A stretch of 64,000 nucleotides of DNA from a virus. Lineage: Duplodnaviria; Caudoviricetes. The notes below the pieces were generated by a model that searched no databases, had not been told where the DNA came from, and worked only from the letters and a program-made list of their open reading frames with translations. The position numbers were made by a program, and so were the translations under genes. Shown piece after piece: positions 1 to 64,000 of the stretch (positions within the stretch are counted from its first letter, which is position 1; each line of letters starts with the position of its first letter). The stretch lies in the IMG/VR virus record IMGVR_UViG_3300012984_000010. One strand, written 5' to 3'.

Positions 1-1469
1 GACGGCGCGACTCCGATAGTTTCTAGAACGGTGGTAGGGTCGAACAAGATCTCGTTGCGCGAGCCGACCGGCGGAATCAAAAGCGAAGTATCGTCATTGA
101 CGAGTTGCAACAAATCTTTATCGGTAGAGAACATGACGTTCTTCTGCCGAGCAAGTTCACGCCTAGTCAGGGTGGCGATCACATCGTCCGCCTCCTCTTC
201 CTTGTTCCAAGCCTGTCGGACACCCAACAATGGGAGGATCTTCTTCAGGACGGTCAGATCTGGAGGATTGGAGTTCCTTTGCGCCTTGTACTCAGAAAAA
301 CGTGACTTGCGACGCTTCGAGCTGCCGTCCCAAGTTACGTAGAGAGCAGCATCAGGGTACCTCTTCTTGAGGGACCCTAGACTACGAAGAAATCCTACCA
401 TAGCCCCTGTCGGACGTCCCTTACTGTCCGTAAGATTGGACAATCCAGGTGCGTAGGCACAACGGCACGCCAGATTGTGCCCATCCACGATCACATTTTC
501 GACCATATCTTTTTCCTGCTTATGTGCCAAAGCCCTAGAAATACTGTCAACATCATCCCAAAGATTGCGAATCCTTTTCAGGATCCCGTCTATCTTGGTC
601 AACTTGTCTAGCTTGGACTGCAGACTGTTGAATACAATATCACTGTAACGATCATTGTTGAACGCCACATAACTGTACAGAAGTCGGCCCCTAGATTCCC
701 AATCCCGCATCTTCTTCAAGTGCTCTGTTTTCTCGCGGATTTGCGACAACATCTTTGAGAAAGCGGGGGTATCTTTCAGAAATAGCTGTAGATCGGAGAT
801 CGCAGTTAGCTTGCGATACCAGATTTCCACATGAGCATAGGTTCGATACGTCTGGACCAAATCATCAAAAGGGGCGGTCCATCGTACTATAGGATAGGCT
901 GCCATCGCCCAATCACGGAGTGCCGTTAGACGACTATTCTCATTCGATAACGGGGCTCTCTCTTCAACGACAAGGAAGCTCCTAGGAAGCGTCACCAAAC
1001 TCTGTTTGGATCGCAGATCGATCCAGACCTGTACCTTCCCTTCCTCGGGAATCTCCTCGATGACTTTGGCCCCCATGTTTTTATAGGGGCCGGAAGTGAT
1101 GCGGACCCTATCCCCAATACCGATCCCCTGATCTACCAGGAGTCGTATTTGCTCTTTCATTTTGTCTATAGCGGAATCTTCCACTGTGGACAATTTCCTA
1201 GCTCGACCCGTCATACCAGGCAGAGCAAGGACTGACTGGATGTATTTAGTGTTCTCTAGGCGAAAGTATTCCTGAGGAGCTCTGTCAAGCCGAACGAACA
1301 CATACCCTTCCATCAGTATGTGGACGGACCGCGCATCTGCTATTTGAGTGACAGCCGCTGGAACAAACACCTCGGCTCTCTTCAACGAACGGAGGATCGC
1401 CGATTTGATAATCTCAGGATCTTCCTGATCACCCCTAGAGGTGAGCTCCAATACGACCCACGACCCCAT
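1..1469 (-). CDS. NusG-like (NGN+KOW) domain fused in frame to a PolI-type 5'-3' exonuclease/flap endonuclease; runs off the left edge
   Basis: Not in ORF track. Manual translation from ATG at 1469 (overlapping the dnaX TGA); codon-by-codon check shows no stop down to 483, and the frame reads on to the window edge. N-term MGSWVVLELT..EVFVP..EGYVFVR..GIGIGDRVRITSGPYKN (NusG NGN/KOW-like). From Met at 506: IVDGHNLACR, WDG, EYKAQR, EADDVIAT, STDKDLLQL (5'-3' exonuclease). Confidence 0.82.
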   Translation of the reverse strand, partial: MGSWVVLELTSRGDQEDPEIIKSAILRSLKRAEVFVPAAVTQIADARSVHILMEGYVFVRLDRAPQEYFRLENTKYIQSVLALPGMTGRARKLSTVEDSAIDKMKEQIRLLVDQGIGIGDRVRITSGPYKNMGAKVIEEIPEEGKVQVWIDLRSKQSLVTLPRSFLVVEERAPLSNENSRLTALRDWAMAAYPIVRWTAPFDDLVQTYRTYAHVEIWYRKLTAISDLQLFLKDTPAFSKMLSQIREKTEHLKKMRDWESRGRLLYSYVAFNNDRYSDIVFNSLQSKLDKLTKIDGILKRIRNLWDDVDSISRALAHKQEKDMVENVIVDGHNLACRCAYAPGLSNLTDSKGRPTGAMVGFLRSLGSLKKRYPDAALYVTWDGSSKRRKSRFSEYKAQRNSNPPDLTVLKKILPLLGVRQAWNKEEEADDVIATLTRRELARQKNVMFSTDKDLLQLVNDDTSLLIPPVGSRNEILFDPTTVLETIGVAP

Positions 1470-2887
1470 CAAGCCGCCCCTACGCCCAGTATTTTCAGAC
1501 GTTGTTCAAAGCTGATGCGCCACTCTTCTGCGGTTATCAAGTCGGCACGACCCTTAGGGGTGTCCTTGAAAAGGACTCGTGTATCGGCGTCGTGCGTCCC
1601 ACGAGGCATATCCTTCCGTACCGCCTTGTCATCCAAAGACGTAAGAGCCCGCGCATCGTCAGAACCCAAGTTACCCACCTTCCGATCTGAGGGGGGTGGG
1701 CTAGAAGGGCGTTTCGTCTCTGCAACCGGAGGGGTGGGCAGAACAACTTCCACCTTTGCGACAGGAGCTGCGGTTGGAGCGACTGTGGAGGCCGTTTCCT
1801 GTGCTGGAGATGCCTGAACCTGCACCAAGACTGTTTTGGTCGACGTATCTTTGGCTGGTGGCGTTCCAGACACACATGACATTACATCACATAGTAAACG
1901 GAGGCGGGTCGCCTTCGAGGTACCTAGGAAGTGCTCGGCCAGCTGCAACAGGCTATCCCCATATTGGAGTTGCAGCTTCTGGGCTAACGGTTTGTCGACG
2001 TAAGTATAATCCACGTACATGTTGTTAGCCATGCGATAGCTGGTCATGGCTGCCTCTGCCAAACCTTCGTATACTGCCTCAGGTCCAACCTGATCGCAAG
2101 TCATCTCTACGAGTTGAATAGCTGTAGAGGGAGTTCCTAACGAGAGTAAGATCTCATAATATTTCGAAACCACCGACAAATTGAGATACTCTCTCACTGA
2201 GGCGCTGGTTATTTCACCCAGTTGGGCAATCATCTCCAAGGTATTGATGATGTCGCGCACATGGCTGTGCGATGCGTCAATCACCGTCAGTACAGCATCT
2301 TCCTCAAACCCCACCCCTTCTTGGGTCAGAATCCAACACATCCTAGTGAGCAGATCCTCACGAGGGATGGAGCGAATCTTATATTCCTCACACCTAGATC
2401 GGATCGGACCTCTGATCTTTTCTGCCTCAGTTGTGCAAAAAATGCCGACAAATTTGGCTTCCTCGATGGGTTTTAGCAACACATCTTGGGAAGCGGCGCT
2501 CATCCGGTGCATTTCATCGAACAGGTAGATACGTTTTTCTGCACCTTGGATGGCGAAAGGAAGGTCTTTGACGATCTTCCTCATGTGATCGATTGTGCCG
2601 TTTGAAGCCGCGTCCGTCTCCGTAAATGCTTGGCTGGTGTCTGCGAAAACCTCTTTGCAGTTGTTGCAGACATTGCACGGCTCCCCATCCGATTGGAGAT
2701 CCTGGCAAAGCATCGCTCGGGCGAGGATACGGGCAAGGGTCGTTTTTCCTTGCCCGTGCCCGCCGCTAAAGATGTAGCTCGTGTCGAGAGCCGTACCTTT
2801 GACCAACCGCGCCTTGAGAACTAGGGCAGCACTTTCCTGGCCCAATACGTCGGAAAAACGTACTGGGCGGTACCGCTTGTCCCACAT
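1469..2887 (-). CDS. dnaX: DNA polymerase III gamma/tau clamp-loader subunit
   Basis: KRYRPVRFSDVLGQ, Walker A GGHGQGKTT, Zn module C..C..C..C, DAAS, DEMH, SRC motifs; Pro/Ala-rich linker. Confidence 0.95.
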   Translation of the reverse strand: MWDKRYRPVRFSDVLGQESAALVLKARLVKGTALDTSYIFSGGHGQGKTTLARILARAMLCQDLQSDGEPCNVCNNCKEVFADTSQAFTETDAASNGTIDHMRKIVKDLPFAIQGAEKRIYLFDEMHRMSAASQDVLLKPIEEAKFVGIFCTTEAEKIRGPIRSRCEEYKIRSIPREDLLTRMCWILTQEGVGFEEDAVLTVIDASHSHVRDIINTLEMIAQLGEITSASVREYLNLSVVSKYYEILLSLGTPSTAIQLVEMTCDQVGPEAVYEGLAEAAMTSYRMANNMYVDYTYVDKPLAQKLQLQYGDSLLQLAEHFLGTSKATRLRLLCDVMSCVSGTPPAKDTSTKTVLVQVQASPAQETASTVAPTAAPVAKVEVVLPTPPVAETKRPSSPPPSDRKVGNLGSDDARALTSLDDKAVRKDMPRGTHDADTRVLFKDTPKGRADLITAEEWRISFEQRLKILGVGAA

Positions 2888-2888
2888 A

Positions 2889-3383
2889 TCAAACCTCGGT
2901 CGTTTGCAGCAAGTCCTCTGCCAGATTCTCTTCCTCAGTCTCCACCAAACTCCCCAGGTCTAGTTTCTGGGCGATAGAGACGAATCCTGCCAGACCCTGA
3001 TGCCAAGCACCGTGGCGAGATAGGATTGAAGAGAACTCTTGAACGTCTGGCTCTCTTGTGGACCAATTCATGGTGCCGGTCTTCTCGTCTTCCTCACCAG
3101 TCAGATGCTCAAGAAGGTGGTCCACCAGAGCGGTCCTTTGAGACTCCGATAGTTCCTGCCACAGGTCGGCCGCCACCTCGATTACGAAGTCTCGTTCGAG
3201 GGCCCACTCAAAGTAACCGCTGAACTTCTTGACCTTGCCGTAAAGAGGGCGACCACCTTTATTGGAGGCCTTGTCAACGAACACGTAGCTGATCCGAGCA
3301 TCCGCCAATTCAGGGTGGTAGTTGGGGATCAGGCCCGCAGCTATTTTGGCAACGTCTTCAGCTTCACTGTATATTTTGGCCAT
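2889..3383 (-). CDS. Phage metallopeptidase-like protein (degenerate HExxH-type motif)
   Basis: HPELADARISYVF..GKVKK..DFVIEV..W..L...Q..ALVDHLLEH resembles the phage metallopeptidase family. Confidence 0.5.
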   Translation of the reverse strand: MAKIYSEAEDVAKIAAGLIPNYHPELADARISYVFVDKASNKGGRPLYGKVKKFSGYFEWALERDFVIEVAADLWQELSESQRTALVDHLLEHLTGEEDEKTGTMNWSTREPDVQEFSSILSRHGAWHQGLAGFVSIAQKLDLGSLVETEEENLAEDLLQTTEV

Positions 3384-3405
3384 TGTCTCTATTTCCTTAG
3401 CTGGG

Positions 3406-4104
3406 TCAAGTTCCCAGATTCTTTAGGTATACACCGAATTTATCGTCTCCGAGGATTTCCCAAAGGTCAGATGGGTCTTTAGCCTCGCGACCATCAAAAA
3501 ACTTCAAGCGGGGGAACTTGGGGATGTGCACCCGAAAGTCGGGGGCGTCATGTTGGGCAAGTTCTTTGGCCCCTTTCCACCCTGTAGGGTCCATGTCGTA
3601 CCCCAACCAAACGTTTCGGACGTTGCGTTTGAGGAACCGCAACAAGGCTGTGCTGACAGCGGCGGTCATCGTGGGGATGATGTTAGGATAGACCCTTTGG
3701 ATGGGAAAAAGGTCAAACGCACCTTCGACAATCCAGATTGACTGGCTTTGCCACACATGAGGCATCGCCTGAGCGAGCCCGAACAGTACCGGCTCATCAT
3801 GGTCCAACAAATAGTCGGTATATCCTTTGGCGGCTCGATCCAGGTGTCTAAACTGTACCCCCTTCACCTGCCCCAAGGCATTGGTCATCGGGAATACCAA
3901 CATGTCGTTCAGACGTCTCCCTTGCCAACACCACTCTAAGAAGTCGGCCGCCCCCTCCATGGGCGGAAGACGCCTATTTAGATACCCTATCTGATAGCTG
4001 GAAATCTGGGTGTCGGTCACACCTCGGGCGTATAAGGCTTCGGCTACCTGTTCCGTCACTCCAGTGGCCGCAAACTCTACCAGAGTATCAAGCCACCGAG
4101 TCAT
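3406..4104 (-). CDS. dnaG: DnaG-like primase catalytic core (no Zn-binding domain)
   Basis: FPMTNALGQVKGVQFR, TOPRIM IWIVEGAFD and LGYDMDPTG, KDPSD. Confidence 0.78.
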   Translation of the reverse strand: MTRWLDTLVEFAATGVTEQVAEALYARGVTDTQISSYQIGYLNRRLPPMEGAADFLEWCWQGRRLNDMLVFPMTNALGQVKGVQFRHLDRAAKGYTDYLLDHDEPVLFGLAQAMPHVWQSQSIWIVEGAFDLFPIQRVYPNIIPTMTAAVSTALLRFLKRNVRNVWLGYDMDPTGWKGAKELAQHDAPDFRVHIPKFPRLKFFDGREAKDPSDLWEILGDDKFGVYLKNLGT

Positions 4105-4702
4105 GACCTATTAGGATAAGGGAACGATCCGCCTGACACAACATGATTGACAGGAATTCCCTAGACCTCATGTAGTGCCCCACCAATCCAGGGGAGGTGC
4201 TCAGTATGGCTTGACCCTCCGCCAAAGCATCAGTAACTAGGATTAGGATGCCCTCCGATTCGGCCACATACCCCCTAGAAAGAGTTAGCCGATCCACTTC
4301 ATCTTCTGACAATTCGGCGCCGCAGATTCTAGGTAAGTCGGAATACGGGAGCAACAGATAACGGGCTTCTAGCTGAAATGAGGTCATTTTCCGCACGGCA
4401 TCCGACAGATTGACGCACCGATTATCCCAGCCTAGACTCTTAGATAGAGTACCCACAGTCTCAAATAAGCCAGCCACTACGGGGTTTTCTTCGTCTATAG
4501 GACATTCGAAAAACCCTTGTAGGACGAAGGGCTCTGACTGAAGAGGATCAGTGCGCAGAAAGGTCTGGAGCAATCGCCCCTTCGTATTGGAAACGACCCA
4601 CGGACCTCTCGACTTGTCCATGGGTCGTTTATTGGCGATTGGAGTGGCTTCCTTTCGAAGCCGTTCAGCAATCAAGATTCGTTCAAGAACCGAGATTTTC
4701 AT
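4088..4702 (-). CDS. Hypothetical protein
   Basis: 204 aa ORF coupled to neighbours; no recognised motif. Confidence 0.55.
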   Translation of the reverse strand: MKISVLERILIAERLRKEATPIANKRPMDKSRGPWVVSNTKGRLLQTFLRTDPLQSEPFVLQGFFECPIDEENPVVAGLFETVGTLSKSLGWDNRCVNLSDAVRKMTSFQLEARYLLLPYSDLPRICGAELSEDEVDRLTLSRGYVAESEGILILVTDALAEGQAILSTSPGLVGHYMRSREFLSIMLCQADRSLILIGHDSVA

Positions 4703-5273
4703 TCTTGGGTGCCGAAAGTAGAGGGGTCAAGTCGGGTACTGTGATGACGGGTTCAATTCGAATCCTCTTAAACCACAACAACACCCGCTTCCACCAAGGG
4801 ATAGCAAGTGTTTGACTGATGCCTGCCGCCCACAACAGCTCGTGCACGCCAGGCATATTCAGTTCCAACCATTCCGGATTGGAGGTTTGGGACACGAACT
4901 CTCTGAAGAGGGACTCTTTGGTTTGCAAAGCAGTGAAGAAGGGGCATCGCTTAGCATCGATAGGGTCTTCACAGATGGTCCCTTGCCATTCCTCAGGGTT
5001 CTCAGAATTGAGCATACAGAGGCCAATAGTGTTGGGGGTAACAATGATAGGTAGCCCCACCCTATGTTCCTCGGGACGTGGTTCGACAGGTTGCCTGTGG
5101 TTGTGGACGCAGAGATGCGGTAATCTCTGGCTAGCCTCCAGGACCCTACGGTCCAGTTCGGCGCACAGCAAGCCCCTAGCTTTGGCTAGTATTTCCTCGG
5201 GAGTCTTCAAGAGGGCACCTTCTTCACTATCAAAAATGGTGTTACACCGTCTTCCTCGAAGACTTCTGAGCAA
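4683..5273 (-). CDS. Hypothetical Cys-containing protein (true start uncertain)
   Basis: ORF in operon orientation; scattered Cys/His (CVHNH, C..C, CPFF). Confidence 0.5.
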   Translation of the reverse strand: MLRSLRGRRCNTIFDSEEGALLKTPEEILAKARGLLCAELDRRVLEASQRLPHLCVHNHRQPVEPRPEEHRVGLPIIVTPNTIGLCMLNSENPEEWQGTICEDPIDAKRCPFFTALQTKESLFREFVSQTSNPEWLELNMPGVHELLWAAGISQTLAIPWWKRVLLWFKRIRIEPVITVPDLTPLLSAPKNENLGS

Positions 5274-5884
5274 CGGTAGACATTATGTGCATGTTCCTTG
5301 TAGGCGGGCTTGTGGGTGACCAGCAATAGGTCGAACCCCAACTTCTCGGCCACGCCTCTCAGGAACTGACTGGTGTAGTCAACATACTCATCTGATACTG
5401 CTCCCAGCGATTCATCCAAGATCAGGACCGGCCACAGCTTCAGACGCTTGATAGCCAAGACCCTCAAGATCAACGATACGACGGTAGAAGGTCCGCCACC
5501 GAAGGCTTCGAGCGGTTTACCTCTATGGGAACGATGGCTGCCCTTCAACCCTCTCCGAATGAAGAAGTCGACCGAGATTTTGTTGTGCTTTGGGCCAACC
5601 TCAGATTCAAGGCTCAGAATCTGATCAGTGAAAATGGTCTGCAACCCTTCAGTTGCAATCTTTTCCACAGATCGTACCTGCTTCTCAACCAATTGATCCA
5701 AAAGTGCGCGGAAGAGCTCCACCACCTTGGACAGGATTTCTATTTCCTGATCCAGGTGGAGTACTTCCGCTTTCTTGGCCCGCAACTCGTCCGCGGCCCT
5801 ATCTCGTAGGACCGTCAGACGAGTTGCAGAGGCTTCGACGCTCTTTACCCTTGCTTCGAAGGCATGAAGCGTGTCACTAGGCAT
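5207..5884 (-). CDS. SbcC/Rad50-like ABC ATPase, C-terminal half
   Basis: Coiled coil, then signature-like FGGG, Walker B VLILDES, H-loop LLVTH; no Walker A. Confidence 0.82.
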   Translation of the reverse strand: MPSDTLHAFEARVKSVEASATRLTVLRDRAADELRAKKAEVLHLDQEIEILSKVVELFRALLDQLVEKQVRSVEKIATEGLQTIFTDQILSLESEVGPKHNKISVDFFIRRGLKGSHRSHRGKPLEAFGGGPSTVVSLILRVLAIKRLKLWPVLILDESLGAVSDEYVDYTSQFLRGVAEKLGFDLLLVTHKPAYKEHAHNVYRCSEVFEEDGVTPFLIVKKVPS

Positions 5885-7098
5885 TCGTAGGAACCTTCTG
5901 GGGAAATAACCACTTCACCGTCAGCATTCAGGTTGAAGCGGTCGAAAGTACGGAAGAAGGCAGCCTCTTTGGGGCGAGTCTTACTCGCCGGTACGAGCGC
6001 CGTCCTAAGCTCGACAGCATACCCCTTCGCCGATTCAAACAGGCTGATGAAGTGATCCACATTGACGTTGAATTCGAACGACGGGATAGAATCCGACCCA
6101 TCCTCAAGCTTCAGACTGTCGACCCCAACAGGAGCGCTGGTGATGTCGTCCGAGCCATCAATTGCCTTGAAGTGTAGGAATCCGTCCTTGTAGATCAGAC
6201 GGATCTTATCCTGATCGGTCGACAAAACCGCTCGCATATGCTTGAGAGACTTGAGGATCAACTCCTTCGACACCATCAGGACCGACTTATCCTGGCTGGT
6301 GGCGTAGTACTGGAAACGGCTATGCTCCTTGACATGGCTGGCCCAACCGATCACAGCGCCCTCGGTGAGAGCCCCATTCTCGTCAGGGATCAACTCGATC
6401 AAGAAGTTGGAACCTTCGCCAAAGCGAACCTTGACCTCTGAACCACACTTACCCAGGAAGTTGTTGAGGTAGTTCAGATTTTCAATGTGGACCCCCAACC
6501 CCTTACCCTTCAGGGCTTCACAAGAGTAGTAGGCCGCACGGGTACCATCTGCACCAAACATGATACCGTCCCCCTTCTCCCACTCGGGACGGCTGGTATC
6601 GAAAATCTGGAGGGTGTTGAGATGTTCATCTGTCTTGACCGCCTCAGAGGGTGTGAAAGCAGCAATACTCTTCAAAGCGTCTCGAAGGATGGCCGTGTGA
6701 AAGGTCCTCTCTTCTGTGGCCTCGCTGAACTTACGGACCAGAGTGGTGAAGTTGGTTGGATCGTAGGTCGACAGATCAACCTTGGCCCCACCTTCTGTCG
6801 TGTACTTGAGCCAATGGCGTTTCTCGTCCTGACCCGACTCCAGTTCGATCCAGCCAGCCACGTACTTCAAGGAGCCAATCTTGTCACTAGGGAAGGTGAA
6901 GCCGCCCTCCCCCTCAATCGATTCCACAGCCAGCTCAGAACGGATGTACCTCACACCATCGTGAGAATGGACGTACACCTTACCACCGTTGGTGGCAATC
7001 AAGAAGGCGGTGTCGGCACTCCCGCGTAGTTTTGGCTTGACGATATTGGCAATCTCTAAGGCCTTGCTCAAGGCCTCTACTGTGGTTTTGATCTTCAT
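5845..7098 (-). CDS. dnaN: Divergent DNA polymerase III beta sliding clamp-like protein
   Basis: 417 aa; N-term L.KAL..AN.V, ADGTRAAY (cf. TDGHRLA), three-domain length; context with dnaX/holA/holB. Confidence 0.62.
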   Translation of the reverse strand: MKIKTTVEALSKALEIANIVKPKLRGSADTAFLIATNGGKVYVHSHDGVRYIRSELAVESIEGEGGFTFPSDKIGSLKYVAGWIELESGQDEKRHWLKYTTEGGAKVDLSTYDPTNFTTLVRKFSEATEERTFHTAILRDALKSIAAFTPSEAVKTDEHLNTLQIFDTSRPEWEKGDGIMFGADGTRAAYYSCEALKGKGLGVHIENLNYLNNFLGKCGSEVKVRFGEGSNFLIELIPDENGALTEGAVIGWASHVKEHSRFQYYATSQDKSVLMVSKELILKSLKHMRAVLSTDQDKIRLIYKDGFLHFKAIDGSDDITSAPVGVDSLKLEDGSDSIPSFEFNVNVDHFISLFESAKGYAVELRTALVPASKTRPKEAAFFRTFDRFNLNADGEVVISPEGSYECLVTRFMPSKQG

Positions 7099-7119
7099 TT
7101 TGGGGTGTGTCTTTCAGGG

Positions 7120-7395
7120 TCAGGTGGTACTGAAGGCTGCTAGAGCCTGTTCTACTTCGCAGAGCTTCTTGTCGAAATCTTCGATCATGGCCGTCACATC
7201 GGCCTGCAAACGATCACGGTCTTCCTTGAGGCGTTTTGGGTCATAGCCCGCTTCCTCTATTTCCCTCTTCAGAGACACCAACTCTTCCTTCTTGGCTTGA
7301 AGAAGACCGCTGAGAGTTGACTTTTTGGTGTTGGCGGCCTTGTACCGCTTGCTTAGTTCTTCGACTTTTTCGCTTATTTGCTCTAGTGAGTTCAT
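7120..7395 (-). CDS. Small coiled-coil protein
   Basis: MNSLEQISEK start overlaps the upstream stop; heptad pattern. Confidence 0.55.
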   Translation of the reverse strand: MNSLEQISEKVEELSKRYKAANTKKSTLSGLLQAKKEELVSLKREIEEAGYDPKRLKEDRDRLQADVTAMIEDFDKKLCEVEQALAAFSTT

Positions 7396-8297
7396 TTGTG
7401 TTTCCTCTTTTTCTGTTGAGCCTGAATATCCTGCTGTACCTTGAAACCCTTGGGGCAGATAGCTTCGACAGCGTAAGGACAAAACCTGCAATTCTCAGGC
7501 TTTGGGTTCGGGGTGAAAGTCTCCCTAGCTTTGGAGAAGGGCGCCGTTGGTAGTACGACTCTCTCTTTTGCCTTGATCTCCTCGATCGTATCCTTGACCT
7601 GTGTGAAAAGAGACTTGATCTCCCCTTCCGAGGTACTGACCCAATCGATGCTCTCCACAGGCTCGTAGCGCCAGAACAAGAAGGCCAGCTTGTCTGGCAA
7701 CTGTCCAGTCTGAAGCTGATACAACATAGCATACCACTGGAGTTGGCGAGGATCGACGTACTTGTCCCGATGTTTGGAACCTTTCCCGTCAACAATCAAC
7801 AAATCGTTGTTGGGGGCGGTCCGCTGAATGATGAAGTCCGAACGTCCTCCCCAAATGTCCCCATTAGGAGCTTTGAAATCCAACTTGGTCTCGGCTTCCG
7901 CCCTGGGGCCTAACAGTCGGTGGTACCGGATGATGCGAAGACCTCTAGGGATCGCATCCCTAACATCTGCTATCAGCTCTTCCTTGTTGAGGTACATGCC
8001 ATATTGATTCTGGTTGGGCCCGTCACCCTTCCACAACAACACGCCGCCCTTGGAGGTCTCTTTGGCAATGCATTCGTTGATCTGAGACTCCACTCGGGAA
8101 AGCATTATTTTCTGCACCTCCGGCTGGCGCCAGAGCTGTTCCACGTAGAACTGCTCAAACAGCTGTCCCACCACAGAGCCGTAAATCGACCCTAGACGAT
8201 CATCAGGACCCTCGACCGTGGTCTTGGCGATGTAGCCGTTCCAGTAGTCAAATGTGCAACTGTCGTATTTCTTGAAACCACTATAGGATAGGTACAT
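7392..8297 (-). CDS. PD-(D/E)XK nuclease, RecB/AddB/Cas4-like
   Basis: SYS....Y..C, GS..G, GRSDFII, IVDGKG, QLQWYA, C-terminal CRFCPY. Confidence 0.8.
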   Translation of the reverse strand: MYLSYSGFKKYDSCTFDYWNGYIAKTTVEGPDDRLGSIYGSVVGQLFEQFYVEQLWRQPEVQKIMLSRVESQINECIAKETSKGGVLLWKGDGPNQNQYGMYLNKEELIADVRDAIPRGLRIIRYHRLLGPRAEAETKLDFKAPNGDIWGGRSDFIIQRTAPNNDLLIVDGKGSKHRDKYVDPRQLQWYAMLYQLQTGQLPDKLAFLFWRYEPVESIDWVSTSEGEIKSLFTQVKDTIEEIKAKERVVLPTAPFSKARETFTPNPKPENCRFCPYAVEAICPKGFKVQQDIQAQQKKRKHK

Positions 8298-9274
8298 CAG
8301 GCTCTGGCCTTATCTAGGTAGAATTTGGCTCTGGTTATCACTTCAGGAGCAAAGGAGTCCAAAGCCTGTAAACTGCTATCGACATTCTGAGGTTGGCCCT
8401 CTTCATTGGCCGCAATCGCATCGTTCTCTAGTTGAATGACGAACTGGTCGATCGCCAGAGATTCCTTCTCCAGACGTTCTTTGCGCTCGACATCAAATAC
8501 TTCCTCCGCAGGCAATACCGTCAGGGGAAGGGCTTTGACGCTGATTTGGCCTTGATCTACCTCTATCAAAGCTACTTTCGGCGTTCGTTCCAGGTTTTCT
8601 TTGACCAACGCCCCTCGGGAAACAGCCCCTTGATTGACGAAGTACCGTCCCTCTAGCTGAACGATTCCCTGGTCTCGATGCCAATGCCCAAAACACAGGA
8701 CATCGAACCCACCCTCGACCAACATACTGTCGTAGCGGAACACCGGCTCCCCAAAGAAGTCTTCGACATTTGGGGGAGGGTTCTCACCCGCCAAGGCATG
8801 GATGATCGCAATCATGGCGGTATCGCCAGGCTGCTTTCTGAAGGCTTGTATCTCCCTCAGGGTGCGTTCCGAGCTGTAGGGGAACCCTACCACTCTAACC
8901 TGCTCCAATCCGTCTATGAAGACCTCTTCTCGGAGCTCCTTGAACACCCCTGACTCGAACAGGACCCCCAACGGCTGTTTGAGGATGGTGGTCAGATTGT
9001 TACCTACAATGTCGTGATTGCCCTCTACGCAATAGACAGGACAATGGTAATCATTGTGGATCGACATCACGTCTTTGACCAAAGCGTGAGAGTTCCGCAA
9101 AGGGTCCTTCACATGAAAGAAGTCCCCTCCGTCCAAGACTGCAATGGCCCCATGATCCTTGGCCATCTGGCCTATTTGGACCAGATTGCTTCGAATCTCG
9201 GCAGGGTAGTCCCCTTTCCAAGAGGCGGGGCCCTTGTCGGCAGCGTGAACATCCGTTCTAAAGATGAACCTCAC
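8297..9274 (-). CDS. sbcD: SbcD/Mre11-like metallophosphoesterase nuclease
   Basis: TDVH, GGDFFH, GNHD, GHWH motifs; adjacent to the SbcC N-half. Confidence 0.9.
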   Translation of the reverse strand: MRFIFRTDVHAADKGPASWKGDYPAEIRSNLVQIGQMAKDHGAIAVLDGGDFFHVKDPLRNSHALVKDVMSIHNDYHCPVYCVEGNHDIVGNNLTTILKQPLGVLFESGVFKELREEVFIDGLEQVRVVGFPYSSERTLREIQAFRKQPGDTAMIAIIHALAGENPPPNVEDFFGEPVFRYDSMLVEGGFDVLCFGHWHRDQGIVQLEGRYFVNQGAVSRGALVKENLERTPKVALIEVDQGQISVKALPLTVLPAEEVFDVERKERLEKESLAIDQFVIQLENDAIAANEEGQPQNVDSSLQALDSFAPEVITRAKFYLDKARA

Positions 9275-10509
9275 GAGGCCTCCTTGTGTAGGTGTTGCCC
9301 GCTAATTGGTTGTGTGCACGTCGGACAGACGCCCAAAGCTTCCAGATCCAGAACGATGCTTTCCTCAAGCTTGACGGCGGATGCCAAGTCCTTCTGGACG
9401 GACAGAAAGCTCGCTTCGGTGTTCAGCACTTTGCTGATGAAGGAATTTACCTTCCGTAAGGCGTTCAACTTCGCTTCAAAGAGTGCGGGGTCTTCAGCGT
9501 TCGGCACAGCACCCCAACCAGCCCAACCATCCAGAGTAACCTCCAAGCCGTGCAGTCTGGCCTGCAACGTCTTGATCTCCAACAGCTGCTGGTAGGTCTG
9601 CCTGATACGGGTGTCGTCAGGCAGCTCGATCTTGGAGATTCCGGTCAGGTTGCGTATTTTGGGAGCAATCTCCGACACTCTAGAGTAGAAACCGTCCAAG
9701 TCCGAGTGCTTGTCAGAAGTCTCCCTCAATGCTTCGTGATCAGGCAGGGAGGGTGCAACTGCAGTCGTCAACGTACCGATTGCTTGGGTCAGGCTCACGG
9801 CCTTTGTCATGAAGGAGCTGAGACGTTCGATAGATTCCTGGGACTTCTTCACGTTAGCCAGACGCTCTCGTAGGCCATTAGCAGTAGAGACCACCCCATC
9901 TAGACCGATGTAGATGTCTCCAATCTTTTCCAGAGTCTCAACGTCTTGGGCACGCACCTTACGAGTGGCGACGTCTTCTTTTCGGTCTTTGACCGCCATC
10001 GCCATCGCGACATTGACCTTCTCCAATTGAGCCACGTCGCTCAGAACATCAGCCACCACCGTGCCGGCTTTGTTGAGCAGAAAGATTGGCTCGAACTGAT
10101 CGGGGATCTGAATCAGTTCTTTACCTTCTCCTACCTTTACCTGATCGAACATACCGTCAAGGAACGGAGGGGTGCCGCGTTCCAGACCTTCGTAGATCTG
10201 AGAGGAGCTCCCTTGGACAACAATGTACCGGTTGACGGCATCACCCTTTTCCCAAGTCAATTCAAGAGCAGAGGTCTTGATGCGAACTCGGGAAAAGCAT
10301 TTACATTTCTTGGTGCCACGGATCGCCCTATCGCAGGACGATCCGTGACGGACGAAGTCAGTTCCGACGGCACCTGTGAGAGCCATTTGAACAGCCCTCA
10401 CAAGCGCACTTTTCCCAATATTCGAACGACCCACGATGGCCGAGAATCGATCGATCGCCACAGACGTGTGACGAATAGATTGGAAATCGGTGACTTCTAT
10501 TTCAATCAT
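9271..10509 (-). CDS. SbcC/Rad50-like ABC ATPase, N-terminal half ending in a Zn hook
   Basis: IEVTDFQSI, Walker A GRSNIGKSA, Q-loop QIPDQF, coiled coil, terminal CPTC. Confidence 0.86.
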   Translation of the reverse strand: MIEIEVTDFQSIRHTSVAIDRFSAIVGRSNIGKSALVRAVQMALTGAVGTDFVRHGSSCDRAIRGTKKCKCFSRVRIKTSALELTWEKGDAVNRYIVVQGSSSQIYEGLERGTPPFLDGMFDQVKVGEGKELIQIPDQFEPIFLLNKAGTVVADVLSDVAQLEKVNVAMAMAVKDRKEDVATRKVRAQDVETLEKIGDIYIGLDGVVSTANGLRERLANVKKSQESIERLSSFMTKAVSLTQAIGTLTTAVAPSLPDHEALRETSDKHSDLDGFYSRVSEIAPKIRNLTGISKIELPDDTRIRQTYQQLLEIKTLQARLHGLEVTLDGWAGWGAVPNAEDPALFEAKLNALRKVNSFISKVLNTEASFLSVQKDLASAVKLEESIVLDLEALGVCPTCTQPISGQHLHKEAS

Positions 10510-11816
10510 TCGGCAGCTTCGTCGTCCTGACTGTCGTCAGAATCGCTTTCGATCACTTCTTCCACCACAGGGGTGTCCGATACGGAGTCGTCGCTCAAGT
10601 CGTTCCCGCCCAGAGCGTCTTCCACAGTGCTGATCATCGACTCCTCATCAGAGATGTCGTCGACAGGCTCGTCATCCTTGACAGCTACCAAGACTTTGCG
10701 CTTGATTTCCTCAAAGATACCGTGGTTCTTGCACAGATAGTCGCGGAACTTCTCCTTGGAACGTTCCTCATGTTCTCCGTACGATAGAGTGGAACCGCTC
10801 TTCTTGATGATCCTATTGGCTACTCCAGACTCAATCAGGCTGTAGTAGTTGTCGATGCCTTGACCGTACCTGATGAACAGGTCTGTGGTGTGGCCGGCCG
10901 TGCTATCGAGGCGGGTCTTGATGATTTTGGCTTGGGTGTGTTGACCGAAAGGTGAGCGCTTCTTCTTACCAGTGTGACGGTCGGTCACCTCCTTCACCTC
11001 ACTTCGAATCTTGGTGAATTGGATACGAAGGTGGGCAAAGTACTTGAAGGCTTTGCCGCCCGCCGTATTGTGGTCACCAGATGCCTTGGCGGTCGTACTG
11101 ATGACGGCACGATTCTGGTTGATGAACACGAGAGCGGTGCCCTTCGGATTCTTGGACACGTTGGGGTCGTTCAGCCACGTTGCAATCTTGGGCAGGACTT
11201 GGCTCAGAGCTCTTGCCTGAGCACCAATCCTCGCCGGATCGTCGAAGCCCTTTTCCAGCTCTTCTTTCGGAACCATCGCCGCCACCGAGTCAGCGACGAT
11301 CAGGTCTACCTTGGCCTGGAGTCCGATCAGAATCATCTTCCAACCCTCTTCCATGGTGTCAGGTTGGAACAACAGCAGCTTGTCGGGATCGAACGATACC
11401 CCGATTGAACGAGCGTACTTCTGTGAGAGGGCCTTTTCGAAGTCCAGGAACATCGCCAGGCCGCCCTGACGTTGGACCTCTGCTACTGCTTCCAAAGCCG
11501 CAGTCGTCTTGCCTGAGGCTTCCGCCCCAAACAACTCAGTGTAGCAACGACGGGGGTATCCAGGGCAAATGGGCGATTTCCCATCTTCCGCCATGGTGCC
11601 ACCAATCAGGTGGTCGAGAAGGAACGATCCCGAACTCACGAACGGGCGACTCCCTCTGTCCTCGCCTACTATTTTCTTGCCAGTAACTTTGAGTACGGCC
11701 GCTCTAGCAGCGGCGGCATTCTTTGCCGAGTCCTCGCTAGCCTTGGAGCTGGCTTTTGGCGTTACTTTAGTATCTTGACCTTCAGGACCTTCTGGTGGTT
11801 TCTTTCGAACAGCCAT
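10506..11816 (-). CDS. recA: RecA recombinase with acidic tail
   Basis: ELFGAEASGKTT, FLDFEKAL, DSVAAMVPK.E, QAR..SQ, FINQ, GGKAFKY. Confidence 0.97.
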   Translation of the reverse strand: MAVRKKPPEGPEGQDTKVTPKASSKASEDSAKNAAAARAAVLKVTGKKIVGEDRGSRPFVSSGSFLLDHLIGGTMAEDGKSPICPGYPRRCYTELFGAEASGKTTAALEAVAEVQRQGGLAMFLDFEKALSQKYARSIGVSFDPDKLLLFQPDTMEEGWKMILIGLQAKVDLIVADSVAAMVPKEELEKGFDDPARIGAQARALSQVLPKIATWLNDPNVSKNPKGTALVFINQNRAVISTTAKASGDHNTAGGKAFKYFAHLRIQFTKIRSEVKEVTDRHTGKKKRSPFGQHTQAKIIKTRLDSTAGHTTDLFIRYGQGIDNYYSLIESGVANRIIKKSGSTLSYGEHEERSKEKFRDYLCKNHGIFEEIKRKVLVAVKDDEPVDDISDEESMISTVEDALGGNDLSDDSVSDTPVVEEVIESDSDDSQDDEAAE

Positions 11817-12481
11817 TTGATTAGTTCCTCTTCTTCAGGGGTGATTGGTATGTTGGAGAACCGGAAGAACCTGTCGTCTTCTCGGAAGATCAGTCCTGCC
11901 TTGACTGTCCGACCCGCTTTCGCACCCTTTTGGTAGGTGTGCACTCTTGCGAATGAGTGCTTCTCTGATGGGGTCAGATCTTCTTCTGTGATGATCTTGG
12001 ATTCCAGCTTCCAGAAGCGGGCAGCTGACCTGGCCAGCAGGTATGCATCCGCTTCATTGTGGTTCCACTTTTTGAATTGAGTGTCGGCTCTGGCAGCCTC
12101 CAGCATGTCCGACTTGTCCATTGTGCCGCGACGGACCTTTGGGTCCTGTTTGGCCAACATCTTTAGGGACAAGGGATCGAAGTAGACTACATCCTTCCGA
12201 CACAGATAAAGGGCTTCATTGACGTACAGGAATAGGCCGTACAACCCTTCTGAAAACGACTCACCAAATGGCGGGGACTCTACCCCAACAGCTTCAATTG
12301 GGTATCGAAGTATCAGACTGATCAATTCATCCCGAATCGCCACGTAACGTTCTATGAACAGAGCGTTGGCGTCAGTGATGAACTGACCTTTGGCCAAGAC
12401 TCGGCCGGGCCCCACAACATCAGAGTTATGAACTGCCCAGCCGAATCCGGTCAACGACGGGTCAAGACCTAGAGTGATCAT
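11762..12481 (-). CDS. RuvC-like Holliday junction resolvase
   Basis: LGLDPSLTGFGWAV, VGVESP, K..M, NEADAY.LA. Confidence 0.7.
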   Translation of the reverse strand: MITLGLDPSLTGFGWAVHNSDVVGPGRVLAKGQFITDANALFIERYVAIRDELISLILRYPIEAVGVESPPFGESFSEGLYGLFLYVNEALYLCRKDVVYFDPLSLKMLAKQDPKVRRGTMDKSDMLEAARADTQFKKWNHNEADAYLLARSAARFWKLESKIITEEDLTPSEKHSFARVHTYQKGAKAGRTVKAGLIFREDDRFFRFSNIPITPEEEELIKWLFERNHQKVLKVKILK

Positions 12482-12505
12482 GCGGGGGTCGGACCCCCTC
12501 CCTGA

Positions 12506-13348
12506 TCAAACCTGATCCATCAAATTCCCGAAATCTCCGTCCATGGAGGTGTCGACGCCACCCCCATCAGAGATCCCGAGTTTGAGCTTCAGGTCGGCCG
12601 TGCTGAGTTCACGGAAGGGCACCAGTTTTTCGTAGATCGGGAAGGCCTTCTCCAGAACCCTGGATTGGATCTTCTCGTTACGCCAAATGGCCTTGCCTGC
12701 CCCGTCAATATCGAAGTTCTGATACTCCGTATTGGTGCACTTCAGACTGAGGTCTTGCATGCAGATGTTGAGGTCATTCGACCGCAAGCTCTCTGCTACC
12801 TCATGTAGGCGACGAAACACCTTGTTGCTGAAGCGCCAGGGAACGACAGTCCAATTGGTGGCCAGTTGCTCCTTGATCGGCTCGCCTTCACGAGTGGTGG
12901 GGTAGACGATCAGGCAAGTGGTGAAGTAGGTCTTCACGTCGCCCAAGCTCTTCCACACCTGATCCGCCTCGGAACCGTCCTTACCCAGGCGAGAGACGAC
13001 ATAGCCGACTCCCTCCTTGTAGTGTGCCTCTATTTTCTTGAAGCGCACATTGGTGAGGTCCAGCTTGTCCGACTCGGTTAGTTGATCTACCGATTTGCCC
13101 AGCGCCTCTGCCTTTTTGGCAAATTGCGCTTGGACAGCAGCAACTATTTCTTCCTTCGTAGCGGCCGGATTCTTCTTCTTGACTGCTCGAACGACGGCAG
13201 CTTCCAACGGATTGAAGTACACGAGGGAAACACGGTAGGTGCGCCCCTTCTCCCCTTTGAACCAATCTAGTTGATTCGAACGGGCGTGCTTCTTGTCTTC
13301 CGCACCAAGCCCCACATCGTCATCGTAGCTTTCGAGATCTATTTCCAT
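12506..13348 (-). CDS. Putative single-stranded DNA-binding protein
   Basis: Aromatic/basic core, acidic C-terminal tail (DGDFGNLMDQV), location in the recombination operon; no diagnostic motif. Confidence 0.45.
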   Translation of the reverse strand: MEIDLESYDDDVGLGAEDKKHARSNQLDWFKGEKGRTYRVSLVYFNPLEAAVVRAVKKKNPAATKEEIVAAVQAQFAKKAEALGKSVDQLTESDKLDLTNVRFKKIEAHYKEGVGYVVSRLGKDGSEADQVWKSLGDVKTYFTTCLIVYPTTREGEPIKEQLATNWTVVPWRFSNKVFRRLHEVAESLRSNDLNICMQDLSLKCTNTEYQNFDIDGAGKAIWRNEKIQSRVLEKAFPIYEKLVPFRELSTADLKLKLGISDGGGVDTSMDGDFGNLMDQV

Positions 13349-13451
13349 AACGTTTCTTGCTCCTACTGCTGTTAGTAAGGGCCCGCACTACCTACAAATT
13401 AGATTGTTGGGTAGGAGTGTGAGCTCTATATTGGCTACTACACCGGTTGAT

Positions 13452-14231
13452 TTAGAGATTATCGAAAAGGGACGAATAATCTTCGCCTTCAAGGAATTTG
13501 GCGATGGCTGCTTCGTCTGAGTTGGGCTCTGGATCAGCAGACACCACTACTGGTTGTGGCTTAGGAGTCGCGGTCTCCAACACTGGCTGAACGTCCTCTT
13601 CTTCATCAGTAGTCGCCTGTTCGTTGACCGCCGCTGAAGTTACCTCTAACAGGTTGGTCAACTCGTCATCATCAATAGTGAACCCGTTAGGCATTGTGGA
13701 ATGTGTCCCACCTTGAGGAGTTCTGTATTGTGACTTGCGCGAGGTTTCGGTCTCATCTCCGTAGAAAGAGCCAGTTCTGAGTTCCGCATCGATCAGGCCT
13801 TTCTGCATACGAATCGCACTTACGGTGTTCTCCAATTCTTTGTGTCGATGACGAACCGCCTTATCGACGAACCCCAACTCTTTGACTTGGTTCTTCAGCT
13901 TGACGATCTTTGCACGCTCTTCTCGAAGAATCAGGTTGATCATAGCCCTACGATCCTCAATGTTGGGGAGTCGTGTCACCCTGGCATCATCTGCCAACAG
14001 GCTGTCCGAGCTGATCGAATAGGCCGCCTCAGCCGCATCAAGCTCGGTCTCGATGGCGGACTTTTGACGATGCACCTCATGCACCATGAGACTGGTGGTG
14101 TTGAGCATCCCTCTGGTTTTGGAGATCAGATCCTGCAAGTAAGCTGGACCCATCGCCACGGGGTCTCTCGCCAGCTCAACCACTAGTGTGCCTAGTTGAT
14201 CGTAAATCTCCTCGATACGTGCTTGTTTCAT
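13452..14231 (-). CDS. Coiled-coil protein with acidic tail (possible recombination mediator)
   Basis: Start MKQARIEE overlaps the recD2 stop; long helical region; acidic tail ending SSLFDNL. Confidence 0.55.
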   Translation of the reverse strand: MKQARIEEIYDQLGTLVVELARDPVAMGPAYLQDLISKTRGMLNTTSLMVHEVHRQKSAIETELDAAEAAYSISSDSLLADDARVTRLPNIEDRRAMINLILREERAKIVKLKNQVKELGFVDKAVRHRHKELENTVSAIRMQKGLIDAELRTGSFYGDETETSRKSQYRTPQGGTHSTMPNGFTIDDDELTNLLEVTSAAVNEQATTDEEEDVQPVLETATPKPQPVVVSADPEPNSDEAAIAKFLEGEDYSSLFDNL

Positions 14232-16426
14232 TGGTTTTCTCCGACAGGTACACTGACAGCCACCAGGTTGTTGGAGATGGCTTTGGAAAGAATGGTGTTG
14301 CGCCGCACAACCTTGTTGTTCTCGATCGCCTTCTGGACTGCGGTTTCCTCCCCAATCAACCACACTCGTTTCTTGGCTCTAGTGACGGCAGTATAGAGCA
14401 GATTGCGTTGAAGCATTCGGCCTTGGGTTTTGACGATCGGCATGATGATGGTGTCGAATTCCGACCCCTGACTCTTGTGGGCTGTAATCGCATAGGCCAA
14501 TCGAAGCTTGATTCCGGCCGTCGCCTCAGGGAAGTTGATGTCCTCCTCCATCTGCGCCCCCAAGCCGTGGATCTTCACCAACAGAGAGTCTCGGTAGACG
14601 TGGCGAAGCTTGCCCACATCACCGTTGTAGACCTTCAGCTTGTAGTCATTCTGAACCACCATGAGGCGATCCCCCTCCCGAAAGCGCTGCTTGCCGTTGG
14701 ACCACTCCTTCGGACCCTCAGGATTGAGAGCATCCCGCAACAACTCGTTGAGATTGTCCACCCCCACCACGCCATCATATTTGGGGGACAGAACTTGGAA
14801 ATTGGCATCTCGGGATTTCAGTTTCACTGCCATTTCCACAATGAGGGCAGCGATCTTGGCTTCATCACTGATGCGGACGAACCGAAATTCAGATTCCTTG
14901 TCCTGAATCGATAGTTCGGGCATCTTCCCAGAGTTGATCTTGTGGGAATTGATCACGATCTCGCCCTGGGCCGCCTGACGGAAGATCTCAGTCAATCTGA
15001 CGTGCGGCATTGCCTTGCAATCGATCAGTTCGCGGAGAACGTTCCCTGGACCAACCGAGGGGAGCTGTGCATCGTCCCCTACGAGAATGATCCTCGTATC
15101 CGATCGGAGGGCACTAAGTAGGCGGTACAGCAGCTCCTGGTCCACCATACTGGCTTCATCCAAAATGACCGCTTCTGTGATGAAATGGTTGTTCTCATTA
15201 TGCCCCCAATTGATCCCGTCGAACCGGAGCGCTCGATGAACCGTATGGGCCTCATGCCCCGTAACCGACGCTAGGCGCTTGGCTGCGATGCCGGTAGGGG
15301 CCATGAGTCTAAAGCTGATCTTGGCGTCCTCCAATAGCCTCACAAGGGCTCGAAGGACGGTTGTTTTACCCGTACCAGGCAGGCCTGTAATGGCCAGGGC
15401 CCGATTCTGGGTCAACAGCTCAACTGCCGTCCTCTGGGCGTCCGAGAGCCGAAGCTTATGGGACCGTTCGTATTCCTGGATGAAGGTAGTAGTGTCGACC
15501 TGCAGGACGGGAGAGGGGTTCAGTCGGGAGGCAATGTAGGCAGCGCTCTTCCGTTCAAAGTCGAATAGTTGAGGCAAGTATAGCCCAGACTCCACATCCA
15601 GCATGGCCGACTTCTGCTTGACCAACTGAACCACTGCCGCGTCATAAGCTTTGGCGGGCTCGGCCAGAGACAGGATGAGGTTGTCCTTCTGAGCCAGTTC
15701 GGAGATGTGCTGCCCCAACTCCCCTCTCCGAAGATAGAGGTGTCCCTGTTTGGATGCTTCCTGAAGGGCCCAAAGCACCATCCCCTGTATGCGTCTAGGA
15801 TCGTTGTGCTTGCAACCCAGATGAATAGCCAGACGATCGATCTTGGAGAAAGAGAACCCCAAGATCTCCATCAGTCGGTAGGGATTGTCCGCAATGATCT
15901 GTGGGGCTTCCGATCCAAAGCGGATCAAGGCAGCCTGTACCTCCATCGCCCCCAACCCGCCTTCCCGTAACAGTACCGACAAGTCTCTGGTAGCTATGAC
16001 GGTGCCCCAGCTCAATACCGCCTTTGCCAAAGCCTCCTTTGAGACTTTCGGATATTTAGTACCTAGGACAACATCTGGCAGTTTGGTCAACTGTTCGAAG
16101 GTGTCTAGCCCGTGAGCATTGACCAGGGCATCCACCAAGGTCAAGTCAGAGAACTCCTTCACACACACGTTCAGGAATTCGACCACCTCTTTAGGTGAAC
16201 TGGCCCACGGCTCCCAAGTCTGAATCAGGAATTCTTTCCCGTACTTCTGGGCGAACTGCCACTTACCCAACAACTTGATCGATATCCCTGGTTTGACCTG
16301 CAACAGCCCATACAGGTTTCCCTTGACTTTGACGTTTCGATGCCCCTCAGCATCAAAGTTGAGGATATAGTACCCATCCTGAGTGTAAACAATCGAATAC
16401 ACTCGTCCAACCAGGATGTCGTTCAT
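14228..16426 (-). CDS. recD2: RecD2-like SF1B helicase
   Basis: HhH N-region (NPYRLM..GF.F..ID), GLPGTGKTT, LDEASMVD, VGDDAQLPSVGPG, FRQ, AYAITAHKSQGSEF, LLYTAVTRAK. Confidence 0.93.
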   Translation of the reverse strand: MNDILVGRVYSIVYTQDGYYILNFDAEGHRNVKVKGNLYGLLQVKPGISIKLLGKWQFAQKYGKEFLIQTWEPWASSPKEVVEFLNVCVKEFSDLTLVDALVNAHGLDTFEQLTKLPDVVLGTKYPKVSKEALAKAVLSWGTVIATRDLSVLLREGGLGAMEVQAALIRFGSEAPQIIADNPYRLMEILGFSFSKIDRLAIHLGCKHNDPRRIQGMVLWALQEASKQGHLYLRRGELGQHISELAQKDNLILSLAEPAKAYDAAVVQLVKQKSAMLDVESGLYLPQLFDFERKSAAYIASRLNPSPVLQVDTTTFIQEYERSHKLRLSDAQRTAVELLTQNRALAITGLPGTGKTTVLRALVRLLEDAKISFRLMAPTGIAAKRLASVTGHEAHTVHRALRFDGINWGHNENNHFITEAVILDEASMVDQELLYRLLSALRSDTRIILVGDDAQLPSVGPGNVLRELIDCKAMPHVRLTEIFRQAAQGEIVINSHKINSGKMPELSIQDKESEFRFVRISDEAKIAALIVEMAVKLKSRDANFQVLSPKYDGVVGVDNLNELLRDALNPEGPKEWSNGKQRFREGDRLMVVQNDYKLKVYNGDVGKLRHVYRDSLLVKIHGLGAQMEEDINFPEATAGIKLRLAYAITAHKSQGSEFDTIIMPIVKTQGRMLQRNLLYTAVTRAKKRVWLIGEETAVQKAIENNKVVRRNTILSKAISNNLVAVSVPVGENQ

Positions 16427-17295
16427 ACCGCCCCAGGCTTCTGCATGTCCCACTCACCAGGGATTTCCTTCCGGTGTTGGACCCACCCTCGGAAGTTGCC
16501 AAGGAACGGGACCTTCCCTTTGCCAATCTCACACTGCCGTGTGTAGTCCCACTTTTCATCTCCCGTCATCGGGCGGGCCGAGTGCTCGAACGGACTCATG
16601 TGACCCCCAGACAAGAGGCGGTTGTACAGCGTGTAGTCCGCCTCTGGGTCTCGGATCCCATCTTGGGTCAGATAGCTGACCCTAGCACAACGGGCAGTAG
16701 ACAGCTTGACCAGTTGATTAAGTGTTAGTTCTCCGAACTCCTCAGGGCGAATGTACGGCAGATGCCACTCACCAGGACCCAACACCTTGGGAGTGCTTCC
16801 TTGGTAGTCATCTTCCATCATGCCGGCGATTCGATCGATCTCCGGCTGAGCCATGAGATTGTGCCGGAGATGGAAGTAATTGTCCCATTCAGTCGCGGTG
16901 CAAACGACAGTGTGCCACATGAACGGCTCCAACAAGCGGTTCGTGATTTGCTTGTGGACGCCTATTTTGAGCAGCATTCCGACATGCTTGACGGCACTGT
17001 CTCGGGCTAGGAGCCATTCCTCTACGGCCAAAGCCTGCTCCTCTGGAGACAGCTCCTCCATGGCCTGCATGCCGCTTTGATTCTTCCCCCAATGGATAGG
17101 AATGAAGGGATCGTTCAGAACCTTTGCTAGTTGCTTCTCAATCGGGATGGCTCGACTAGAGGCCGAGTTCCTGGAGAACACTCGATGAGTGTTAAACTCC
17201 GCCAACACCATTCTTGGGAAGGTTATTTCGAACGTTGTGAGGCGAATGTTCTCAATACTGCACAGGGAATCTGCAATTATTTTACAAGCGTACAT
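16423..17295 (-). CDS. thyX: Flavin-dependent thymidylate synthase-like
   Basis: AEFNTHRVFSRNSASSRAIP; H.SPFEH. Confidence 0.8.
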   Translation of the reverse strand: MYACKIIADSLCSIENIRLTTFEITFPRMVLAEFNTHRVFSRNSASSRAIPIEKQLAKVLNDPFIPIHWGKNQSGMQAMEELSPEEQALAVEEWLLARDSAVKHVGMLLKIGVHKQITNRLLEPFMWHTVVCTATEWDNYFHLRHNLMAQPEIDRIAGMMEDDYQGSTPKVLGPGEWHLPYIRPEEFGELTLNQLVKLSTARCARVSYLTQDGIRDPEADYTLYNRLLSGGHMSPFEHSARPMTGDEKWDYTRQCEIGKGKVPFLGNFRGWVQHRKEIPGEWDMQKPGAV

Positions 17296-17305
17296 AGGTT
17301 CCTTT

Positions 17306-19219
17306 TCACACTCCACACATAGACACAAAGGCCTCTTCCGAGATACACGTAGTTCCGTTCTTTCTGGCCGCCTCAGCCTTCGAGGAAGTGGAGGCTGGGT
17401 CGGCCAGAACCAGATAGGTCAGACCCTTGCCGACCGAATTCTTGACCATACCGCCAGCAGCTTCCGCCATCTGCTCAAGCTCAGCTCGTTTTCTTGTGGA
17501 CTTGCCCGTGAAGCACACCGACTTGCCTGTCAGGGCTCCTTGAGCTCTAGCGGCAATCTTGACCCCCGTAGACAGAATGTCGTCGACAAGAGTCCGATGG
17601 TGCCTCATCCAAAGGGCCAATGCTTCTGCCCGCTTCGGACCCATACCTGGAATGATCTGGAGTTGGTCTATCGAAGCTTTGGCAATCTTGTCCACCGAGT
17701 CCAAGCCGGCGTCTACCAAAAGGCGGATGGTAGACGTGGCACACAAGGGGATGCTGAGCCCGCCCAACAGCTTCTCCAACGGCATCTCTGCCGCTCCCCA
17801 GAGCGTCTTTAGGACATTGGCAGCCGACTTGTCACCCATCCGGTCCAAGGCGGCCACTTGCTCTTGTTTAAGCCTGTAGAGGTCCGCCACGCTAGAGACA
17901 TGGCCGGCGTCTACCAATTTCTGGATCACAGATTCACCCCATTCAAGGATCCCCAGCTCTGCCACCCATTGTTTGATGCGACCAACCACTTGGGCCGGAC
18001 AGCCGGACACATTGGAACAGATGATGTACTCACCATCTCTGGCCGTTGGGTCAGAGCATACAGGACATTGGGTCGGGGGTTTGGCGACCGTTCCCGTAGA
18101 AGCTACGATTTGATGAACACGAGGGATCACATCATTGGCTCGAATGACCAAGACCTTGGAGCCAATGTCGACCCCCAAGTCTTCAATGTACTTCAAGTTG
18201 TACAGACTTGCTCTGGAGGTCTCAGCTCCAATGAGATTGACGGTATCGAAGACCGCCACAGGGGTGATACGCCCAATGCTGCCAACCTGCCAAATGATGT
18301 CCCGAATCGTGGTCTCCTTGGCAATGGGAGTGAATTTGTAAGCCACAGCCCCCTGAGGGCAACCGTTCGTCTCCCCTAGCGAATACTGGTAGGGCAGGTC
18401 GTTCAAACGGACAACCAAACCATCAATCTCGTAATCCAAAGAGTCTCTGAACCCTGCCTGATAGCGGGCCCATTCCGCATTGATGGCAGCCGCATCAAGC
18501 ACAACCGAGAAGTTGGGTATAGTGAAGCCCAATTGAGCCATATGTAGGAATTGCTCGTATTCTGTCTTGGAATCGTAGCCTTCTTGGATCTGGTAAGTGA
18601 CCACCGTTAGGTGCTCACAACCCTTACCGTCAGAGCGCTTGGAAACCCCTGAGGCCATGTTCCGGGGGTTGGCGTGACCTGGGAAGTGTTCAAGGAAGTC
18701 CGCCTTGAACATGATGATCTCGCCTCTAAAAGTGGCGTTCAGATCAGTTGGTAGCGCCGTTGGCAGACCCTTCATCCGCAAGACGTTCGGAGTGATGTTT
18801 TCCCCCGTTACCCCGTCTCCTCTGGTCGAGGCCTGGACCAACAGGCCTTTTTCGTAACGAAGATTGATCGAGATCCCGTCGAGCTTCTCTGTGATCAGAT
18901 ACCCCTCAAGAGAAGTACGGGACAGCTTCGCCACCCACTCGGTCAACTGCTCTGGGATCTGGACCTTATCTAGGGAACCCATCAAGGTAGAATGGCGGAC
19001 TTTTGGCCATTCTGAGGAATCCGATACCGGAGCTCCGATACCGAAGACTTCCTTACTGGTTTCGGCGAACTCCTTGGAGAGTTCTACAGCCTCATCCCGC
19101 CAAGCATCGAATACTTCATCCGATACTGTGGGGGTTCCGTTGATGTAGTCGATTCGAGCTTGGGCGAGTTTTTTCGTTAGCTCGCCCAAGCGGCCTAGTT
19201 TACTGTTGGTATCCACCAA
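17306..19219 (-). CDS. ligA: NAD-dependent DNA ligase
   Basis: EKLDG, TRGDG, RGE, NPRN, DGLVV, Zn finger CPVC..C..C, HhH, BRCT. Confidence 0.97.
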   Translation of the reverse strand: MVDTNSKLGRLGELTKKLAQARIDYINGTPTVSDEVFDAWRDEAVELSKEFAETSKEVFGIGAPVSDSSEWPKVRHSTLMGSLDKVQIPEQLTEWVAKLSRTSLEGYLITEKLDGISINLRYEKGLLVQASTRGDGVTGENITPNVLRMKGLPTALPTDLNATFRGEIIMFKADFLEHFPGHANPRNMASGVSKRSDGKGCEHLTVVTYQIQEGYDSKTEYEQFLHMAQLGFTIPNFSVVLDAAAINAEWARYQAGFRDSLDYEIDGLVVRLNDLPYQYSLGETNGCPQGAVAYKFTPIAKETTIRDIIWQVGSIGRITPVAVFDTVNLIGAETSRASLYNLKYIEDLGVDIGSKVLVIRANDVIPRVHQIVASTGTVAKPPTQCPVCSDPTARDGEYIICSNVSGCPAQVVGRIKQWVAELGILEWGESVIQKLVDAGHVSSVADLYRLKQEQVAALDRMGDKSAANVLKTLWGAAEMPLEKLLGGLSIPLCATSTIRLLVDAGLDSVDKIAKASIDQLQIIPGMGPKRAEALALWMRHHRTLVDDILSTGVKIAARAQGALTGKSVCFTGKSTRKRAELEQMAEAAGGMVKNSVGKGLTYLVLADPASTSSKAEAARKNGTTCISEEAFVSMCGV

Positions 19220-19240
19220 CAGTCTTACACCGAAGCAGGG

Positions 19241-19525
19241 CTATTTACGTACGATATTGAAGGGCACAGTGGGTAGTTGTTCGGGCGTGATACCGAATAC
19301 CTGGCCCCCTCCAGCGTCCTCAACCATCTTGGCCAATTCGGCCAGTGTCTCAAACGAAGCCAGTGTCAGTCGAACCTCTTGCCCAACGTATTGTTCAAGT
19401 AGCTCCTGAAGGTCAGTCGTGTGAGCTTTACCGTCAACTCCTACAGAGATAACCTGCAGGCGTTCCGTCATAGGGTTCAATTCCACCACACCTTCAAGGA
19501 TGTGGCCCATAGCATTGGGGCTCAT
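19241..19525 (-). CDS. Hypothetical protein
   Basis: ORF between nrdA and ligA; Met overlapping the end of nrdA taken as start. Confidence 0.55.
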   Translation of the reverse strand: MSPNAMGHILEGVVELNPMTERLQVISVGVDGKAHTTDLQELLEQYVGQEVRLTLASFETLAELAKMVEDAGGGQVFGITPEQLPTVPFNIVRK

Positions 19526-19529
19526 TGGA

Positions 19530-21233
19530 TCATCCTTCACAAGCAACGCATTCGTCTTTCGACCGTGAAGCCAAATCACCCTTGATCACCCCGTCAGTGC
19601 GTAGGTAATACAACGACTTCATGCCGCTTTCCCAGGCCGCCACATGAACCTCATGCAGGTACTTCGGATCTGAGTTGGAGCCGAAGAACAAGTTGATGGA
19701 CTGTCCCTGGTCTACCCATTTCTGTCGCTGAGCAGCCTGCTTGACGATTGCGTGTTGGTTGATCTCCCTAGCGGTCAGGAAGACGGATTTCTCCTGGTCA
19801 GTCAAACAGTCCAAGTGCTGAACGCTGCCAGAGGCTTCGTTAATGGACTTCCAAGTCTCGGCGTCGTTCTTGCCCTTGGTTTCCAAAAGTCGTTCCAGGA
19901 CACCGTTCTTTCGAATGAAAGTCCCCTTGGCAGATTTCTGGAAGTAGATGTTGGCAGAAAGAGGCTCCACACCTGCCGAGTGTCCCCCAGAGATGGTGGA
20001 ATTGGAGACAGTCGGAGCAACAGCCATCAAGTGAGTGTTTCTCCGGCCATGACCCCGACACCACTCCGGCTCGCCCAATTCCTCGGCCAATATTTTGGTC
20101 TCAGCTTCAGCCTGGGTCTTGATGGTGCGGAATATTTCCGCGTTCAGGGTCATGCTGCCATAACTATCGAAGGGGTAGGACATTTCCTGAAGCAAGGTAT
20201 GCCAGCCCAGAACACCGATACCCAAAGCCCGCCCTTTCAAGGCACTAGCTCTGGACGGCTCCAGACCTTTCACCCCGTCCGATTTCCGAACGTATTCCTC
20301 AATCACAGCGTCAAGGAAGCGGACCGTGGTGGCCACCACATCACTATCTTTCCACTCCCCCCACTTGACCAAATTCAGGCTGGACAGGCAGCAGACAAAG
20401 CTGTGATCTGGATCCGTGTGAAGGAATATTTCAGTGCAGATGTTTGAGGTCTTTACGCTGAGGCCGTTGTCCGTGTAGCACTTCGGGTTCTGCCGATTAA
20501 CGTTGTCGGTGAAGAACATGTAAGGCTCGCCTGTCTCCACGCGAGCCTTGAGTATTTCTACCCAAAGGTTCCGTTTGGTCCCGTCTCCTGCCAACATCGA
20601 CTTCATCCAGTCGTCTGTGATACAGATTCCGTGGTTGAGGTTGAGGCATCTGCGGTTCATATCCCCGACAGGGCGACGGATATTGAGGAATTCGTCGATG
20701 TCGCCGTGTTCGATGGGGAGGTACACAGCCGAGGCACCACGACGTGTACTACCTTGGTTGACGCTCAACGTGGTGGTGTCGTAGACCTTAGCCCAAGGGA
20801 TCACCCCCTCAGACTTGCCGTTCCCGTTGATCGAAGCACCACGGCCCCGGATGTCGCCCAAATAGATCCCCACCCCAGCGCCGTTCTTGGACAGCATTGC
20901 TAGTTCGTGGTTCTTCTGGAAGATGCTCGAAACACTGTCGTCGATATGGATCGAGTTACACGAAATCGGTAACCCTCTGGTAGTACCCATATTGCTCAGC
21001 ACCGGAGAAGCAGGGCAAAGCCAATTACGCCACATTGCTTCAAAGAACTTGCCCTCCCACTTATCTGCGTCTTGGTAGTAGCTGGCAGCCGCTTTAGCTA
21101 CACGACGGTACATGGTCTTGGGGGTTTCCTCTGGAAGCAAATAGCCCCCTTTCAAAGTGCGGAAACCCTCATCACCCATCCACTCAGGAGCTTCCCCATC
21201 AGCCTTCAGTTGTTCGAAAGTATTTTCCATCAT
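19530..21233 (-). CDS. nrdA: Ribonucleotide reductase class Ia alpha subunit (no ATP cone)
   Basis: PASPVLSN, SCN, SNICTEI, APT..., SLYYLR, C-terminal CVACEG. Confidence 0.95.
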   Translation of the reverse strand: MMENTFEQLKADGEAPEWMGDEGFRTLKGGYLLPEETPKTMYRRVAKAAASYYQDADKWEGKFFEAMWRNWLCPASPVLSNMGTTRGLPISCNSIHIDDSVSSIFQKNHELAMLSKNGAGVGIYLGDIRGRGASINGNGKSEGVIPWAKVYDTTTLSVNQGSTRRGASAVYLPIEHGDIDEFLNIRRPVGDMNRRCLNLNHGICITDDWMKSMLAGDGTKRNLWVEILKARVETGEPYMFFTDNVNRQNPKCYTDNGLSVKTSNICTEIFLHTDPDHSFVCCLSSLNLVKWGEWKDSDVVATTVRFLDAVIEEYVRKSDGVKGLEPSRASALKGRALGIGVLGWHTLLQEMSYPFDSYGSMTLNAEIFRTIKTQAEAETKILAEELGEPEWCRGHGRRNTHLMAVAPTVSNSTISGGHSAGVEPLSANIYFQKSAKGTFIRKNGVLERLLETKGKNDAETWKSINEASGSVQHLDCLTDQEKSVFLTAREINQHAIVKQAAQRQKWVDQGQSINLFFGSNSDPKYLHEVHVAAWESGMKSLYYLRTDGVIKGDLASRSKDECVACEG

Positions 21234-22192
21234 GTGTCCCAAATCTTAGAGAAATCCATAGAGCCTTTGGCGTAGTCGGTCGTCCGTTGAGCAAAGAAGT
21301 CCGTATGCGCCACGCCTGCACTCATGACATCGAACCAAGCCATCCGCTCCAAAGCTTCCTTGTCCAGGTTCTTCCAACGCTTCGCCAACCCCAAATCATT
21401 GAGTTTGGTGTTGGTCCGGAAACGGATGAAGTTCTTCATGTCTTTCACGTCCAACCCTTCCAACTGAGTATCCTCGAAGGCTTTCTCGATAAAATCGTCT
21501 TCCAGATCGACGGTAATCTTGGCGGCTTCGTAGATCTCCTCCTTCAGCTTGTCGGTAAGGATGCCTGGGTACTCTGAAACTAGAGTCCGGAACAGCCAGC
21601 AGCCGGCGTCAGAGTGGAGACTCTCGTCCTTGATCGAGAAGGCGATGATCTGACCTAACCCCTTCATCTTGTTGAAGCGGCTGAAGTTCAGCAAGATGGC
21701 GAAGCTAGAGAACAGATTAACACCTTCATTGAAGGCCGAGAAGATGGCCAATGATCTGGCTATTTCTTCCTTGGTCTTACCCTTGGTCTCAATCAGGCGA
21801 TCTATTTTCGCCTTCGCGGTGGGCTCGTAAAGAAAGGCCTCGAAGTCCTCCAGACCCAAAGATTGGTTCAAGTAGGCGTATGAGACCGCATGAATCGACT
21901 CGAAGCTGGCGAAAGTGGCCGCCATCATCTGTATTTCTGGCTTCTTGAACCACTTGCCGACCATCTGACTCCAGTACTCTTGGATGAACACTTCAGACTG
22001 AGTGAAGCCTTTCAGGATGTGTCCAACCGCATGGCGTTCGCCATCGGACAGGTTCATCTTCCAGTCATTGATATCCGAGGCCATCGACACCTCAGTGTGT
22101 AACCAATGGGACTGTTGTTGAAGCTCCCAATACGTGTATGCTTTCTGGTATTCGAATGGAGCGTAGGTGGCTCGTGGGGTGAGTAGCGTCAT
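21230..22192 (-). CDS. nrdB: Ribonucleotide reductase class I beta subunit
   Basis: W...E....D, ESIHAVSY, EG..LFSSF, DESLH, DFF...DY. Confidence 0.95.
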   Translation of the reverse strand: MTLLTPRATYAPFEYQKAYTYWELQQQSHWLHTEVSMASDINDWKMNLSDGERHAVGHILKGFTQSEVFIQEYWSQMVGKWFKKPEIQMMAATFASFESIHAVSYAYLNQSLGLEDFEAFLYEPTAKAKIDRLIETKGKTKEEIARSLAIFSAFNEGVNLFSSFAILLNFSRFNKMKGLGQIIAFSIKDESLHSDAGCWLFRTLVSEYPGILTDKLKEEIYEAAKITVDLEDDFIEKAFEDTQLEGLDVKDMKNFIRFRTNTKLNDLGLAKRWKNLDKEALERMAWFDVMSAGVAHTDFFAQRTTDYAKGSMDFSKIWDT

Positions 22193-22195
22193 CGG

Positions 22196-23158
22196 TCACT
22201 GATCCTTTACAATGGAAAGCACGGTGGTCTCAACCAGAGTCCTCTTGGATCTGATGGGCCCTCTCATCTGTGAATCTAATCTACATAGTTGGTTGAAATG
22301 CTTTCTCAACTTTGCCAGGGAGTACTTGCGAGCCAGCGGGATCAAGTATTCCTGACAACGCCGTTCTTTCATGTCGAATCGAATGGCTATGATGGACGCA
22401 GAATCCCCCCGTTCCAACATCTGCCTAGTGACCAACACTTGTTCCACACGCTTCAACAGGGCGGCCACAAGGGGGATGTTGGCGTCGTCACCCATCTTCT
22501 CGTACAGGAAGGATAGATCGCGCATCGCAGCTTTGGAATTCCTGCTGATGACGTGGTCTGCTACCTGGAATGGCTCCAACGGCTTGTCTGGAGCCACTAT
22601 TTGCACAACATGCTTCTTGGTTACGAATCCGTCTTTCACCAGATATCGGAGCTTACCTAGTTCATTGTAGATCCCAAACAGGTTGTCTCCCAAGAAATTG
22701 ATCAAAGCATCGATGGCTTCTTCATCCAGATTCAACAAGAGTCTCTGAGCTTCATCTACGATTCGTTTTCGATACCCCTTGATGTCCCATGGAGGCAACT
22801 TCATGTGAGACGAGACGGTCGCCAGTTTAGCTACCGCCGTCCAAGATGCGGGTAATTTCGCCTTGTGGATAACTGCTGTCACTACCGACAGGGAAGAACC
22901 GTCCTCTTCAATCGAGGTCTTCAATAAGCCCTCCAGTTTGACCTCATCCGCCTCATCAATCACGATGTGTCGGCCCACTCCGAACATGGGTTGAGTCTCG
23001 CGCAAGGAAACTATTTGGGATTCCTTGGTCTCGCCACCTTCAAGGAAGCTGGGTTCTCTGCCTTTGAGAGCTTCCTTGTGCGCAGTTACCGCCCGATTCA
23101 GCAGCACTTCCTCATCACCACAAAATACATAGAGGGGGCTTAAGCCTTTTCCAGCCAT
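22196..23158 (-). CDS. holA: DNA polymerase III delta subunit-like
   Basis: PLYVFCGDE..L, QPMFG.GR.IVI, G.NL..IYNELGKL, size and context. Confidence 0.75.
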   Translation of the reverse strand: MAGKGLSPLYVFCGDEEVLLNRAVTAHKEALKGREPSFLEGGETKESQIVSLRETQPMFGVGRHIVIDEADEVKLEGLLKTSIEEDGSSLSVVTAVIHKAKLPASWTAVAKLATVSSHMKLPPWDIKGYRKRIVDEAQRLLLNLDEEAIDALINFLGDNLFGIYNELGKLRYLVKDGFVTKKHVVQIVAPDKPLEPFQVADHVISRNSKAAMRDLSFLYEKMGDDANIPLVAALLKRVEQVLVTRQMLERGDSASIIAIRFDMKERRCQEYLIPLARKYSLAKLRKHFNQLCRLDSQMRGPIRSKRTLVETTVLSIVKDQ

Positions 23159-23159
23159 A

Positions 23160-24119
23160 TCAACGCTCCGAGATAGCCACGCAGAAGCAATTCTTGATCT
23201 GGTACGCCAGATTGGGTTTACTCGGCAGGCGCTCTTGCACTACATTGATTTCTCGACGCAAGGCAGCCAAACGAATCGGTCCTAGTCTTTCCCTCAACAG
23301 TGTCAATTCCTCGTGAAGATCCATGTTGGCTATACGTTCGGGGGCGTAAGATATTAGGTAAAGGTCGGTAACGATACGTTCTAGAAACTGAAAAGCGAGG
23401 ATCAATTCGGCCGATTTCTTCTCGGTTGCCAACTCGTCAATGGCTGAGAACAGAGTAGACAGGTCACCCGTCACGGCTGTTTTGAGAAGAGCCATTACAC
23501 GATTACGAAAAATTATCCGATTCGATCCTAAGTACTGCACTGCGCGGCCAACGGAGCCCTCTGAAAGGCGAGTGTAGACAGTCGCCTTGGTTGAATCGTC
23601 CGTCAGCTGGCTCAATGCGGCGCTAATAAATGGTTCACTCAGTCGATTGTACCGGACTACCCCACATCGAGAGATTATCGTTGGGATCACTTTTTCCAAA
23701 GAATTAGAGATCAGCAAGAACCTCGTATTTTTTGGAGGTTCTTCCAAAACCTTCAGTATGGCGTTGGCCGCCCCCTCGGACAACCGATCAGCACCGTCGA
23801 CAACTATGTAACGACGTCGCGCAACTGAAGGGTGGAGGGTAGCTTCCGTCAATGCTTCGCGCATCTCATCCACCCCAATGTCTTTCCCCAAATCTGGGGT
23901 CAAGATAATGAGGTCCGGATGGGTTCCACGATCCACTTGCAGACACTGGTTGTCGCCAGGGTCCCCGCCAGAGAAGTCTTCTTTGATGGCAGCCATCACT
24001 GAGAAGCGTTTACCTACTCCTTCAGGGCCTACCAACAGCAGGGGTATCTTACATTCGTTCGCCACTACCCTTTTGAGGTAGGCAACGCCCTTATCCTGTT
24101 CCCGAACCTCGCTCAACAA
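23160..24119 (-). CDS. holB: DNA polymerase III delta-prime subunit
   Basis: GPEGVGK, HPD, AANAILKVLEEPP, PTIISRC. Confidence 0.9.
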   Translation of the reverse strand: MLSEVREQDKGVAYLKRVVANECKIPLLLVGPEGVGKRFSVMAAIKEDFSGGDPGDNQCLQVDRGTHPDLIILTPDLGKDIGVDEMREALTEATLHPSVARRRYIVVDGADRLSEGAANAILKVLEEPPKNTRFLLISNSLEKVIPTIISRCGVVRYNRLSEPFISAALSQLTDDSTKATVYTRLSEGSVGRAVQYLGSNRIIFRNRVMALLKTAVTGDLSTLFSAIDELATEKKSAELILAFQFLERIVTDLYLISYAPERIANMDLHEELTLLRERLGPIRLAALRREINVVQERLPSKPNLAYQIKNCFCVAISER

Positions 24120-24297
24120 CTGACGCCTCCAAAAGAGCCGTGTCTTTAGGAGTCTCTACTGGAACTAACTGCATGACTGCAAAGTAGTGTTGCTTGCAGT
24201 CCGTGCATTCAAATCTGTAGGACTCTTTACCTGTCGGCTTCAGAGTACCCCTACACCGTAAACAACGCATCCCATCGTGTTTTTCAGACACGATCAA
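24091..24297 (-). CDS. Small Zn-ribbon protein
   Basis: CLRC ... CTDC. Confidence 0.55.
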   Translation of the reverse strand: MIVSEKHDGMRCLRCRGTLKPTGKESYRFECTDCKQHYFAVMQLVPVETPKDTALLEASVVERGSGTG

Positions 24298-25084
24298 CCA
24301 GCATGTTGTTGCTGAGAAACTCGTACACCGTGGAGTACGGAGCGACCTGTTGCAACACCCCCGCCTCAGCTTGTTGTCGAGTGGCTTCCAAGTTCTTCGC
24401 TACGTAGGAACGGTTCCAGCTCATGTAGTAGAAGGCTGGTCCAACGAACAGCTCAGGAAAGATCCATTCCACATCATGAGTTTTTTGGATCCATTGTCTG
24501 ATCGCCACCTCCATACCGTAACCCCGGAGTTCCCAACCGACCCTCCAAGGGGCGGGCCAAGGAGCTGCCATTACGGCTGATGCGAGTATGAGTGCCGACC
24601 ACCATCCTGTTTGTGCACACCCTATAGCAAAAAATGACATGAGGACGAAGCCCAGGACGAATCCCGCCAGCTTGTCAGACAGCTTGAAGATTAGACAAGC
24701 AGCCAAGTACCCCAACACAGGGATGGCCAAAGTCATAACGTGATCTCTGGACACCCAACCGTACAGAGCCAAAGGTAGTACTGCTAGAATCTGGGGGAAC
24801 AGATACGAAATCTTGAACCATCGATTCCGATTAGTATCGTAGATCCTGGTGTAGGCGTGAGCCAGGTCCCTAATCGAAAGTTCTGGGTTGCTCAGATACC
24901 ATTCACGTGTCGTAAAATACACGGTGGTGCCAACAACAGTGCACCAATAACGATACTTTGGGCTAAACACCATCAAAGCACGAAGGACTCTGAAGAACAA
25001 GGATTCGTTCTTGAACCGAACCTTCAGAGTAGGCATCTCAGTTCGGAGATGCTCTTCAAATCGATCCAAGACTTGTGGGTCCAT
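24284..25084 (-). CDS. Membrane protein, possibly metalloprotease-derived
   Basis: Several hydrophobic segments; LAHAYT..YD and WELRGY resemble HExxH...E zincins with the Glu lost. Confidence 0.55.
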   Translation of the reverse strand: MDPQVLDRFEEHLRTEMPTLKVRFKNESLFFRVLRALMVFSPKYRYWCTVVGTTVYFTTREWYLSNPELSIRDLAHAYTRIYDTNRNRWFKISYLFPQILAVLPLALYGWVSRDHVMTLAIPVLGYLAACLIFKLSDKLAGFVLGFVLMSFFAIGCAQTGWWSALILASAVMAAPWPAPWRVGWELRGYGMEVAIRQWIQKTHDVEWIFPELFVGPAFYYMSWNRSYVAKNLEATRQQAEAGVLQQVAPYSTVYEFLSNNMLVDRV

Positions 25085-25087
25085 GGC

Positions 25088-25303
25088 TCAAATATTGAGG
25101 TATCCGCCGACCTGAACCGAAGAGGGTCTGCCACATTTGGTACAACGATAAACCCTCTGGCCTGTGTGTACCTGCCCCTCAATACGAATTTCCGTGGCTT
25201 CCATCGAATCACATGTCTCTTCTTTGCAACGCATGAAGTGGACCGGTTCTTTGGGGGTTTCAGGAATGAGTCCTGGGGCTGTTCCTTTGTGATCGATACT
25301 CAT
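25088..25303 (-). CDS. Small Zn-ribbon protein
   Basis: C....C and YRCTKC (TFIIS/RpoM-like spacing). Confidence 0.55.
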   Translation of the reverse strand: MSIDHKGTAPGLIPETPKEPVHFMRCKEETCDSMEATEIRIEGQVHTGQRVYRCTKCGRPSSVQVGGYLNI

Positions 25304-25307
25304 CTGT

Positions 25308-25697
25308 TTACTCCGGAAATAGTGGTGTCAGGACACCCAACACATGGACATAGTATGGATCGTTGGGGCTGAGAAGGGTCAAAGAATAGGAAACATTTGG
25401 GTCATTGTACCCATTGGGAGTCATGGGGAACAACAATGGATCCAAGGTACCATCCTTGATGTAAGGTTCAATCTTGGCCCAATCACTAGCTAGGATTTGA
25501 ACTGCCAATCCTGACCCTTTGAGAAATACGTACGGGATCTCTTTAGTGGTCCCCAGCGTTACCGATACTTGTTTTCGATACAACCCAACGATCGCCCTAG
25601 CGACATCCGGCAAAAGGGCGGCCCTCAATGCTGTGGGTCTTTGACCCCAGATCTGGAAAAGGCGGTTGTCCACCTCTTCCAGATCCGACAAGTACAA
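25308..25697 (-). CDS. Hypothetical protein
   Basis: 129 aa ORF coupled to groEL. Confidence 0.55.
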   Translation of the reverse strand: MYLSDLEEVDNRLFQIWGQRPTALRAALLPDVARAIVGLYRKQVSVTLGTTKEIPYVFLKGSGLAVQILASDWAKIEPYIKDGTLDPLLFPMTPNGYNDPNVSYSLTLLSPNDPYYVHVLGVLTPLFPE

Positions 25698-25699
25698 TC

Positions 25700-27706
<2,007 letters not shown>

Positions 27707-27707
<1 letters not shown>

Positions 27708-28282
27708 CAGGAGTTCAGATCGGAACGGCCCAACATATTGATGAACAGCAAACCTTGTTCCCGAGCGTCATCAATAGCCACATGTGTATGTGGTGGCAAC
27801 CCTTTGAACCAAGACTTCGGCATGTTACGCTTCGTAGTTTGGCGGTAAGGAGTCCCCAAGATCGCCATCGCGTAGGATTTAACATCCAAGCACGAGAAGC
27901 TGAATGGACTGTAGCCGCCGAAACGAATCAAATACCAGTAGAGGAAAAGGTAATCAAAGCCGGCCGGATAGGCAACACAAACAGGTGAGCTGTTCTGTCC
28001 TACCGATACTTTACTGACCCACTCTCGGAACAGATTCAAGGCGTGCTCCGGAGCCTGAGGGTCTTTACGGCAGGCTTCCCATACGGCAGTTGGTTGGGAC
28101 CCCCACCATTTCATCGTATCTGGGTGGCCTGCCGAACCTTCAAGTAGTTCCAGGTTGACAGAGAAAGCGTCTATTTCCTTACCTGACGGCAAGAAAGCTA
28201 CCGCGCCCAAACTCAGCATCGAGTGAGGGCCAGGAATCGGACCATCGGTCTCGATGTCGACACTGATGTATATTTCTGACAT
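27707..28282 (-). CDS. DEDDh 3'-5' exonuclease
   Basis: SVDIETDG, PAGFD..F, HVAIDDA. Confidence 0.85.
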
Positions 28283-28291
28283 ACGTCGGAC

Positions 28292-28573
28292 TTACACCGG
28301 TCTGGTCAAGTGTTGTAGCCGCTTCAGAACTTCATCTCGCATATTCGGTCCGTACGAGTCCGCGATGGCCGGATCCAACATCGAAAGGATGCGCTCTGTC
28401 TTCATTCCGGCTTCTACAGCTTCGAGGGCGAAGGCAGTCCAATCAGGAATGACTTCACGCTCCTCAAGAAATGAGAACGTCACCTCAAGAGGGACTCCAG
28501 TAGTTTCGTAGAAACGGTAGACTCCAGCTACAACAGTCTTGCCGTCCACCGTCCTGCCAACTACCTCAAGCAT
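28292..28573 (-). CDS. Small protein resembling an alanyl-tRNA synthetase helical segment
   Basis: GVYRFYETTGVPLEVT..LEERE...DW..F parallels AlaRS AFKLYDTYGFPLELT..A.ERG..VD..GF. Confidence 0.5.
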   Translation of the reverse strand: MLEVVGRTVDGKTVVAGVYRFYETTGVPLEVTFSFLEEREVIPDWTAFALEAVEAGMKTERILSMLDPAIADSYGPNMRDEVLKRLQHLTRPV

Positions 28574-30665
28574 CTACCTCATCGCCCAAAATCTGGATGA
28601 CCTTATGGTGAGTGACTTTACCGTCTCTGACTCGAAGACCGTCCAAACCCATGCCTGATTCCCACGTCACCACCAAGTCGGCCGTCCCTTCAAAAATAGG
28701 GAGGATTTCCTCCCAAAGAGCCTCTAAGTTACCGCTGCCTGACCCACCCCAAGGGATCCGACGAGGGTATATGAACTTACCCCTAACCTTACCCCACTCG
28801 GTATAGCGTTCGAACGGATGAATCTCTGGATACTCAACCTGAGACTCTAAAGCTTCCAGTGCAGCAATAGAGACTCGGAAGTTGGTGCTTGAGATGATCT
28901 CAATCGATTCAACGTGGCTGCTCATAAGATTTCTTCATGTTTTGAATGAACTCTAGGGCTTCGGAAGACTCGAACTTAGTGTAATCCGCGTTAATCAAGA
29001 TTGTATTCTCTCGTCCGAAGACTGCTCGTAGCCTTCTTCCTAGTTCAGTGCGGATCGGGATATTCTGCAGAGCAGGACGAGACCTCATCTGAACAACAAC
29101 TTGAGCAGATAAAGGACCCCGCCCAATCCGCCCAAGAACATGAATACAGGCACCACGATGCGAATCAACTGTCCAGCCCGTTCAACGCTAGCGTCATAGT
29201 CGTTGAACGCTGCATTGAACATCGCCAACGCTTTCGAGACATCCTGTGCTCTGAGAGCTTTGCCAATCGCTTCCAAAGCGACAGTTTGATTTACGGTAGG
29301 AGCGTAACGCTCCATCCATTCTTGGAATCCTTCCAAGTCTGACTCTACAATCAGTTGTCGGCCGCTCGAAAGAACCTCTGAAGACAGTCTAGCCATGCGG
29401 GTGCTTTACACCGAGCGTCCTTGATTTCAGCCACTTGGATTTGGGTTTGATCCACAACAGAAAAGGGGCCGCCATCGAAAGAGGCCAACTGACCAGAGCT
29501 GTGAATCCCAATAGGTTGGGGTCTAGATGCGGTCCTACAAGCACGATGAAGCCGATCAGGAGCGCGGTCGTGAGGATGACGGAAGGCACCCAAATCTTCC
29601 CCACATAGGCTTGATAGTCCCGCTCATCTTGACGTTGTTCAGGCGTCAGAGAATTGAACCAACATGCTCGGCGTTCACGAGCTTCAGCATTTCGACGAGA
29701 CCACCCTACCAATGAAACCTCCGGAAACTCTTCTTGAGCCAGCGTTCTTTCATGAATGGGCGATTGGCCCACCAACGCCATAAGTTGGGTGCCACCTTGT
29801 AGACGAGGCTGCCTGCCAGGTGCCACCAATTGTTGACCCAACTACCGCAGTCACACAGACGGCAATCGGGGTCATGGTGGCGGTGCTTGGAGCATACAGA
29901 GTACCAATCGTAACGCCAAGGGCCCCAGCCGCGAGTGGGTAGGCGATTCATGAATCTACGGGTTCGTCTTCAGGTCCAGGGTCTGTGGGTGCGTCTTCAG
30001 GTTCAGGTGGTGGGACCGCTGCTTCCAGCTTCTTCGAGAGGGTTACGATCTCCGCTGATGTGAGGTAGCGGAAAGCCCCTTGCTTCATGAAGACACCAAC
30101 CACGTCTTCTCTTTCGTAGACGGCCAAGGTCTTCAACGCCGCACCCACTGCCCGCATCTCACGTTCATTGAGCATTAATCACTCTACACCACCGAAATTG
30201 ATCTTTCTGAACGTTCTACCTAGGCAGTCAATTTGTGAGCTTCTCGTTGCCAATAGTGTGAAGCCATCGGAGAACTTCCGCGCCCAGATCGCCGTTCACT
30301 GACCCATCCCAGCCCAACATCTGACCCTTGCCGGCATAATGGCCGCGAGCAACCTGCCTAGTTTCAAGGGTGTCTACATGGAAAGCAGTGACAGAACTTT
30401 GAGCTAGGGCGTAGCGCACTAGATAAGGCTCGGTTCGAACCTGAATCAGACCTCTAACTACGCCGGTCGGTTCCAACGTCGAATCAAGCTCATCGATCAG
30501 CCTGTAGTAGCGAGTGTTGTTTGGGATCGTGAACTTGTGTGGGGTGCTCACGTTTCCACAAATGACCGTACCAGTGGCAAACTCTTTGAGAGGCGTGGGG
30601 TACAACTTCTTGCAGACGAGACACAGAAGCGACAACGGTTCCATCTCACCTTTGGTTGGCATCAC
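28566..30665 (-). other. Cluster of small hypothetical ORFs (28566-28925, 29085-29396, 29389-29841, 29706-29951, 29948-30175, 30228-30665)
   Basis: Tightly packed minus-strand ORFs; several are preceded by the GGTGTA motif; two have hydrophobic segments. Confidence 0.5.
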
Positions 30666-31326
30666 CCTGACCTACACCGAAGTCTTGCCTAGCATCAGGT
30701 AATTTACAGGCAAAGTCCAGCTGAATGCCCGTCAATCTACGCAAATCTGCTAAAACTAGTTCCATCTCCTCCACTGTGGCATTCGATTTCAAGGTATTAG
30801 CACGGTAAGAGATAACTCTGATGTTACCTCGTGTATACCCACCATGTGGATCAATACGATCTACACTTGGACTATCCGGCAATGGTCCCTGTCGGCCGCG
30901 ACGAGGAGATATCACCAAAGGGATTCCAAGGACGGGGCAAATCGAAGGTATTTGGATGTCTTCAACCACTAGATCGAAAGGTAAGGCTTCCTTCTTGGCC
31001 CTCGCTCTCAATCTCCACAGGATTTCCAATTCAGGGCGAGTTTGTCGCAGATTTTGGTAAAAGTCCTGATTGTACGCGATGATTTGAGCCTTATGTGTCT
31101 GATAGTACAAAGCATGTGCAGCAGCCGCCTTGGACTTATTCTTCTCTCGGTACTCCTTCCGTTGAGGGGCATCCGCGGCTCTTTTTTCTGCTTCACAGGA
31201 TTTGCATCTGGACCTAAATCGACCCTTAGCCTCCTCTCCTCGCGGGTAAAAAGCGCCTGTAGGTTTAGTCTGTTTACAACTGGAGCATACTTTCGAGGGC
31301 ACCCTCATGCACGCATCGTTTTCCAT
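30646..31326 (-). CDS. HNH (His-Me finger) homing endonuclease-like
   Basis: N-terminal CSSC..F...C..C; SPSVDRIDP..GYTRGNIRVIS..AN..K. Confidence 0.8.
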   Translation of the reverse strand: MENDACMRVPSKVCSSCKQTKPTGAFYPRGEEAKGRFRSRCKSCEAEKRAADAPQRKEYREKNKSKAAAAHALYYQTHKAQIIAYNQDFYQNLRQTRPELEILWRLRARAKKEALPFDLVVEDIQIPSICPVLGIPLVISPRRGRQGPLPDSPSVDRIDPHGGYTRGNIRVISYRANTLKSNATVEEMELVLADLRRLTGIQLDFACKLPDARQDFGVGQGDANQR

Positions 31327-31349
31327 GCATGAGGGTGCTCATAAGCAAA

Positions 31350-32762
31350 TTAGTCGACGCCTTTCAAGTTACACACAGGGTACAGCCGTTTGTGAACGGT
31401 AGCTATGTCTGCCTGCTCTAAGACAGCCACAACCTCGTCCAAATCTTTGTAAACCTCGCCGCACTCATCCAAAGGTGTGTGCTTGTGATTGCCGACGATT
31501 CCTTCGATCGTTACACCGTTGAAGGTTCGCTTCACCGTCTTCATCTCATGATCGATGCGCTCTTGCTTGTGCTCAAGCTTTCGCTTCGCCTCTCCTCGGG
31601 CCATCTTCCGGCCAGAGCCGTGGTTGACCGAACAAGCGGACTTGTGAGCGCCAGCATTTGGAAAAAGGATAACCGCCCCAGTCATCATGCTGCCAGGAAT
31701 CAGACAAGGGTGTCCAGTCGTTTCCCAAGACGTTCCAACCAGGTCGGGATGGCCTGCTGGAAAAGCACGGGTCGCCCCTTTGCGATGGACGTAACCTCGC
31801 TTGGTCGTACCGTCCGGCAAGACCAAGGTTTCCTCTTGAACGAGGTTGTGACTGATCTCGTAGTAGACCTCCGAGTCGGCCGCGAAAACCTCTTGCAGAG
31901 CCTCCTGGACGCCCTGAACAATCAAGTGTCGATTGGCGATAGCGTAGTTGGCCGCAGAGTTGTGGTACGCCCAATACTCCTTGCCTAGAGGCTCATCGAG
32001 TCGAAGCCAGGAGTCTTCACGACGGTTGGACGGAAGTCCTCGGACCTTCGCCCCCTCGTAGAAGAAATGGTTGGCAGTCTGCCACCCGTACCCACGGGAG
32101 CCACAGTGAATCATCACGTAGACTTCCCCAGAATCCCGATCAACCTGGACCTCAATGAAGTGGTTGCCCCCTCCAACACTACCCAGCTGGGGAGATGCTT
32201 TCTCGTAGGCCCTCTCGATCTTGTTCAGATCGATGTCCTCTGGAATCTCGATGTACTGACGTTCGCAAAGATCCGACCGGATCCCCAGCGCCTTGGCACC
32301 GTAACGAAGGATCTCTTCAGTCTTCTTGGCCCCAAACTTGGTCGAAGCGCCCTGACCCTTGCCCATGGCGACCCGCTTCTCAATCTCACGAATCAACCGT
32401 TCTCGCTGATACCAGCTCTTCAGGGAACTGGCCTGCAGGTCGACCTTCATGTAGACCACCCCACACGAAATGTCGTACCCAGAACCAGCCTGGATGATTG
32501 TGTTGTCGGTCACCACCGCGCAACCGACGGGGATTCCGTAACCGAAATGACAGTCTGGGAGGGCATACACACCCGTCACACCCTCATAGGACGCTGCCAC
32601 TCGAAGCTGATCCCACAAGCCTTCCTCAGAGTCCTGGTAGAGGCTCTCAGACAAGAAGGCGTTGGCTTCCACCAACATACCAGAAACCTTTGGTAGAACG
32701 TATTGACCTTCAGCGACCTTGATAGCGGCGTACTTGAGAGACATGAGTGCCTTTACGGCCAT
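31350..32762 (-). CDS. rtcB: RtcB RNA ligase
   Basis: LPDCH.GYG.PVG, GYDISCG, GGGNHFIE, HCGSRG, SHN, HRKGAT, HGSGR. Confidence 0.95.
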   Translation of the reverse strand: MAVKALMSLKYAAIKVAEGQYVLPKVSGMLVEANAFLSESLYQDSEEGLWDQLRVAASYEGVTGVYALPDCHFGYGIPVGCAVVTDNTIIQAGSGYDISCGVVYMKVDLQASSLKSWYQRERLIREIEKRVAMGKGQGASTKFGAKKTEEILRYGAKALGIRSDLCERQYIEIPEDIDLNKIERAYEKASPQLGSVGGGNHFIEVQVDRDSGEVYVMIHCGSRGYGWQTANHFFYEGAKVRGLPSNRREDSWLRLDEPLGKEYWAYHNSAANYAIANRHLIVQGVQEALQEVFAADSEVYYEISHNLVQEETLVLPDGTTKRGYVHRKGATRAFPAGHPDLVGTSWETTGHPCLIPGSMMTGAVILFPNAGAHKSACSVNHGSGRKMARGEAKRKLEHKQERIDHEMKTVKRTFNGVTIEGIVGNHKHTPLDECGEVYKDLDEVVAVLEQADIATVHKRLYPVCNLKGVD

Positions 32763-32801
32763 CGAGGATAGCTCAATAAGGGTCTCTTGTCACCTACACC
32801 C

Positions 32802-33236
32802 TCAAGTCAGCAGGCGTATGTAAAAAGTCAGAGCCGCCCCTGAGACATTCGTAATGGAGGTCTGGGTGAAAGTCTCATTGTGGACGATATCCACCGTTCC
32901 CGTAGCATCCACCCAGTTGGAACTCACTTTTTTCAACACATACACTGAAGGCGGAAATCCGAATCCGTGATTCAAGACGACCGACGCCCCGTTGTTGATC
33001 AGTTGGGAGTCTTCAAGCTTCAGCTTACCTGCTGCCAAGAAGGCCTTGATGTCTCCCGACAGGACGCTTCGCAACACTTCTGAGGTGTTGGGCAAGTACA
33101 CGCTGTGTCCTGCCCCAAGATAGCGTTCTTCTCCCCTCCGGCCCTCAGTTTGAGAGGCGGGGGTAAACTTCAGATCTCGTAAGTGGAGCGTGCCCTGAGA
33201 GATGTTGGTGACCTTCACATCAGGGCACGGCCACAA
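32802..33236 (-). CDS. Hypothetical beta-rich protein
   Basis: 144 aa ORF in operon with vWA and rtcB. Confidence 0.5.
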   Translation of the reverse strand: MWPCPDVKVTNISQGTLHLRDLKFTPASQTEGRRGEERYLGAGHSVYLPNTSEVLRSVLSGDIKAFLAAGKLKLEDSQLINNGASVVLNHGFGFPPSVYVLKKVSSNWVDATGTVDIVHNETFTQTSITNVSGAALTFYIRLLT

Positions 33237-33245
33237 GTAGAAGGT

Positions 33246-34790
33246 TTACTTCACTGTTGGGGGAATTTGGTCCGGATCCCCCATAGCGATCACTGCGTCA
33301 ACAGGGATCAATTGAGGAGTCTCAGGAATGATGATCGAGGGTGTTTTGGTGATCTCCACCACAGCAGGTACTTGAGACCACAATCGGGCAGCGACGTCCA
33401 AAGGAACAGCCGCAACCGCCACCTCAGGGGCCTCCACGAAGTTCGATACCGTCTGGGTCATCGAGGCATTCCCTAGACTGACATCGCAAAAACTGAGATC
33501 CTGCAACGCCTCAGCATCCATACTGGAGGCTCCGAACGCCCTCGTACCCCCGACCTTCATGCTGCTCAGATAACCACCACTAGTATCGTACAAGCCCTTT
33601 GACGACACCTTGTGCTGGACTGACGCCGCCACCCTAGCAGTGTTGTGATGACCACGATTCTGAACCAAATTTGCCGTATTGGCCATAATCTGGGCCGCCG
33701 CCTCGAACTGCCCCTTCTTGGCTTGTTCCTCGGCCTCCAGCTGAGCCCGCACCACTTGAGCCAAAGCCACAATGGCATCCAACTCCTTGTTGGGCTCCTT
33801 CTGAGCATCCTCCGCCGAGACAAACTGGGCCTTCACCTTGGCCTCAATCGACTTGGTTTCCCTCTGACCTTCTGAGGTAATGACCTGATAGGTGGTCTTG
33901 ACATCGAAGATGTTGACCGCTCTGGGTCCAGCCTTCCCCTGCTTGAGTTTGACATCAAAGACGAAGTGTCTGGTCTCTTCTGCCAAGATGTCAGGAAACT
34001 GGAACTCTGCCTCTCCCAATACGTTCTTGGTAACCACCACATCCGTCACAGCCTTTTCGACGGGATGTCCCGCCAAAGGATTGATCTCAACCAGGATGTT
34101 CTGAGCGTAGGTGCTCAATAGGCCGCCCAGCTCTCGTCCGAAAGCCGTCAAGGCGTCGTCAGGATCCTGCACGTAGGCGTAGTTACCACTTCCTTCTTGG
34201 GCAAAGTTGGTCAAGAAGTCCTGATCGCAGGAACCGTTCACCGTCCCCGTCGACCCATATCCGAAGGCGCTAACGGTGGTGGAGCCTAGGCTGCTTTTCA
34301 GCAATTTGAGGATTTGAGACTTGTCTGTAACCCCCACATTCGGCTCCCCGTCCGTAAACAGGATGATTCGCTTGATGTACTTGGGGCTCAGATCCAACCC
34401 CTCCACCATCTTGAGCGCCTCAAGAAATCCGTCAGTCAGGTTAGTGCTACCCATGGGTCTGAGTTTACTCACCAGGTTCTTGAACTGGGTTTTCACCTCG
34501 GCTGTCACCTGTTGAGGTTTCATCAGTTTGTGGATGCTGCTTTCAAAGCCTATCAGGCCAACAATATCCCCAGGCTGGAGCTGATCGATCAGCTTAAGCA
34601 GACTCTTCTTAGCGTATTCGAGCTTAGCTCCTGACATCGAGCCTGAGAGGTCAATGACCGGCAACACGCAGATAGAGGGCCTCTTGGTCGCCCAATCGGA
34701 TGCAGGGGCAGTGATGGACACCACCAAATGGGTTTGGTTGTCCTTGGAATGATCGTATTTTTGGTTGGTTAGTCGCGCTTGAATTTCCAC
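33246..34790 (-). CDS. vWA-domain protein (YfbK/CLCA-like)
   Basis: MIDAS DLSGSM, GSTN, LFTDGEPN, GSGNYAYV; likely GTG start at 34790. Confidence 0.9.
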   Translation of the reverse strand: MEIQARLTNQKYDHSKDNQTHLVVSITAPASDWATKRPSICVLPVIDLSGSMSGAKLEYAKKSLLKLIDQLQPGDIVGLIGFESSIHKLMKPQQVTAEVKTQFKNLVSKLRPMGSTNLTDGFLEALKMVEGLDLSPKYIKRIILFTDGEPNVGVTDKSQILKLLKSSLGSTTVSAFGYGSTGTVNGSCDQDFLTNFAQEGSGNYAYVQDPDDALTAFGRELGGLLSTYAQNILVEINPLAGHPVEKAVTDVVVTKNVLGEAEFQFPDILAEETRHFVFDVKLKQGKAGPRAVNIFDVKTTYQVITSEGQRETKSIEAKVKAQFVSAEDAQKEPNKELDAIVALAQVVRAQLEAEEQAKKGQFEAAAQIMANTANLVQNRGHHNTARVAASVQHKVSSKGLYDTSGGYLSSMKVGGTRAFGASSMDAEALQDLSFCDVSLGNASMTQTVSNFVEAPEVAVAAVPLDVAARLWSQVPAVVEITKTPSIIIPETPQLIPVDAVIAMGDPDQIPPTVK

Positions 34791-34867
34791 GGGAAATGCT
34801 CCGTTACTGGGATGATACCCAAAATCGAAGATCAGCAGAGCCCGGAAACATTCCAGGGTCAGAAGTT

Positions 34868-34986
34868 CTTCGTAAACAGTCGAGGAATCACCTTTTGATG
34901 TAGGCCTAAGCCTCAAATCGAGGGTATTCCAGAGTCGGTTGCTATCGGCCTTCCCAAACCCGAAGGTGCGGACTGCCTACACGAAG
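34868..34986 (-). ncRNA. Candidate structured RNA in the vWA gene leader
   Basis: CUUCGUGUAGGCAGUC pairs with GACUGUUUACGAAG (14 bp, 2-nt bulge) around internal hairpins. Confidence 0.4.
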
Positions 34987-35031
34987 AACCCAAGCCCTAG
35001 GGCGCGGTCCATCTAATGGTCATATACACCA

Positions 35032-35322
35032 TTGCGAAAAGGATCGCAACATCTTTTTTACACCCACTCTTATGTGGGAACCCGACGGACAGAATCGAAG
35101 AGCAAGCTGATTCTCCGTATCACCAAAGCATTGGAAGATCGGGACACCCTCATCCCCTGTAAAGCCTGCAATGGGGATGGAAAACGTCTCATGGAATACC
35201 CCAAAGGGGGTTACCGGATGATCCAGTGCAAATGGTGCGATGCTGGATTCACCGATAAAACCACGGCAGCCATGTTCCGAAGATGGCTCAACATTGTGAG
35301 GATAAATGACCCCTCTAAGTGA
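35032..35322 (+). CDS. Small protein with DnaJ-type Zn finger motifs
   Basis: CKACNGDG, CKWCDAG. Confidence 0.5.
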   Translation: MRKGSQHLFYTHSYVGTRRTESKSKLILRITKALEDRDTLIPCKACNGDGKRLMEYPKGGYRMIQCKWCDAGFTDKTTAAMFRRWLNIVRINDPSK

Positions 35323-35635
35323 ATTGGATGCGGTGTTCGTGACCCATACTCCGACCGGTTTCTATTGCGATCGGTCTTTTGGCGAAGCCCAGGGGATCCT
35401 ATTCCTCTGTCCTAGCTGCTACCGTAAGAACGGAAACTCCGACATTGGAGTACATAGTGTTCTGGTTTGGTTCAAAGACAGAGGAGTGCCGGACACTGCC
35501 GAGCCTTTGGCTCGTTGGCAGCTATCCGGCACCTCTATGGCGGACGTCACCATCACACCCAGCATCAACCTGGCGACCGACGAACATAGCCGTGATGAGT
35601 GGCACGGCTATGTTACGAACGGGCACGCTACCTGA
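35306..35635 (+). CDS. DUF6527-like Zn-binding protein
   Basis: FLCPSC..H, W..SG.....T.TPSI, WHGYVTNG. Confidence 0.6.
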   Translation: MTPLSELDAVFVTHTPTGFYCDRSFGEAQGILFLCPSCYRKNGNSDIGVHSVLVWFKDRGVPDTAEPLARWQLSGTSMADVTITPSINLATDEHSRDEWHGYVTNGHAT

Positions 35636-36229
35636 TCAAGCCACTTTGGCTTTGGTGATGTACGGATCCCACTCAGGCGGAGCTTTCCGCGCATCAATGT
35701 AGGGCTCGTTCATCGGCAGCACAGCGGGCTTGACCGGCACTTTCAGGAGGTGCATTCCGCTGTCTGCGAGCAGCAGATTACCCTTCCGATCATTACACGG
35801 GTAGCAAGCCATCACGATATTCGGCCAATCGGTCTTTCCACCTTTTGAACGAGGGAGAACGTGATCGTAGTTGAGCTGAGACATCGGGAGCTTGGTCCCG
35901 CAGTATTGGCAGGTGAAATCGTCTCGAAGACACACGTTGATCTTTGAGAACTTGATCCCACTCTTAACCTTGTTCAACTTGCGACGCAGAACCGCCACCG
36001 CCGGAACCTTCATATCGAAGGACTCCATGTCGGTCCCAATCACCTGGCGCAAAGCTGTACGCAGCTCTTTGAAGGTACTCAGGGTCTGACGATCGATATG
36101 AGCGATCACCTCATCGTACTGGACAATGACTTCCAGTTTTCCTGCAAACATGCGGGTCACTGCGTCTTTCCAGTCAACGATTTCGTGCGGCCTGTAGTGC
36201 TGGTTGAGTATAAGCGTCTGCGTGAACAT
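35636..36229 (-). CDS. HNH endonuclease (McrA-like)
   Basis: RDDFTCQYCG, DHVLPRSKGG..W.N.V.AC..CN..KGN. Confidence 0.9.
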   Translation of the reverse strand: MFTQTLILNQHYRPHEIVDWKDAVTRMFAGKLEVIVQYDEVIAHIDRQTLSTFKELRTALRQVIGTDMESFDMKVPAVAVLRRKLNKVKSGIKFSKINVCLRDDFTCQYCGTKLPMSQLNYDHVLPRSKGGKTDWPNIVMACYPCNDRKGNLLLADSGMHLLKVPVKPAVLPMNEPYIDARKAPPEWDPYITKAKVA

Positions 36230-36297
36230 CTGTACCTACTTCACTTTACGTCCTCTTTGGGCTCAAATATAACCCATTGGATCCTGATTTGCATCCA

Positions 36298-36332
36298 AAT
36301 TGTGGGCCTACTACCGTAGTAGACCCACAATT
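36298..36332. terminator. Hairpin downstream of the HNH gene
   Basis: AATTGTGGG..CTACTAC / GTAGTAG..CCCACAATT inverted repeat right after the stop at 36336. Confidence 0.5.
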
Positions 36333-36335
36333 GGT

Positions 36336-36998
36336 TTACCGACTACGCTGATTCTGATTCAGGGGGATGTTGGCCAAAGTAGGCAAAATAGCCTGATTGG
36401 CTTCCTTCTGGGCAGGCGTCAGATTGGCCGACACCTTCAGGTAGTGATGGCTTTCCAACCATTTATCGTACGGAAGATTGCCACGGGTCTTGTTGCATTT
36501 ACGGCAGGCCGACAAGAGATTGGCCTCGATACTAGGACCTCCCACCTCCCAAAGGACCAAGTGGTCAACCGTCAGGGGGATGCCTTCCTTCCCGCCTTTA
36601 CCGCAATAACGGCAAGTGTAGCCGTCCCTAGCAAAGACCTTCCAAGCAATCGAAGACTCGATATTTCGCTGGCTCTTCCTAGTAATGATCTTGGCTAAGG
36701 TTCCGTCGGAAGCCTTGGAAAGGATCTCGGTCTCCAACAGGTCGGTCTGGCGGAGGAAAGTCTCCCATTCGGACGAGCCCATGTTCAGGGTATGGACTTC
36801 CAGCTCATCAGTGCCGTTGAAGCTCACGTCATCCCATTCCTTTTGACTGAAGAAGACTCGGTGCTGGCCAGAAAAGATTCTCCCATGGTCCTCAGGGAAC
36901 AGGGCCAGGTACACCTTGCCATTACCAATCCAGACAGAGCCAGCCAACTGAATGGTGTGGCCGACGTCCAATAGATTAAGATCGTTTAGCTTTGCCAT
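36336..36998 (-). CDS. HNH endonuclease with N-terminal extension
   Basis: RDGYTCRYCG, TVDHLV...GG....NL..AC..CN..RG. Confidence 0.85.
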   Translation of the reverse strand: MAKLNDLNLLDVGHTIQLAGSVWIGNGKVYLALFPEDHGRIFSGQHRVFFSQKEWDDVSFNGTDELEVHTLNMGSSEWETFLRQTDLLETEILSKASDGTLAKIITRKSQRNIESSIAWKVFARDGYTCRYCGKGGKEGIPLTVDHLVLWEVGGPSIEANLLSACRKCNKTRGNLPYDKWLESHHYLKVSANLTPAQKEANQAILPTLANIPLNQNQRSR

Positions 36999-37020
36999 GA
37001 TGGTTCTCTACACCTGAAAG

Positions 37021-37064
37021 TGAAACGGCATCCCATCCCATTTTGAGATAGATGCCGTCATTTT
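37021..37064. terminator. Terminator-like hairpin
   Basis: ACGGCATC ... GATGCCGT stem. Confidence 0.5.
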
Positions 37065-37239
37065 GGAAAGATTGCCGCTAAAGGTCTCATCTGGAGTCGG
37101 AGTAGGGCCCGTCTCTCAAACCTTACCGCAACCATAGAGCTACCTAGGTTCACGCCACCGCTTTCCGTCGGGGACGTGATAGCAGGGCAGAAGGTACCTT
37201 CTGCCTCGTGACTTCATCGAGAGTTCTGAAGTCACTTAG

Positions 37240-37701
37240 TGTAGGTGCGCGGAGTTGAACCGCGGTCCTCGATTTCTACAGAGAGATCTTGTTCATGTGC
37301 GTAGCCTACTAAGCATTCCAACTAGTGGACCCTAAGGAGCCGTAGGCTTCTACCTCAGGGCTTTGACGGAATCTCGTCCGTCAACCAGCCATTCTACAAT
37401 CTCACCACCCAGTGGTTAGGCAATCCTGGTAGGCCAGCCTTATCTCGAATGTCTCGTATATCCAGGCCGTAGCTTAGGACTCGTTGACATGGGAGACTTC
37501 GTTTTGGTTTCACTCCTCGGGTACCAAGACAATCTACCGAGGTAATGGCTACGTGCTCCCGTCAAGGGAGCGGCTACCCTTTCAGGCAGCAGCAGCGAGT
37601 GCGTTGTCGTTCGCAGTTATAACGGCCTGTTTTTAATGGGACAGACTCCCATTGCACAATCGATCTACTCCTTCGTCACCAAGTCGAAACCCGTCACCCA
37701 C
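37240..37701 (-). ncRNA. ssrA: tmRNA, tag peptide (A)ANDNALAAAA*
   Basis: 5' GTGGGTGACGGGTTTCGAC; 3' CGCGG-TTCAACT-CCGCG CACCTAC A; G3.U70 pair; resume context ATAACT GCG; tag ORF 37614-37582. Confidence 0.95.
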
Positions 37702-37900
37702 ATAGGGTCCGTTGGCCATCAACGCTTCTACGGCTTTGGTTGCCCTCTGCCTCTGCTCCGACCAACGGCACCACACTAGCTATGCAGCGAAACGTTAAAG
37801 CTAGTGTGGCAATTATACTACATCAGAGCTGTCCCTTGCGGAACCACCTTGCTCCTATCGTTGGCGAATCCGAAGATTCCCAGGCCGAAGGTACGGCCAG

Positions 37901-37985
37901 TGCTGAGAGCGGGATTCGAACCCGCACACCCTTTGAGGGCTGTAGTTTTTGATACTACCGTGACTGCCAATTCCACCATCTCAGC
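37901..37985 (-). tRNA. tRNA-Leu(CAA)
   Basis: Cloverleaf, GTAGT-ATCAAAA-ACTAC, long variable arm. Confidence 0.88.
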
Positions 37986-38339
37986 AATACCCTGGAACCC
38001 CCGCATGGGGCTCCAGGTTCTGTAACACTGGTTTTCAACGTGTACCACACACCTCAGAATTATCCAAACTAGCCCATATTGAAAGGGGCAACCTGAGTAT
38101 CGACCCAAGTACCTAGCCTAGTTGTTTGAATCCTTCTGCCCGGCTTCTAACGGGGACTTCTAGAACCAGTTGGGGCGATAGGTTCCCCTACCGTCCTCCA
38201 CCACCTAAACCGACTTTCGTCGGTCCAAGACTTTTGCTGTTGTCAGCTTCATACACCCTAACGGTCACCAGTTGGGGTACCTTAAGGGCGGGATAGATGA
38301 AAAAGTTCATTTGTCCGTGGGCTGACAGGGGTCAATGTG

Positions 38340-38408
38340 TGCACCAGACAGGATTCGAACCTGCTCACCTCGGGTTAGCGAGATGTGGCGCCATTCCACC
38401 ACCAGTAC
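38340..38408 (-). tRNA. Atypical tRNA-like gene (6-nt anticodon loop CTAACC)
   Basis: D arm GTGG/CCAC, T arm GCAGG-TTCGAAT-CCTGT, weak acceptor stem. Confidence 0.45.
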
Positions 38409-38412
38409 ATTC

Positions 38413-38581
38413 GAGAAAGAGCAAACAGGAGCAAGGAAGGTAACAATTCCGCGTCGCTACCGGTACCGGCCATCTGCTGCTACCTTAATGGTCGACAAGT
38501 ATCGAAAGCCTATATTGGTGCGAAGGGGATAGTTAGGCGACTCACTGACTTTCGTCAATGTCTTTTTACGTGCTCTTTCTC
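38413..38581 (-). ncRNA. Candidate structured RNA
   Basis: Closed by an 11-bp GAGAAAGAGCA/TGCTCTTTCTC helix, with internal hairpins. Confidence 0.45.
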
Positions 38582-38610
38582 CAGACGGGTTGCCCCGCCT
38601 GCTCGATCCC

Positions 38611-39138
38611 TCACTCAATCAAGAGTGTTGGATCTAAGTCTACCATCTGGGACGTGGCATTTGCCGTAGCAATTACGGAACGCAACGCTCCCGCTCGCCG
38701 GCTTGCTAGCCCTGTCACGGCCAACAGCTCTTCCGAGCTCAATACTTCCACAGCTCGTTCTTGGTTAGGATTGTTATCCCTAACGGTGGGGTCCTCATAG
38801 CTGTACTTGGATTTCTCCTTACCAGTAACAGCGGCCTTCCACATTTTTTCAATCTTGCCAGCCGATCCGACATGCTTGATCGCCTCAGCTAAGGTCATGC
38901 TCTCACCCTGAACATTCACCCCAACCAAGAGGTTGTATTGCATCTGGGCAACCTGCAACTCTACGATCGCCCGCTCGGCAGTACTGATGTCTAGCGCCAC
39001 ATCGTGTGGGGATTTCTTGTTCTCCTCACCCTTAAAACGGTAGAGAGATCCATTGAACGACTTGTTGGCCGCCGCCAGGCGAAGTTCCCATTGTTTGAGA
39101 GCGTCTCTCAGAGCGTATCCTGTGACTGCAATTGGCAT
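38611..39138 (-). CDS. Hypothetical helical protein
   Basis: Start MPIAVTG, 9 nt after a GGTGTA motif. Confidence 0.6.
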   Translation of the reverse strand: MPIAVTGYALRDALKQWELRLAAANKSFNGSLYRFKGEENKKSPHDVALDISTAERAIVELQVAQMQYNLLVGVNVQGESMTLAEAIKHVGSAGKIEKMWKAAVTGKEKSKYSYEDPTVRDNNPNQERAVEVLSSEELLAVTGLASRRAGALRSVIATANATSQMVDLDPTLLIE

Positions 39139-39159
39139 CTTTGATCCTACACCGATTCG

Positions 39160-39233
39160 TGGGCCCGGTCGGGTTCGAACCGACAACCGCCGAGTTATGA
39201 GCTCGGAATTCTCACCGATTGAATTACAGGCCC
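39160..39233 (-). tRNA. tRNA-Ile2/Met(CAT)
   Basis: CCGAG-CTCATAA-CTCGG; GGGCCTG/CGGGCCC acceptor. Confidence 0.9.
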
Positions 39234-39253
39234 GTTGAGAGTCCTAGACTTTG

Positions 39254-39332
39254 TAGACCGTGGAGGGATCGAGCCTCTAACCACCTGCATATAAGACGGG
39301 CGCCGGACACCTTCCAGCTTAGGTCACGGTCC
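39254..39332 (-). pseudogene. Degenerate tRNA-like gene, anticodon TAT (Ile)
   Basis: GGACCGT/ACGGTCT acceptor, loop CTTATAT, aberrant D region, T loop CTCGATC. Confidence 0.4.
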
Positions 39333-39476
39333 GTAATCTTGAGTTCTAACGGACTTTAACGAGGATTCTGCCATTACCTGTGCATCTAGAGCATATGGTC
39401 CAGTGCGGGGTACTGAGAACCCTGACATAACTGGTTCCTTTACAGGTAGGGCAAATAATCAGAGCGTTCATTTTCT

Positions 39477-39563
39477 TGGTAGTCCCTACCGGATTCGAAC
39501 CGGTACGCCCTTTCGGGCAGCCTATTTTAAGTAGGCCGTGTATGCCTTTCCAACCAAGGGACC
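39477..39563 (-). tRNA. tRNA-Leu(TAA)
   Basis: GCCTA-CTTAAAA-TAGGC, long variable arm, CCA. Confidence 0.92.
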
Positions 39564-39642
39564 GTACTAACCAATCATCGTATCAAAGGATTTCCGACCT
39601 TTCAAGGGGTGATTTCTTCTTTGTTTCACCACCTAGATTGCC

Positions 39643-40548
39643 ATGCGGATTCTTATCGTAGAAGACAGTGCCACCGACCGCCAATTGCTCCGTTACTTGC
39701 TTGAGGACAAATTTATGTCCGAGGCAAAGTTTCGGGAGGCTAGCAATCTTGCCACAGCCGTCAAGTACCTGGATGCGGGCAATATCGACTGCGTTCTGTT
39801 GGACCTTCAATTACCTGATTCCGCTGGGAAAGAAACTTTTGAGAAGCTGATTAGTCGCTTCCCCGATGTGCCGATCATCGTGATGACCAACAACAAGGAC
39901 CGTGACCTGGCGGTCAACATGATCAAGCTGGGGGCAGCCGACTACATCCTCAAGTCCTACACCGACGAGGAGGAGCTTTTTCGTCGAATCGTGTTCGCAA
40001 TCGAGAAACATCGGAGGACCGTTCGCATGCCGATCGACAATGCCTCCAGTATCCACAAGCTGGAACGAGCTCAAGCCAACCTCGCCTCGGCCCACAAGAG
40101 TGGCGAACATGGGGCGATCCGCTCGACAACGATGGAGACCACCACCGCCATTGCGGACCTGTCCAAGAGTCTGTTCACCGAGCTACAAGCGATCTCTGGC
40201 AAGCTGACCCAGCAGGACACACGGGTCGGCCACATGGAGGATATTGTTCGCACCTTGGAACAGGAGCTGCTGAAAGGGCACCCTACCCGTGCCTCAATGC
40301 GTTCTCAGGTGGATCTGATCGATCACCGGCTCACCCAAAACGAGCAAGGACTGAAGTCGGTCAGAGACGGGTTGAAACACGATGACGAGACTCAACGAAT
40401 GAGCGCGGTGTCGTTGCATCAAACCCGCATGACCAACAAGACCAAGCTATTGCTGGGAGTGTTGACCCTAATTGGAGCTATCGCCACAGCAGTGGCTTCC
40501 TACGAGGCCTCCAATGGAGGGAAGGCCGACACAGGGCATCACCCGTGA
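39643..40548 (+). CDS. Response regulator (REC) with coiled coil and C-terminal TM helix
   Basis: ILIVEDS, LLDLQLPD, MT, GAADYILK; hydrophobic LLLGVLTLIGAIATAVA. Confidence 0.88.
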   Translation: MRILIVEDSATDRQLLRYLLEDKFMSEAKFREASNLATAVKYLDAGNIDCVLLDLQLPDSAGKETFEKLISRFPDVPIIVMTNNKDRDLAVNMIKLGAADYILKSYTDEEELFRRIVFAIEKHRRTVRMPIDNASSIHKLERAQANLASAHKSGEHGAIRSTTMETTTAIADLSKSLFTELQAISGKLTQQDTRVGHMEDIVRTLEQELLKGHPTRASMRSQVDLIDHRLTQNEQGLKSVRDGLKHDDETQRMSAVSLHQTRMTNKTKLLLGVLTLIGAIATAVASYEASNGGKADTGHHP

Positions 40549-41612
40549 ATGCGGTGGACCATTTGAAAGCTGCCTTCGACGATTCTTGTGTTCCACAGAT
40601 CGTGATAGGTTTAGACGGGGGGATCCTGACCGCTAATGAACCAGCGTGGGAATTACTGGGAGAAACCAAAGAAGGGTTGCTTCAGAAGCGGCACCACGAA
40701 TTGATATCAGGGGATCCTCTTCCCTTGGAGGAATTGTTACAGAAGTTCGACAGCGACAACTATTTGCAGAACTGGCAACACGAATTTCAATATTTGCGTA
40801 AAGACAACCCAATGGTTTGGGTTCGTGTCAGTATATCTGCAATCCGTCAGAACGGAAAGGCGGCTGCTCTATTGGCCCAACTACAAGATATAACGGATCA
40901 AAAACAGATTGAAGTAGACCTGCATCGAAATAGCGACGACCTGGATCAGTTCGCCTATATCGCAAGTCATGACTTGAGGGAACCTTTGACCGTCATGGCA
41001 GGTTACGCCACCCTTCTGAAGAAGCGTTGCTATGAGTCTTTGGATGAGAAGGGTAAACATTTCCTTGAAGAAGTGATTGACAGTACGGTGCGAATGGAAC
41101 GCAAGATCGACGACCTGTTGGCTTTCTCAAGGGCTGGCCGAACGACTCCAAAAGCCGTCTTCCAGTTGGAAACAGCGATCGAGGAAGCAAGGCGCTCAGT
41201 GGGCCGAAGTATTGAGGAGTCGGGGGCCGTCTTCATCATCCCAGAGGGGTTACCGTTCGTAAGCGGTGACCGCAGCATGATCGCTCAGGTGTTTCAGAAC
41301 CTGTTCTCCAATTCAATCAAGTACAGGAATCCGGATAGCCCCCCAATCATCACAGTAGCAGTCACGCCTCATGACGACATTTTCCTCCGAGTGTCGGTGT
41401 CCGACAACGGTTTGGGGTTTGATATGGAACACAAAGATCGTATCTTCGGAGTGTTCCAGAGGCTCTACACGGAAGAGCAGTACCCAGGAACCGGTATCGG
41501 GCTAGCGATCGTCAAACGAATTGTAGAGCGGCACCGAGGCGCCATCTGGACCACCTCTGAGCCCAATCATGGAGCCACGTTCTTCTTTACCATACCTAGG
41601 GCCGATGCCTGA
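40545..41612 (+). CDS. PAS sensor histidine kinase (Cph1/BphP-type kinase core)
   Basis: PAS-like N-term, FAYIASHDLREPL, QVFQNLFSNSIKY, DNGLGF, GTGIGLAIVK. Confidence 0.95.
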   Translation: MNAVDHLKAAFDDSCVPQIVIGLDGGILTANEPAWELLGETKEGLLQKRHHELISGDPLPLEELLQKFDSDNYLQNWQHEFQYLRKDNPMVWVRVSISAIRQNGKAAALLAQLQDITDQKQIEVDLHRNSDDLDQFAYIASHDLREPLTVMAGYATLLKKRCYESLDEKGKHFLEEVIDSTVRMERKIDDLLAFSRAGRTTPKAVFQLETAIEEARRSVGRSIEESGAVFIIPEGLPFVSGDRSMIAQVFQNLFSNSIKYRNPDSPPIITVAVTPHDDIFLRVSVSDNGLGFDMEHKDRIFGVFQRLYTEEQYPGTGIGLAIVKRIVERHRGAIWTTSEPNHGATFFFTIPRADA

Positions 41613-42024
41613 ATTTCATATTTTGATCATAGAAGATAGTCCTCAGGATATCGAACTTCTGATGGAAGCGGTCGAAATCGTATCGGACCGTATCGTGGTC
41701 GAATCCGCTTCTAGTGGAGATGCGGGGCTACAGCTGCTGTATCAGGCTGAGAATCAACCCAGTCTGATCCTGTTGGACCTGAACCTCCCCAAGAAGAGTG
41801 GTTTGGAGGTGCTGAGAGAGATCAAACGGGACCCTACCCTGAAGACCATCCCCGTCATCATCCTCACCAACTCGATGTCCCAAGACGATGTGGTGTCGGC
41901 CTATGCCAGCCACTGCAACGCCTACGTGCGCAAAGGATTGGGGATTGACTTCCTAACCCAACTGATAACCAGCTTGGAACAATTCTGGTTCCAACTAGCA
42001 TCCCTCCCCAAGTTGGCCGACTGA
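41605..42024 (+). CDS. Single-domain response regulator (Rcp1-like)
   Basis: ILIIEDS..D, LILLDLNLPKKSG.EVL, IILTNS, NAYV.K. Confidence 0.92.
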   Translation: MPEFHILIIEDSPQDIELLMEAVEIVSDRIVVESASSGDAGLQLLYQAENQPSLILLDLNLPKKSGLEVLREIKRDPTLKTIPVIILTNSMSQDDVVSAYASHCNAYVRKGLGIDFLTQLITSLEQFWFQLASLPKLAD

Positions 42025-42050
42025 TCTGACCTGTTTCATGCTACAATGGC

Positions 42051-42527
42051 ATGAAGATGTGGAATCAAATAGTAGATCACACCTGTAGGTGGTTGTGCCG
42101 CACTTTCCCAAGCCGTACTAGAGTGGTGCCAAGGGCAGACAGTCCTGAAATAGGCATGCTGACTCAGTTCAAGCTCGTTCCAAAAATACTCTATTTGCAG
42201 CATTTTGAGGAGCCTGAATCCAAGGACTACTTCCACCGTCATCGATGGCACTACATGAGGTCCTGGGTCTTATCAGGACACTACGTAGAAGAGCGTCCTG
42301 GGATGTTGATCACCCGCCGAGCCGGCACCACCTACTCGATGAACCACCAAACGGTCCATCGAGTCGATAGTTGGAGCAAGGACTGCTGGACCTTATTCCT
42401 GATGCTCAAGCCTGACGACGACTGGGGCTACTACGAGCGCTCTGGAACCCGTTTAGGAAAGTTCACCCACTGGCGTCAATTCCTCAAGGCTAGGGTGCCT
42501 AGCCTTGAGACAGGGAAAATAACCTGA
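42051..42527 (+). CDS. Cupin-fold protein
   Basis: HRHRW....S.VLSG.Y.E ... H.V. Confidence 0.6.
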   Translation: MKMWNQIVDHTCRWLCRTFPSRTRVVPRADSPEIGMLTQFKLVPKILYLQHFEEPESKDYFHRHRWHYMRSWVLSGHYVEERPGMLITRRAGTTYSMNHQTVHRVDSWSKDCWTLFLMLKPDDDWGYYERSGTRLGKFTHWRQFLKARVPSLETGKIT

Positions 42528-42531
42528 CGGT

Positions 42532-42930
42532 CTACCGAACCTTACTTCTAGCGTAAGCCAGGGCGTCAGCCCACCCATCAGCAGTGCCTGGGAATCTTGC
42601 AGCAGGGCTAGGGGCATGGTGCTTAGTGACCTTCAGCTTAGGGTCTCTGAAGTGGGGATCGATGTTTCGCCAATGGATGACTTGTAGTTCAGTCACATTG
42701 AGGAACACCATGACTTTCAGCCCTTCGTAGGCACAACTGCGACAGTTTGGGTATTTGACCTTTAGGACCAGATGCTGTCCAACCCTCTCGGCTTCTTCAA
42801 TCGAGTAATTCGAGGCGTCAGGAGTGACGGGAGTAGGGGCACGATATGGCTCAACATACCTGGGATGAGAGCTACAACTAGTATCGTCAGCGCTGTGTCG
42901 ACAGACCATGATGTTACTCACGTACACCAA
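42532..42930 (-). CDS. Hypothetical protein
   Basis: ORF with YPNC..C..EG.K, DPHF. Confidence 0.55.
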   Translation of the reverse strand: MVYVSNIMVCRHSADDTSCSSHPRYVEPYRAPTPVTPDASNYSIEEAERVGQHLVLKVKYPNCRSCAYEGLKVMVFLNVTELQVIHWRNIDPHFRDPKLKVTKHHAPSPAARFPGTADGWADALAYARSKVR

Positions 42931-43012
42931 AAACGAGCTGTCTCCTTGGCATCGGAGACTTATTCGGCCTACTCTAGCCGGTGCTTGCGCACTACCTGGA
43001 CGCCAGCCAGGT

Positions 43013-43086
43013 TGGAGCGAGTAGCGGGGATCGAACCCGCCTAATTGCGTTGGGAACGCAGTGCCTGACCACTAGGCTATACTCGC
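43013..43086 (-). tRNA. tRNA-Gly(CCC)
   Basis: GCGAGTA/TACTCGC, U73, CCA, loop TTCCCAA. Confidence 0.9.
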
Positions 43087-43298
43087 AAAACTTTCAGAAT
43101 CATCAGGTCAACCAACGGACCTTGTGGAGTGCATCGACGACGGTATGTCCCTGGTTGAGAGGTCTCCAGACTCACTTCCTGACTATCTGAAAGCCGGCCC
43201 TGGGAGCTTACTCCAGAGCCTTCGAGGCCCCTTCATTGGGGGTTGCTCGTAGGGTGGGTGGCAGGACTCGAACCCGCGAAACCTTTACCCACATTGTG

Positions 43299-43952
43299 TT
43301 AGTAGGCCCAGACAATCTCGACGTCATCCATGACAGACGCTATCGAGCTAGATGTACGGTTGAGACCTACTCTAACGATCATGGCGTCCTGACAGGCTGT
43401 AGTGCTGGTAATTGTAACCTGCTGCCATTGGCCCGTAGAAGATGCTGGGAAGTTGAAGTCCGACACAGCAAGATAGAAGTAGTCGGGAGACAGCAATTGG
43501 AACGATCCATTGGCCCCGTTACGAGCGGAAGGTTTGACCCAGATGGAGGCCGAGCAGAAACGCAATGGCGTTGAATCTGTCGGCTTTGGAACGGTGCAAC
43601 CGGCCTTCATGGTCTTGGATTTGACCAGATCGTTCCTAGTGATGTACCGGTCCGCCACCAAGTAGCTGTCATTCGGCTCAGTGGTAGAAAAAGACATGAG
43701 GGCCGCCCCAGTTCCAGAATGAGCTGTCCCTGTACTGACAGTTTTGATCTCCGCCACTCCTGTGTTGCTGTTCCCCCATGTCCACCAATCCTCTGCAGTG
43801 TTGGATTCGAAGCCATCTTGCGACGTGTACTTCCAACACCATGCAAAAGGGTTAGGAGTTGTGGCTGCTTGGACTGGAGAGCAAGAGAACAAGGAGGCAA
43901 GGAGAGCGACAAGAAGGCTGAGCGAAATCAGGGAACGAAATAGCTTGGGCAT
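43299..43952 (-). CDS. Secreted/lipoprotein with carbohydrate-binding-module-like beta sandwich
   Basis: Signal peptide with LFSC; GFES..W..W, AHSG, SIWVK, WQQVTIT, DDV. Confidence 0.65.
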   Translation of the reverse strand: MPKLFRSLISLSLLVALLASLFSCSPVQAATTPNPFAWCWKYTSQDGFESNTAEDWWTWGNSNTGVAEIKTVSTGTAHSGTGAALMSFSTTEPNDSYLVADRYITRNDLVKSKTMKAGCTVPKPTDSTPLRFCSASIWVKPSARNGANGSFQLLSPDYFYLAVSDFNFPASSTGQWQQVTITSTTACQDAMIVRVGLNRTSSSIASVMDDVEIVWAY

Positions 43953-43998
43953 AGGGTCTCCTGTTTTGAGTCGAGCGAGCGGGGATCGAACCCACTCG

Positions 43999-44072
43999 TG
44001 GAGCCCCCAGTCAGAATCGAACTGACCTATCCGTCTTACAAGGGCGGTGCATCACCACAATGCTTTGGGGGC
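43999..44072 (-). tRNA. tRNA-Thr(TGT)
   Basis: GCCCCCA/TGGGGGC, loop CTTGTAA, CCA. Confidence 0.92.
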
Positions 44073-44098
44073 GTTAGTATGTCTGACCGTTACGGTAT

Positions 44099-46652
44099 CT
44101 AGGACACGAATTGATTGAACGTTCCGATCAACGGTTCCAACGGCTTGTGAAACTCATATTCCTTACAGGAACCGTATCGAAAGATACTGAGCTGTCTAGG
44201 TTCTCCCGTGTGCTTGAGGTGATCGTACTGATGCTTCTGGCACGTCCCCCAATCGTTCTGAGGGAACAGCCCGTGAACACACAGACCGCAAGCGGGACGA
44301 ATCTCGTAAGAGAGGTCCTGCAGCACTTTGAGCTTATTGGCGTCCATTGTCTATACCCAGATAGGTGTGGAGAGCGCCCAAAACTGAGGCCCTCAGGGCT
44401 TCCCTAGAATGAGTTTCAAGAGTTTCTGGCCCACCGTAACTAACCCAACCTAGAGACGAAATACAGTAAGCTAGTCTACGCTGCACAACACCCTGACCGA
44501 CAGGTTCGAAGCGAATCGAAACTCTACTCTTAGGTCCTGTGATTAACAGTACAGGCTCTCCCCCAGTAATAGTTTGGGCCAAATCAAGACCATAAAACAG
44601 ATCTCGATGCTGTTGGATACACTCAGTCAACTCGGGAGCCAATTCATCGAGCCAGGTACGGAGATCCTGGATCCTGGATACGGCTTCCTCCTCAGCTTTC
44701 TTGAGGAGATTTGCTTTACGCAGCTTCTCCTCAAGCTCTTGCTGTAAGGTCGCCACTAGGTCACTGGTATTGACGAGAGCCATACCCCCTCTACACCGGA
44801 ATCACGTAACCCTCTTCCTCGGCCTTATGATCGGCCGTCTCCTTGTCTTCTTCAGACAGGGCGTAGACGACTTCGTTACCTTCGTCGTCAGGGCGGAAGT
44901 ACCAGGTGCCTCCCAAGCCTGAACTAGGAGGGTAGGTGGCACATTCGCAGTTGTAGGTATGTCGGTGTTTTTCCCAGGGGCCAAGAGTTCTGTTGGGCAC
45001 TACTTAGGAAGGTCAATAACTCAATTAGGAGCCGCAGCAGCCCCCATCACGACGGGTGTCCCAGAGGTCCAATCTGCCTCTGTATTACATGCACGGACCG
45101 AACAAATCTTCACCACCATCCCAGCCATCCGCTGTTCATATGTGCGATTGTCCCCCATTTCCTTACCACAACGGGGGCACGGAAAATCGGGTGGAACTAC
45201 CTCGGTGGAGAGGCCGGCTTCAACATAATCAGTGGCTGAGGTGTTGTCTTTCATGGGATCCCAATACATGAGTCCATAATAGGATTCACAGGCCTGGGAT
45301 GGTGACTTGCCGGGGTTTTGGAGGAGCAGGTGGTTCGGGCGTACGGGCTATCCCATATTCCAGCTCGCCAGCCCTGAGCTCTTGAAGCAACTGTTTGCGA
45401 CCAACCGCATTAGCCAATAGCTCGGCGATCCGCACCCCTTCCTTGGTACCCCTCGCCCTAGCAGAGCTTTTGGCAACCTTGGTAGAGATGGTCCATTCGA
45501 TCGACGTATGTTCCAGGTGAGCAGTACAGTATCCCATCACCGAACCATTGACCGAATTCAGGGAAATGAGTGTCTCCTTGGGGCGTAGGCTGTACTGCCT
45601 GACCGTCTCCAACATCTCAAAAATATCGTCGAATTCCACCATCGCCTCAGACGTCATCGAGCAAATGTTCCCATGCAGAGCGGGGGGTTCCTGGCTCCAA
45701 ATCTTTAGGAATGGCGTTCAGAGCGTCCACCAATTTGGTGCGATCTGAAATCCTAGTGAAGCAGTTCTTGATGCCTTTGATCTTCAGGTAAGTCTTGGGC
45801 CAATCGACGTGCTTCAAATGGGCTTGTTCATAGCAAAACAGGGTGAATGTCTTCGACACCCCCATACTGAAGATCAGATTCTTGGCGTCATTGGACACCA
45901 CGACAATCCAGCCTGTTTTCCGTCGAAGGCGTTGAATGTCCTCCAACATGGCGAACAGATTGATGTATTGGTAAGTCTTACCCAACACCTCTTCCGGAAC
46001 GATGTTCTCTGGCAGCTCTTCTTCCACCCGCTACCTTACACCGGCATCTCGACGCTGCTCCGCCTCAGAAAGACGTGCCTTACGTTCTTGCCAAGTTTGG
46101 CTAGCTAGCCGATCTTTGCGGTAATTGGCCTTATGCGGTTTGCACATCAAACAGCCTGCCCTAGATGTCTTCGGTTTCCTACGCTTATGATGCATGAGAT
46201 CTCCCTGGCCGGCGTCACCGGCACGGTTGTGATCTCAGGGGCGTAGAGACGTTTGGACATTGGTCAGAGAAGGTGATCGGTAACGTCGACCGATTCCACC
46301 TGGTCGGTCAACAGCAAGTAGGCTTGCTTGGCAAGCTCCTCCACTGTCGTTCCCTCGGGAACGTCTCCAACACAGAACTTCACATCAACAAGTCCGTGGT
46401 TGGCTACCTGGTCTTGTTCCCAAGCTTTCAGCTTGTTGGTGTATTCGGTGGACATCGATAAGCTGCTCCGATAGGATGATTTTCAATCTCCTCACCCAAT
46501 GCCTGATACCTGCAATTCTCGCAGGGCAACGGGTCGGAGGTCAACAGTTGTTCGCCCTCAGCAGGCTGACCGCAACGGCTGCATTTCTTGGGCTGGAAGA
46601 AGTCCTTGAACAGGTCAGGATTGTCCAGCAGGTCTTTTAGAGTGTAGGCCAT
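44099..46652 (-). other. Cluster of small hypothetical ORFs (44099-44347, 44334-44783, 44791-45000, 45021-45269, 45286-45657, 45647-46027, 46031-46195, 46264-46455, 46428-46652)
   Basis: Packed minus-strand ORFs, several Cys-rich; 46031-46195 (MHHKRRKPK..CLMCKPHK, 54 aa) translated by hand. Confidence 0.5.
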
Positions 46653-46714
46653 CGTATCGTCTACACCAAGAGGAAAAGGATTAAGGGCACCCGAGGCGGA
46701 AAGCAGATTGTTGA

Positions 46715-46787
46715 TGCAAGATACAGGAATCGAACCTGTTACTTTCGGTTTTTAGGACCAACGCTCTACCAAGTGAGCTAATTTTGC
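46715..46787 (-). tRNA. Atypical tRNA, anticodon TAA on a short-variable-arm body
   Basis: Canonical D arm AGCTCACTTGGTAGAGC and T arm; loop CCTAAAA with C33. Confidence 0.6.
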
Positions 46788-46814
46788 GTGTATGCTTTCC
46801 AGGGTGGGTACCCT

Positions 46815-46942
46815 TGGCGCCGCTTCCAGGAGTCGAACCTGGCGAAGCTTGTAAGCTCTACTTTGGAACCCCTTTCAGGGTCGAGATAGAGAGCGGGGGA
46901 TTGGTTTCCTTAACAGGGAAATTGGACCCACGTCCAAGCGGC
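46815..46942 (-). ncRNA. tRNA-mimic RNA A (Asn GTT-like arm, ~60-nt structured variable domain)
   Basis: GCCGCTT/AAGCGGC acceptor + G + CCA, GGAC/GTCC D-like arm, TTTCC-CTGTTAA-GGAAA, T arm CCAGG-TTCGACT-CCTGG. Confidence 0.7.
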
Positions 46943-47091
46943 ATATTCAGTTACAATCGAGTGCGTCAACCAGTTTTGCTGTTTTTCTTGATAGGAAAAT
47001 GTCCTGCCACTAGACGATATTCCCCGAAGGGAGTAACGGGAATCGAACCCGTGCATTGCGTGTATGGTTGATGCTGGTGACTGTAACCTAG

Positions 47092-47220
47092 TGGGGGATC
47101 TGGGAATCGAACCCAGGCTTGTATGACCTGCCTAGTGTCCCATTGCTGGGACGAGGAGCAGAGCGGTGTTTTTTCCAAAACCAAAATTTGGATGAGGGAA
47201 CCTACCCTCTGTGATCCCCC
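47092..47220 (-). ncRNA. tRNA-mimic RNA B (paralogue of A)
   Basis: GGGGGAT/ATCCCCC acceptor, GAGGG/CCCTC, TCCAAA/TTTGGA, expanded variable domain, T arm CTGGG-TTCGATT-CCCAG. Confidence 0.68.
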
Positions 47221-47277
47221 GAAAGGATCGTGACAATGTGTATGTACACCGAGAAGGCGTGAGCCGTCAAGCGAAAA

Positions 47278-47853
47278 TCAGACGGCGAACACTCCCTGTG
47301 GGTTGATTTGGTAACCCGTCTGCTTCCCATTGCTGAGAAACAGTCGTGCCGAGTGGGCCAAGAAGCTGGCCGTGATGCTGATGAAGGGAAGGTGTTCTCC
47401 ATCTTCACACGTGGCCGCCCCACCAGCCCCCTCATCATCGATTTCGAAGCCGGCGTCCCAAACGACTCGGCCGAAGCCGCCATTGGCCGCCAGGGCCCCA
47501 TGCAGGCATGGAGTTTTGGTCTTGCGAGCGAAGGCTTGCACGATCCGCCTCGCCTGACCGTTGTCCAGGCAATCGATGATCAGGTCCGATCGGCCCAGCA
47601 ACTGAGTATCGTTTTCCGATGTCAGCTTGTGGGGGATCGTCTCAATCTTGGTGCCAAAGAGGAAATTCATCGTCTGTTGGATCGATTGGGTCTTACTCTT
47701 GCCCACATGCGTCTTCGAGTGGAACTGCGAACTGACGTTCTTTTGCTCCACCCGATCGTAGTCGATGATGCGAAGCGTCGCCTCGACGTTTCGAAGCAAC
47801 ATGACAACGTGGGAACCCAGGGCTCCCACACCCACGATGGTGACGATCTTCAT
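47278..47853 (-). CDS. ThiF/E1-like ubiquitin-activating (adenylation) enzyme
   Basis: IVGVGALGSH, IIDYDRVEQKN...Q, GK.K, DLIIDCLDN, single Cys in TCEDG. Confidence 0.9.
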   Translation of the reverse strand: MKIVTIVGVGALGSHVVMLLRNVEATLRIIDYDRVEQKNVSSQFHSKTHVGKSKTQSIQQTMNFLFGTKIETIPHKLTSENDTQLLGRSDLIIDCLDNGQARRIVQAFARKTKTPCLHGALAANGGFGRVVWDAGFEIDDEGAGGAATCEDGEHLPFISITASFLAHSARLFLSNGKQTGYQINPQGVFAV

Positions 47854-47879
47854 GTTGTCTCTATACGGTTTTAGTGCGG

Positions 47880-48080
47880 TCAGGTTAAGGGTGTTTGAGC
47901 ACAAGCGTAGTACTGTTCTTCAGCTTCTCTCAACTTAACCTTGAGCCATCGGTCTTTACGGATCCATGTCAGATCCTGGGAAATCTCTCCCCTGGATTCA
48001 TGAAAAGACACCTGACGACGGAGACGTGCAATGCGTTGATCAAGCAACACTAATGCACGCTCCTGTTCATCAAACGTCAA
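47880..48080 (-). CDS. Small helical protein
   Basis: 66 aa ORF between the Ubl and E1 genes. Confidence 0.4.
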   Translation of the reverse strand: MTFDEQERALVLLDQRIARLRRQVSFHESRGEISQDLTWIRKDRWLKVKLREAEEQYYACAQTPLT

Positions 48081-48081
48081 T

Positions 48082-48339
48082 TCAGGCTCCGAACGGAACC
48101 TTTGGACGCAGCATGAGACGGTTGTACGGGATGTCGTCAGTGGCCGGATAGCGGTCCACTACGAAATCGGTGAAGTTGGCGGTCGGATCAGCCGTGATAC
48201 CTGGGATGCCAGAATGCACTGCCTCAGTGGCCCACGTCTGAATGGACGCAAGACCTGCGTCATAGTTGACCGGATCCGGCAACTCGCCCAGCTGGGCATT
48301 GTACGAGATGATCAGTTTCGCTTGGTTAGTTTCCATCAT
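48082..48339 (-). CDS. Putative ubiquitin-like (beta-grasp) protein ending ..LRPKVPFGA
   Basis: 85 aa; beta-beta-alpha-beta-beta-like pattern; near-terminal Gly; between the JAB and E1 genes. Confidence 0.65.
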   Translation of the reverse strand: MMETNQAKLIISYNAQLGELPDPVNYDAGLASIQTWATEAVHSGIPGITADPTANFTDFVVDRYPATDDIPYNRLMLRPKVPFGA

Positions 48340-48351
48340 AATCTCCGTTAT

Positions 48352-48780
48352 TTAGAGTCCTTGCTGACTCTCGATGGAGACAGCAATCAAGTTTGAAAGT
48401 TCGCGTAGCTTGATGAGCCAATCGGGAATCTCCCAATCTTCCTCACCATCTTCGAATTGACCGCCATGAGCGTAGTCGTACAAGCCTGGGCCTTTCCAGG
48501 TAAAGAACGCCACATGGTCTGATGAGGTGATGGGCCACACCAATCGGCGACCCAACCCTCTCTCAACGGCCGAAAAAGTAGTCAGATCTTCGTGAGAAGG
48601 GGCGACTGGTCCTGATCCAGGATGACTGTGGGCAAAACCATATAGGTTTTGATGGTTGTTCAGCAACACCTCCCACAAGTCTCTGCTGTCAGGCAGATAA
48701 CCAACCGACCGTCCAGGAGGTAGGTGCCAGTAAATAACACTCTCATCCTTCGCCAACACCACTCCTGTTTCAATCGACAT
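48352..48780 (-). CDS. JAB/MPN+ metallopeptidase (deubiquitinase-like)
   Basis: N-terminal E (SIETG), HSHP......PSHED motif. Confidence 0.88.
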   Translation of the reverse strand: MSIETGVVLAKDESVIYWHLPPGRSVGYLPDSRDLWEVLLNNHQNLYGFAHSHPGSGPVAPSHEDLTTFSAVERGLGRRLVWPITSSDHVAFFTWKGPGLYDYAHGGQFEDGEEDWEIPDWLIKLRELSNLIAVSIESQQGL

Positions 48781-49729
48781 GTCTAAAAACCACCAGTTTC
48801 CTTTCACGCTGTGCTTCCCGAATTACACCAGGGAGAGTCTCCAGCGTGAGCCAAGTATCTCCTTTGGTGCCTTCTTCAAAGGCTTCGTCATCGTAATGGG
48901 CCGTCAAACAGATACCGGCGTCAATGATCTGCAGTGTATGTTGGTGGCACACACATTCAAAACGCTGACCATCTAGTCTGAATCGAATCACCATCTCGTT
49001 CCGGTGAGGTGCTTGACGAGTGTCAAGAAGCTGGGCGCCGCCTACCGACAGGGCTGCCCGAGCGGCCTGTTGGAAGTCTACTCGTGCCATCGCCCTACGG
49101 CCGGCACTATCGCCAAGTTGCTCAACAAGACGGCGGCGGTTTTCCTCGCGCTGCCGTGCCTCTTCAGCCTCCTGTCTGACACGTTCGGCTTCTACCCGCC
49201 TTCTTTCCGCTTCAACCCTCTGCAGGGTCTCCATCCGGAAAGCGGCATCTAGGGCCGGTGTGACGCCAAGAATGTGGTCCAAGGAGTCTTTCTCATCCAG
49301 GAAGGCATCAAGAACCTGTTGTTCAGGTCCCAGCGGCATTTCCTGGTTCATGAAAATCAGTGGTCCGTCATCAAAGACTCGGCCCACTGCAATCCGTGAA
49401 AATCGATCGACACCTGCTTCGATCAAGAACACTTCTGGGTGTTGTGCCGCGATATCCCGTAGGTTGATCGCCCTGACCAGATTGTCCGCAACGAATCTAT
49501 TTCCCACAAGATAACCGCATTCCTTGTGGAGCAGCATCTCAGGGTCTGGGTCAGACTCAGACCTGAGGGTCAATTTCTGACCCTTAGCGTTGAAAACATA
49601 CCAACCATGTTCCTGGGGAGTCTTGCCTTCGAGGCGGTATTCAGTGTAATCCGCGCCCAAAAGGGTGCGGCCACCTGTCCAAGGGAATACCTTGGATTGT
49701 TCTACCTCAAGCAAGTCTCTCCAGGACAT
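48770..49729 (-). CDS. Protein with a candidate E2/UBC-like C-terminal domain
   Basis: IIDAGICL (cf. E2 G.ICL catalytic Cys) followed by W.TLETLPGVIREA; central coiled coil. Confidence 0.5.
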   Translation of the reverse strand: MSWRDLLEVEQSKVFPWTGGRTLLGADYTEYRLEGKTPQEHGWYVFNAKGQKLTLRSESDPDPEMLLHKECGYLVGNRFVADNLVRAINLRDIAAQHPEVFLIEAGVDRFSRIAVGRVFDDGPLIFMNQEMPLGPEQQVLDAFLDEKDSLDHILGVTPALDAAFRMETLQRVEAERRRVEAERVRQEAEEARQREENRRRLVEQLGDSAGRRAMARVDFQQAARAALSVGGAQLLDTRQAPHRNEMVIRFRLDGQRFECVCHQHTLQIIDAGICLTAHYDDEAFEEGTKGDTWLTLETLPGVIREAQRERKLVVFRHVD

Positions 49730-49782
49730 GATACTATCTAACGGTCACCTGGAGGAGAGGTTTAGTCTCCTCCAGGCTCTTT

Positions 49783-51639
49783 TCAGGCTGCCCAAGCAGG
49801 CTTCTGTAGCAGGTCGGTCGCCAAGATGGTGTCCACAAGGGACAGACGAGGCTTGACCTGCGCCCTGGTTGCTGCGGCCGTTACCGGCGTAGCAGCGATC
49901 AGGTTACGAAGCACGCGAGGCACAGCGTACGGGTCGGTGAACGTCTTCTCATCGATCTCGAAGCACGGGATATTCAAACGAACAGCCGTTTCCTTGACCG
50001 CAGTACCTTGACCGTATTGACGGGAAGGAGTGGGGATGAGACCGAATGCGACCGGATTGAGGTCAGATTCCTGAACAGCTCGGCTGAATTGGGGGGCACC
50101 CTCATCACCAACGAAGATGAATAGGACATCCCTACCTGCAACAGGCCTGTACTTCTTGAGAGCAAGTACACCAGCACCGTAATCCGTACCACCACCTGCC
50201 TTGATACCTGAGAAGGCGTTGGTGACACCTGCTGCTGAAGCGTGAGGGATTCTTACTTCACGTCCCGCTGTGTTGAACACCGAAACGTGAAGATTATCCA
50301 GCGGGAAAGCTGGAACCATCTGAGAGATATATCGCTTAGCCTTCTCGATCGCCTCATCCATCGAACCAGAGATGTCGACAATGACGTAGACTTCCAGGTC
50401 CTTGGCCACTTCCTCGACAGCCTTTTGGACTGCCGTATCCGCCGCCTCCTGCAAGGCTTCCTTGACTTCCTTGGACTTGACCCGCAAAGCGACGTTAGCC
50501 GCCCGCTGGTCTTCCGCCTTCCTGAGGGCCGCCTGCCAACGCCCCTGAATGTCAGGAACCTTGAGCAAACCGTGCGATTCAAGGGTCTCGCTGTAGATGA
50601 TTAGGTCCTTGTCGGAAAGGGATCCCGATTCGATCGAGGCCGCCAATACAGCTCGGGTGAGACCAATCTGATCTGGCAACATACCGACGATTCGCTTGAA
50701 ATCGGGCTTTTGGGCCACGATCCGTTCGCAAATCTGTTCCTCAGTGAGACCTGCCCACGACTCAGCTGCCTTGACGGCCTTACCGATGGCGATCGTACGG
50801 TGACCGTCCTTCGCCTGGTCCTGCTTCCAACGAAGCAATTGGAAGAACTTCTCCGTTGTCGGCTTGTACCCGATCGCTCGTGCCAAACGAATGAGCGAGG
50901 TCCGGAAACCCTTCTTGATCAGACCCTTGAGCAGTTGCTGGTTGACCTCACGGTAACGCAACCACTTCTCGATCACTCGGGGGAGACGACCCAAGAAGGC
51001 GTTGCGCTGGCTCTGGCCGAAACCCAACTCACGGTTGACGGCCGCGACCTCGTCCAACTCCAAGAAATCCAGAAGGCGCAAGATCATCTTGACGTCCAGG
51101 AACTTCTTCCCGTCGCAAAGTACCATCGCCTCACCGATGTCTCGGAAGTCCTCATCGTAGAACGCCACCTTACCAGCATCCAAGACCGGATCGCCCTTAC
51201 GGGTCTGAACCAACATGAATGCCGCCAAAGCTACCTTCAAGTCACGGTGATCTTCACCGTAGGCGTAGCTAGCCCAACGAGCTGCAAACTCGTTGTCGAG
51301 CCGCCATACTTCGGCGATCTGGCGGTACATCCACTCAGCCACCTCAGGGAATAGGCCTGGCTTCATGTAGCGACCGACAATCGTACGACCGTCCAACACC
51401 TTACCGTCGGCACTCAAGGTGCCAAGACGAATCAGGTTCGTCTTCTTGCCCGCCTTTTCCTTGCGGTAGACGACCTTCTGGCCGGCCTCTTCCTTGTAGG
51501 TAACTGGAGACCACTTCACCTTGGTGACGGAAGTAGGGTCCGGCTGGACGATTCCTGGCCTATTGTGTACAGCATGATCGGAATAGGCCAAAAGCGTGTT
51601 GATGATGCGCTCTGCAGGGCCCAGGTTTTCATTTGCCAT
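49783..51639 (-). CDS. Helical (TROVE/Ro60-like) domain plus C-terminal vWA protein
   Basis: About 400 aa helical/basic region, then MIDAS VDISGSM, GGTD, FVGDEG. Confidence 0.75.
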   Translation of the reverse strand: MANENLGPAERIINTLLAYSDHAVHNRPGIVQPDPTSVTKVKWSPVTYKEEAGQKVVYRKEKAGKKTNLIRLGTLSADGKVLDGRTIVGRYMKPGLFPEVAEWMYRQIAEVWRLDNEFAARWASYAYGEDHRDLKVALAAFMLVQTRKGDPVLDAGKVAFYDEDFRDIGEAMVLCDGKKFLDVKMILRLLDFLELDEVAAVNRELGFGQSQRNAFLGRLPRVIEKWLRYREVNQQLLKGLIKKGFRTSLIRLARAIGYKPTTEKFFQLLRWKQDQAKDGHRTIAIGKAVKAAESWAGLTEEQICERIVAQKPDFKRIVGMLPDQIGLTRAVLAASIESGSLSDKDLIIYSETLESHGLLKVPDIQGRWQAALRKAEDQRAANVALRVKSKEVKEALQEAADTAVQKAVEEVAKDLEVYVIVDISGSMDEAIEKAKRYISQMVPAFPLDNLHVSVFNTAGREVRIPHASAAGVTNAFSGIKAGGGTDYGAGVLALKKYRPVAGRDVLFIFVGDEGAPQFSRAVQESDLNPVAFGLIPTPSRQYGQGTAVKETAVRLNIPCFEIDEKTFTDPYAVPRVLRNLIAATPVTAAATRAQVKPRLSLVDTILATDLLQKPAWAA

Positions 51640-51976
51640 TTTGTTTTTCTCCTAGAGATCGCTTTGATGTGCCGCATGATACGGCCCGAGTTGCGAACTC
51701 TTTAGTCCTTAGGGGTAGTTACACCGTCAGTCGCACAAGGTTCGGGCAACTTAGGCTCGTCAGCAGGGATCCAACCATCGTTGGTAATGGTTCTGCGTTT
51801 ACAGCGAGCACATTTCCACCCAGTTAGGAACGGATGGTCAGTCTGTTCGACATACCAATCATGGCCTTGAGCGTCTTTCATGAATCTGTAGACACCGATA
51901 GCTCCGGACGAGGGACTCGCACCCCCATTTTCCTCGTTCAAAGCGAGGTTGTCCTTCTTTAGACGATTCCGGAATG

Positions 51977-52053
51977 TGGTTCGGGAGGAGGGATTCGAAC
52001 CCAAGTCATTCTGTGGGTCAAAGCCACATGTCCTGCCTTTAGACGACTCCCGA
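51977..52053 (-). tRNA. tRNA-Gln(TTG)
   Basis: TGTGG-CTTTGAC-CCACA, CCA. Confidence 0.88.
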
Positions 52054-52054
52054 G

Positions 52055-52124
52055 TGGTGGTAAGAGGACATCGAACCTCAGCCCTAGTCCTTATGAGAGA
52101 CCGGTCCCGCCTTGGGATACCACC
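52055..52124 (-). tRNA. tRNA-Met(CAT), degenerate
   Basis: GGTGGTA/TACCACC, loop CTCATAA, short D arm. Confidence 0.6.
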
Positions 52125-52144
52125 GTTTTGGTGTAACTTACACC

Positions 52145-52513
52145 ATGTTTTCCTACGATCATGAGAATCTGCAATGGACTCTGGAACGAGCTTCAGAGCT
52201 CGCCAGGCTGTCTCAAATCATCAGTCGACTTCGGACATCCGAAGATCTGAATGTCAATGAGTGCAACTGGTTTGCAGAGTACCTGCATCCTTGGTATCTG
52301 ATGTTGGGGCGACGACAGAACGTGATCAACACGCTCCATGAAAATCCACTATGGGATCTGTTGACCTCTGACGGTTATCTGACCGCCAACAAGGACCGTC
52401 TTGACGCCCTATGTCTCCAGCTAGACGATCGTGAGCTCGATCAGGCTTCCAGGCAATACATGCTTGAGCTGGCGACCTACTTCCGTCACGAGTATTTGTG
52501 GCAGCGACCCTGA
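52145..52513 (+). CDS. Hypothetical protein
   Basis: ATG 9 nt after a plus-strand GGTGTA. Confidence 0.55.
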   Translation: MFSYDHENLQWTLERASELARLSQIISRLRTSEDLNVNECNWFAEYLHPWYLMLGRRQNVINTLHENPLWDLLTSDGYLTANKDRLDALCLQLDDRELDQASRQYMLELATYFRHEYLWQRP

Positions 52514-52729
52514 TGGGATTCGAACCCATGTCGACCGACCTAAGAACCTTCTTGGAAACGCGCTTTCCTAGCGACCTGGGGTCTCCATGCCATTCGGGGC
52601 AATCTGCAACCATGGTTCAGATATCTTCCGTGTAGAGGTCAACCCGAGCGACGCCCTGTTGACGTGTGCACGTGATTATCGTCGATCCCTCTTTCGAGTA
52701 CAGTCTTCGTTTTTGGCTGTGCCTTTCCA

Positions 52730-53071
52730 CTAGGCTACAGGGTCAAGATTACCTACAATCAAACACTCCTCAATCCACCAATCAGGAGGTGCAGCCGCCT
52801 TCCCAGTTTTAAGAATTGAGATCAAGATCTCTCGTACATCAGACGGTTTTACTGCAGCCTTGTGTGGAGGCAACATCCAACCTTCCTCATGGTCTTGCTG
52901 CCAGTACTTGGACACCAAGACCACCGATATATAGGCGTTTCTTGGGGCCTGTATGGTGATTCGGCATCCAGCAGGAGACTGTCCTTTGAACCGATTCTTT
53001 GGGAATTTGAGTGTGTACGGATACGTAACTCCGTCCACATCTATTTTTCTTCTAGGTCGAGGGAGGGTCAT
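52730..53071 (-). CDS. Hypothetical protein
   Basis: 113 aa ORF. Confidence 0.5.
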   Translation of the reverse strand: MTLPRPRRKIDVDGVTYPYTLKFPKNRFKGQSPAGCRITIQAPRNAYISVVLVSKYWQQDHEEGWMLPPHKAAVKPSDVREILISILKTGKAAAPPDWWIEECLIVGNLDPVA

Positions 53072-53072
53072 T

Positions 53073-53149
53073 TGGTAGCGGAAACAGGGAATCGAACCCT
53101 ATTGTTATACGGGTATGAGCCGTACGTGTAAGCCATTCTACTCTTCCGC
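53073..53149 (-). tRNA. tRNA-Met(CAT)
   Basis: TACGG-CTCATAC-CCGTA, CCA. Confidence 0.88.
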
Positions 53150-53151
53150 AG

Positions 53152-53224
53152 CGCCCTCGGCAGGAATCGAACCTGCATCATCGACTTCGGAAATCGGTAC
53201 CTTATCCAATTAGGCAACAAGGGC
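53152..53224 (-). tRNA. tRNA-Arg(CCG)
   Basis: GCCCTTG/CGAGGGC, loop TTCCGAA. Confidence 0.88.
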
Positions 53225-53405
53225 ATTCAGTACCCTTTCTGGGCCCACCCAAGTAGCTACTCCTGGGAACCTCCCCTTTATTGGAGGGGTGCTCTGAGAT
53301 GTCAGTGGGCTGATTGATCAGAAAAGTCCTGGAAGTGGATTCGGCGCCGAATCTTCATCCCGTTTCTGACGGCAATTGAGCTATGGGTCCAGAAAAGATA
53401 CTGGG

Positions 53406-53489
53406 CGGAAGCCAACCGAATCGAACGGTATGCTGTTACACACGCACTCCTTAGCAGGGAGGCCTCACACCACTGTGAGTTTAGCTTCC
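53406..53489 (-). tRNA. tRNA-Ser(GCT)
   Basis: CTCC-CTGCTAA-GGAG, long variable arm, G73. Confidence 0.85.
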
Positions 53490-53648
53490 ATAGGTGTCCG
53501 AGGAGCATAGCCGGCTCCCCGGACGGGTTTGTGAAACTGCATAGGGCCCATCACGGCATTTAAGATCACCGATTAGCTCTAAAGCCCGTACGGCTTGCCA
53601 TTAGTCGACCCCCCAGCTCTGCTGATTAACCTGTGTTGATCAACACAG

Positions 53649-53794
53649 CTGGGGAGGCGGGATTCGAACCCACATGTACGGAGAATTGCCGATGACCGTT
53701 TGAAAGATGGGACGCAGTATCGTAACAAGCTTGTACCCAAACCTCAGCTTTACGGATGCATGGTGTGTCTCTTGCCAATTTGGACTACCTCCCA
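53649..53794 (-). ncRNA. tRNA-like RNA D with ~95-nt insert between the D and T arms
   Basis: TGGGAGG-TAGTCCAAATTGGCAAGAGAC 5' end; GTGGG-TTCGAAT-CCCGC CTCCCCA 3' end. Confidence 0.5.
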
Positions 53795-53825
53795 GTATTG
53801 CTAGCTAACCTTAGCTAGTTAGCAG

Positions 53826-53874
53826 TGGCTGGGAGGGTAGGAATCGAACCTACACAGGGCTTTCGCCCACACCT
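53826..53874 (-). pseudogene. Orphan tRNA 3' half (variable arm, T arm, acceptor strand, CCA)
   Basis: AGGTG-T-GGGCGAAAGCCC-TGT-GTAGG-TTCGATT-CCTAC-CCTCCCA-G-CCA. Confidence 0.55.
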
Positions 53875-53919
53875 AAGCACATTTCAAAATGAGTCTCAGA
53901 TTCAGCTTGGGGGTTCCTT

Positions 53920-54660
53920 TCAGGGGGCGAACAAGAAGTCAAACACGGCTTGGCCGGCGACTACCTTGGGCACCTCCACGAGATTTGCTTGCTCACGAGC
54001 AGTCTTGACTGCGGCCATGAGGCTTTCGATTCGAGCACGAAGTTTTTGAGCTCGGTCACGAGACACAGCTCCTGAGAATTTGGTGGTTGACCAGTAACCC
54101 ACCAGCTTGTCCTCTTGAAGAGTCTCTACTTGAGCAGGGTGCTCCTTCGTTGCGTCGTACTTGACGAACGCTCGGGGCAGCTTCTTGGTCCTGCTGGTCT
54201 CCACCACAGCCGTCTTGAAGGCGGAGGTAGCGGAATCGTACGTCCAAGTGTCGGTCTGCGGCAAGACCGGAAGCTTGACGATGTAGGTATGGAGATCAGT
54301 GAGTTGCTTCTCCAACCAGAGCAGATAGGTGGCCGGAACATCTTTGAGAAGCGTGACCCCATCAACCACCACATCAGCCTTGGCCAGTGTGTTGGCCGCG
54401 TCACGTCCCAAGGTGATGTCGAACAAGGCGGTGAACTGTCGACCTACTTCCTTCAACGTCTCCTCAACACGAACCTGAACCTGAGTGTTCTCTGGCGGCA
54501 GTTTCTCACCATCTTCCTCGATCGGTCGATAGGTACGAGCGATACCACTCAACAACGGGTCCTTCTGCAGAAGGTGATAAAGGGCCGTCACCTGTTCATG
54601 TGTGTTGGTCTTGATCTGCTTCTCTACAGCCAAGATCTGATTCAACTTCTGTGCCATCAT
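53920..54660 (-). CDS. Conserved-type hypothetical helical protein
   Basis: KLNQILAVEK start, LLWLEKQL, K.SGA; SD GGAG before the ATG. Confidence 0.7.
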   Translation of the reverse strand: MMAQKLNQILAVEKQIKTNTHEQVTALYHLLQKDPLLSGIARTYRPIEEDGEKLPPENTQVQVRVEETLKEVGRQFTALFDITLGRDAANTLAKADVVVDGVTLLKDVPATYLLWLEKQLTDLHTYIVKLPVLPQTDTWTYDSATSAFKTAVVETSRTKKLPRAFVKYDATKEHPAQVETLQEDKLVGYWSTTKFSGAVSRDRAQKLRARIESLMAAVKTAREQANLVEVPKVVAGQAVFDFLFAP

Positions 54661-54721
54661 ATCTCCTAGTCTGATCTTAATTTGGTCAGTGTGTGGCCGT
54701 CCATACACCGAACTTCTTAAG

Positions 54722-54806
54722 CGGAAGGCAGAGTACTCGAAACTCAGCCAAATTAATGGCCCATCGGTATTCGAAGCCGTGTTCGCCCCTGGCGAATTTA
54801 CCTTCC
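54722..54806 (-). tRNA. tRNA-Ser(CGA)
   Basis: GGAAGGT/GCCTTCC, loop TTCGAAT, long variable arm. Confidence 0.78.
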
Positions 54807-55024
54807 ATTAGCGATCTCATCATGTGTTGGCCAACACCGGATAAGATCTAGATCCGGTTGTGGACTCGAACCACTTTCGGCGCCGTACCCCTCCCAGGGG
54901 ATCCGGATCTTGTGGAAGGTGAGGGAGTCGAACCCAAACGGTCCCAATTGTCGGTAATTCACCTCAACAATTGGTCAAGATCCAGCTTGATTTACCTCCA
55001 TAAAACACTTGTGCAGAGCCGTAG

Positions 55025-55786
55025 GTGATGGAATCGAAGTCACACTCAAAACTGATAAGTATGTCTAGCATGGCAGGGAAAGCCAACGGCATTCTGAGTC
55101 GACAACACGCCATAGATGCGTACCACACCAATCCAAATATCTGCGAGGAATGTGGCAACCCCATTCTAGTGAAAGGAGTTGCCACAGTTGCATCTGTTCG
55201 TAAAAAACGATATTGTACCAGGAGTTGCTCAACCAAGGCTAACAACCGCCTACACCCAAAGAGGGGTTTTGAGGGGAAATGCAAGTGTTGTGCTATCCCC
55301 ATACCTTCAATTTGGACTTACTGTAGTGGGTGCCGTGTCCCAGGTGGTCCAGGGAGAAAACACACAACCAAGCCTTGTCCTACATGTCAAGCAGACTTCA
55401 AAGGGGCTAACAAGTATTGTTCCAAAGCGTGCATACCAGAGCAGGATTATGGTTACACAGAGTACATACGACGCTGGAAACAAGGCTTGGAGGATGGGTC
55501 CAATGGGACTCCAGGACAATTGTCCAACCACATTAGGAGGTACATATTCCTAAAATTTGGCAGCAAGTGTGTCGAATGTGGTTGGGCTAAAGTTAACGTG
55601 TCAACAGGCAAAGTACCTCTTCAAATAGACCATATCGATGGGAACTGGTCCAATAATTCAGAGAGTAACCTTCGACTTGTATGCCCTAATTGCCATTCTC
55701 TGACTGCCACTTACGGTGTCCTCAACAGAGGCAAAGGACGCCCTAGAAAAGCTTCTAGTGGAAGGAATTTTACAGCGGAGAGTTGA
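55025..55786 (+). CDS. HNH homing endonuclease with Zn-finger repeats
   Basis: Multiple CxxC; KCVECG, LQIDHIDGN..NN...NL...CPNCH. Confidence 0.9.
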   Translation: MMESKSHSKLISMSSMAGKANGILSRQHAIDAYHTNPNICEECGNPILVKGVATVASVRKKRYCTRSCSTKANNRLHPKRGFEGKCKCCAIPIPSIWTYCSGCRVPGGPGRKHTTKPCPTCQADFKGANKYCSKACIPEQDYGYTEYIRRWKQGLEDGSNGTPGQLSNHIRRYIFLKFGSKCVECGWAKVNVSTGKVPLQIDHIDGNWSNNSESNLRLVCPNCHSLTATYGVLNRGKGRPRKASSGRNFTAES

Positions 55787-55858
55787 ATACTCGAAATTCA
55801 AACCTTTCGGTTCCAACCGATTTCCAATCGGTGCTAAGCCCTGCCTAGTTAACTCTCC
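55776..55858 (-). tRNA. tRNA-Ser(GGA)
   Basis: ACCGA-TTGGAAA-TCGGT, long variable arm. Confidence 0.85.
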
Positions 55859-55869
55859 AACAATGTTAG

Positions 55870-55943
55870 TCAGGGTAGCCGGACTCGAACCGGCAGTCCC
55901 TCCGCCCCGAACGGAGTGCTCTACCAGATTGAGCCATACCCTG
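55870..55943 (-). tRNA. tRNA-Pro(CGG)
   Basis: CTCCG-TTCGGGG-CGGAG. Confidence 0.92.
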
Positions 55944-56152
55944 ATTAAATCTTGATCCGGCCCGTCGGCCTGCTACGCTAGAACCATGCGGCTCTGGCTG
56001 CTGTTTCCGGTCCTTCTAATCGGTTGTGTCCAACCTTACAGGAACCTACACCCTCTCGTACCGCCTGCTGAAAAGCCAGTCCTAGCCCCTCCTCCGAAGT
56101 ACGGGAACAAGGTCGTTTATAGTGTATCGAGGTACTATAAACGAAACATAAG

Positions 56153-56224
56153 TCAGGGTAGCGGGGATCGAACCCGCCAGCGCTTGTCCCCCAGACAAGT
56201 GGCCCACCTTGAGCCTTTACCCTG
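56153..56224 (-). tRNA. tRNA-Pro(GGG)
   Basis: CTTGT-CTGGGGG-ACAAG. Confidence 0.85.
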
Positions 56225-56337
56225 ATTGATGATCGGTACAAGGGAGAGCTGCCGATCAACTCTTCCAAACACCCACACTGACCTACGACCTCACCAGTTT
56301 GGCTGGGTATTCGTAATGAGATGCGGGATGGCCCTAG

Positions 56338-56412
56338 TAGGCGATGAGGGGATCGAACCCGTCCTAAGCTGCCTTGTAAGAGCAGTGTCTTCACCAGAAG
56401 AACTAATCGCCC
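56338..56412 (-). tRNA. tRNA-Val(TAC)
   Basis: CTGCT-CTTACAA-GGCAG. Confidence 0.88.
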
Positions 56413-56561
56413 ATTTCTGTTTTTGAAACATCCAAGACATGGTAGCGGTAGCCACAACCATCGAAGTGTTGTTGACCCTTGTCAGCCTGGCCCTCTGGGC
56501 GGCAAGCGAACTTGGGTACAAGCTCGTCAACCTGGCCCTCGCTCCAGTATCTTAGATATAG

Positions 56562-56633
56562 CGCCCCTGGGTGGAGTCGAGCCACCGCAAAATTGGTTTA
56601 GAAGGCCAAGTGCCGCAATCCCTCGGCAGGGGC
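56562..56633 (-). tRNA. tRNA-Arg(TCT)
   Basis: GCCCCTG/CAGGGGC, loop CTTCTAA. Confidence 0.8.
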
Positions 56634-56637
56634 GTAG

Positions 56638-56709
56638 CGTCTCCACCAGGATTTGAACCTGGAACGCGACTTTCGTAGAGTCGAGTGATATCCGTTTCAC
56701 CATGGAGAC
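56638..56709 (-). tRNA. tRNA-Arg(ACG)
   Basis: CGACT-CTACGAA-AGTCG. Confidence 0.88.
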
Positions 56710-56710
56710 A

Positions 56711-56780
56711 TGGCACCCCTGCTAGGAATCGCACCTAGTCTAGCTACTTCGTAGGCAGCCGCCCATCTATTGGCAAGGGT
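56711..56780 (-). tRNA. tRNA-Arg(ACG), second degenerate copy
   Basis: GCTGC-CTACGAA-GTAGC, CCA, poor D arm. Confidence 0.6.
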
Positions 56781-56788
56781 AAAAAGAG

Positions 56789-57079
56789 TCAAGCCGAAAC
56801 CCACAAGCCGTCACGGATGAAACCATGATGGCCGCAAAACGGGCACAGGAGCGAAGGACTGAGAGTCAACGGTTCTTCGGAATGTAGCCTCCAATGCACC
56901 TCAGCAATCAAGCCATCTCTGGCGCACGGAATGTACGATTCATGACCGGCCTCTATCGAACAGTTATGCCGGTAATCTACACCGTTAAGTTCATCGTCAA
57001 TGTACGCTCGACGAATACTGACATCGTTTCCGATATCAACCCACTCTCCACGATGACATCTAACGGTTCCTTGGCTCAT
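56789..57079 (-). CDS. DUF6527-like Zn-binding protein
   Basis: H.C, W......PLTLSPSLLCPFCGHHGFIRDG.W. Confidence 0.7.
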   Translation of the reverse strand: MSQGTVRCHRGEWVDIGNDVSIRRAYIDDELNGVDYRHNCSIEAGHESYIPCARDGLIAEVHWRLHSEEPLTLSPSLLCPFCGHHGFIRDGLWVSA

Positions 57080-57629
57080 GATGATCCACCTGCTTGGAAC
57101 CTCTGGGTTCCATATACTGGAGGATCTCAGTCAAAGAATATGGCCGGTACTCATGGGAGATTTCTTTCGAATCTACCCCCACATCCACCGACTTGCCCCA
57201 AGGCGGGAGAGAGCCGTGCGAGTGGCCGTACAGCATGATGCTACCGTGGTGAGACTTGTTCCACACCCGCATCCCGTAGTGGAATAGACAGATGAACGGA
57301 TGTTCGTCCGAACGGAGCTCAGCGTAAGACTGGATGCTGTCTACCAAGCCGCTACTCAGCAGGCGATCTCGGTTTTGCTCAACCACCCTATCGTGATTGC
57401 CTAACACCAGGTTCTTCCTGCCGTTGAGTTGTTTGAGGATCTGGACCAGCTGAGGGTATTGGCAAAAAGCCAGATCACCTAGATGCCAAACCGTGTCGGC
57501 CGGGTCCACCTGCCGATTCCAGTTTTGGATCAGAGCCTTGTTCATCTCTTCCACCGAACTGTAGGGGCGGTCGCTGTAACGAATCACATTGGCATGGTGC
57601 CAGTGTGTGTCTGAAGTAAAGTGTATCAA
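57060..57629 (-). CDS. Calcineurin-like metallophosphoesterase
   Basis: TSDTHWHH, LGDL, GNHD, LYGHSH. Confidence 0.92.
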   Translation of the reverse strand: MIHFTSDTHWHHANVIRYSDRPYSSVEEMNKALIQNWNRQVDPADTVWHLGDLAFCQYPQLVQILKQLNGRKNLVLGNHDRVVEQNRDRLLSSGLVDSIQSYAELRSDEHPFICLFHYGMRVWNKSHHGSIMLYGHSHGSLPPWGKSVDVGVDSKEISHEYRPYSLTEILQYMEPRGSKQVDHHEPRNR

Positions 57630-57645
57630 TCTATGTTCCTTTCAG

Positions 57646-57717
57646 TACCAGGTGAGGGAATCGAACCCTCCTGAGCTGCCTTGTCGAGGCAGTGCCCTCC
57701 CAGAAGACGAACCTGGC
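57646..57717 (-). tRNA. tRNA-Val(GAC)
   Basis: CTGCC-TCGACAA-GGCAG. Confidence 0.82.
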
Positions 57718-57722
57718 ATTAG

Positions 57723-57795
57723 AGGCGTGGGTGGGAATCGAACCCACGAAAGCCGGACTTGCAAACCGGCGCCTTACCATTCAGACCACCACGCC
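57723..57795 (-). tRNA. tRNA-Cys(GCA)
   Basis: Loop TTGCAAG, U73. Confidence 0.88.
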
Positions 57796-57851
57796 AAAAA
57801 TACTCTTGACAACCTATACGGCATGTTTACTTGCTTGGGTAAGGAGGCAAC

Positions 57852-58184
57852 ATGCTACTAAGCAAAAATCTGATCCAAACCCTCAACTGGGCCTACGAAT
57901 CCACCGGCTATACCTCAAGGCGGCAAACCTTCCGACCCTTGGAATCAGGAGATATTGAAGTTTCTCTGGAAATCCCAGGAATCGACCCTGCCACGATTGA
58001 GCTGGAGTCCACCACCGAAGTACTGACCGTCAAGACTGGAAGCAAGACCCTCAGGTCTTACCAACTAGCTGACACTATCGATTCAGGCAGCATCTCGGCC
58101 AGCGCTGAGTTTGGGATTCTGAAGATCCTGGTGCCGCTGAAGGCCAAGGAAACACCCAGAAAGATCCCTGTGCTGGTGAGTTGA
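57852..58184 (+). CDS. Small heat-shock protein (Hsp20/alpha-crystallin)
   Basis: EIPG.DP..I, ISA....GILKI..P, terminal RKIPV; SD AAGGAGG. Confidence 0.85.
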   Translation: MLLSKNLIQTLNWAYESTGYTSRRQTFRPLESGDIEVSLEIPGIDPATIELESTTEVLTVKTGSKTLRSYQLADTIDSGSISASAEFGILKILVPLKAKETPRKIPVLVS

Positions 58185-58186
58185 CG

Positions 58187-58218
58187 ATAGAGCGGGAGTG
58201 TTTCCCGCTCTATTTTTA
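58187..58218. terminator. Intrinsic terminator between convergent genes
   Basis: ATAGAGCGGGA-GTGTT-TCCCGCTCTAT-TTTT. Confidence 0.8.
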
Positions 58219-58834
58219 TAGAGCCAACAGCAACCGATCTAAACCGATTGCCCAACCAACACCTTCAGCATACCGACCGCCTCCGGCGATCTGCTTCTGA
58301 GCGCCAAGTTTTGGGCAAGAGGCTTCGAAGCCGTCTTCTGTGTAGTACCCTAACCCACGCTTCACGTTTGAATCAAAAACGTAGGTAACACCCAACCTGT
58401 CTAAGCAACTACGGAGCAGGTCTTCTACTTCTAGGCGATCAGATGATCGATCCCCATTCAACAATTCTACCCCTACCTGGGTGAATTCTCGATATCGGCC
58501 CGCCTGTGGACGTTCGTACCGATAACACCTAGAAACGTAGAACACGCGCATAGGCCCACGCTGAGACTTGCTCCATTCGTTGTTCCACATCTCTTGGATA
58601 AGAGCCGTCACCTCAGGGATGAGGCATATGGGACGTGCCTTCTTGTCAGGGAAGCAATACATCTGCTGGAGGATTTCTTCTCCAGCTTTCGCTATGAAGG
58701 TATCCTGTCCCCAGATGACTGGGACGATCACTTCACTGAATTGAGCGTCCGTGAAGCAACCTCCGCAAATCCTCCGTTACACGGGAGAAACGGGCGGCAT
58801 CTTCACCTACAATCAATCGTGTTCCACGTAACAT
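58216..58834 (-). CDS. Minimal HisRS-like class II catalytic core, split by a +1 frameshift
   Basis: Frame 1 (58834-58733) MLRGTRL..; frame 2 FSEVIVP, CLIPEVTA, YRYERPQAGRYREFTQ.GVE, RGLGYYT, GGGRY, GWAIGLDRL. Confidence 0.8.
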
Positions 58835-58851
58835 GATGGTCTCCATTCGGT

Positions 58852-58924
58852 TGGTGGAGCCGTCGGGAGTTGAACCCGAAAAAATTGCTTGCAAAGCAAT
58901 CCTGTAGACCCGCTACACGACCCC
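58852..58924 (-). tRNA. tRNA-Ala(TGC)
   Basis: G3.U70, ATTGC-TTTGCAA-GCAAT, CCA. Confidence 0.85.
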
Positions 58925-58925
58925 A

Positions 58926-59009
58926 TGGTGCTCCAGGAGGGACTTGCACCCCCACGTCACTAGGACATTGGCTTCTAAGACCAACACGGCTGCTATTACG
59001 TCACTGGAG
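58926..59009 (-). tRNA. tRNA-Leu(TAG)
   Basis: TTGGT-CTTAGAA-GCCAA, long variable arm, CCA. Confidence 0.85.
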
Positions 59010-59042
59010 CAATTTAGAGCGTTCGAGTGGATGGTTCGGAGA

Positions 59043-59113
59043 TTTTGCAACGGGAGTTGAACCCGTACCGTTTGATTTCAATTCAAATGCTCTACCATTG
59101 AGCGATGCTTGTG
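59043..59113 (-). pseudogene. tRNA pseudogene (acceptor stem unpaired; loop ATTGAAA)
   Basis: Intact D, anticodon and T arms but only about 3 bp of acceptor stem. Confidence 0.55.
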
Positions 59114-59135
59114 TGAACCAGCTTAGTGAACGCTC

Positions 59136-59210
59136 TGGTGGAGTCAACCGGAATCGAACCGGTTTCTGCTGCGTGCGAGGCAGCCGCTCTCCCAATTGAG
59201 CTATGACCCC
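59136..59210 (-). tRNA. tRNA-Ala(CGC)
   Basis: G3.U70, GCTGC-CTCGCAC-GCAGC, CCA. Confidence 0.93.
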
Positions 59211-59214
59211 ATTC

Positions 59215-59307
59215 TGGTGCTGTTGAGAGGATTCGAACCTCCACGGGAACAAGTAAGTCCCTCTTGCTTCTGAGGCAAGCGTGTCTACCAGGTTTCACCA
59301 CAACAGC
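59215..59307 (-). tRNA. tRNA-Leu(CAG)
   Basis: CTTGC-CTCAGAA-GCAAG, long variable arm, CCA. Confidence 0.92.
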
Positions 59308-59484
59308 GTATCGGTTATCGTTCCACACAGCGGGAATGGTGTTGTTTGAACCACTTCCACCAGCGCCAGTAAGTTAGTTGGCCCCTAGCTAGATACAACC
59401 CAGGGACCCACGTCGAAGTAGCCTGACAACGGCTGCAATGAGCCGTATTGTGAGGACCTAGGGTGGTCCACTCTTTTCTGCTAG

Positions 59485-60474
59485 TCATAGTCTATTGAGA
59501 CGATCGATCGCTTTGGTCAATTCGTTTCGTGTGACGGCTAAGCTTAGCCTTACCATCTGAGGGTCTCCGAAAGGAGCGCCATCCATCACATTGACCTTAA
59601 CTCGTTTGGCGTCGAACCTAGGGCCTTTCTGACACCAGCCGAACATGCCAACGGAAGGTTTCGGGATCAACACATCTGGGTTAAGGTCTCGTAACTTCTC
59701 ATGAGCCCAAGCCAGATGATGATACATTTCTCTTGAGAAGGCTTTGCGAAGCTCTGGGTTACGTTTCTCAGCCTCAACGATCGCCAACAAGACTCGTTGC
59801 GAGGCGGTCGAGATCCCAGCAGTGGTGGCTTCTACGAATGAAGTAAGATCGTCATAGTAGACAGGGTTGTGACAAACCACCCACCCTAATCGTAACCCTG
59901 ATAGCCCGTACATCTTAGATGCGCTGAAGACCTGTATATCCCCAAGTGCAGTTAGACGGTAATCGTCTGGCAGGTAACTCTCTGTGTAGTAGGCCGCATC
60001 ATGAATGATTGGCACCACATCTTTGCAGAAAGTTGCTGCTTTGGCTTCTGACAGAACGAACCCGTCAGGATTGTTAGGCATCACCAGCAAGTTGGCGTCT
60101 GCCTTGGTACCGTCAGTCACCGACTTCAATCCGGCCCTGGCCATCATGAACGGGAAAGAGGCCCAATAGGGTTTGCGGTAAGCAACAGATCTTGCCCCAT
60201 GCTGACGGACCGCATGCAGGGCGGCGAAGATGCCGTGCTTTGCTCCTACCGTCATCACCACGGGGGCTTGGTGCCTTTCCTCCAAAAGCTTCACCAAAGG
60301 GCCGTAACCGTTCGGAGGGGCATATTCCCAAATCTTAGGCAAACTCTCAAACGACAATTCATCTAGATCGAAAGTCTGGAGCACCAGCTCGCGGAGTTGG
60401 TGCGGTTCACCTATCCCCAGATCGATATGGTCGGCTGGCAGATGGGTTCGGGCCATCAACACATCGTTGGACAT
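59485..60474 (-). CDS. PLP-dependent class I/II aminotransferase
   Basis: IDLGIGEP, NNPDG, DAAY, SASKMYGLSGLRLGW, RLS. Confidence 0.92.
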   Translation of the reverse strand: MSNDVLMARTHLPADHIDLGIGEPHQLRELVLQTFDLDELSFESLPKIWEYAPPNGYGPLVKLLEERHQAPVVMTVGAKHGIFAALHAVRQHGARSVAYRKPYWASFPFMMARAGLKSVTDGTKADANLLVMPNNPDGFVLSEAKAATFCKDVVPIIHDAAYYTESYLPDDYRLTALGDIQVFSASKMYGLSGLRLGWVVCHNPVYYDDLTSFVEATTAGISTASQRVLLAIVEAEKRNPELRKAFSREMYHHLAWAHEKLRDLNPDVLIPKPSVGMFGWCQKGPRFDAKRVKVNVMDGAPFGDPQMVRLSLAVTRNELTKAIDRLNRL

Positions 60475-60537
60475 ACCTTGGAGGATCCAAAATAGGGAAA
60501 ACCGACATTTCTACCGATTAACCCGTGTATAAAGATC

Positions 60538-61008
60538 ATGCGCAAATCTCGCACCCTAAAGGGTGGTTGGGTCTCTCCCGCCGATCTGCCGAAAGGTCCT
60601 AACGGTAGAGCCTTATGTCGGTATTGTTCCACCGAAGTACCGTCCAATCGACGCACCTTCTGTTCCGAAACATGTGTCTCAGAGTGGAAAATACGATCTC
60701 AACCAGGCTACGCCAAACAGCTGGTCAAGCAGCGTGATGATGGGATTTGCCAAATATGTCGCAAGGATTGCTTCGAAGGGTATCGAGGCTCCAGAGCTCA
60801 TAAGAGAATCAAAGGCCTGTTGAGATTGTTCGACATGGATCACACCATCCCAGTTGTGGAAGGTGGGGGATCCTGTGGCCTGGACAATCTGCGTACCTTG
60901 TGTCGTCCCTGTCACCTGATTGTGACTGCTCAGCTGGCCGCTAGGCGAGCTTTCAGACGGAAGAGTCTCAAGTGGTTCGTTGGTGTACGAAAACGAACTA
61001 AACGATAA
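60538..61008 (+). CDS. HNH endonuclease
   Basis: CRYC, RDDGICQIC, DHTIPV.EGGG....NLRTLC..CH. Confidence 0.9.
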   Translation: MRKSRTLKGGWVSPADLPKGPNGRALCRYCSTEVPSNRRTFCSETCVSEWKIRSQPGYAKQLVKQRDDGICQICRKDCFEGYRGSRAHKRIKGLLRLFDMDHTIPVVEGGGSCGLDNLRTLCRPCHLIVTAQLAARRAFRRKSLKWFVGVRKRTKR

Positions 61009-61020
61009 ATTTTGAAGGCG

Positions 61021-61148
61021 TTCGAGAAAAGAGAGCGGTATGTCTGTTAGGACGGTCTATTGAACCGGTGCGTCTGCCATTCCGCCACCCCTTCATAAAG
61101 TGAAGGGGGCAGGATTCGAACCTGCAAAAGCTTGTGAGCTCTCTCGAA
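61021..61148 (-). ncRNA. Y-RNA/YrlA-like circularly permuted tRNA mimic
   Basis: Order: T arm, then CCCCTTCA-loop-TGAAGGGG closed acceptor, then D arm GCG-GAATGGCAGA-CGC; termini pair (TTCGAGA-GAGC / GCTCTC..TCTCGAA). Confidence 0.8.
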
Positions 61149-61162
61149 GTGAATGCCTTCAG

Positions 61163-61261
61163 TGGACGTAACCGGATTCGAACCGGCGTTTAGGGCTTTC
61201 GGCCCTTGTTCTACCTTCTCTCATTGGCTGCGCAACCGCCGAGAAATTGAACTACACGCCC
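61163..61261 (-). tRNA. tRNA-Phe(GAA)-like with ~30-nt hairpin in the D loop
   Basis: GGGCGTG/TACGTCC, GTTC/GAAC D stem around an insert, loop CCGAAAG, normal T arm. Confidence 0.55.
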
Positions 61262-61301
61262 AATTGATTCAATGAACGGATCGTGATTGGAGAAGTTAAG
61301 G

Positions 61302-61373
61302 TCGGGGTGAGAGGAATCGAACCTCCACATTCTTGTACCCAAAACAAGCCGGCCACCATTGCCGAACACCCCG
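61302..61373 (-). tRNA. tRNA-Pro(TGG)
   Basis: CTTGT-TTTGGGT-ACAAG. Confidence 0.88.
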
Positions 61374-61489
61374 AGATTCGCCCTACCGCCCGCTTCGCAG
61401 CCTTTCGGCTCAGCTACTAGGTAGGACTTCTTGTGAGGTAGGCAAGGTTCGCTCCGGAACGTTGACCCTGATGACCATCTCACAAGCAG

Positions 61490-61560
61490 CACGGTAGGAG
61501 GGAATCGAACCCATCTCTGGAAGTTTTGGAGGCTTCTTGGTCGCCATGACTCTCTACCGT
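61490..61560 (-). tRNA. tRNA-Trp(CCA)
   Basis: Loop CTCCAAA, ACGGTAG/CTACCGT. Confidence 0.8.
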
Positions 61561-61678
61561 ATAGGTGGCCTTAAGTATCATGCTCTCCAGGTTCGGCTGA
61601 GATAGATTGAGGGCGGGCCACGCAGCCTCTTCACCAGCTTCAGCTATCCTTGGAAAGCAACTCTGAGCAGTCAGAGGG

Positions 61679-61756
61679 TGGAGCGTACGGGGATCGAACC
61701 CGTTCATATTTGGGACCATTTAGGCTTTACCAATATGCGTCGCCAGATCACGCCCC
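61679..61756 (-). ncRNA. Mini tmRNA-like / Ala-acceptor RNA (tRNA-like domain only)
   Basis: GGGGCGT/ACGCTCC with G3.U70, no D stem, CGAC before a long helix, T arm. Confidence 0.45.
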
Positions 61757-61758
61757 GG

Positions 61759-61831
61759 TGGAGCACCTGAGAATCGAACTCAGCAACAGGACTGTATCAG
61801 AGTCCTTCGGCTACCTTGCCTGTCGTGCTCC
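61759..61831 (-). tRNA. tRNA-Ile(GAT)
   Basis: GGACT-CTGATAC-AGTCC. Confidence 0.8.
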
Positions 61832-61997
61832 ATTAACTATGTCGGGAATTGAACCCGACCACTTTGCGTCCACAGATCCCCTATTTAGGCTTAACTTGTC
61901 GTACGCACAAGTCTGTTTCTGACGGGAGGGCTTGCAAGTCCCAGATCACGATCCTGCGATCATTGCGACCTTCAAAGTGTGTGCACCAGCAACCATA

Positions 61998-62072
61998 TGG
62001 TGGACCTGAGAGGACTCGAACCTCCAACACCATCGCTGCCAGCGATGTGAACTCCCATTGTTCTACAGGCCC
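61998..62072 (-). tRNA. tRNA-Ala(GGC)
   Basis: G3.U70, CATCG-CTGGCAG-CGATG, CCA. Confidence 0.9.
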
Positions 62073-62132
62073 ATTGGCGCCCCGCGACAACCGAAATTGA
62101 TCGTGAGACTTCTTGCTTAACCTTGCAAGCAG

Positions 62133-62205
62133 CAGACGCCCAGAGAATCGAACTCTGCCAGTCGGATTTGGAGTCCAACTCGCCAGCCTTGGAACATTGG
62201 CGCCT
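62133..62205 (-). tRNA. tRNA-Trp(CCA), second copy
   Basis: TTGGA-CTCCAAA-TCCGA. Confidence 0.88.
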
Positions 62206-62367
62206 AAGTGTCAGTACGGGTACGGCCCTGACAGCCGGTTGACTTCTCGACACCCGTTGTGAGTCAACAGACCTTCTGTGGACTCACGTCAACTAATGAT
62301 TCGATCTCTCTCGAACTGTCGCACCACTCGCAGCAGGTGTCGCTCTCCCTTAAACCCGGGACGGTAG

Positions 62368-62441
62368 CGCCTCGTAGGGGTAACGCTCCCCTTTCGACAT
62401 AGCGTGACAAGCTACCGGCGATACTTATCGCCTCACGAGGC
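62368..62441 (-). tRNA. tRNA-Asp(GTC), non-canonical T loop
   Basis: GTAGC-TTGTCAC-GCTAT; T loop AGCGTTA. Confidence 0.78.
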
Positions 62442-62596
62442 ATTGTTACTGTTTGATACTCTGCCAGTCGAGGGAACTAGTCTCGACTGCTCCCAATCTT
62501 TCGATTGAAGCAGAAGGCCCCGAAGGGCTCTCGAATCTCGAAGGTGCTTTTCCCCACCACAAAGGTAAGGTCTACACGGATTTCTCAAACAATAAG

Positions 62597-62670
62597 GGTG
62601 ACTAACGGGGATCGAACCCGCCTAAGACAGATTCACAGTCTGCCACAATCACCAGATTGCTATAGCCACC
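62597..62670 (-). tRNA. tRNA-His(GTG)
   Basis: G-1/C73, GCAGA-CTGTGAA-TCTGT. Confidence 0.9.
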
Positions 62671-62806
62671 ATAGATTTCGAGATTGGGCCAGACAGTTCA
62701 CGCCATCTGATCGTCTCGACAGGACACCGCGGCAGACCGCCTACATCCTGCTTTTACAGCACTAAGGACACATCCCGTGAAAGAGGTGTTCCCGTAACTC
62801 CGGTAG

Positions 62807-62877
62807 CGTCCCTGGAAGGAGTCGAACCTTTCACAAGCTGATTTAGGAAATCTGCTGCCAGTTCCGCTGGCAAGGAC
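62807..62877 (-). tRNA. tRNA-Arg(CCT)
   Basis: Loop TTCCTAA, GTCCTTG/CAGGGAC. Confidence 0.78.
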
Positions 62878-62882
62878 ATTCG

Positions 62883-62972
62883 TGCAGTCGAGAGGATTCG
62901 AACCTCCACGCCCATTTTTCAGAGCGACACCTTCTCAGGGTGTTGTGTCTACCATGGTTTCACCACGACTGC
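62883..62972 (-). tRNA. tRNA-Leu(GAG)
   Basis: ACACC-CTGAGAA-GGTGT, long variable arm. Confidence 0.92.
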
Positions 62973-62976
62973 ATAG

Positions 62977-63061
62977 TGGACGTCACGGGAATCGAACCCG
63001 CCTGAGATTCAGCGTTCCTCCAGCACGGAGGCTTTCAAAGAAGCTCTCACCAGTAACGCCC
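62977..63061 (-). pseudogene. tRNA-like element with rearranged interior
   Basis: GGGCGTT/GACGTCC acceptor and T arm; no canonical D or anticodon arms. Confidence 0.45.
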
Positions 63062-63066
63062 ATTCG

Positions 63067-63150
63067 TGCCGATAGAGGGAGTCGAACCCCCATGCCCCTA
63101 AGGGCGGTTGATTTTGAGTCAACTGTGTCTGCCAGTTCCACCATATCGGC
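63067..63150 (-). tRNA. tRNA-Leu(CAA), second copy
   Basis: GTTGA-CTCAAAA-TCAAC, long variable arm. Confidence 0.92.
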
Positions 63151-63157
63151 ATATGGG

Positions 63158-63230
63158 TGGGTACCCTCGGTTACGCTCCGAGCCCTTCTGTTCTTCAGAC
63201 AGACGCTTCCACTAGGTTAGCTTGGTACCC
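63158..63230 (-). tRNA. tRNA-Phe(GAA), non-canonical T loop
   Basis: TCTGT-CTGAAGA-ACAGA; T loop AGCGTAA. Confidence 0.85.
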
Positions 63231-63276
63231 ATTAGCCTCTCATCAGGACCAGTCTAGACCAGACCTGATGAGTAAG

Positions 63277-63349
63277 TGACGCAAGCCGGTTACGATCCGA
63301 GCCAAAATCAGATTGAAAGTCTGACCACCTCACCAGAGGAGATTGCGCC
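63277..63349 (-). tRNA. tRNA-Glu(TTC), non-canonical T loop
   Basis: TCAGA-CTTTCAA-TCTGA; T loop ATCGTAA. Confidence 0.8.
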
Positions 63350-63351
63350 AT

Positions 63352-63429
63352 TGGTTGCGGGAACGGGATTTGAACCACGTGACCTTCAGCTTATGAGGCT
63401 GACGAGCTACCTGACTGCTCTATCCCGCA
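63352..63429 (-). tRNA. tRNA-Met(CAT), initiator-like body
   Basis: Close to the fMet body (GAGCAG..GGTAGCTCGTC, GAAGGTC, CCCGCAACCA). Confidence 0.88.
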
Positions 63430-63471
63430 ATAATTGTAGTAAGCTACTTCTTTCGCCCCGCTTACAATGGG

Positions 63472-63546
63472 TGGAGCCTACGGTTGGAATCGAACCAACT
63501 TCTCCACGTTACAAATGTGGCACCTCACCATGTAGGCGTCGTAGGC
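63472..63546 (-). tRNA. tRNA-Thr(TGT), second copy
   Basis: GCCTACG/CGTAGGC, loop TTTGTAA. Confidence 0.82.
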
Positions 63547-63549
63547 AAA

Positions 63550-63954
63550 TCACCAAACCGAGTAATCAGAGGCCCAGAGTATGCCTTTCTGCTGATTACT
63601 GAGAGGGGTTGTTAATCTGAGGTGTATTGTAGCTCGCCCTTTTACCCCTAACATTGTTGAAGGTATGTAGTAACATTTGTCAGAGGTAAGGTCGTAAACC
63701 GAAATCCAATCCAGCTCATCTTCTGTGTACTTATGAACTGAATGTTGATTAGCAGACCTACAAGGGACTTGAATCACCTTCCCATCAGATTCTACGTACT
63801 TACACTGCACACGTTCTAAACGTCCTAGTCTCAAAACAACCAAGTCGTAACGCCAATCCTCCCCTACCGGAAGGGCTACCTTGTAGCCTCGCTTCAGGAC
63901 GTCAGCCATAATCATGGCTTCGCCTATATCACCTTTTCGCTTCGTTTCAGCCAT
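63550..63954 (-). CDS. PD-(D/E)XK endonuclease (group I intron/homing type)
   Basis: GDIGEA, GY.V..P....YDLVV, RVQCK. Confidence 0.85.
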   Translation of the reverse strand: MAETKRKGDIGEAMIMADVLKRGYKVALPVGEDWRYDLVVLRLGRLERVQCKYVESDGKVIQVPCRSANQHSVHKYTEDELDWISVYDLTSDKCYYIPSTMLGVKGRATIHLRLTTPLSNQQKGILWASDYSVW

Positions 63955-64000
63955 AAGGCCTCCTGTTTCAGAAACAGGAGGTCAATAAAGGCATTATTGT

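What the first reader, a model, noticed from the sequence alone, without database searches (positions are those of the whole stretch)
1..1469. NusG-like transcription factor fused in frame to a 5'-3' exonuclease
Seen: one uninterrupted reading frame joins an NGN+KOW (NusG/RfaH/Spt5-like) N-terminus, a ~150-aa helical linker and a PolI-type flap-endonuclease domain. Known: these are normally separate proteins. Inference: the nuclease could be tethered to RNA polymerase, for R-loop or primer removal, torpedo-like termination, or transcription-replication conflict resolution. A possible SD (CAGGA) before the internal Met at 506 could give a second, nuclease-only product.
Basis: partly seen in the sequence, partly recalled or inferred. 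Interest (0 to 1): 0.66.

Follow-up and report, generated by a model that had tools for sequence, protein, structure and literature searches.

The report
Huge-phage NusG-like factor fused to flap nuclease
An uncultured huge phage, like hundreds of relatives, joins a copy of the RNA-polymerase-riding factor NusG to a DNA flap nuclease in one protein; sister phages keep the NusG-like gene at the same spot but have no such nuclease at all, which points to an undescribed, testable link between phage transcription and DNA replication or repair.

Summary
Observation confirmed. The frame lies on the minus strand (1469 down to 3) and runs off the left edge. It holds residues 1-489 of a 601-aa protein: NGN (1-112), KOW (118-170), a four-helix spacer (175-319), then a Pol I-type 5' nuclease/FEN with all catalytic carboxylates.

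The window is a huge phage: 31 tRNA genes and a long replication module.

The fusion is real and conserved. There are more than 400 full-length homologues (40-71% identity) on contigs up to 529 kb and 475 matches in IMG/VR. No GenBank phage record has it, and only two MAG contigs among 185,579 species genomes do.

In the complete relatives checked it is the only FEN and the only NusG-like gene. It always sits between a DnaX-like clamp-loader gene and a gene with two sigma-70 region-4 domains.

New here: 49 other huge-phage loci carry a stand-alone NusG-like gene in the same DnaX / NusG-like / sigma-r4 slot. The six such records checked have no Pol I-type FEN anywhere. So in this phage group the nuclease exists only as an extension of the NusG-like factor.

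RNA polymerase binding and the coupling mechanism remain inferred. The internal-start idea is only weakly supported. I found no paper on this. This scan had already noted the same fusion in other genomes.

The parts
3..1469 (-). Window part (residues 1-489 of 601) of the NusG-like/FEN fusion gene. The last 112 residues (H3TH domain and terminal helix) lie beyond the left edge.
1134..1469 (-). NGN domain, residues 1-112. Carries the family hallmarks W4 (the 'WVVLEL' strand) and L52/G55/Y56/F58 ('LMEGYVFV', the counterpart of NusG 'FPGYVLV').
960..1118 (-). KOW domain, residues 118-170, with the 'GDxVxItsGPY' motif. The loop L152-R153-S154-K155 replaces the NusG I-F-G-R loop.
513..947 (-). Four long helices, residues 175-319 (spacer or bundle). 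Poorly conserved except the PLS...W187 start and the last helix. No informative fold match.
504..518 (-). In-frame Met322 codon (506-504) with CAGGA (518-514) upstream: a possible but weakly supported internal start for a nuclease-only product.
3..497 (-). N-terminal half of the Pol I-type 5' nuclease (FEN), residues 325-489. D329, D381, E426, D428, D429, D450, D452 and the arch motif YKAxR (394-398) are conserved; D501 and D504 lie outside the window.
1469..2887 (-). Upstream DnaX-like clamp-loader gene. Its stop overlaps the fusion's start by one base. It is the invariant upstream neighbour.
5845..7098 (-). Possible sliding clamp: a weak match to a PHROG 'DNA polymerase processivity factor' over the N-terminal 73 residues only.

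Best explanation
The gene encodes a two-headed protein of a huge phage that uses the host RNA polymerase. Shown: the N-terminal head is a true NusG-family NGN+KOW module. The C-terminal head is a complete Pol I-type 5' nuclease/flap endonuclease. A helical spacer of about 145 residues joins them. The fusion has been kept across a deep radiation of huge phages. Sister phages carry the NusG-like module alone in the same gene slot (DnaX-like clamp loader / NusG-like / tandem sigma-region-4 protein) and have no such nuclease at all. Inferred: the NGN docks on the beta' clamp helices of host RNAP, as all NGN domains do, and acts as a phage-specific NusG paralogue. It would take the place of host NusG and so keep NusG/Rho from silencing phage transcription; its KOW lacks the Phe that NusG uses for S10 and Rho. 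The nuclease is its cargo, carried by the elongation complex to 5' flaps, nicks and RNA:DNA hybrids where transcription meets replicating phage DNA (R-loops, transcripts used as primers after collisions). The reverse direction is a sub-variant I rate somewhat lower: the FEN, bound to flaps or nicks of replicating DNA, delivers the elongation factor to RNAP, giving replication-coupled late transcription. My odds: real conserved bifunctional fusion 0.95; NGN binds RNAP 0.65; the covalent link has a coupling function 0.45, split roughly 0.27 for nuclease-as-cargo and 0.18 for factor delivery.
For: NusG membership by profile (E 4.5e-8 and 1.6e-9) and by fold. FEN match with all acidic residues and the YKAxR arch conserved. 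More than 400 full-length homologues and 475 IMG/VR matches. In 5 relatives, 4 of them at least 94% complete, the fusion is the only PF02739 match; it is also the only NusG (PF02357) match in the 4 of them where that family scored. These phages have sigma-region-2 matches but no RNAP beta' match. Their family-A DNA polymerase lies elsewhere and lacks the FEN domain. Synteny: DnaX-like upstream in 36/36 loci, sigma-r4 protein downstream in 35/37. The stand-alone NusG-like gene sits in the same slot in 49 other huge-phage loci (46/49 and 47/49 for the two neighbours) with no FEN within 4 kb. No PF02739 match anywhere in 6 such records of 381-619 kb. Fused and stand-alone forms separate on the NGN-KOW tree with 2 changes. 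The architecture is absent from GenBank phages and essentially absent from cellular genomes. The review PMC7819879 states that all NGN domains contact the clamp helices and gate loop, and that Rho silences phage and foreign genes.
Against: RNAP binding is not shown. The Pfam NGN score is only just above its cut-off, and the host is unknown. The fused clade has about one origin, so 'never free' may partly be inheritance rather than selection. An ATG at the domain border is frequent, so a free nuclease could also be made. The relative orientation of the domains is uncertain (pTM 0.5). A clamp-binding tail, which would have supported a T4-like bridge, was not supported. The one sigma/NGN-KOW fusion found is a singleton. 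Divergent phage RNAPs could escape the Pfam search.
Confidence: 0.45

Rival explanations
1. Two independent jobs in one polypeptide. The NusG-like part regulates transcription and the FEN removes Okazaki primers. The fusion only secures co-expression, or is a frozen accident, and a nuclease-only product from the internal Met may do the replication work.
For: The gene lies at the end of a replication module and is translationally coupled to the clamp-loader gene. It is the only FEN in these genomes, and the family-A polymerase lacks one. An ATG within 8 codons of the FEN start occurs in 21/30 genes against 10% background. The fusion has about one origin.
Against: Sister phages with the same replication genes have no FEN at all, so it is not a core replication need of the group. 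No fission was seen among more than 150 fused representatives down to about 30% identity. The Met is not conserved. SD-like signals are mostly explained by the codons of the linker residues.
Confidence: 0.27
2. The NGN-KOW module has been re-used for a partner other than RNA polymerase. It would target the nuclease to the replisome (clamp loader or clamp), to the ribosome, or directly to nucleic acid.
For: The invariant upstream neighbour is the DnaX-like clamp loader. The KOW loop is L-R-S-K instead of I-F-G-R, so the known S10/Rho contact is not kept. KOW/SH3-like folds bind many partners.
Against: The NGN hallmarks are kept. The other invariant neighbour is a sigma-region-4 protein. Every NGN known so far binds RNAP (PMC7819879).
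Confidence: 0.13
3. Torpedo-like terminator. The RNAP-bound 5'-3' nuclease degrades nascent or cleaved RNA from its 5' end and dislodges RNAP, as Rat1/Xrn2 does with Spt5 on Pol II.
For: A 5'-3' nuclease sits on a NusG/Spt5-type factor. A Pol II/DSIF/Rat1 complex exists (the title of entry 8qsz).
Against: From general knowledge, Pol I-type FENs are structure-specific DNA or hybrid nucleases, not processive single-strand RNases. Nothing here tests it. A phage would more plausibly need antitermination.
Confidence: 0.05

Closest known systems
Specialised NusG paralogues (RfaH, LoaP, UpxY, ActX/TaA) and housekeeping NusG/Spt5
   Same: NGN+KOW two-domain build, hallmark strands, encoded on a mobile element, and probably displaces host NusG on RNAP.
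   Different: It carries about 430 extra residues (helical spacer plus nuclease). Its KOW has Arg where NusG has Phe165. The KOW is predicted as a beta-barrel, not an RfaH-type helical hairpin. No recruitment element is known.
Stand-alone NusG-like proteins of other huge phages (phrog_6386 'transcription antiterminator'; e.g. the gene in LR745208.1)
   Same: 30-40% identical NGN-KOW, the same L-R-S loop, and the same gene slot between DnaX-like and sigma-r4 genes.
   Different: They end after the KOW, and their genomes have no Pol I-type FEN.
Pol I 5'-nuclease domain and stand-alone FENs (M. smegmatis Pol I 6vde, Taq, mycobacterial FenA 6c33, T5 D15, SPO1 gp32.85, Xni)
   Same: Both Pfam halves, all metal-binding carboxylates, the YKAxR arch, and even the terminal helix align.
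   Different: It is attached to a transcription factor instead of a polymerase, or instead of being free.
T4 late transcription (gp45 clamp with gp33 and gp55)
   Same: Works-like only: a replication protein coupled to host RNAP, with sigma-like partners encoded nearby.
   Different: No homology. A clamp-binding peptide was looked for and not supported.
Spt5 with the Rat1/Xrn2 torpedo on Pol II
   Same: Works-like only: a 5'-3' nuclease positioned through a NusG/Spt5 factor.
   Different: That link is non-covalent, the nuclease family differs, and it is an RNA-specific exonuclease.

Membership tests
NusG/Spt5 family | NGN domain | tested here: met
   Pfam 22.7 bits against a cut-off of 22.2. 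Profile against NusG 2lq8: E 4.5e-8 over positions 6-161. Foldseek probability 1.0. VIA Z 9.8 to the RfaH NGN.
NusG/Spt5 family | KOW domain following the NGN | tested here: met
   Pfam KOW is below its cut-off (16.4 against 22.3). The motif GDxVxIxxGPY is present, and VIA gives Z 11.1, rmsd 1.1 A and 27% identity to the T. maritima NusG KOW.
NusG/Spt5 family | Binding to the RNAP clamp helices and gate loop | not testable with these tools
   Only the hallmark strands are conserved (W4, L52, G55, Y56, F58).
Housekeeping NusG | KOW loop Phe (E. coli F165) used for S10 and Rho (role recalled from the literature, not verified here) | tested here: not met
   The alignment puts the nearly invariant R153 at that position, in the loop L-R-S-K. 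The same holds in the stand-alone phage forms.
RfaH-type paralogues | All-helical, auto-inhibited KOW and an ops-type recruitment site | tested here: inconclusive
   AlphaFold predicts a beta-barrel KOW. Recruitment sites were not searched.
Pol I-type 5'-3' exonuclease / FEN | PF02739 plus PF01367 domains | tested here: met
   PF02739 at 108 bits. PF01367 is precomputed for P0002 and its homologues. Pol I matches at E 1.6e-41.
Pol I-type 5'-3' exonuclease / FEN | Metal-binding carboxylates and arch residues | tested here: met
   D329, E426, D428, D429, D450, D452, D501 and D504 are invariant; D381 is at least 90% conserved; Y394, K395 and R398 are conserved.
Pol I-type 5'-3' exonuclease / FEN | Nuclease activity on 5' flaps | not testable with these tools
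   Needs a biochemical assay.
T4-like clamp-coupled transcription | C-terminal clamp-binding peptide shared with other replisome proteins | tested here: inconclusive
   A tail of the form LLxTFF is conserved. However, it aligns with the last helix of bacterial Pol I 5'-nuclease domains, and no other ORF in the window carries it.

The most novel reading that the evidence does not exclude
The covalent NusG-like/FEN link is a working coupler between host RNA polymerase and replicating phage DNA. Either RNAP carries a nuclease that clears R-loops and transcript primers at transcription-replication encounters, or flap and nick recognition loads an antitermination factor so that late transcription depends on replication. 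Together with the conserved clamp-loader and sigma-r4 neighbours, this would be a new kind of transcription-replication coupling module.
Probability: 0.3. Interest if true: 0.85.

Novelty: new variant of a known kind. Interest (0 to 1): 0.62.

Why it matters
NusG/Spt5 is the only transcription factor conserved in all life, and its paralogues are known to work by swapping KOW partners. None is known to carry an enzyme. A flap nuclease that exists in a whole group of huge phages only as an appendage of a NusG-like factor would be the first covalent link between a transcription elongation factor and a replication or repair nuclease. It gives a concrete handle on how very large phages manage transcription on replicating templates, and how they escape NusG/Rho silencing. 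Both domains can be expressed and assayed without culturing the phage.

Tried and rejected
The missing C-terminus is therefore known only from the identical protein P0002, and the downstream gene only from relatives (closest: L001, 71% identity).

2. Clamp-binding tail. The conserved C-terminal LLxTFF looked like a PIP- or T4-type peptide. It aligns with the terminal helix of bacterial Pol I 5'-nuclease domains, and no other window ORF has such a tail. Not supported.

3. Sigma-70 (r2+r4)/NGN-KOW fusion P0188. No second example turned up. It is a singleton, possibly a merged gene call, and gets little weight.

4. Internal start. Enrichment against background windows shrinks under synonymous-codon resampling. 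Suggestive only.

5. Helical spacer. The Atlas search gave only generic helical bundles with TM below 0.5. The Foldseek and VIA lists were filled by NGN and KOW hits.

6. RNase HI as a substitute in FEN-less phages: 0/4 fused and 1/6 unfused records have it. No complementary pattern.

7. No beta-clamp (PF00712) or Pol III alpha (PF07733) match in relatives.

8. Seven literature searches and two NusG reviews gave no description of this fusion. Only JGI's automatic name '5'-3' exonuclease/transcription antitermination factor NusG' exists.

Full report
WHAT IS THERE. The reading frame is on the minus strand, from the ATG at 1469 down to base 3, and continues beyond the left edge of the window. 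Its ATG overlaps the TGA of the upstream gene by one base (TGATG), which suggests translational coupling. The 489 residues in the window are identical to the first 489 of a 601-aa database protein, P0002, found on contigs up to 475 kb. The C-terminal H3TH half of the nuclease therefore lies outside the window.

The window is part of a huge phage. It has 31 tRNA genes between 37.9 and 63.5 kb. A long minus-strand module encodes clamp-loader subunits, ribonucleotide reductase, NAD-ligase, ThyX, a RecD2-like helicase, RecA, a RuvC-like resolvase, SbcCD-like proteins, a PD-(D/E)XK nuclease, a possible clamp, a Toprim protein and a DnaX-like protein. The fusion gene follows directly. No GenBank phage resembles the DNA.

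DOMAINS. Pfam finds the 5'-3' exonuclease N-domain strongly (4.6e-31), the NusG NGN just above its cut-off, and KOW below its cut-off. PHROGs add 'exonuclease' and 'transcription antiterminator'. A profile of 40 homologues matches T. maritima NusG across both domains (positions 6-161, E 4.5e-8) and Pol I at 1.6e-41. An N-terminal profile gives 1.6e-9 to NusG.

AlphaFold models (pLDDT 85.2 for the full length, 86.8 for residues 1-320) show the NGN at 1-112, a beta-barrel KOW at 118-170, four long helices at 175-319, and the FEN from 325. The top 30 Foldseek matches of the N-terminal model are all NusG, RfaH or Spt5. VIA gives KOW Z 11.1 (rmsd 1.1 A) and NGN Z 9.8.

The alignment keeps the NusG hallmark strands (W4; L52, G55, Y56, F58). 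It also keeps the KOW GDxVxIxxGPY motif, all FEN carboxylates (D329, D381, E426, D428, D429, D450, D452, D501, D504) and the YKAxR arch. One departure stands out: the KOW loop that is I-F-G-R in NusG is L-R-S-K here, nearly invariant.

IS THE FUSION REAL AND HOW WIDE IS IT. Of 412 database proteins that match, the 120 best listed are almost all about 600-650 aa and cover the whole query at 40-71% identity. IMG/VR holds 475 matches, on contigs up to 529 kb. No record among 50,697 GenBank phage records has the architecture. Among one genome each of 185,579 prokaryote species, only two MAG contigs match full length; all other hits are the FEN domain of bacterial Pol I.

I checked five relatives, four of them at least 94% complete. 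In all five the fusion is the only PF02739 match. It is also the only NusG (PF02357) match in the four where that family scored. These genomes show sigma-region-2 matches but no RNAP beta'. Their family-A DNA polymerase lies far away and lacks the 5'-nuclease domain.

CONTEXT. In fused loci a DnaX-like gene lies directly upstream in 36 of 36. A protein of about 210-245 aa with two sigma-70 region-4 stretches lies directly downstream in 35 of 37.

A search of 1.8 billion representative proteins with residues 1-320 also found stand-alone NGN-KOW proteins of about 165-200 aa at 30-40% identity. One sits in the 485-kb uncultured phage LR745208.1, between a DnaX-like gene (with an intein) and a sigma-r4 gene. 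Following this up in IMG/VR gave 49 loci with stand-alone genes. DnaX-like is immediately upstream in 46 of 49 and sigma-r4 immediately downstream in 47 of 49. No FEN or spacer lies within 4 kb. Six such records of 381-619 kb have no PF02739 match anywhere.

On a tree of the NGN-KOW part, fused and stand-alone forms separate with two changes. So the DnaX / NusG-like / sigma-r4 slot is the older unit. The spacer plus FEN was added in one branch. In this phage group the FEN is never found free.

HOW IT PROBABLY WORKS. Shown: a bona fide NusG-family module and a catalytically complete FEN in one conserved polypeptide, in phages that appear to use host RNAP with their own sigma factors.

Established knowledge: all NGN domains bind the clamp helices and gate loop of RNAP, and Rho (with NusG) silences foreign and phage genes (PMC7819879).

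Inference: the module is a phage NusG paralogue that occupies the NusG site on host RNAP. Its KOW does not keep the S10/Rho contact. The nuclease travels with it. Because sister phages replicate without any such FEN, the nuclease is unlikely to be a plain replisome part. That favours a job tied to the transcription complex: removal of RNA:DNA hybrids, transcript primers or flaps where transcription and replication meet. The reverse direction is also open: flap or nick recognition on replicating DNA may deliver the factor to RNAP, making late transcription depend on replication. I give the coupling idea about 0.45 overall.

RIVALS. The rivals are independent functions with mere co-expression (0.27), a module re-used for a non-RNAP partner (0.13), and a torpedo-like terminator (0.05).

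THE INTERNAL START. Met322 (506-504) and CAGGA (518-514) are there. Across 30 distinct genes, an ATG lies within 8 codons of the FEN start in 21, against 10% of control windows. An SD-like motif precedes a possible start in 18, against 4.8% of control windows. Among 116 proteins, however, Met is at the usual position in only 45. Resampling synonymous codons predicts 10.6 SD-like cases from the amino acids alone, and 0.71 for this window's Gln-Glu codons. A second product is possible but not established.

LEADS THAT FAILED. The conserved C-terminal LLxTFF is not evidence for clamp binding: it aligns with the last helix of bacterial Pol I 5'-nuclease domains, and no other window ORF has it. A sigma-70/NGN-KOW fusion (P0188) is a singleton. 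The spacer gave no informative match and could not be folded alone. RNase HI does not substitute for the FEN in the FEN-less phages.

NOVELTY. No paper in the searchable library describes the fusion. Only JGI's automatic annotation names both halves. Earlier notes of this scan report the same fusion in other huge-phage genomes. Their claims (only FEN, only NusG, sigma-r4 neighbour) were re-tested here and hold. This report adds the unfused syntenic state, the FEN's absence from those sister phages, the rejection of the clamp-tail idea, and a controlled test of the internal start.

Noticed in passing
window 37900-63546: 31 tRNA genes, all on the minus strand, including several duplicates (Leu, Met, Pro, Ala). 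One ARAGORN call at 38339-38408 has an undetermined amino acid and a two-base anticodon.
   Followed up: no
window 25700-27325 (-): Phage-encoded GroEL-like chaperonin (phrog_5725, E 2e-140).
   Followed up: no
L001:11804-12460 and 35 other loci; L073:4582-5175: The invariant downstream neighbour is a protein of about 200-245 aa with two sigma-70 region-4 stretches but no region 2. Its ends are very conserved: the N-terminus reads GYVIPVDPxELANRF and the C-terminus FNILREVKLPQW..RGGDEC. It may be a sigma-r4 mimic or appropriator.
   Followed up: partly
L073:2164-4050 (LR745208.1): The DnaX-like clamp-loader gene of this 485-kb phage carries an intein (Intein_splicing and HINT matches at residues 153-280).
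   Followed up: no
G004:C1:296443-298908: The family-A DNA polymerase match is split into two pieces within one 1422-aa open frame. This suggests an insertion (an intein?) in the polymerase domain.
   Followed up: no
L074, L075, L076 (PolA genes of relatives): The family-A polymerases (930-1017 aa) start with long acidic tails that contain DLF- or LxF-type short motifs. These could be clamp-binding candidates.
   Followed up: no
P0188 (JGI contig, 18 kb): A single 541-aa protein joins sigma-70 regions 2 and 4 to an NGN-KOW module that is 38% identical to the one here. No second example was found.
   Followed up: yes
window 2889-3383 (-): A 'putative phage metallopeptidase' gene (PF18894) sits between the Toprim and DnaX-like genes. 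An ORF of matching size occupies that position in the nine relatives whose ORFs were listed; its family was not checked there.
   Followed up: no

What the first reader, a model, noticed from the sequence alone, without database searches (positions are those of the whole stretch)
47278..51639. Phage-encoded ubiquitin-like conjugation operon (vWA/TROVE-like, E2-like, JAB, Ubl, small ORF, E1)
Seen: six co-oriented, tightly spaced genes. They include a clear ThiF/E1 adenylation domain (GVGALG, DYDRVEQKN, DCLDN, one Cys in TCEDG), a clear JAB/MPN+ peptidase (E..HSHP..PSHED), and an 85-aa protein ending LRPKVPFGA. A fourth protein has IIDAGICL...W.TLETL, which echoes the E2 active-site G.ICL...W pattern. 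Known: E1+E2+Ubl+JAB cassettes are the core of bacterial ubiquitination systems, e.g. CBASS Cap2/Cap3 and ISG15-like/Bil anti-phage systems. Inference: here the full cascade is on the phage side, next to a TROVE-like vWA protein. It could modify host proteins or the vWA protein, or decoy/reverse host Ubl-based defence. The Ala after the final Gly would be trimmed by the JAB enzyme or conjugated directly. The E2 and Ubl assignments are the least certain parts.
Basis: partly seen in the sequence, partly recalled or inferred. Interest (0 to 1): 0.92.

Follow-up and report, generated by a model that had tools for sequence, protein, structure and literature searches.

The report
Ubiquitin-like module wired to Ro60-like RNP
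A huge soil phage carries a conserved set of five genes plus small tRNA-shaped RNAs. The set joins a ubiquitin-like protein, its activating enzyme and its trimming protease to a Ro60-like RNA-binding protein. I found no published description of this link between protein tagging and RNA surveillance.

Summary
The genes are real and conserved. Every related viral locus examined (63 seeded on the 319-aa protein and 56 on the Ubl, largely the same contigs) holds vWA, the 319-aa protein, JAB, Ubl and E1 in the same order. E1 (ThiF fold, invariant loop Cys) and JAB (invariant E, HxH, S, D) are confirmed.

The 85-aa protein models as a beta-grasp. It ends in an invariant RPKxPFG followed by 0 to 61 variable residues. 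The five loci without JAB all stop exactly at that Gly.

The vWA protein is a divergent Ro60 (TROVE plus MIDAS-vWA) relative. The supposed E2 is not supported: it is a new protein with tandem OB-like barrels, a long helix and a Cys-bearing domain. The 66-aa ORF is not conserved.

- tRNA-like, YrlA-type RNAs flank the module in 43 of 50 loci.
- The module also sits in myxobacterial-type chromosomes.

Most likely this is an E2-less (or cryptic-E2) Ubl system acting on a Ro60/Y-RNA-like particle. The target is unknown. This scan has met the same module before on other DNA, and its follow-up agents reached similar readings.

The parts
49783..51639 (-). Ro60-like protein (618 aa): divergent TROVE-like N-terminal region (about residues 100-400) plus a C-terminal vWA domain with a complete MIDAS site
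   Evidence: Pfam VWA_2. MIDAS residues D422, S424 and S426 are invariant and T485 and D512 nearly so. hhalign against canonical TROVE-vWA proteins gives probability 97.4%, E 1.3e-11 over 357 columns. The N-terminal part alone gives P 4e-4 against 0.61 for a reversed control. There is a weak profile hit to phage phiLo Ro60, PDB 9KOP/9L5Y, E 0.015. The Pfam TROVE model itself does not hit.
48770..49729 (-). New 319-aa partner protein ('p2'): tandem OB/cold-shock-like barrels (1-145), a long Arg/Glu-rich helix (158-206), and an alpha/beta C-terminal domain with conserved Cys259 and Cys274
   Evidence: About 1100 homologues and no Pfam family. Model pLDDT 84. The N-terminal domain aligns weakly but repeatedly to the N-terminal cold-shock domains of RNase II/R. 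No E2 match anywhere.
48352..48807 (-). JAB/MPN+ metallopeptidase (151 aa as listed; probable start at 48780), the Ubl tail-trimming enzyme
   Evidence: Prok-JAB E 2.7e-5. E13, H60, H62, S71 and D74 are kept in at least 98% of 59 sequences. All five loci without this gene have a Ubl that stops exactly at the Gly.
48082..48339 (-). Ubiquitin-like protein (85 aa), mature end at Gly84, with a one-residue tail (Ala85)
47880..48080 (-). 66-aa ORF in the Ubl-E1 spacer; not part of the conserved module
   Evidence: No tblastn match in any of more than 90 related loci. The Ubl-E1 spacer varies from 0 to about 4 kb between loci.
47278..47853 (-).
   Evidence: ThiF 87.2 bits. Closest solved structures are MoeB, ThiF and UBA5. 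GxGxxG, D31, K54, C95, D97, R102 and Cys149 are invariant, and D94 and N98 nearly so, in 49 sequences; Cys149 is Cys166 of the listed ORF. Family length is 189-199 aa.
47092..47220 (-). tRNA-like RNA B: acceptor stem, D arm, anticodon-like arm, about 60-nt extra arm with CTCG, a hairpin and a TACAAGC motif, then a T arm
   Evidence: Fold energy -53.9 kcal/mol, z -4.4. The family occurs within 1 kb of the module ends in 43 of 50 distinct loci. The extra-arm hairpin is kept by at least 30 different stem sequences.
46945..47090 (-). Probable circularly permuted copy of the same RNA, in YrlA-like order: T arm, acceptor stem closed by a TTCG loop, then D arm and anticodon-like arm (approximate ends)
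   Evidence: Read from the sequence and flagged as permuted by script. The same layout in the chromosomal locus L085 gives a partial Rfam YrlA match of 27.4 bits, E 0.001. Rfam does not recognise the window's own copy.
46815..46942 (-). tRNA-like RNA A: 7-bp acceptor stem, GUU anticodon-like loop, about 60-nt extra arm, T arm, encoded CCA
   Evidence: Fold energy -45 kcal/mol, z -2.2. Aligned with 57 family members.

Best explanation
This is a conserved module of five genes plus RNA. It joins a Ro60-like RNA-binding particle to a minimal ubiquitin-like activation system. The parts are a divergent TROVE+vWA protein, a new OB-fold/Cys protein ('p2'), tRNA-like Y-RNA-type RNAs, a Ubl, a JAB peptidase and a small E1.

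Proposed mechanism:
1. JAB trims the Ubl precursor just after the invariant Gly84. This is inferred from comparative evidence.
2. The ThiF-type E1 adenylates that Gly and may hold it on the invariant loop Cys149 (Cys166 of the listed ORF). This is inferred from family membership.
3. The Ubl is then attached to lysines of proteins in or at the particle. Transfer is either direct, as in E2-less systems such as SAMP/UbaA and TtuB/TtuC, or through Cys274 of p2. This step is hypothesis.
4. The Ro60-like ring and the OB domains of p2 bind the tRNA-like RNAs and other RNAs. The Ubl would switch or assemble an RNA-surveillance or tRNA-protection particle during infection. This is inferred from context.

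The module is shared by huge phages, where it sits in their tRNA islands, and by myxobacterial-type chromosomes.
For: - Obligate synteny of the five genes in every viral locus examined, 63 seeded on p2 and 56 on the Ubl.
- The Ubl models as a beta-grasp. Its invariant RPKxPFG is followed by tails of 0 to 61 residues.
- All 5 loci without JAB have tail-less Ubls, against 14 of 81 with JAB. A hand-calculated Fisher test gives p about 3e-4, not corrected for relatedness.
- The JAB catalytic residues are invariant.
- The E1 ATP-site residues and Cys149 are invariant, and its closest solved relatives are MoeB, ThiF and UBA5.
- The vWA protein is collinear with canonical Ro60 orthologues and has an intact MIDAS site.
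- tRNA-like RNAs lie within 1 kb of the module ends in 43 of 50 loci, 35 of them just after the E1.
- A chromosomal locus has two permuted copies with partial Rfam YrlA matches.
- The p2 N-terminal domain resembles the RNA-binding cold-shock domains of RNase II/R.
- The window also encodes RtcB, a tmRNA and 31 tRNAs.
- Known background: Y RNAs lie next to Ro60 genes on the same strand in bacteria and phages (PMC4201824), and a phage Ro60 binds adjacent Y-like RNAs and host PNPase (PMC12135203).
Against: - No conjugate, target or adenylate has been shown, so everything after activation is inference.
- The TROVE assignment rests on profile-profile comparison. The Pfam TROVE model finds nothing in five phage and five bacterial genomes that carry the module, and hhalign probability for the N-terminal part alone is only 35%.
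- The end is FG rather than the GG of SAMP, TtuB and Urm1.
- The similarity of the p2 OB domains to RNase II/R is weak (Foldseek E about 0.02-0.05), so RNA binding by p2 is a guess.
- A sulfur-carrier role is not excluded.
Confidence: 0.5

Rival explanations
1. One reading: a full E1-E2 cascade. The C-terminal domain of the 319-aa protein would be a true, very divergent UBC-fold E2 with Cys274 as its active site. The phage would use the cascade to tag host proteins or to counter host Ubl-based defences such as Bil or CBASS.
For: In the model the C-terminal domain has two helices, a four-strand meander, a loop bearing the conserved Cys274 in a G-x-C-L motif, then helices. This is loosely the E2 order of elements. 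The gene is always present with the E1 and the Ubl. E2s of non-canonical E1s, such as Atg3, Atg10 and UFC1, are very divergent (my own knowledge).
Confidence: 0.17
2. Sulfur-carrier system. The E1 converts the Ubl C-terminal Gly to a thiocarboxylate, as with ThiS, MoaD, TtuB, Urm1 and SAMP2. The sulfur is used to thiolate the phage's tRNAs or the tRNA-like RNAs. JAB only matures the carrier.
For: The closest solved and curated relatives of the E1 are ThiF and MoeB. The module sits in tRNA islands and next to tRNA-like RNAs. All known Ubls with a role in tRNA thiolation use such small E1s, and JAB peptidases mature or recycle sulfur carriers such as QbsE/QbsD and CysO/Mec (my own knowledge). 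Two or three conserved Cys in the p2 C-terminal domain could relay sulfur.
Against: The conserved set holds no rhodanese, cysteine desulfurase or PP-loop tRNA thiolase. The end is Phe-Gly rather than the Gly-Gly that is near-universal in sulfur carriers. Some tails are 50 to 61 residues long, which is more typical of protein modifiers. The obligate partners are two large proteins with no recognisable enzyme domain.
Confidence: 0.15
3. Conflict system. The module is a defence or counter-defence device. The tRNA-like RNAs act as decoys or sensors for anticodon nucleases or other attacks on tRNA. The vWA protein and p2 sense the damage, and the Ubl system triggers or restrains a response. This would be analogous to the vWA-based ternary conflict systems that include Ubl conjugation.
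For: vWA proteins coupled to JAB, E1 and Ubl-E2 components occur in conflict systems of multicellular bacteria, including myxobacteria (PMC7159879). The module is patchy and shared between phages and bacteria. The window has RtcB and a tmRNA nearby, which suggests an RNA-damage setting.
Against: No effector domain (nuclease, protease, pore or NADase) lies in the conserved set. PADLOC models match only the E1 domain, plus faint JAB hits. There is no MoxR, FtsH, RING or recognisable E2 as in the described ternary systems. The chromosomal neighbours are ordinary metabolic genes, not defence islands.
Confidence: 0.1

Closest known systems
Bacterial and phage Ro60 (Rsr) with Y RNAs: Rsr-YrlA/YrlB, the Deinococcus Rsr-Y RNA-PNPase particle, and Thermus phage phiLo Ro60 with Yrl1/Yrl2 (PMC4201824, PMC12135203)
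   Same: A protein with a TROVE-type N-terminal region followed by a MIDAS vWA domain. Small RNAs with a tRNA-like module (T arm, acceptor-like stem, D arm) are encoded next to it on the same strand. It occurs in phages, and RtcB lies in the same genome region.
   Different: The protein is too divergent for the Pfam TROVE model. The RNAs carry a different conserved extra arm (CTCG, hairpin, TACAAGC) and occur in both normal and permuted tRNA order. The gene is always followed by p2, JAB, Ubl and E1, which no described Ro60 locus has.
E2-less prokaryotic Ubl systems: archaeal SAMP1-3/UbaA/HvJAMM1 and Thermus TtuB/TtuC with a JAMM peptidase
   Same: A small MoeB/ThiF-type E1 without a separate Cys or UFD domain, a beta-grasp protein activated at a C-terminal Gly, a JAMM/JAB peptidase, no recognisable E2 or E3, and a link to tRNA biology.
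   Different: The Ubl ends in Phe-Gly plus a variable tail rather than Gly-Gly. No sulfur-transfer partner is linked. The E1 is shorter (about 190 aa, without the Zn-binding CxxC pairs). It is hard-wired to a Ro60-like protein, p2 and tRNA-like RNAs.
Bacterial antiphage ubiquitination-like systems: CBASS Cap2/Cap3, BilABCD and Bub (PMC10097602)
   Same: E1-type adenylation of a C-terminal Gly or Ala, a JAB-type or other peptidase that matures or removes the modifier, and operon organisation.
   Different: Those systems have a recognisable E2 domain, often fused to the E1, and sit with defence effectors. Here PADLOC models match only the E1 part, and no E2, CD-NTase or effector is present.
Atg8/LC3 and UFM1 pathways of eukaryotes (an analogy only, from my own knowledge)
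   Same: The modifier ends in Phe-Gly or Val-Gly followed by a short tail that a dedicated protease removes. It is activated by a non-canonical E1 whose catalytic Cys lies in the adenylation domain; UBA5 is among the closest solved relatives.
   Different: No sequence relationship of the Ubl. The protease is of a different class (JAB rather than a Cys protease). No Atg3- or UFC1-type E2 was detected.

Membership tests
ThiF/MoeB/E1 adenylation superfamily | Rossmann-type adenylation domain recognised by the family profile | tested here: met
   Pfam ThiF 87.2 bits against a cut-off of 28.1. Matches to MoeB 1JW9 at 6e-8, to ThiF and to UBA5.
ThiF/MoeB/E1 adenylation superfamily | ATP-site residues: GxGxxG, the acidic and basic residues, and the DxxDN Asp | tested here: met
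   G8, G10, G13, D31, K54, D97 and R102 are invariant, and D94 and N98 nearly so, in 49 sequences.
Canonical eukaryote-type E1 (UBA1-like) | Separate catalytic-Cys domain and a ubiquitin-fold domain that recruits an E2 | tested here: not met
   The protein is only about 190 aa across the family. The only candidate is the invariant Cys149 in the loop after the adenylation core.
JAB/MPN+ (JAMM) metallopeptidases | E ... HxH ... S..D metal-binding and catalytic motif | tested here: met
   E13, H60, H62, S71 and D74 are kept in at least 98% of 59 sequences. The spacing from the second His to the Ser is one residue longer than in Rpn11.
JAB/MPN+ (JAMM) metallopeptidases | Score above Pfam's curated cut-off | tested here: inconclusive
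   Prok-JAB scores 24.4 bits against a cut-off of 25, E 2.7e-5.
Ubiquitin-like beta-grasp modifiers | Beta-grasp fold | tested here: met
   [not shown]
Ubiquitin-like beta-grasp modifiers | C-terminal Gly exposed by processing of a variable tail | tested here: met
   The Gly is invariant and tails run from 0 to 61 residues. Loci without JAB have no tail. This is comparative evidence only.
Ubiquitin-like beta-grasp modifiers | Covalent attachment to targets | not testable with these tools
   Needs biochemistry or mass spectrometry.
E2 / UBC-fold conjugating enzymes (for the 319-aa protein) | Match to a UBC or prokaryotic E2 profile | tested here: not met
   No UQ_con or Prok-E2 family at E up to 5 in 55 members. 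No PDB sequence hit. hhalign against Prok-E2_B domains gives P 0.22, with a low-power control.
E2 / UBC-fold conjugating enzymes (for the 319-aa protein) | UBC fold | tested here: inconclusive
   No E2 appears among the listed matches in five structure searches.
E2 / UBC-fold conjugating enzymes (for the 319-aa protein) | Conserved catalytic Cys after strand 4, preceded by an HPN-type motif | tested here: inconclusive
   Cys274 is conserved and lies four residues after the fourth strand. There is no HPN motif.
Ro60 / Rsr (TROVE + vWA) | TROVE domain recognised by the Pfam model | tested here: not met
   No TROVE hit in 39 family members. No hit at E up to 10 in six-frame searches of 5 phage and 5 bacterial genomes that carry the module.
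Ro60 / Rsr (TROVE + vWA) | Collinear homology to canonical TROVE-vWA proteins | tested here: met
   hhalign probability 97.4%, E 1.3e-11, 357 columns spanning both parts. The N-terminal part alone gives P 4e-4 against 0.61 for the reversed control. Language-model features rank TROVE and DUF2828 clusters first, at 0.82-0.85, a lead only.
Ro60 / Rsr (TROVE + vWA) | vWA domain with a MIDAS site | tested here: met
   D422-x-S424-x-S426 is invariant, and T485 and D512 nearly so. vWA hits in the PDB.
Ro60 / Rsr (TROVE + vWA) | Y-RNA-type RNAs encoded next to the gene on the same strand | tested here: met
   tRNA-like RNAs lie within 1 kb of the module ends in 43 of 50 loci. Partial Rfam YrlA matches at L085, 27.4 and 20.5 bits, are below the gathering score of 69. 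Binding was not tested.
PRTRC system | PRTRC ThiF equivalog score, with ParB and PRTRC proteins A-F | tested here: not met
   PRTRC_ThiF scores 48.3 bits against a cut-off of 144.75. No other PRTRC model hits.

The most novel reading that the evidence does not exclude
The tRNA-like RNA may be a working part of the tagging chemistry rather than a bystander. The Ro60-like ring and p2 would hold the RNA as a guide or carrier, so that the E1-activated Ubl is delivered to whatever the particle has captured. In the non-permuted forms the Ubl might even be esterified to the RNA's free CCA end, much as an aminoacyl-tRNA synthetase charges a tRNA. That would be RNA-directed ubiquitin-like tagging with no protein E2. 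The permuted copies have a closed acceptor stem, which argues against the ester version as a general rule.
Probability: 0.08. Interest if true: 0.95.

Novelty: new variant of a known kind. Interest (0 to 1): 0.8.

Why it matters
The role of the Ro60 vWA/MIDAS domain is still described as unclear (PMC12135203), and the purpose of the tRNA-like half of bacterial Y RNAs is not settled. Here evolution has locked a Ro60-like protein and tRNA-like RNAs to a ubiquitin-like protein, its activating enzyme and its protease. This holds in over a thousand metagenomic sequences, in phages of 400-600 kb and in myxobacterial-type genomes. It offers a compact system that could be expressed in the laboratory to ask what a Ubl does at an RNA-surveillance particle. 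It would also add a prokaryotic Ubl pathway with no recognisable E2. Finally, it suggests that huge phages manage their own tRNA pool with more than tRNA genes, RtcB and tmRNA.

Tried and rejected
- Complex prediction of E1, mature Ubl and p2 residues 200-319: score 0.00, no verdict and no controls run. It says nothing either way.
- Searches for an E2 fold with the whole p2 model: Foldseek PDB, VIA-align wide, AFDB clusters, Swiss-Prot and Atlas list no E2.
- Pfam scan of 55 p2 members gave only coiled-coil noise.
- PDB profile searches with p2 and with the Ubl gave nothing.
- hhalign of the p2 C-terminal domain against Cap2-type E2 domains gave P 0.22. The positive control was also weak (P 0.012), so the test has little power.
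- The Pfam TROVE model found nothing in genomes that carry the module.
- Rfam found no Y RNA in the window.
- The JAB has no PDB sequence relative at E up to 1.
- PADLOC and PRTRC membership was rejected.
- The 66-aa ORF was rejected as a module part.
- Sequencing runs: four soil metagenomes hold half or more of the stretch, and two more hold a small share that I did not lay. No RNA holder is listed, so expression was not tested and read laying was not run.
- Apparent Ubl-E1 fusion in L005: the junction contains masked bases, so it is unverified.
- Literature searches found no description of this module. The library lacks most subscription journals.
- No whole genome is held for the window.

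Full report
**What is there.** Pfam recognises a vWA domain in the 618-aa protein, a ThiF domain in the last gene (87.2 bits) and, just under cut-off, a prokaryotic JAB domain. The 319-aa, 85-aa and 66-aa proteins match nothing in Pfam, NCBIfam, PHROGs or PADLOC.

The window is phage DNA:
- It carries UvsX-like recombinase, clamp loader, Dda-like helicase, NAD ligase, ribonucleotide reductase, GroEL and RtcB genes.
- It has 31 tRNA genes and a tmRNA.
- Its own contig is about 476 kb.
- Relatives sit on IMG/VR contigs of 400-620 kb, some judged complete.
- Only one GenBank phage record, Virus Rctr197k, has the genes.

**Conservation.** A scan seeded on the 319-aa protein ('p2') gave 63 viral loci. 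In essentially all of them vWA, p2, JAB, Ubl and E1 follow in the same order and orientation. The few gaps are at locus ends or beyond the flank. A scan seeded on the Ubl gave 56 loci, mostly on the same contigs; all 8 new loci carry all five genes. The 66-aa ORF has no relative anywhere, and the spacers between genes hold variable inserts, so the module has five protein genes. p2 has about 1100 database relatives and the vWA protein about 1500.

**The Ubl.** The 85-aa protein models with pLDDT 92.9 as strand-strand-helix-strand-strand. A Foldseek search, a second look at its matches, and an independent alignment to 48,161 PDB chains return almost only beta-grasp domains. These include PB1, NLE1 and WDR12 UBLs, Fubi, ISG15, FAT10, parkin UBL and MoaD. 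Z never exceeds 4.8, so the fold class is supported but no close relative exists.

The stronger evidence is comparative. The family ends in an invariant RPKxPFG. After the Gly come 0 residues (9 sequences), 1 residue (23), 2-14 residues (16) or 50-61 residues (4) of unrelated sequence. Five loci have no JAB gene and no room for one between p2 and the Ubl. In all five the Ubl stops exactly at the Gly, against 14 of 81 loci that have JAB. A hand-calculated Fisher test gives p about 3e-4, not corrected for relatedness or duplicate loci. This is what one expects if JAB is the tail-trimming peptidase.

**JAB and E1.** E13, H60, H62, S71 and D74 of the JAB are kept in at least 98% of 59 sequences. 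The E1 family is 189-199 aa long, so the window's gene most likely starts at the ATG at 47853. GxGxxG, D31, K54, C95, D97 and R102 are invariant, and D94 and N98 nearly so. So is Cys149 in a T-C-E-x-G motif about 55 residues after the DCxDN Asp. That is where ThiF Cys184 and MoeB Cys187 lie, by my own knowledge of those proteins. The closest solved relatives are MoeB, ThiF and UBA5. There is no separate Cys domain, ubiquitin-fold domain or zinc site.

**The supposed E2.** The p2 model (pLDDT 84) has three parts: two beta-barrels (1-145), a 50-residue Arg/Glu-rich helix, and an alpha/beta domain (208-319). That last domain has two helices, a four-strand meander, a loop with Cys274, then helices. 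Cys259 and Cys274 are conserved throughout the family.

The N-terminal half aligns weakly but repeatedly to the N-terminal cold-shock domains of RNase II and RNase R, to exosome S1 subunits and to the Mpa inter-domain.

Nothing links the C-terminal domain to E2s:
- No Pfam E2 family at E up to 5 in 55 members.
- No PDB sequence hit.
- No E2 among the matches in five structure searches.
- No HPN motif.
- hhalign P 0.22 against Cap2-type E2 domains, a low-power test.
- AFDB holds only three unnamed relatives.

The E2 reading is therefore unproven. A cryptic carrier role for Cys274 stays possible.

**The vWA protein.** Its MIDAS residues are conserved. The Pfam TROVE model does not see it. However, a profile of 39 family members aligns collinearly with six canonical TROVE-vWA proteins of the same bacterial phylum: hhalign probability 97.4%, E 1.3e-11, 357 columns. 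The N-terminal 405 residues alone give P 4e-4 in the same register, against 0.61 for a reversed control. The family profile also weakly hits the solved Ro60 of Thermus phage phiLo (9KOP/9L5Y, E 0.015; PMC12135203). Language-model features rank TROVE clusters first for residues 1-400. I read it as a divergent Ro60 relative, with about 80% confidence.

**The RNAs.** I tested this.
- The 490-nt spacer after the E1 holds two roughly 130-nt RNAs. Each has a 7-bp acceptor stem, a D arm, an anticodon-like arm, a canonical T arm and a 60-nt extra arm. Between them lies a permuted copy.
- The extra arm has a conserved CTCG, a hairpin kept by at least 30 different stem sequences, and a TACA(A/C)GC word just before the T arm.
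- Across loci, 142 such elements were counted: 85 in normal order and 21 permuted-like.
- In 43 of 50 distinct loci one lies within 1 kb of the module ends. In 35 it is directly after the E1.

**Also in bacteria.** The module is not phage-only. Sixteen bacterial MAG contigs carry it, mostly Myxococcota. In an 11.5-Mb contig and a Sandaracinaceae contig it is a compact operon among ordinary cellular genes, at 69-71% G+C with no tRNA array. Even there, T-arm-bearing RNAs flank it on the same strand in 8 of 9 loci. At L085 two tandem copies are circularly permuted (T arm, closed acceptor stem, D arm). They give partial Rfam YrlA matches of 27.4 bits (E 0.001) and 20.5 bits, below the gathering score. 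Three others match the tRNA model with a large insert. Y RNAs with a tRNA-like module, encoded beside Ro60 on the same strand, are the known pattern in bacteria and phages (PMC4201824). Five bacterial genomes with the module have no canonical TROVE gene, while 6 of 201 sampled genomes of the phylum do.

**Reading.**
- Shown by comparison: a fixed set of Ro60-like protein, p2, JAB, Ubl, E1 and tRNA-like RNAs; a Ubl matured at Gly84; catalytically intact JAB and E1.
- Inferred: adenylation and perhaps a Cys149 thioester, then attachment of the Ubl to proteins of or at the RNA particle. Transfer would be direct, as in SAMP/UbaA or TtuB/TtuC, or through p2 Cys274.
- Against a sulfur-carrier role: the Phe-Gly end, the long tails and the absence of any sulfur-transfer enzyme in the set. 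It is not excluded.
- Against a pure anti-host or decoy role: the chromosomal copies.

**Literature.** I found no paper describing this module. The jumbo-phage survey of Iyer et al. does not mention it. The vWA ternary systems of Kaur et al. have different components.

**Earlier scan notes.** Earlier follow-up agents of this scan met the same module on other DNA and reached similar readings. One of those reports was later marked as partly fallen, without saying which part. I count none of them as independent evidence.

Noticed in passing
window 37237-37701 (-): Phage-encoded tmRNA: Rfam RF00023, 72.8 bits against a gathering score of 47.
   Followed up: no
window 31350-32762 (-): RtcB-type RNA ligase (PHROG 'tRNA splicing ligase', 1.4e-69). 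In Salmonella, rtcB shares an operon with rsr and the Y RNAs, so its presence about 17 kb from the Ro60-like gene fits an RNA-repair theme.
   Followed up: partly
window 37900-63546 (-): 31 tRNA genes, all on the minus strand, interspersed with small ORFs; the Ubl module sits inside this island. Most related phage loci also have 7 to 41 tRNAs within 8 kb of the module.
   Followed up: partly
L071, L072, L074, L075, L077: Five loci have lost the JAB gene. In each, the Ubl gene follows p2 directly and ends exactly at the conserved Gly. By Ubl sequence they represent at least two lineages.
   Followed up: yes
L001, L013, L035, L052 (Ubl genes): Four Ubls carry tails of 50 to 61 residues after the Gly, unrelated to one another. 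One has a Lys-rich stretch and Cys pairs. They would need JAB cleavage to become active.
   Followed up: no
L005:7543-8445: The Ubl reading frame runs on into the E1 (about 300 aa), which could be a natural Ubl-E1 fusion. The junction contains masked bases, so it cannot be trusted.
   Followed up: partly
L085:14100-14430 and L080:10346-10535: Chromosomal copies of the module are followed by tandem tRNA-like RNAs. At L085 they are circularly permuted, with the acceptor stem closed by a 3-nt loop and the RNA ends lying in the extra arm.
   Followed up: partly
L144:705-3653: In the Sandaracinaceae contig, a MiaB-type radical-SAM tRNA methylthiotransferase and a second VWA_CoxE protein lie 4-7 kb upstream of the module. 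This may be coincidence.
   Followed up: no
window 25700-27325 (-): Phage-encoded GroEL-type chaperonin (PHROG 5725, 2.2e-140).
   Followed up: no
[not shown]
   Followed up: no

What the first reader, a model, noticed from the sequence alone, without database searches (positions are those of the whole stretch)
61021..61148. Circularly permuted tRNA mimic with YrlA (bacterial Y RNA) architecture
Seen on the minus strand, in order: T arm GCAGG-TTCGAAT-CCTGC, an 8-bp acceptor-like stem closed by a CTTTA loop, a D arm GCG-GAATGGCAGA-CGC, and a small hairpin. The 5' and 3' ends pair (GAGAGC/GCTCTC), flanked by unpaired ACAAGC and ATACCGC. Known: YrlA RNAs have this permuted tRNA-like domain, bind Ro60/Rsr (TROVE+vWA), and are linked to rtcB operons. 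Inference: this is the Y RNA partner of the helical+vWA protein about 10 kb away. It also supports the TROVE-like reading of that protein.
Basis: partly seen in the sequence, partly recalled or inferred. Interest (0 to 1): 0.72.

Follow-up and report, generated by a model that had tools for sequence, protein, structure and literature searches.

The report
Permuted tRNA-shaped Y-like RNA, huge phage
A huge soil phage encodes a small RNA that is a complete tRNA-Leu shape with its gene order rotated and its two ends zipped into a conserved stem. It belongs to a widespread RNA family that travels with a divergent Ro60-like protein gene, so it is most likely a new form of the Y RNAs that partner Ro60.

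Summary
The element is slightly longer than stated (61014-61160), because a second, outer 10-bp closing helix was missed.

It is not an Rfam YrlA member: 15.8 bits against a gathering score of 69. It belongs to a family of about 49 elements that I found in huge-phage and Myxococcota-MAG contigs. Their order is closing two-helix stem, conserved YCACAAGC motif, T arm, acceptor stem closed by a spacer, D arm, then an intact anticodon-type hairpin.

Covariation is strong: 97.6% of cells pair against 69% in shuffles. Each element's own 5' and 3' flanks pair at -24 kcal/mol against -10 for mismatched flanks.

Unlike YrlA, the closing stem leaves from the variable-arm position, the anticodon arm is kept, and 35% of members encode N73-CCA.

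The 618-aa protein is plausibly Ro60-like. Its N-terminal domain has the three Ro60 structures as its only hits with Z of 8 or more among 48,161 chains, and it has a C-terminal vWA domain. It heads a conserved operon with JAB and ThiF genes.

Family RNAs usually lie 2-5 kb downstream of that operon, even where no tRNAs are nearby. A sibling copy sits at 46949-47087. Binding is not tested.

Earlier notes of this scan describe the same system on other DNA and elsewhere in this window.

The parts
61151..61160 (-). Outer closing helix, 5' strand (GAAGGCAUUC)
   Evidence: Pairs 9 of 10 with 61014-61023. In the family, own flanks pair at -24 against -10 kcal/mol for cross-pairs.
61145..61150 (-). 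Internal loop, 5' side (ACUUCG). Its CG runs into GAGAG of the inner helix, giving UUCGAGAG, a degenerate CGAA-like element.
   Evidence: The family shows a loose C(G/A)N0-2GA at this place.
61138..61144 (-). Inner closing helix, 5' strand (AGAGAGC)
   Evidence: 7 bp with 61030-61036. Relatives have different complementary sequences here.
61126..61137 (-). Conserved motif UCACAAGC plus UUUU linker. The last U is position 48 of the Levitt pair.
   Evidence: C..ACA.GC is invariant in 25 of 25 aligned members. N15:N48 is compatible in 41 of 49.
61109..61125 (-). T arm GCAGG-UUCGAAU-CCUGC
   Evidence: 100% paired; 4 of 5 pairs co-vary.
61088..61108 (-). Acceptor stem in permuted order: 3' strand CCCCUUC, A73, spacer CUUUAU, 5' strand GAAGGGG. 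No CCA is encoded.
   Evidence: All 7 pairs co-vary in the family. Coordinates.
61070..61087 (-). U8-G9 and a tRNA-Leu-type D arm GCG-GAAUGGCAGA-CGC
   Evidence: 27 of 28 blast hits of the 5' half are tRNA-Leu. The helix is conserved.
61052..61069 (-). A26 and the anticodon-type hairpin (C)CGGU-UCAAUAG-ACCG(U). The loop has 7 nt but C at position 33.
   Evidence: 5 of 5 pairs co-vary in the family. R37 in 31 of 31, U33 in 16 of 31.
61037..61051 (-). Unpaired linker in the variable region (CCUAACAGACAUACC). Many relatives have a small hairpin here.
61030..61036 (-). Inner closing helix, 3' strand (GCUCUCU)
61014..61029 (-). Internal loop 3' side UUUCUC (family motif ..CACUC) and outer helix 3' strand GAACGCCUUC
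   Evidence: UCG is invariant in 25 of 25..
46949..47087 (-). Sibling class-1 RNA. Its acceptor-like stem is closed by UUCG with no CCA. It lies 190 nt after ThiF and 2.7 kb downstream of the Ro-like gene.
   Evidence: R1 67 bits, E 2e-16. Sequence. Position statistics.
49783..51639 (-). Proposed protein partner: a 618-aa divergent TROVE-like helical domain plus a C-terminal vWA domain with DxSxS, and an extra beta domain at residues 29-92
47278..49729 (-). Rest of the conserved operon: orf319 (48770-49729), JAB (48352-48807), orf85 (48082-48339), ThiF/E1-like (47278-47904)
   Evidence: Pfam and NCBIfam. The block is conserved in 55-57 of 61 loci.

Best explanation
Window 61014-61160 (minus strand) encodes a roughly 147-nt non-coding RNA. 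It is a complete tRNA-Leu-derived cloverleaf with its gene order rotated. The acceptor stem is closed by a short spacer. The 5' and 3' ends lie where the long variable arm of a class II tRNA would be, and they pair into a conserved two-helix 'handle': an outer helix, an internal loop with conserved bases, and an inner helix followed by the YCACAAGC motif.

It is one member of a family carried by huge phages that encode a divergent Ro60-like (TROVE-like plus vWA) protein.

Most likely mechanism, by analogy with Rsr-YrlA: the handle is the docking site for the Ro60-like ring, and the L-shaped tRNA-like body is displayed as a bait or adaptor for a tRNA-binding factor. That factor could be a nuclease, a modification or repair enzyme, or a host tRNA-targeting defence protein. 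On this reading the RNA is a Y RNA of a new wiring.

Shown here: the structure, its conservation and covariation, the tRNA-Leu ancestry, and the genomic linkage to the Ro-like operon. Inferred: the Ro60 homology of the protein (from predicted structure), binding, and any effector.
For: Structure:
- RNAalifold on an unfitted MAFFT alignment recovers the T arm, permuted acceptor, D arm and anticodon arm, with 17 of 20 pairs compensatory.
- On 49 CM hits, 97.6% of cells pair against 69.4% in shuffles. There are 283 double changes against 73, reached by 0 of 500 shuffles. Slid registers give 38-54%.
- Handle: own-flank duplex energy is -23.95 against -10.42 kcal/mol for cross-pairs, and the own flank ranks first in 22 of 25.
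- tRNA core: Levitt 15:48 is compatible in 41 of 49 with A:U to G:C covariation; U8 in 39 of 49; A14 in 42 of 49.
- The 5' half is tRNA-Leu-like in 27 of 28 hits.

Protein:
- The N-terminal domain searched alone against 48,161 PDB chains gives only three hits with Z of 8 or more, all Ro60: 2nvo at 9.5, 9l5y at 8.9 and 1yvp at 8.2. Each spans the TROVE ring. The next hit is 6.6.
- The full model gives Foldseek E 2.5e-8 to 1e-5 against Ro60 over more than 500 columns.
- The C-terminal vWA domain has Z 14 and an invariant D422-x-S424-x-S426.

Linkage:
- 30 of 50 family RNAs lie 2.3-5.1 kb downstream of the gene on the same strand.
- Five near-complete genomes with the gene all have the RNA, mostly within 22 kb.
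- Two complete huge-phage genomes without the gene have none (with a positive control).
- MAG contigs L065 and L082 have the RNA 2.2-2.6 kb downstream although they hold no tRNA in 22 kb.

Precedent: phage Ro60 proteins bind phage-encoded Y-like RNAs (PMC12135203), and YrlA is a permuted tRNA mimic encoded near Rsr on the same strand (PMC4201824).

Decoding need: all tRNA-Leu isoacceptors are already present as ordinary genes in the window, so this RNA is not needed for decoding.
Against: - No binding or expression data exist.
- Pfam TROVE does not hit the protein, nor do PDB sequence or profile searches.
- Foldseek with the N-terminal domain alone is not significant: Ro60 at E 0.06-0.18.
- The VIA matches have rmsd 7-8 A, and Z below about 13 can be generic for helical repeats.
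- The Rfam YrlA score is far below threshold, and the canonical GNCGAA motif is absent.
- This copy is 9.4 kb from the gene, inside a tRNA array.
- Family members encode N73-CCA as often as real tRNAs (35% against 40%) and keep R37. That suggests the acceptor end is opened and used, which a pure scaffold would not need.
- The protein sits in an operon with JAB and ThiF genes, whose role in a Ro60-type particle is unexplained.
- The co-occurrence sample is small and phylogenetically non-independent.
Confidence: 0.6

Rival explanations
1. It is a functional circularly permuted tRNA gene. RNase P cuts 5' of G1 in the spacer, and the 3' side is trimmed to A73 with CCA added. The result is either a two-piece tRNA held together by the handle, like two-piece tmRNA, or a normal class II tRNA with a long variable arm if the phage RtcB joins the handle ends. 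The product would be charged and used in translation.
For: - It is a complete cloverleaf with a 7-bp acceptor stem, A73 and a tRNA-Leu-type D arm.
- The family encodes N73-CCA in 18 of 52 against about 1 expected, similar to ordinary tRNAs at 349 of 879.
- R37 is present in 31 of 31, and about half the members have canonical YU-NNN-RA loops.
- The break sits in the variable arm, the position a ribosome tolerates best (inference).
- RtcB is encoded at 31350-32762.
- M. smegmatis YrlA with a 7-bp stem is cut by RNase P and gains CCA (PMC4201824).
- There are weak hits to permuted tmRNA models over the same T arm and acceptor.
Against: - The window copy has C33 rather than U33, the loop UCAAUAG, and no CCA.
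- In the family, U33 occurs in only 16 of 31 loops, and 12 of 45 loops have 8-9 nt.
- Discriminator bases often do not fit the apparent anticodon (by eye).
- A subgroup has the acceptor closed by UUCG or UCGG tetraloops with no N73.
- All Leu isoacceptors are already present.
- There is no bulge-helix-bulge or ribozyme motif at the ends.
- Conserved handle bases are not needed for a mere variable arm.
- The RNA follows the Ro-like operon even where there are no tRNAs.
Confidence: 0.15
2. It is a tRNA decoy that works without the Ro-like protein. The tRNA-Leu look-alike has an altered anticodon-loop 5' side (position 32/33). It soaks up or resists host tRNA-targeting defences such as anticodon nucleases or tRNA-modifying toxins, and the handle only stabilises the RNA ends.
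For: - Changes concentrate at position 33 or appear as a one-base insertion before it, while anticodon-like triplets, R37 and A38 are kept.
- These phages invest heavily in tRNA supply and repair: 31 tRNAs, a tmRNA and RtcB.
- Jumbo phages are known to counter RNase effectors with tRNAs and ligases (PMC7824862).
Against: - This does not explain the invariant handle motifs, or the tight same-strand linkage to the Ro-like operon in loci without tRNAs.
- It does not explain the absence of the RNA from the two complete genomes that lack the gene.
- No nuclease target is identified.
Confidence: 0.12
3. The RNA is a substrate or cofactor of the ThiF/JAB part of the operon rather than a Ro60-type scaffold. 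One example would be a tRNA-like acceptor that the E1-like adenylyltransferase modifies, as TcdA or MoeB-type enzymes act on tRNA. In that case the vWA protein has a non-RNA role.
For: - The operon Ro-like/orf319/JAB/orf85/ThiF is conserved in 55-57 of 61 loci, with the RNA often right after ThiF.
- The ThiF protein weakly matches the tRNA ct6A37 synthase TcdA and MoeB families.
- R37 is invariant in the RNA loops.
Against: - ThiF family assignments are all far below their curated cut-offs.
- orf85 ends in PFGA, not GG, and has no family hit.
- The protein's best structural matches are specifically Ro60.
- No tRNA-modifying catalytic partner is recognised.
Confidence: 0.08
4. It is a non-functional relic: a rearranged tRNA-Leu fragment pair in a recombining tRNA array.
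For: tRNA arrays in these phages contain many odd tRNA-like pieces, for example 61163-61262 and 53609-53881.
Against: 49 relatives in different phages keep all six helices through compensatory changes, along with the invariant motifs. The orthologue in L002 is conserved in structure but not in sequence.
Confidence: 0.03

Closest known systems
YrlA (Rfam RF02553), the tRNA-like Y RNA bound by bacterial and mycobacteriophage Rsr/Ro60 (Chen et al. 2014, PMC4201824; Wang et al. 2018, 10.1101/312249)
   Same: - Circularly permuted tRNA mimic in the order T arm, closed acceptor stem, D arm.
- The 5' and 3' ends form a long stem with an internal loop.
- tRNA elbow and Levitt-pair nucleotides are conserved.
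- It is encoded on the same strand as, and near, a TROVE+vWA gene.
- Some members (M. smegmatis) have a 7-bp acceptor stem that RNase P cuts, followed by CCA addition.
   Different: - It fails the covariance model (15.8 against 69 bits).
- The closing stem leaves from the variable-arm position instead of replacing the anticodon stem.
- A full anticodon-type hairpin is kept.
- The handle has its own invariant motifs (C..ACA.GC and UCG) instead of GNCGAA.
- 35% of members encode N73-CCA.
- There are several copies per genome, with different tRNA-like bodies.
- The partner protein is too divergent for Pfam TROVE and sits in an operon with JAB and ThiF.
Thermus phage phiLo phiRo60 with Yrl1/Yrl2 (PMC12135203; PDB 9KOP, 9L5Y)
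   Same: It is a phage-encoded Ro60 with phage-encoded partner RNAs that have a 5'-3' stem, an internal bulge and a second stem. It is one of the three best structural matches of the window protein's N-terminal domain (Z 8.9).
   Different: The phiLo RNAs were picked by a CGAA motif and lie upstream of the gene. They are not described as complete tRNA cloverleafs. phiRo60 is recognisable by sequence, and no JAB/ThiF operon is reported.
Circularly permuted tRNA genes of Cyanidioschyzon merolae and some green algae and archaea (from my own knowledge; reviewed in PMC3400036 and PMC4238349, which surfaced)
   Same: The 3' half of the tRNA is encoded upstream of the 5' half, with a short spacer joining the acceptor strands and CCA or a discriminator at the junction.
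   Different: Those genes are broken in the anticodon, D or T loops. Their ends form a bulge-helix-bulge motif for the splicing endonuclease, and they mature through a circular intermediate into ordinary tRNAs. Here the break is in the variable arm, the ends form a 10-bp, loop, 7-bp handle with conserved bases, and many anticodon loops are non-canonical.
Two-piece tmRNA from permuted ssrA genes (Rfam RF04321, RF01850)
   Same: The gene order is permuted: T arm, 3' acceptor strand, intervening segment, 5' acceptor strand. The mature RNA is held together by base pairing after the spacer is removed.
   Different: There are only weak local hits (13-15 bits against 47 and 84). There is no mRNA-like tag region or pseudoknots. 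This phage has an ordinary one-piece tmRNA at 37237-37701.

Membership tests
YrlA (Rfam RF02553) | Scores at or above the family's gathering threshold (69 bits) with the Rfam covariance model | tested here: not met
   15.8 bits, E 2.8. Only model positions 29-81 of 114 aligned. No hit at gathering threshold.
YrlA (Rfam RF02553) | tRNA-like module in the order T arm, closed acceptor-like stem-loop, D arm | tested here: met
YrlA (Rfam RF02553) | The 5'/3' closing stem continues from the anticodon-stem position and the RNA lacks an anticodon loop (10.1101/312249) | tested here: not met
   An intact 5-bp, 7-nt hairpin follows A26 (61052-61068). The closing stem joins between that hairpin and the T arm, in the variable region.
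YrlA (Rfam RF02553) | Conserved GNCGAAN0-1G / CGAA Ro60-binding motif in the 5' strand of the stem (PMC4201824; PMC12135203) | tested here: not met
   The window has UUCGAGAG. The family shows only a loose C(G/A)N0-2GA, and the invariant bases are C..ACA.GC and UCG.
YrlA (Rfam RF02553) | Encoded within about 4 kb of the Ro60 gene on the same strand | tested here: inconclusive
   This copy is on the same strand but 9.4 kb upstream. The sibling at 46949-47087 is 2.7 kb downstream, and 30 of 50 family members lie 2.3-5.1 kb downstream.
YrlA (Rfam RF02553) | tRNA tertiary-core nucleotides: U8, A14, G18G19, T loop, pyrimidine 48 and the Levitt pair | tested here: met
   The window has U8, A14, A15:U48, GG in the D loop and UUCGAAU.
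YrlA (Rfam RF02553) | Bound by Rsr/Ro60 in vivo or in vitro | not testable with these tools
   There is no RNA-protein binding tool, and no RNA-seq run holds the sequence.
Ro60 / TROVE+vWA proteins (for the 618-aa partner) | Sequence match to Pfam TROVE (PF05731) or to solved Ro60 chains | tested here: not met
   Pfam gives only VWA_2 at 28.3 bits. phmmer and hmmsearch against PDB find no Ro60.
Ro60 / TROVE+vWA proteins (for the 618-aa partner) | N-terminal helical-repeat ring of the TROVE fold | tested here: inconclusive
   VIA wide search: the three Ro60 representatives are the top three and the only chains with Z of 8 or more (9.5, 8.9, 8.2; 234-283 residues aligned; rmsd 7-8 A), with the next hit at 6.6. 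Foldseek on the domain alone gives E 0.06-0.18. The models have pTM 0.45-0.60.
Ro60 / TROVE+vWA proteins (for the 618-aa partner) | C-terminal vWA domain with a MIDAS DxSxS motif following the ring | tested here: met
   Residues 413-584 match vWA at Z 14. D422, S424 and S426 are invariant in 31 homologues.
Functional (permuted) tRNA gene | Complete cloverleaf with a 7-bp acceptor stem and a discriminator | tested here: met
Functional (permuted) tRNA gene | 7-nt anticodon loop with U33 and a purine at 37 | tested here: not met
   The window loop UCAAUAG has C33 and A37. In the family, U33 occurs in 16 of 31 and R37 in 31 of 31, and 12 of 45 loops have 8-9 nt.
Functional (permuted) tRNA gene | Bulge-helix-bulge motif, or another known cleavage and ligation signal, at the permuted ends | tested here: not met
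   The ends form a 10-bp helix, a 6x6 internal loop and a 7-bp helix. No ribozyme family appears in the permissive Rfam scan.
Functional (permuted) tRNA gene | Mature RNA with a free CCA end, aminoacylated | not testable with these tools
   The window copy encodes A73 but no CCA. 18 of 52 family members encode NCCA.

The most novel reading that the evidence does not exclude
These RNAs are not passive scaffolds. RNase P and 3' trimming open the acceptor spacer, giving two-piece, CCA-ended and possibly chargeable tRNA bodies. These stay tethered through the conserved handle to a Ro60-like ring. That ring is encoded in one operon with an E1-like adenylyltransferase, a JAB peptidase and two orphan proteins. 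The result would be a phage-built particle that couples tRNA mimicry, or tRNA surveillance and repair, to ubiquitin-like or adenylation chemistry. It would offer different tRNA 'heads' (Leu-, Tyr- and other types with altered position 33) against different host tRNA-targeting defences.
Probability: 0.2. Interest if true: 0.88.

Novelty: new variant of a known kind. Interest (0 to 1): 0.66.

Why it matters
What the tRNA-like half of bacterial Y RNAs is for remains an open question, as does what Ro60 does in phages.

This family gives a natural series in which one conserved handle carries many different, complete tRNA bodies. A third of them have an encoded CCA end. All of them sit beside a highly conserved Ro60-like gene (about 60% identity across more than 1,400 homologues) that current annotation calls only 'vWA domain protein'.

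If the pairing is confirmed:
- Ro60/Y RNA systems would extend to a large clade of 350-600-kb soil and sediment phages.
- The tRNA mimic would be shown to be a whole tRNA wired through its variable arm.
- The particle would be linked to JAB and E1-like enzymes.

On the practical side, these elements are invisible to ARAGORN, Rfam tRNA and Rfam YrlA. Phage tRNA arrays are therefore under-annotated, and junctions between adjacent tRNAs can be confused with them.

Tried and rejected
- No whole genome is held for the window.
- blastn of the locus against the phage collection found no match.
- Sequencing runs: no RNA holder is listed, only soil-metagenome DNA contigs.
- PDB sequence searches with the protein or its family profile gave only weak vWA hits and no Ro60.
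- pdb_via on the full-length model was swamped by vWA domains.
- Foldseek with the N-terminal domain alone gave nothing at E of 0.001 or better.
- PHROGs and NCBIfam gave nothing useful for the 618-aa protein, orf319, JAB or orf85. Pfam at E up to 10 gave nothing for orf85 or orf319.
- ARAGORN in intron mode on in-silico un-permuted constructs called 'tRNAs' with 120-144-nt introns and arbitrary anticodons. I judged these unreliable.
- Column-wise pairing of the handle on the MAFFT alignment failed because helix lengths vary. I replaced it with the own-versus-cross duplex test.
- Tandem tRNAs with similar acceptor stems mimicking permutation: rejected. The T arm and 5' half are not part of any ARAGORN tRNA. 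There is no matching 5' half upstream or 3' half downstream. The acceptor pairs co-vary in the permuted register. Such dimer junctions do appear as low-scoring partial hits (model positions 36-116).
- Permuted group I intron-exon, hammerhead or twister flanks: the flanks are only about 35 nt, and no ribozyme family appears in the permissive Rfam scan.
- K-turn in the handle: no tandem G.A pairs (by eye).
- L002's contig lacks a detectable Ro-like gene, but it is only 32% complete, so this is uninformative.
- Promoter and terminator scan: nothing convincing next to the element.
- The ubiquitin-like identity of orf85 claimed in earlier notes was not verified. Its C-terminus is PFGA.
Full report
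**Context.** The window is part of a huge-phage-like contig. The protein's own contig is 475,623 bp, from soil metagenomes. All on the minus strand, it carries 31 ARAGORN tRNAs and a tmRNA. It also carries replication genes, a chaperonin, RtcB (31350-32762) and a second vWA protein. No whole genome is held, and the locus has no match in the GenBank phage collection.

**The observation.** On the minus strand the sequence reads, in order:
- GAAGGCAUUC (outer helix)
- ACUUCG
- AGAGAGC (inner helix)
- UCACAAGC, then UUUU
- GCAGG-UUCGAAU-CCUGC (T arm)
- CCCCUUC, A, CUUUAU, GAAGGGG (acceptor stem, 3' strand first)
- UG
- GCG-GAAUGGCAGA-CGC (D arm)
- A
- CCGGU-UCAAUAG-ACCGU (hairpin)
- CCUAACAGACAUACC
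- GCUCUCU (inner helix)
- UUUCUC
- GAACGCCUUC (outer helix)

The single-sequence fold has z = -4.3. Neither ARAGORN nor Rfam tRNA calls it.

**Test against YrlA.** A permissive cmscan gives YrlA 15.8 bits against a gathering score of 69. It aligns only model positions 29-81, which are the T arm, closed acceptor and D arm. Equally weak hits to permuted tmRNA models fall on the same T arm and acceptor. The element shares the central module of YrlA but is not a member by the family's own model.

**A family emerges.**
- An exact 25-mer search in IMG/VR found a different 341-kb phage (L001). There the same acceptor, D and T arms stand in normal tRNA order around a long insert.
- Loci around homologues of the neighbouring aminotransferase and of the 618-aa protein (61 huge-phage loci) were scanned with my own pattern: T arm, 7-nt 3' acceptor strand, spacer, complementary 5' strand, D arm.
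- This gave 44 hits outside ARAGORN tRNAs. All 51 raw hits were on the tRNA-array strand and none on the opposite strand.
- Reading their flanks showed a common plan:
  - an outer helix that differs in sequence between phages
  - an internal loop
  - a short inner helix
  - a conserved YCACAAGCA just before the T arm
  - the closed acceptor, often with N73-CCA and a spacer of 4-50 nt
  - a D arm and A26
  - an intact 5-bp hairpin with a loop of usually 7 nt
  - often a mini-hairpin, and then a 3' strand ending in ..CACUCGG

**Statistics on the structure.**
- A plain MAFFT alignment of 25 members has C..ACA.GC, the T loop and UCG invariant.
- RNAalifold on it recovers the four cloverleaf helices, with 17 of 20 pairs compensatory.
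- A covariance model (R1) finds 49 unique full-length hits at 57-128 bits, all on the sense strand. These stand clearly apart from a tail of partial tRNA-dimer junctions.
- The window element scores 109 bits.
- On these 49 hits, 97.6% of cells pair against 69.4% in shuffles. There are 283 double-sided changes against 73, reached by 0 of 500 shuffles. Slid registers fall to 38-54%.
- All seven pairs of the permuted acceptor helix co-vary.
- The handle was tested separately. Each 5' flank pairs with its own 3' flank at -23.95 kcal/mol on average, against -10.42 with other members' flanks. The own flank ranks first in 22 of 25.
- The tRNA core is kept: U8 in 39 of 49, A14 in 42 of 49, and the Levitt pair compatible in 41 of 49, switching between A15:U48 and G15:C48.

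**What kind of tRNA body.**
- The window element's 5' half matches tRNA-Leu in 27 of 28 hits, up to 96% over 26 nt, and it has A73.
- tRNA-Leu is a class II tRNA. The handle leaves exactly where its long variable arm would be.
- The loop UCAAUAG has C33.
- Across the family, R37 is present in 31 of 31 seven-nucleotide loops but U33 in only 16 of 31. Twelve of 45 loops have 8-9 nt.
- Several loops look like tRNA-Tyr loops with one base inserted before U33.
- N73-CCA is encoded in 18 of 52, close to the 40% of ordinary tRNAs in the same loci.
- A subgroup has the stem closed by UUCG or UCGG tetraloops with no N73.
- All Leu isoacceptors already exist as ordinary genes in the window.

**The protein.**
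- The 618-aa protein matches only VWA_2 in Pfam. It has more than 1,400 homologues at about 60% identity, many on contigs of 300-480 kb.
- The full AlphaFold model has pLDDT 79 and pTM 0.45. It hits TROVE/Ro60 structures over more than 500 columns at E 2.5e-8 to 1e-5, but with poor TM-scores.
- The N-terminal 412 residues modelled alone have pLDDT 81 and pTM 0.60. Searched against 48,161 representative chains without Foldseek pre-filtering, they give only three chains with Z of 8 or more: D. radiodurans Rsr (9.5), Thermus phage phiLo Ro60 (8.9) and Xenopus Ro60 (8.2). Each spans the ring. The next hit is 6.6.
- Foldseek on this domain alone is not significant.
- The C-terminal vWA domain is clear (Z 14), with an invariant DxSxS.
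- I read this as a divergent Ro60-like protein with an added beta domain (residues 29-92), at roughly three-in-four odds.

**Linkage.**
- The gene heads a block with orf319, JAB, orf85 and ThiF, conserved in 55-57 of 61 loci.
- Thirty of 50 family RNAs lie 2.3-5.1 kb downstream of the gene on the same strand, just after ThiF. One of them is a second window copy at 46949-47087 (67 bits).
- In five near-complete genomes of 437-619 kb, nearly all strong hits lie within 22 kb of the gene.
- Two complete huge-phage genomes that lack the gene also lack the RNA (the positive control worked).
- In Myxococcota-labelled MAG contigs the RNA again sits 2.1-4 kb downstream. This includes two loci with no tRNA in 22 kb, which separates the RNA from the tRNA arrays.
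- These samples are small and related by descent.
- RtcB is in the window, but 28 kb from the element, and rarely lies near the operon.

**Comparison with the literature.**
- YrlA is a permuted tRNA mimic whose closing, Ro60-binding stem continues from the anticodon stem. It lacks an anticodon loop and a free CCA, carries GNCGAA, and lies within about 4 kb of rsr on the same strand. M. smegmatis YrlA is cut by RNase P and gains CCA (PMC4201824; 10.1101/312249).
- Phage Ro60 proteins with Y-like RNAs are known in mycobacteriophages, CcrColossus, Bacillus phage G and Thermus phiLo (PMC4201824; PMC12135203).
- TROVE is noted in a small subset of jumbo phages (PMC7824862).
- My searches found no paper describing this wiring, its handle motifs or the JAB/ThiF operon.
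- Earlier notes of this scan describe the same system in other genomes and at 46815-47220 of this window. I treated them as leads and re-derived the points I use.

**Verdict.** The element is best described as a Y-RNA-like, circularly permuted, complete tRNA-Leu mimic with a new wiring (handle at the variable arm). It is probably the partner of a divergent Ro60-like protein (confidence 0.6). The main rival is a processed two-piece or ligated tRNA. Binding, expression and processing remain untested.

Noticed in passing
window 61163-61262 (-): Directly upstream of the finding lies a normal-order tRNA-like gene. It has acceptor GGGCGUG/UACGUCC and T arm GCCGG-UUCGAAU-CCGGU. A roughly 35-nt structured insert sits inside the D-arm region, and the 'anticodon' hairpin GGGC-CGAAA-GCCC has a 5-nt loop. 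ARAGORN does not call it, and Rfam tRNA gives 15.8 bits. It folds as a cloverleaf (z -2.35).
   Followed up: partly
window 46690-46830 (-): A normal-order 'tRNA-Leu(UAA)' (ARAGORN 46715-46787) has a short variable loop and C33. It is flanked by the same handle: outer GGGUACCC/GGGUGCCC, inner GGAAAGCA/UGCUUUCC, and the motifs CAUACACGCA and CCUCGG. The handle can therefore clasp a tRNA body through its acceptor end as well.
   Followed up: partly
window 53609-53881 (-); L002:15716-15959: There are two tandem permuted tRNA-like elements of a second class. They have U1-A72, G73-CCA, 34-35-nt spacer hairpins and different flanks. Their acceptor pairs co-vary between the window and L002 (CUCCCCA/UGGGGGG against CUUCCCA/UGGGAAG). 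R1 scores them only 27-33 bits.
   Followed up: partly
L001:2384-2530 (+): A 341-kb phage lacks both the Ro-like gene and the class-1 RNA. It has a normal-order Leu-like tRNA sharing 27 identical bases with the window element, but with a structured insert of about 85-95 nt in the anticodon/variable region. This may be an intron or another tRNA chimera.
   Followed up: partly
window 31350-34916 (-): An RtcB RNA ligase (470 aa, Pfam E 1e-91) lies next to a second, unrelated vWA protein (556 aa, with the vWA domain at the N-terminus).
   Followed up: no
window 47278-49729 (-): The conserved operon partners of the Ro-like gene are an orphan 319-aa protein, a JAB peptidase, an orphan 85-aa protein ending in PFGA, and a short ThiF/E1-like adenylyltransferase that also matches PRTRC-ThiF, MoeB and TcdA models below their cut-offs.
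   Followed up: partly
L025:15761-15909, L032:16422-16573, L044:14941-15092: These family members have 8-nt loops, CGUGUAAA or CAUGUAAA. They equal the tRNA-Tyr anticodon loop CUGUAAA with one base inserted before U33. The window element's orthologue in L002 has CGGUAAA (G33).
   Followed up: no
L065-L087 (genome contigs): 23 MAG contigs carry the operon at the same 54-61% identity as the phages. Almost all are labelled Myxococcota (Kofleriaceae, Polyangiaceae, Sandaracinaceae), and they reach 544 kb. They may be huge phages binned with their hosts, which would hint at a myxobacterial host range.
   Followed up: no
window 39643-41612 (+): A response regulator and a PAS-histidine kinase pair are encoded on the opposite strand, in the middle of the phage tRNA region.
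   Followed up: no
window 58216-58731 (-): A 171-aa fragment-sized class II aminoacyl-tRNA synthetase core (HisRS-like) lies within the tRNA array.
   Followed up: no
window 38339-38408 (-): ARAGORN calls a tRNA with an undetermined two-base anticodon ('aa'). Rfam tRNA gives 33 bits. It is another non-canonical tRNA.
   Followed up: no
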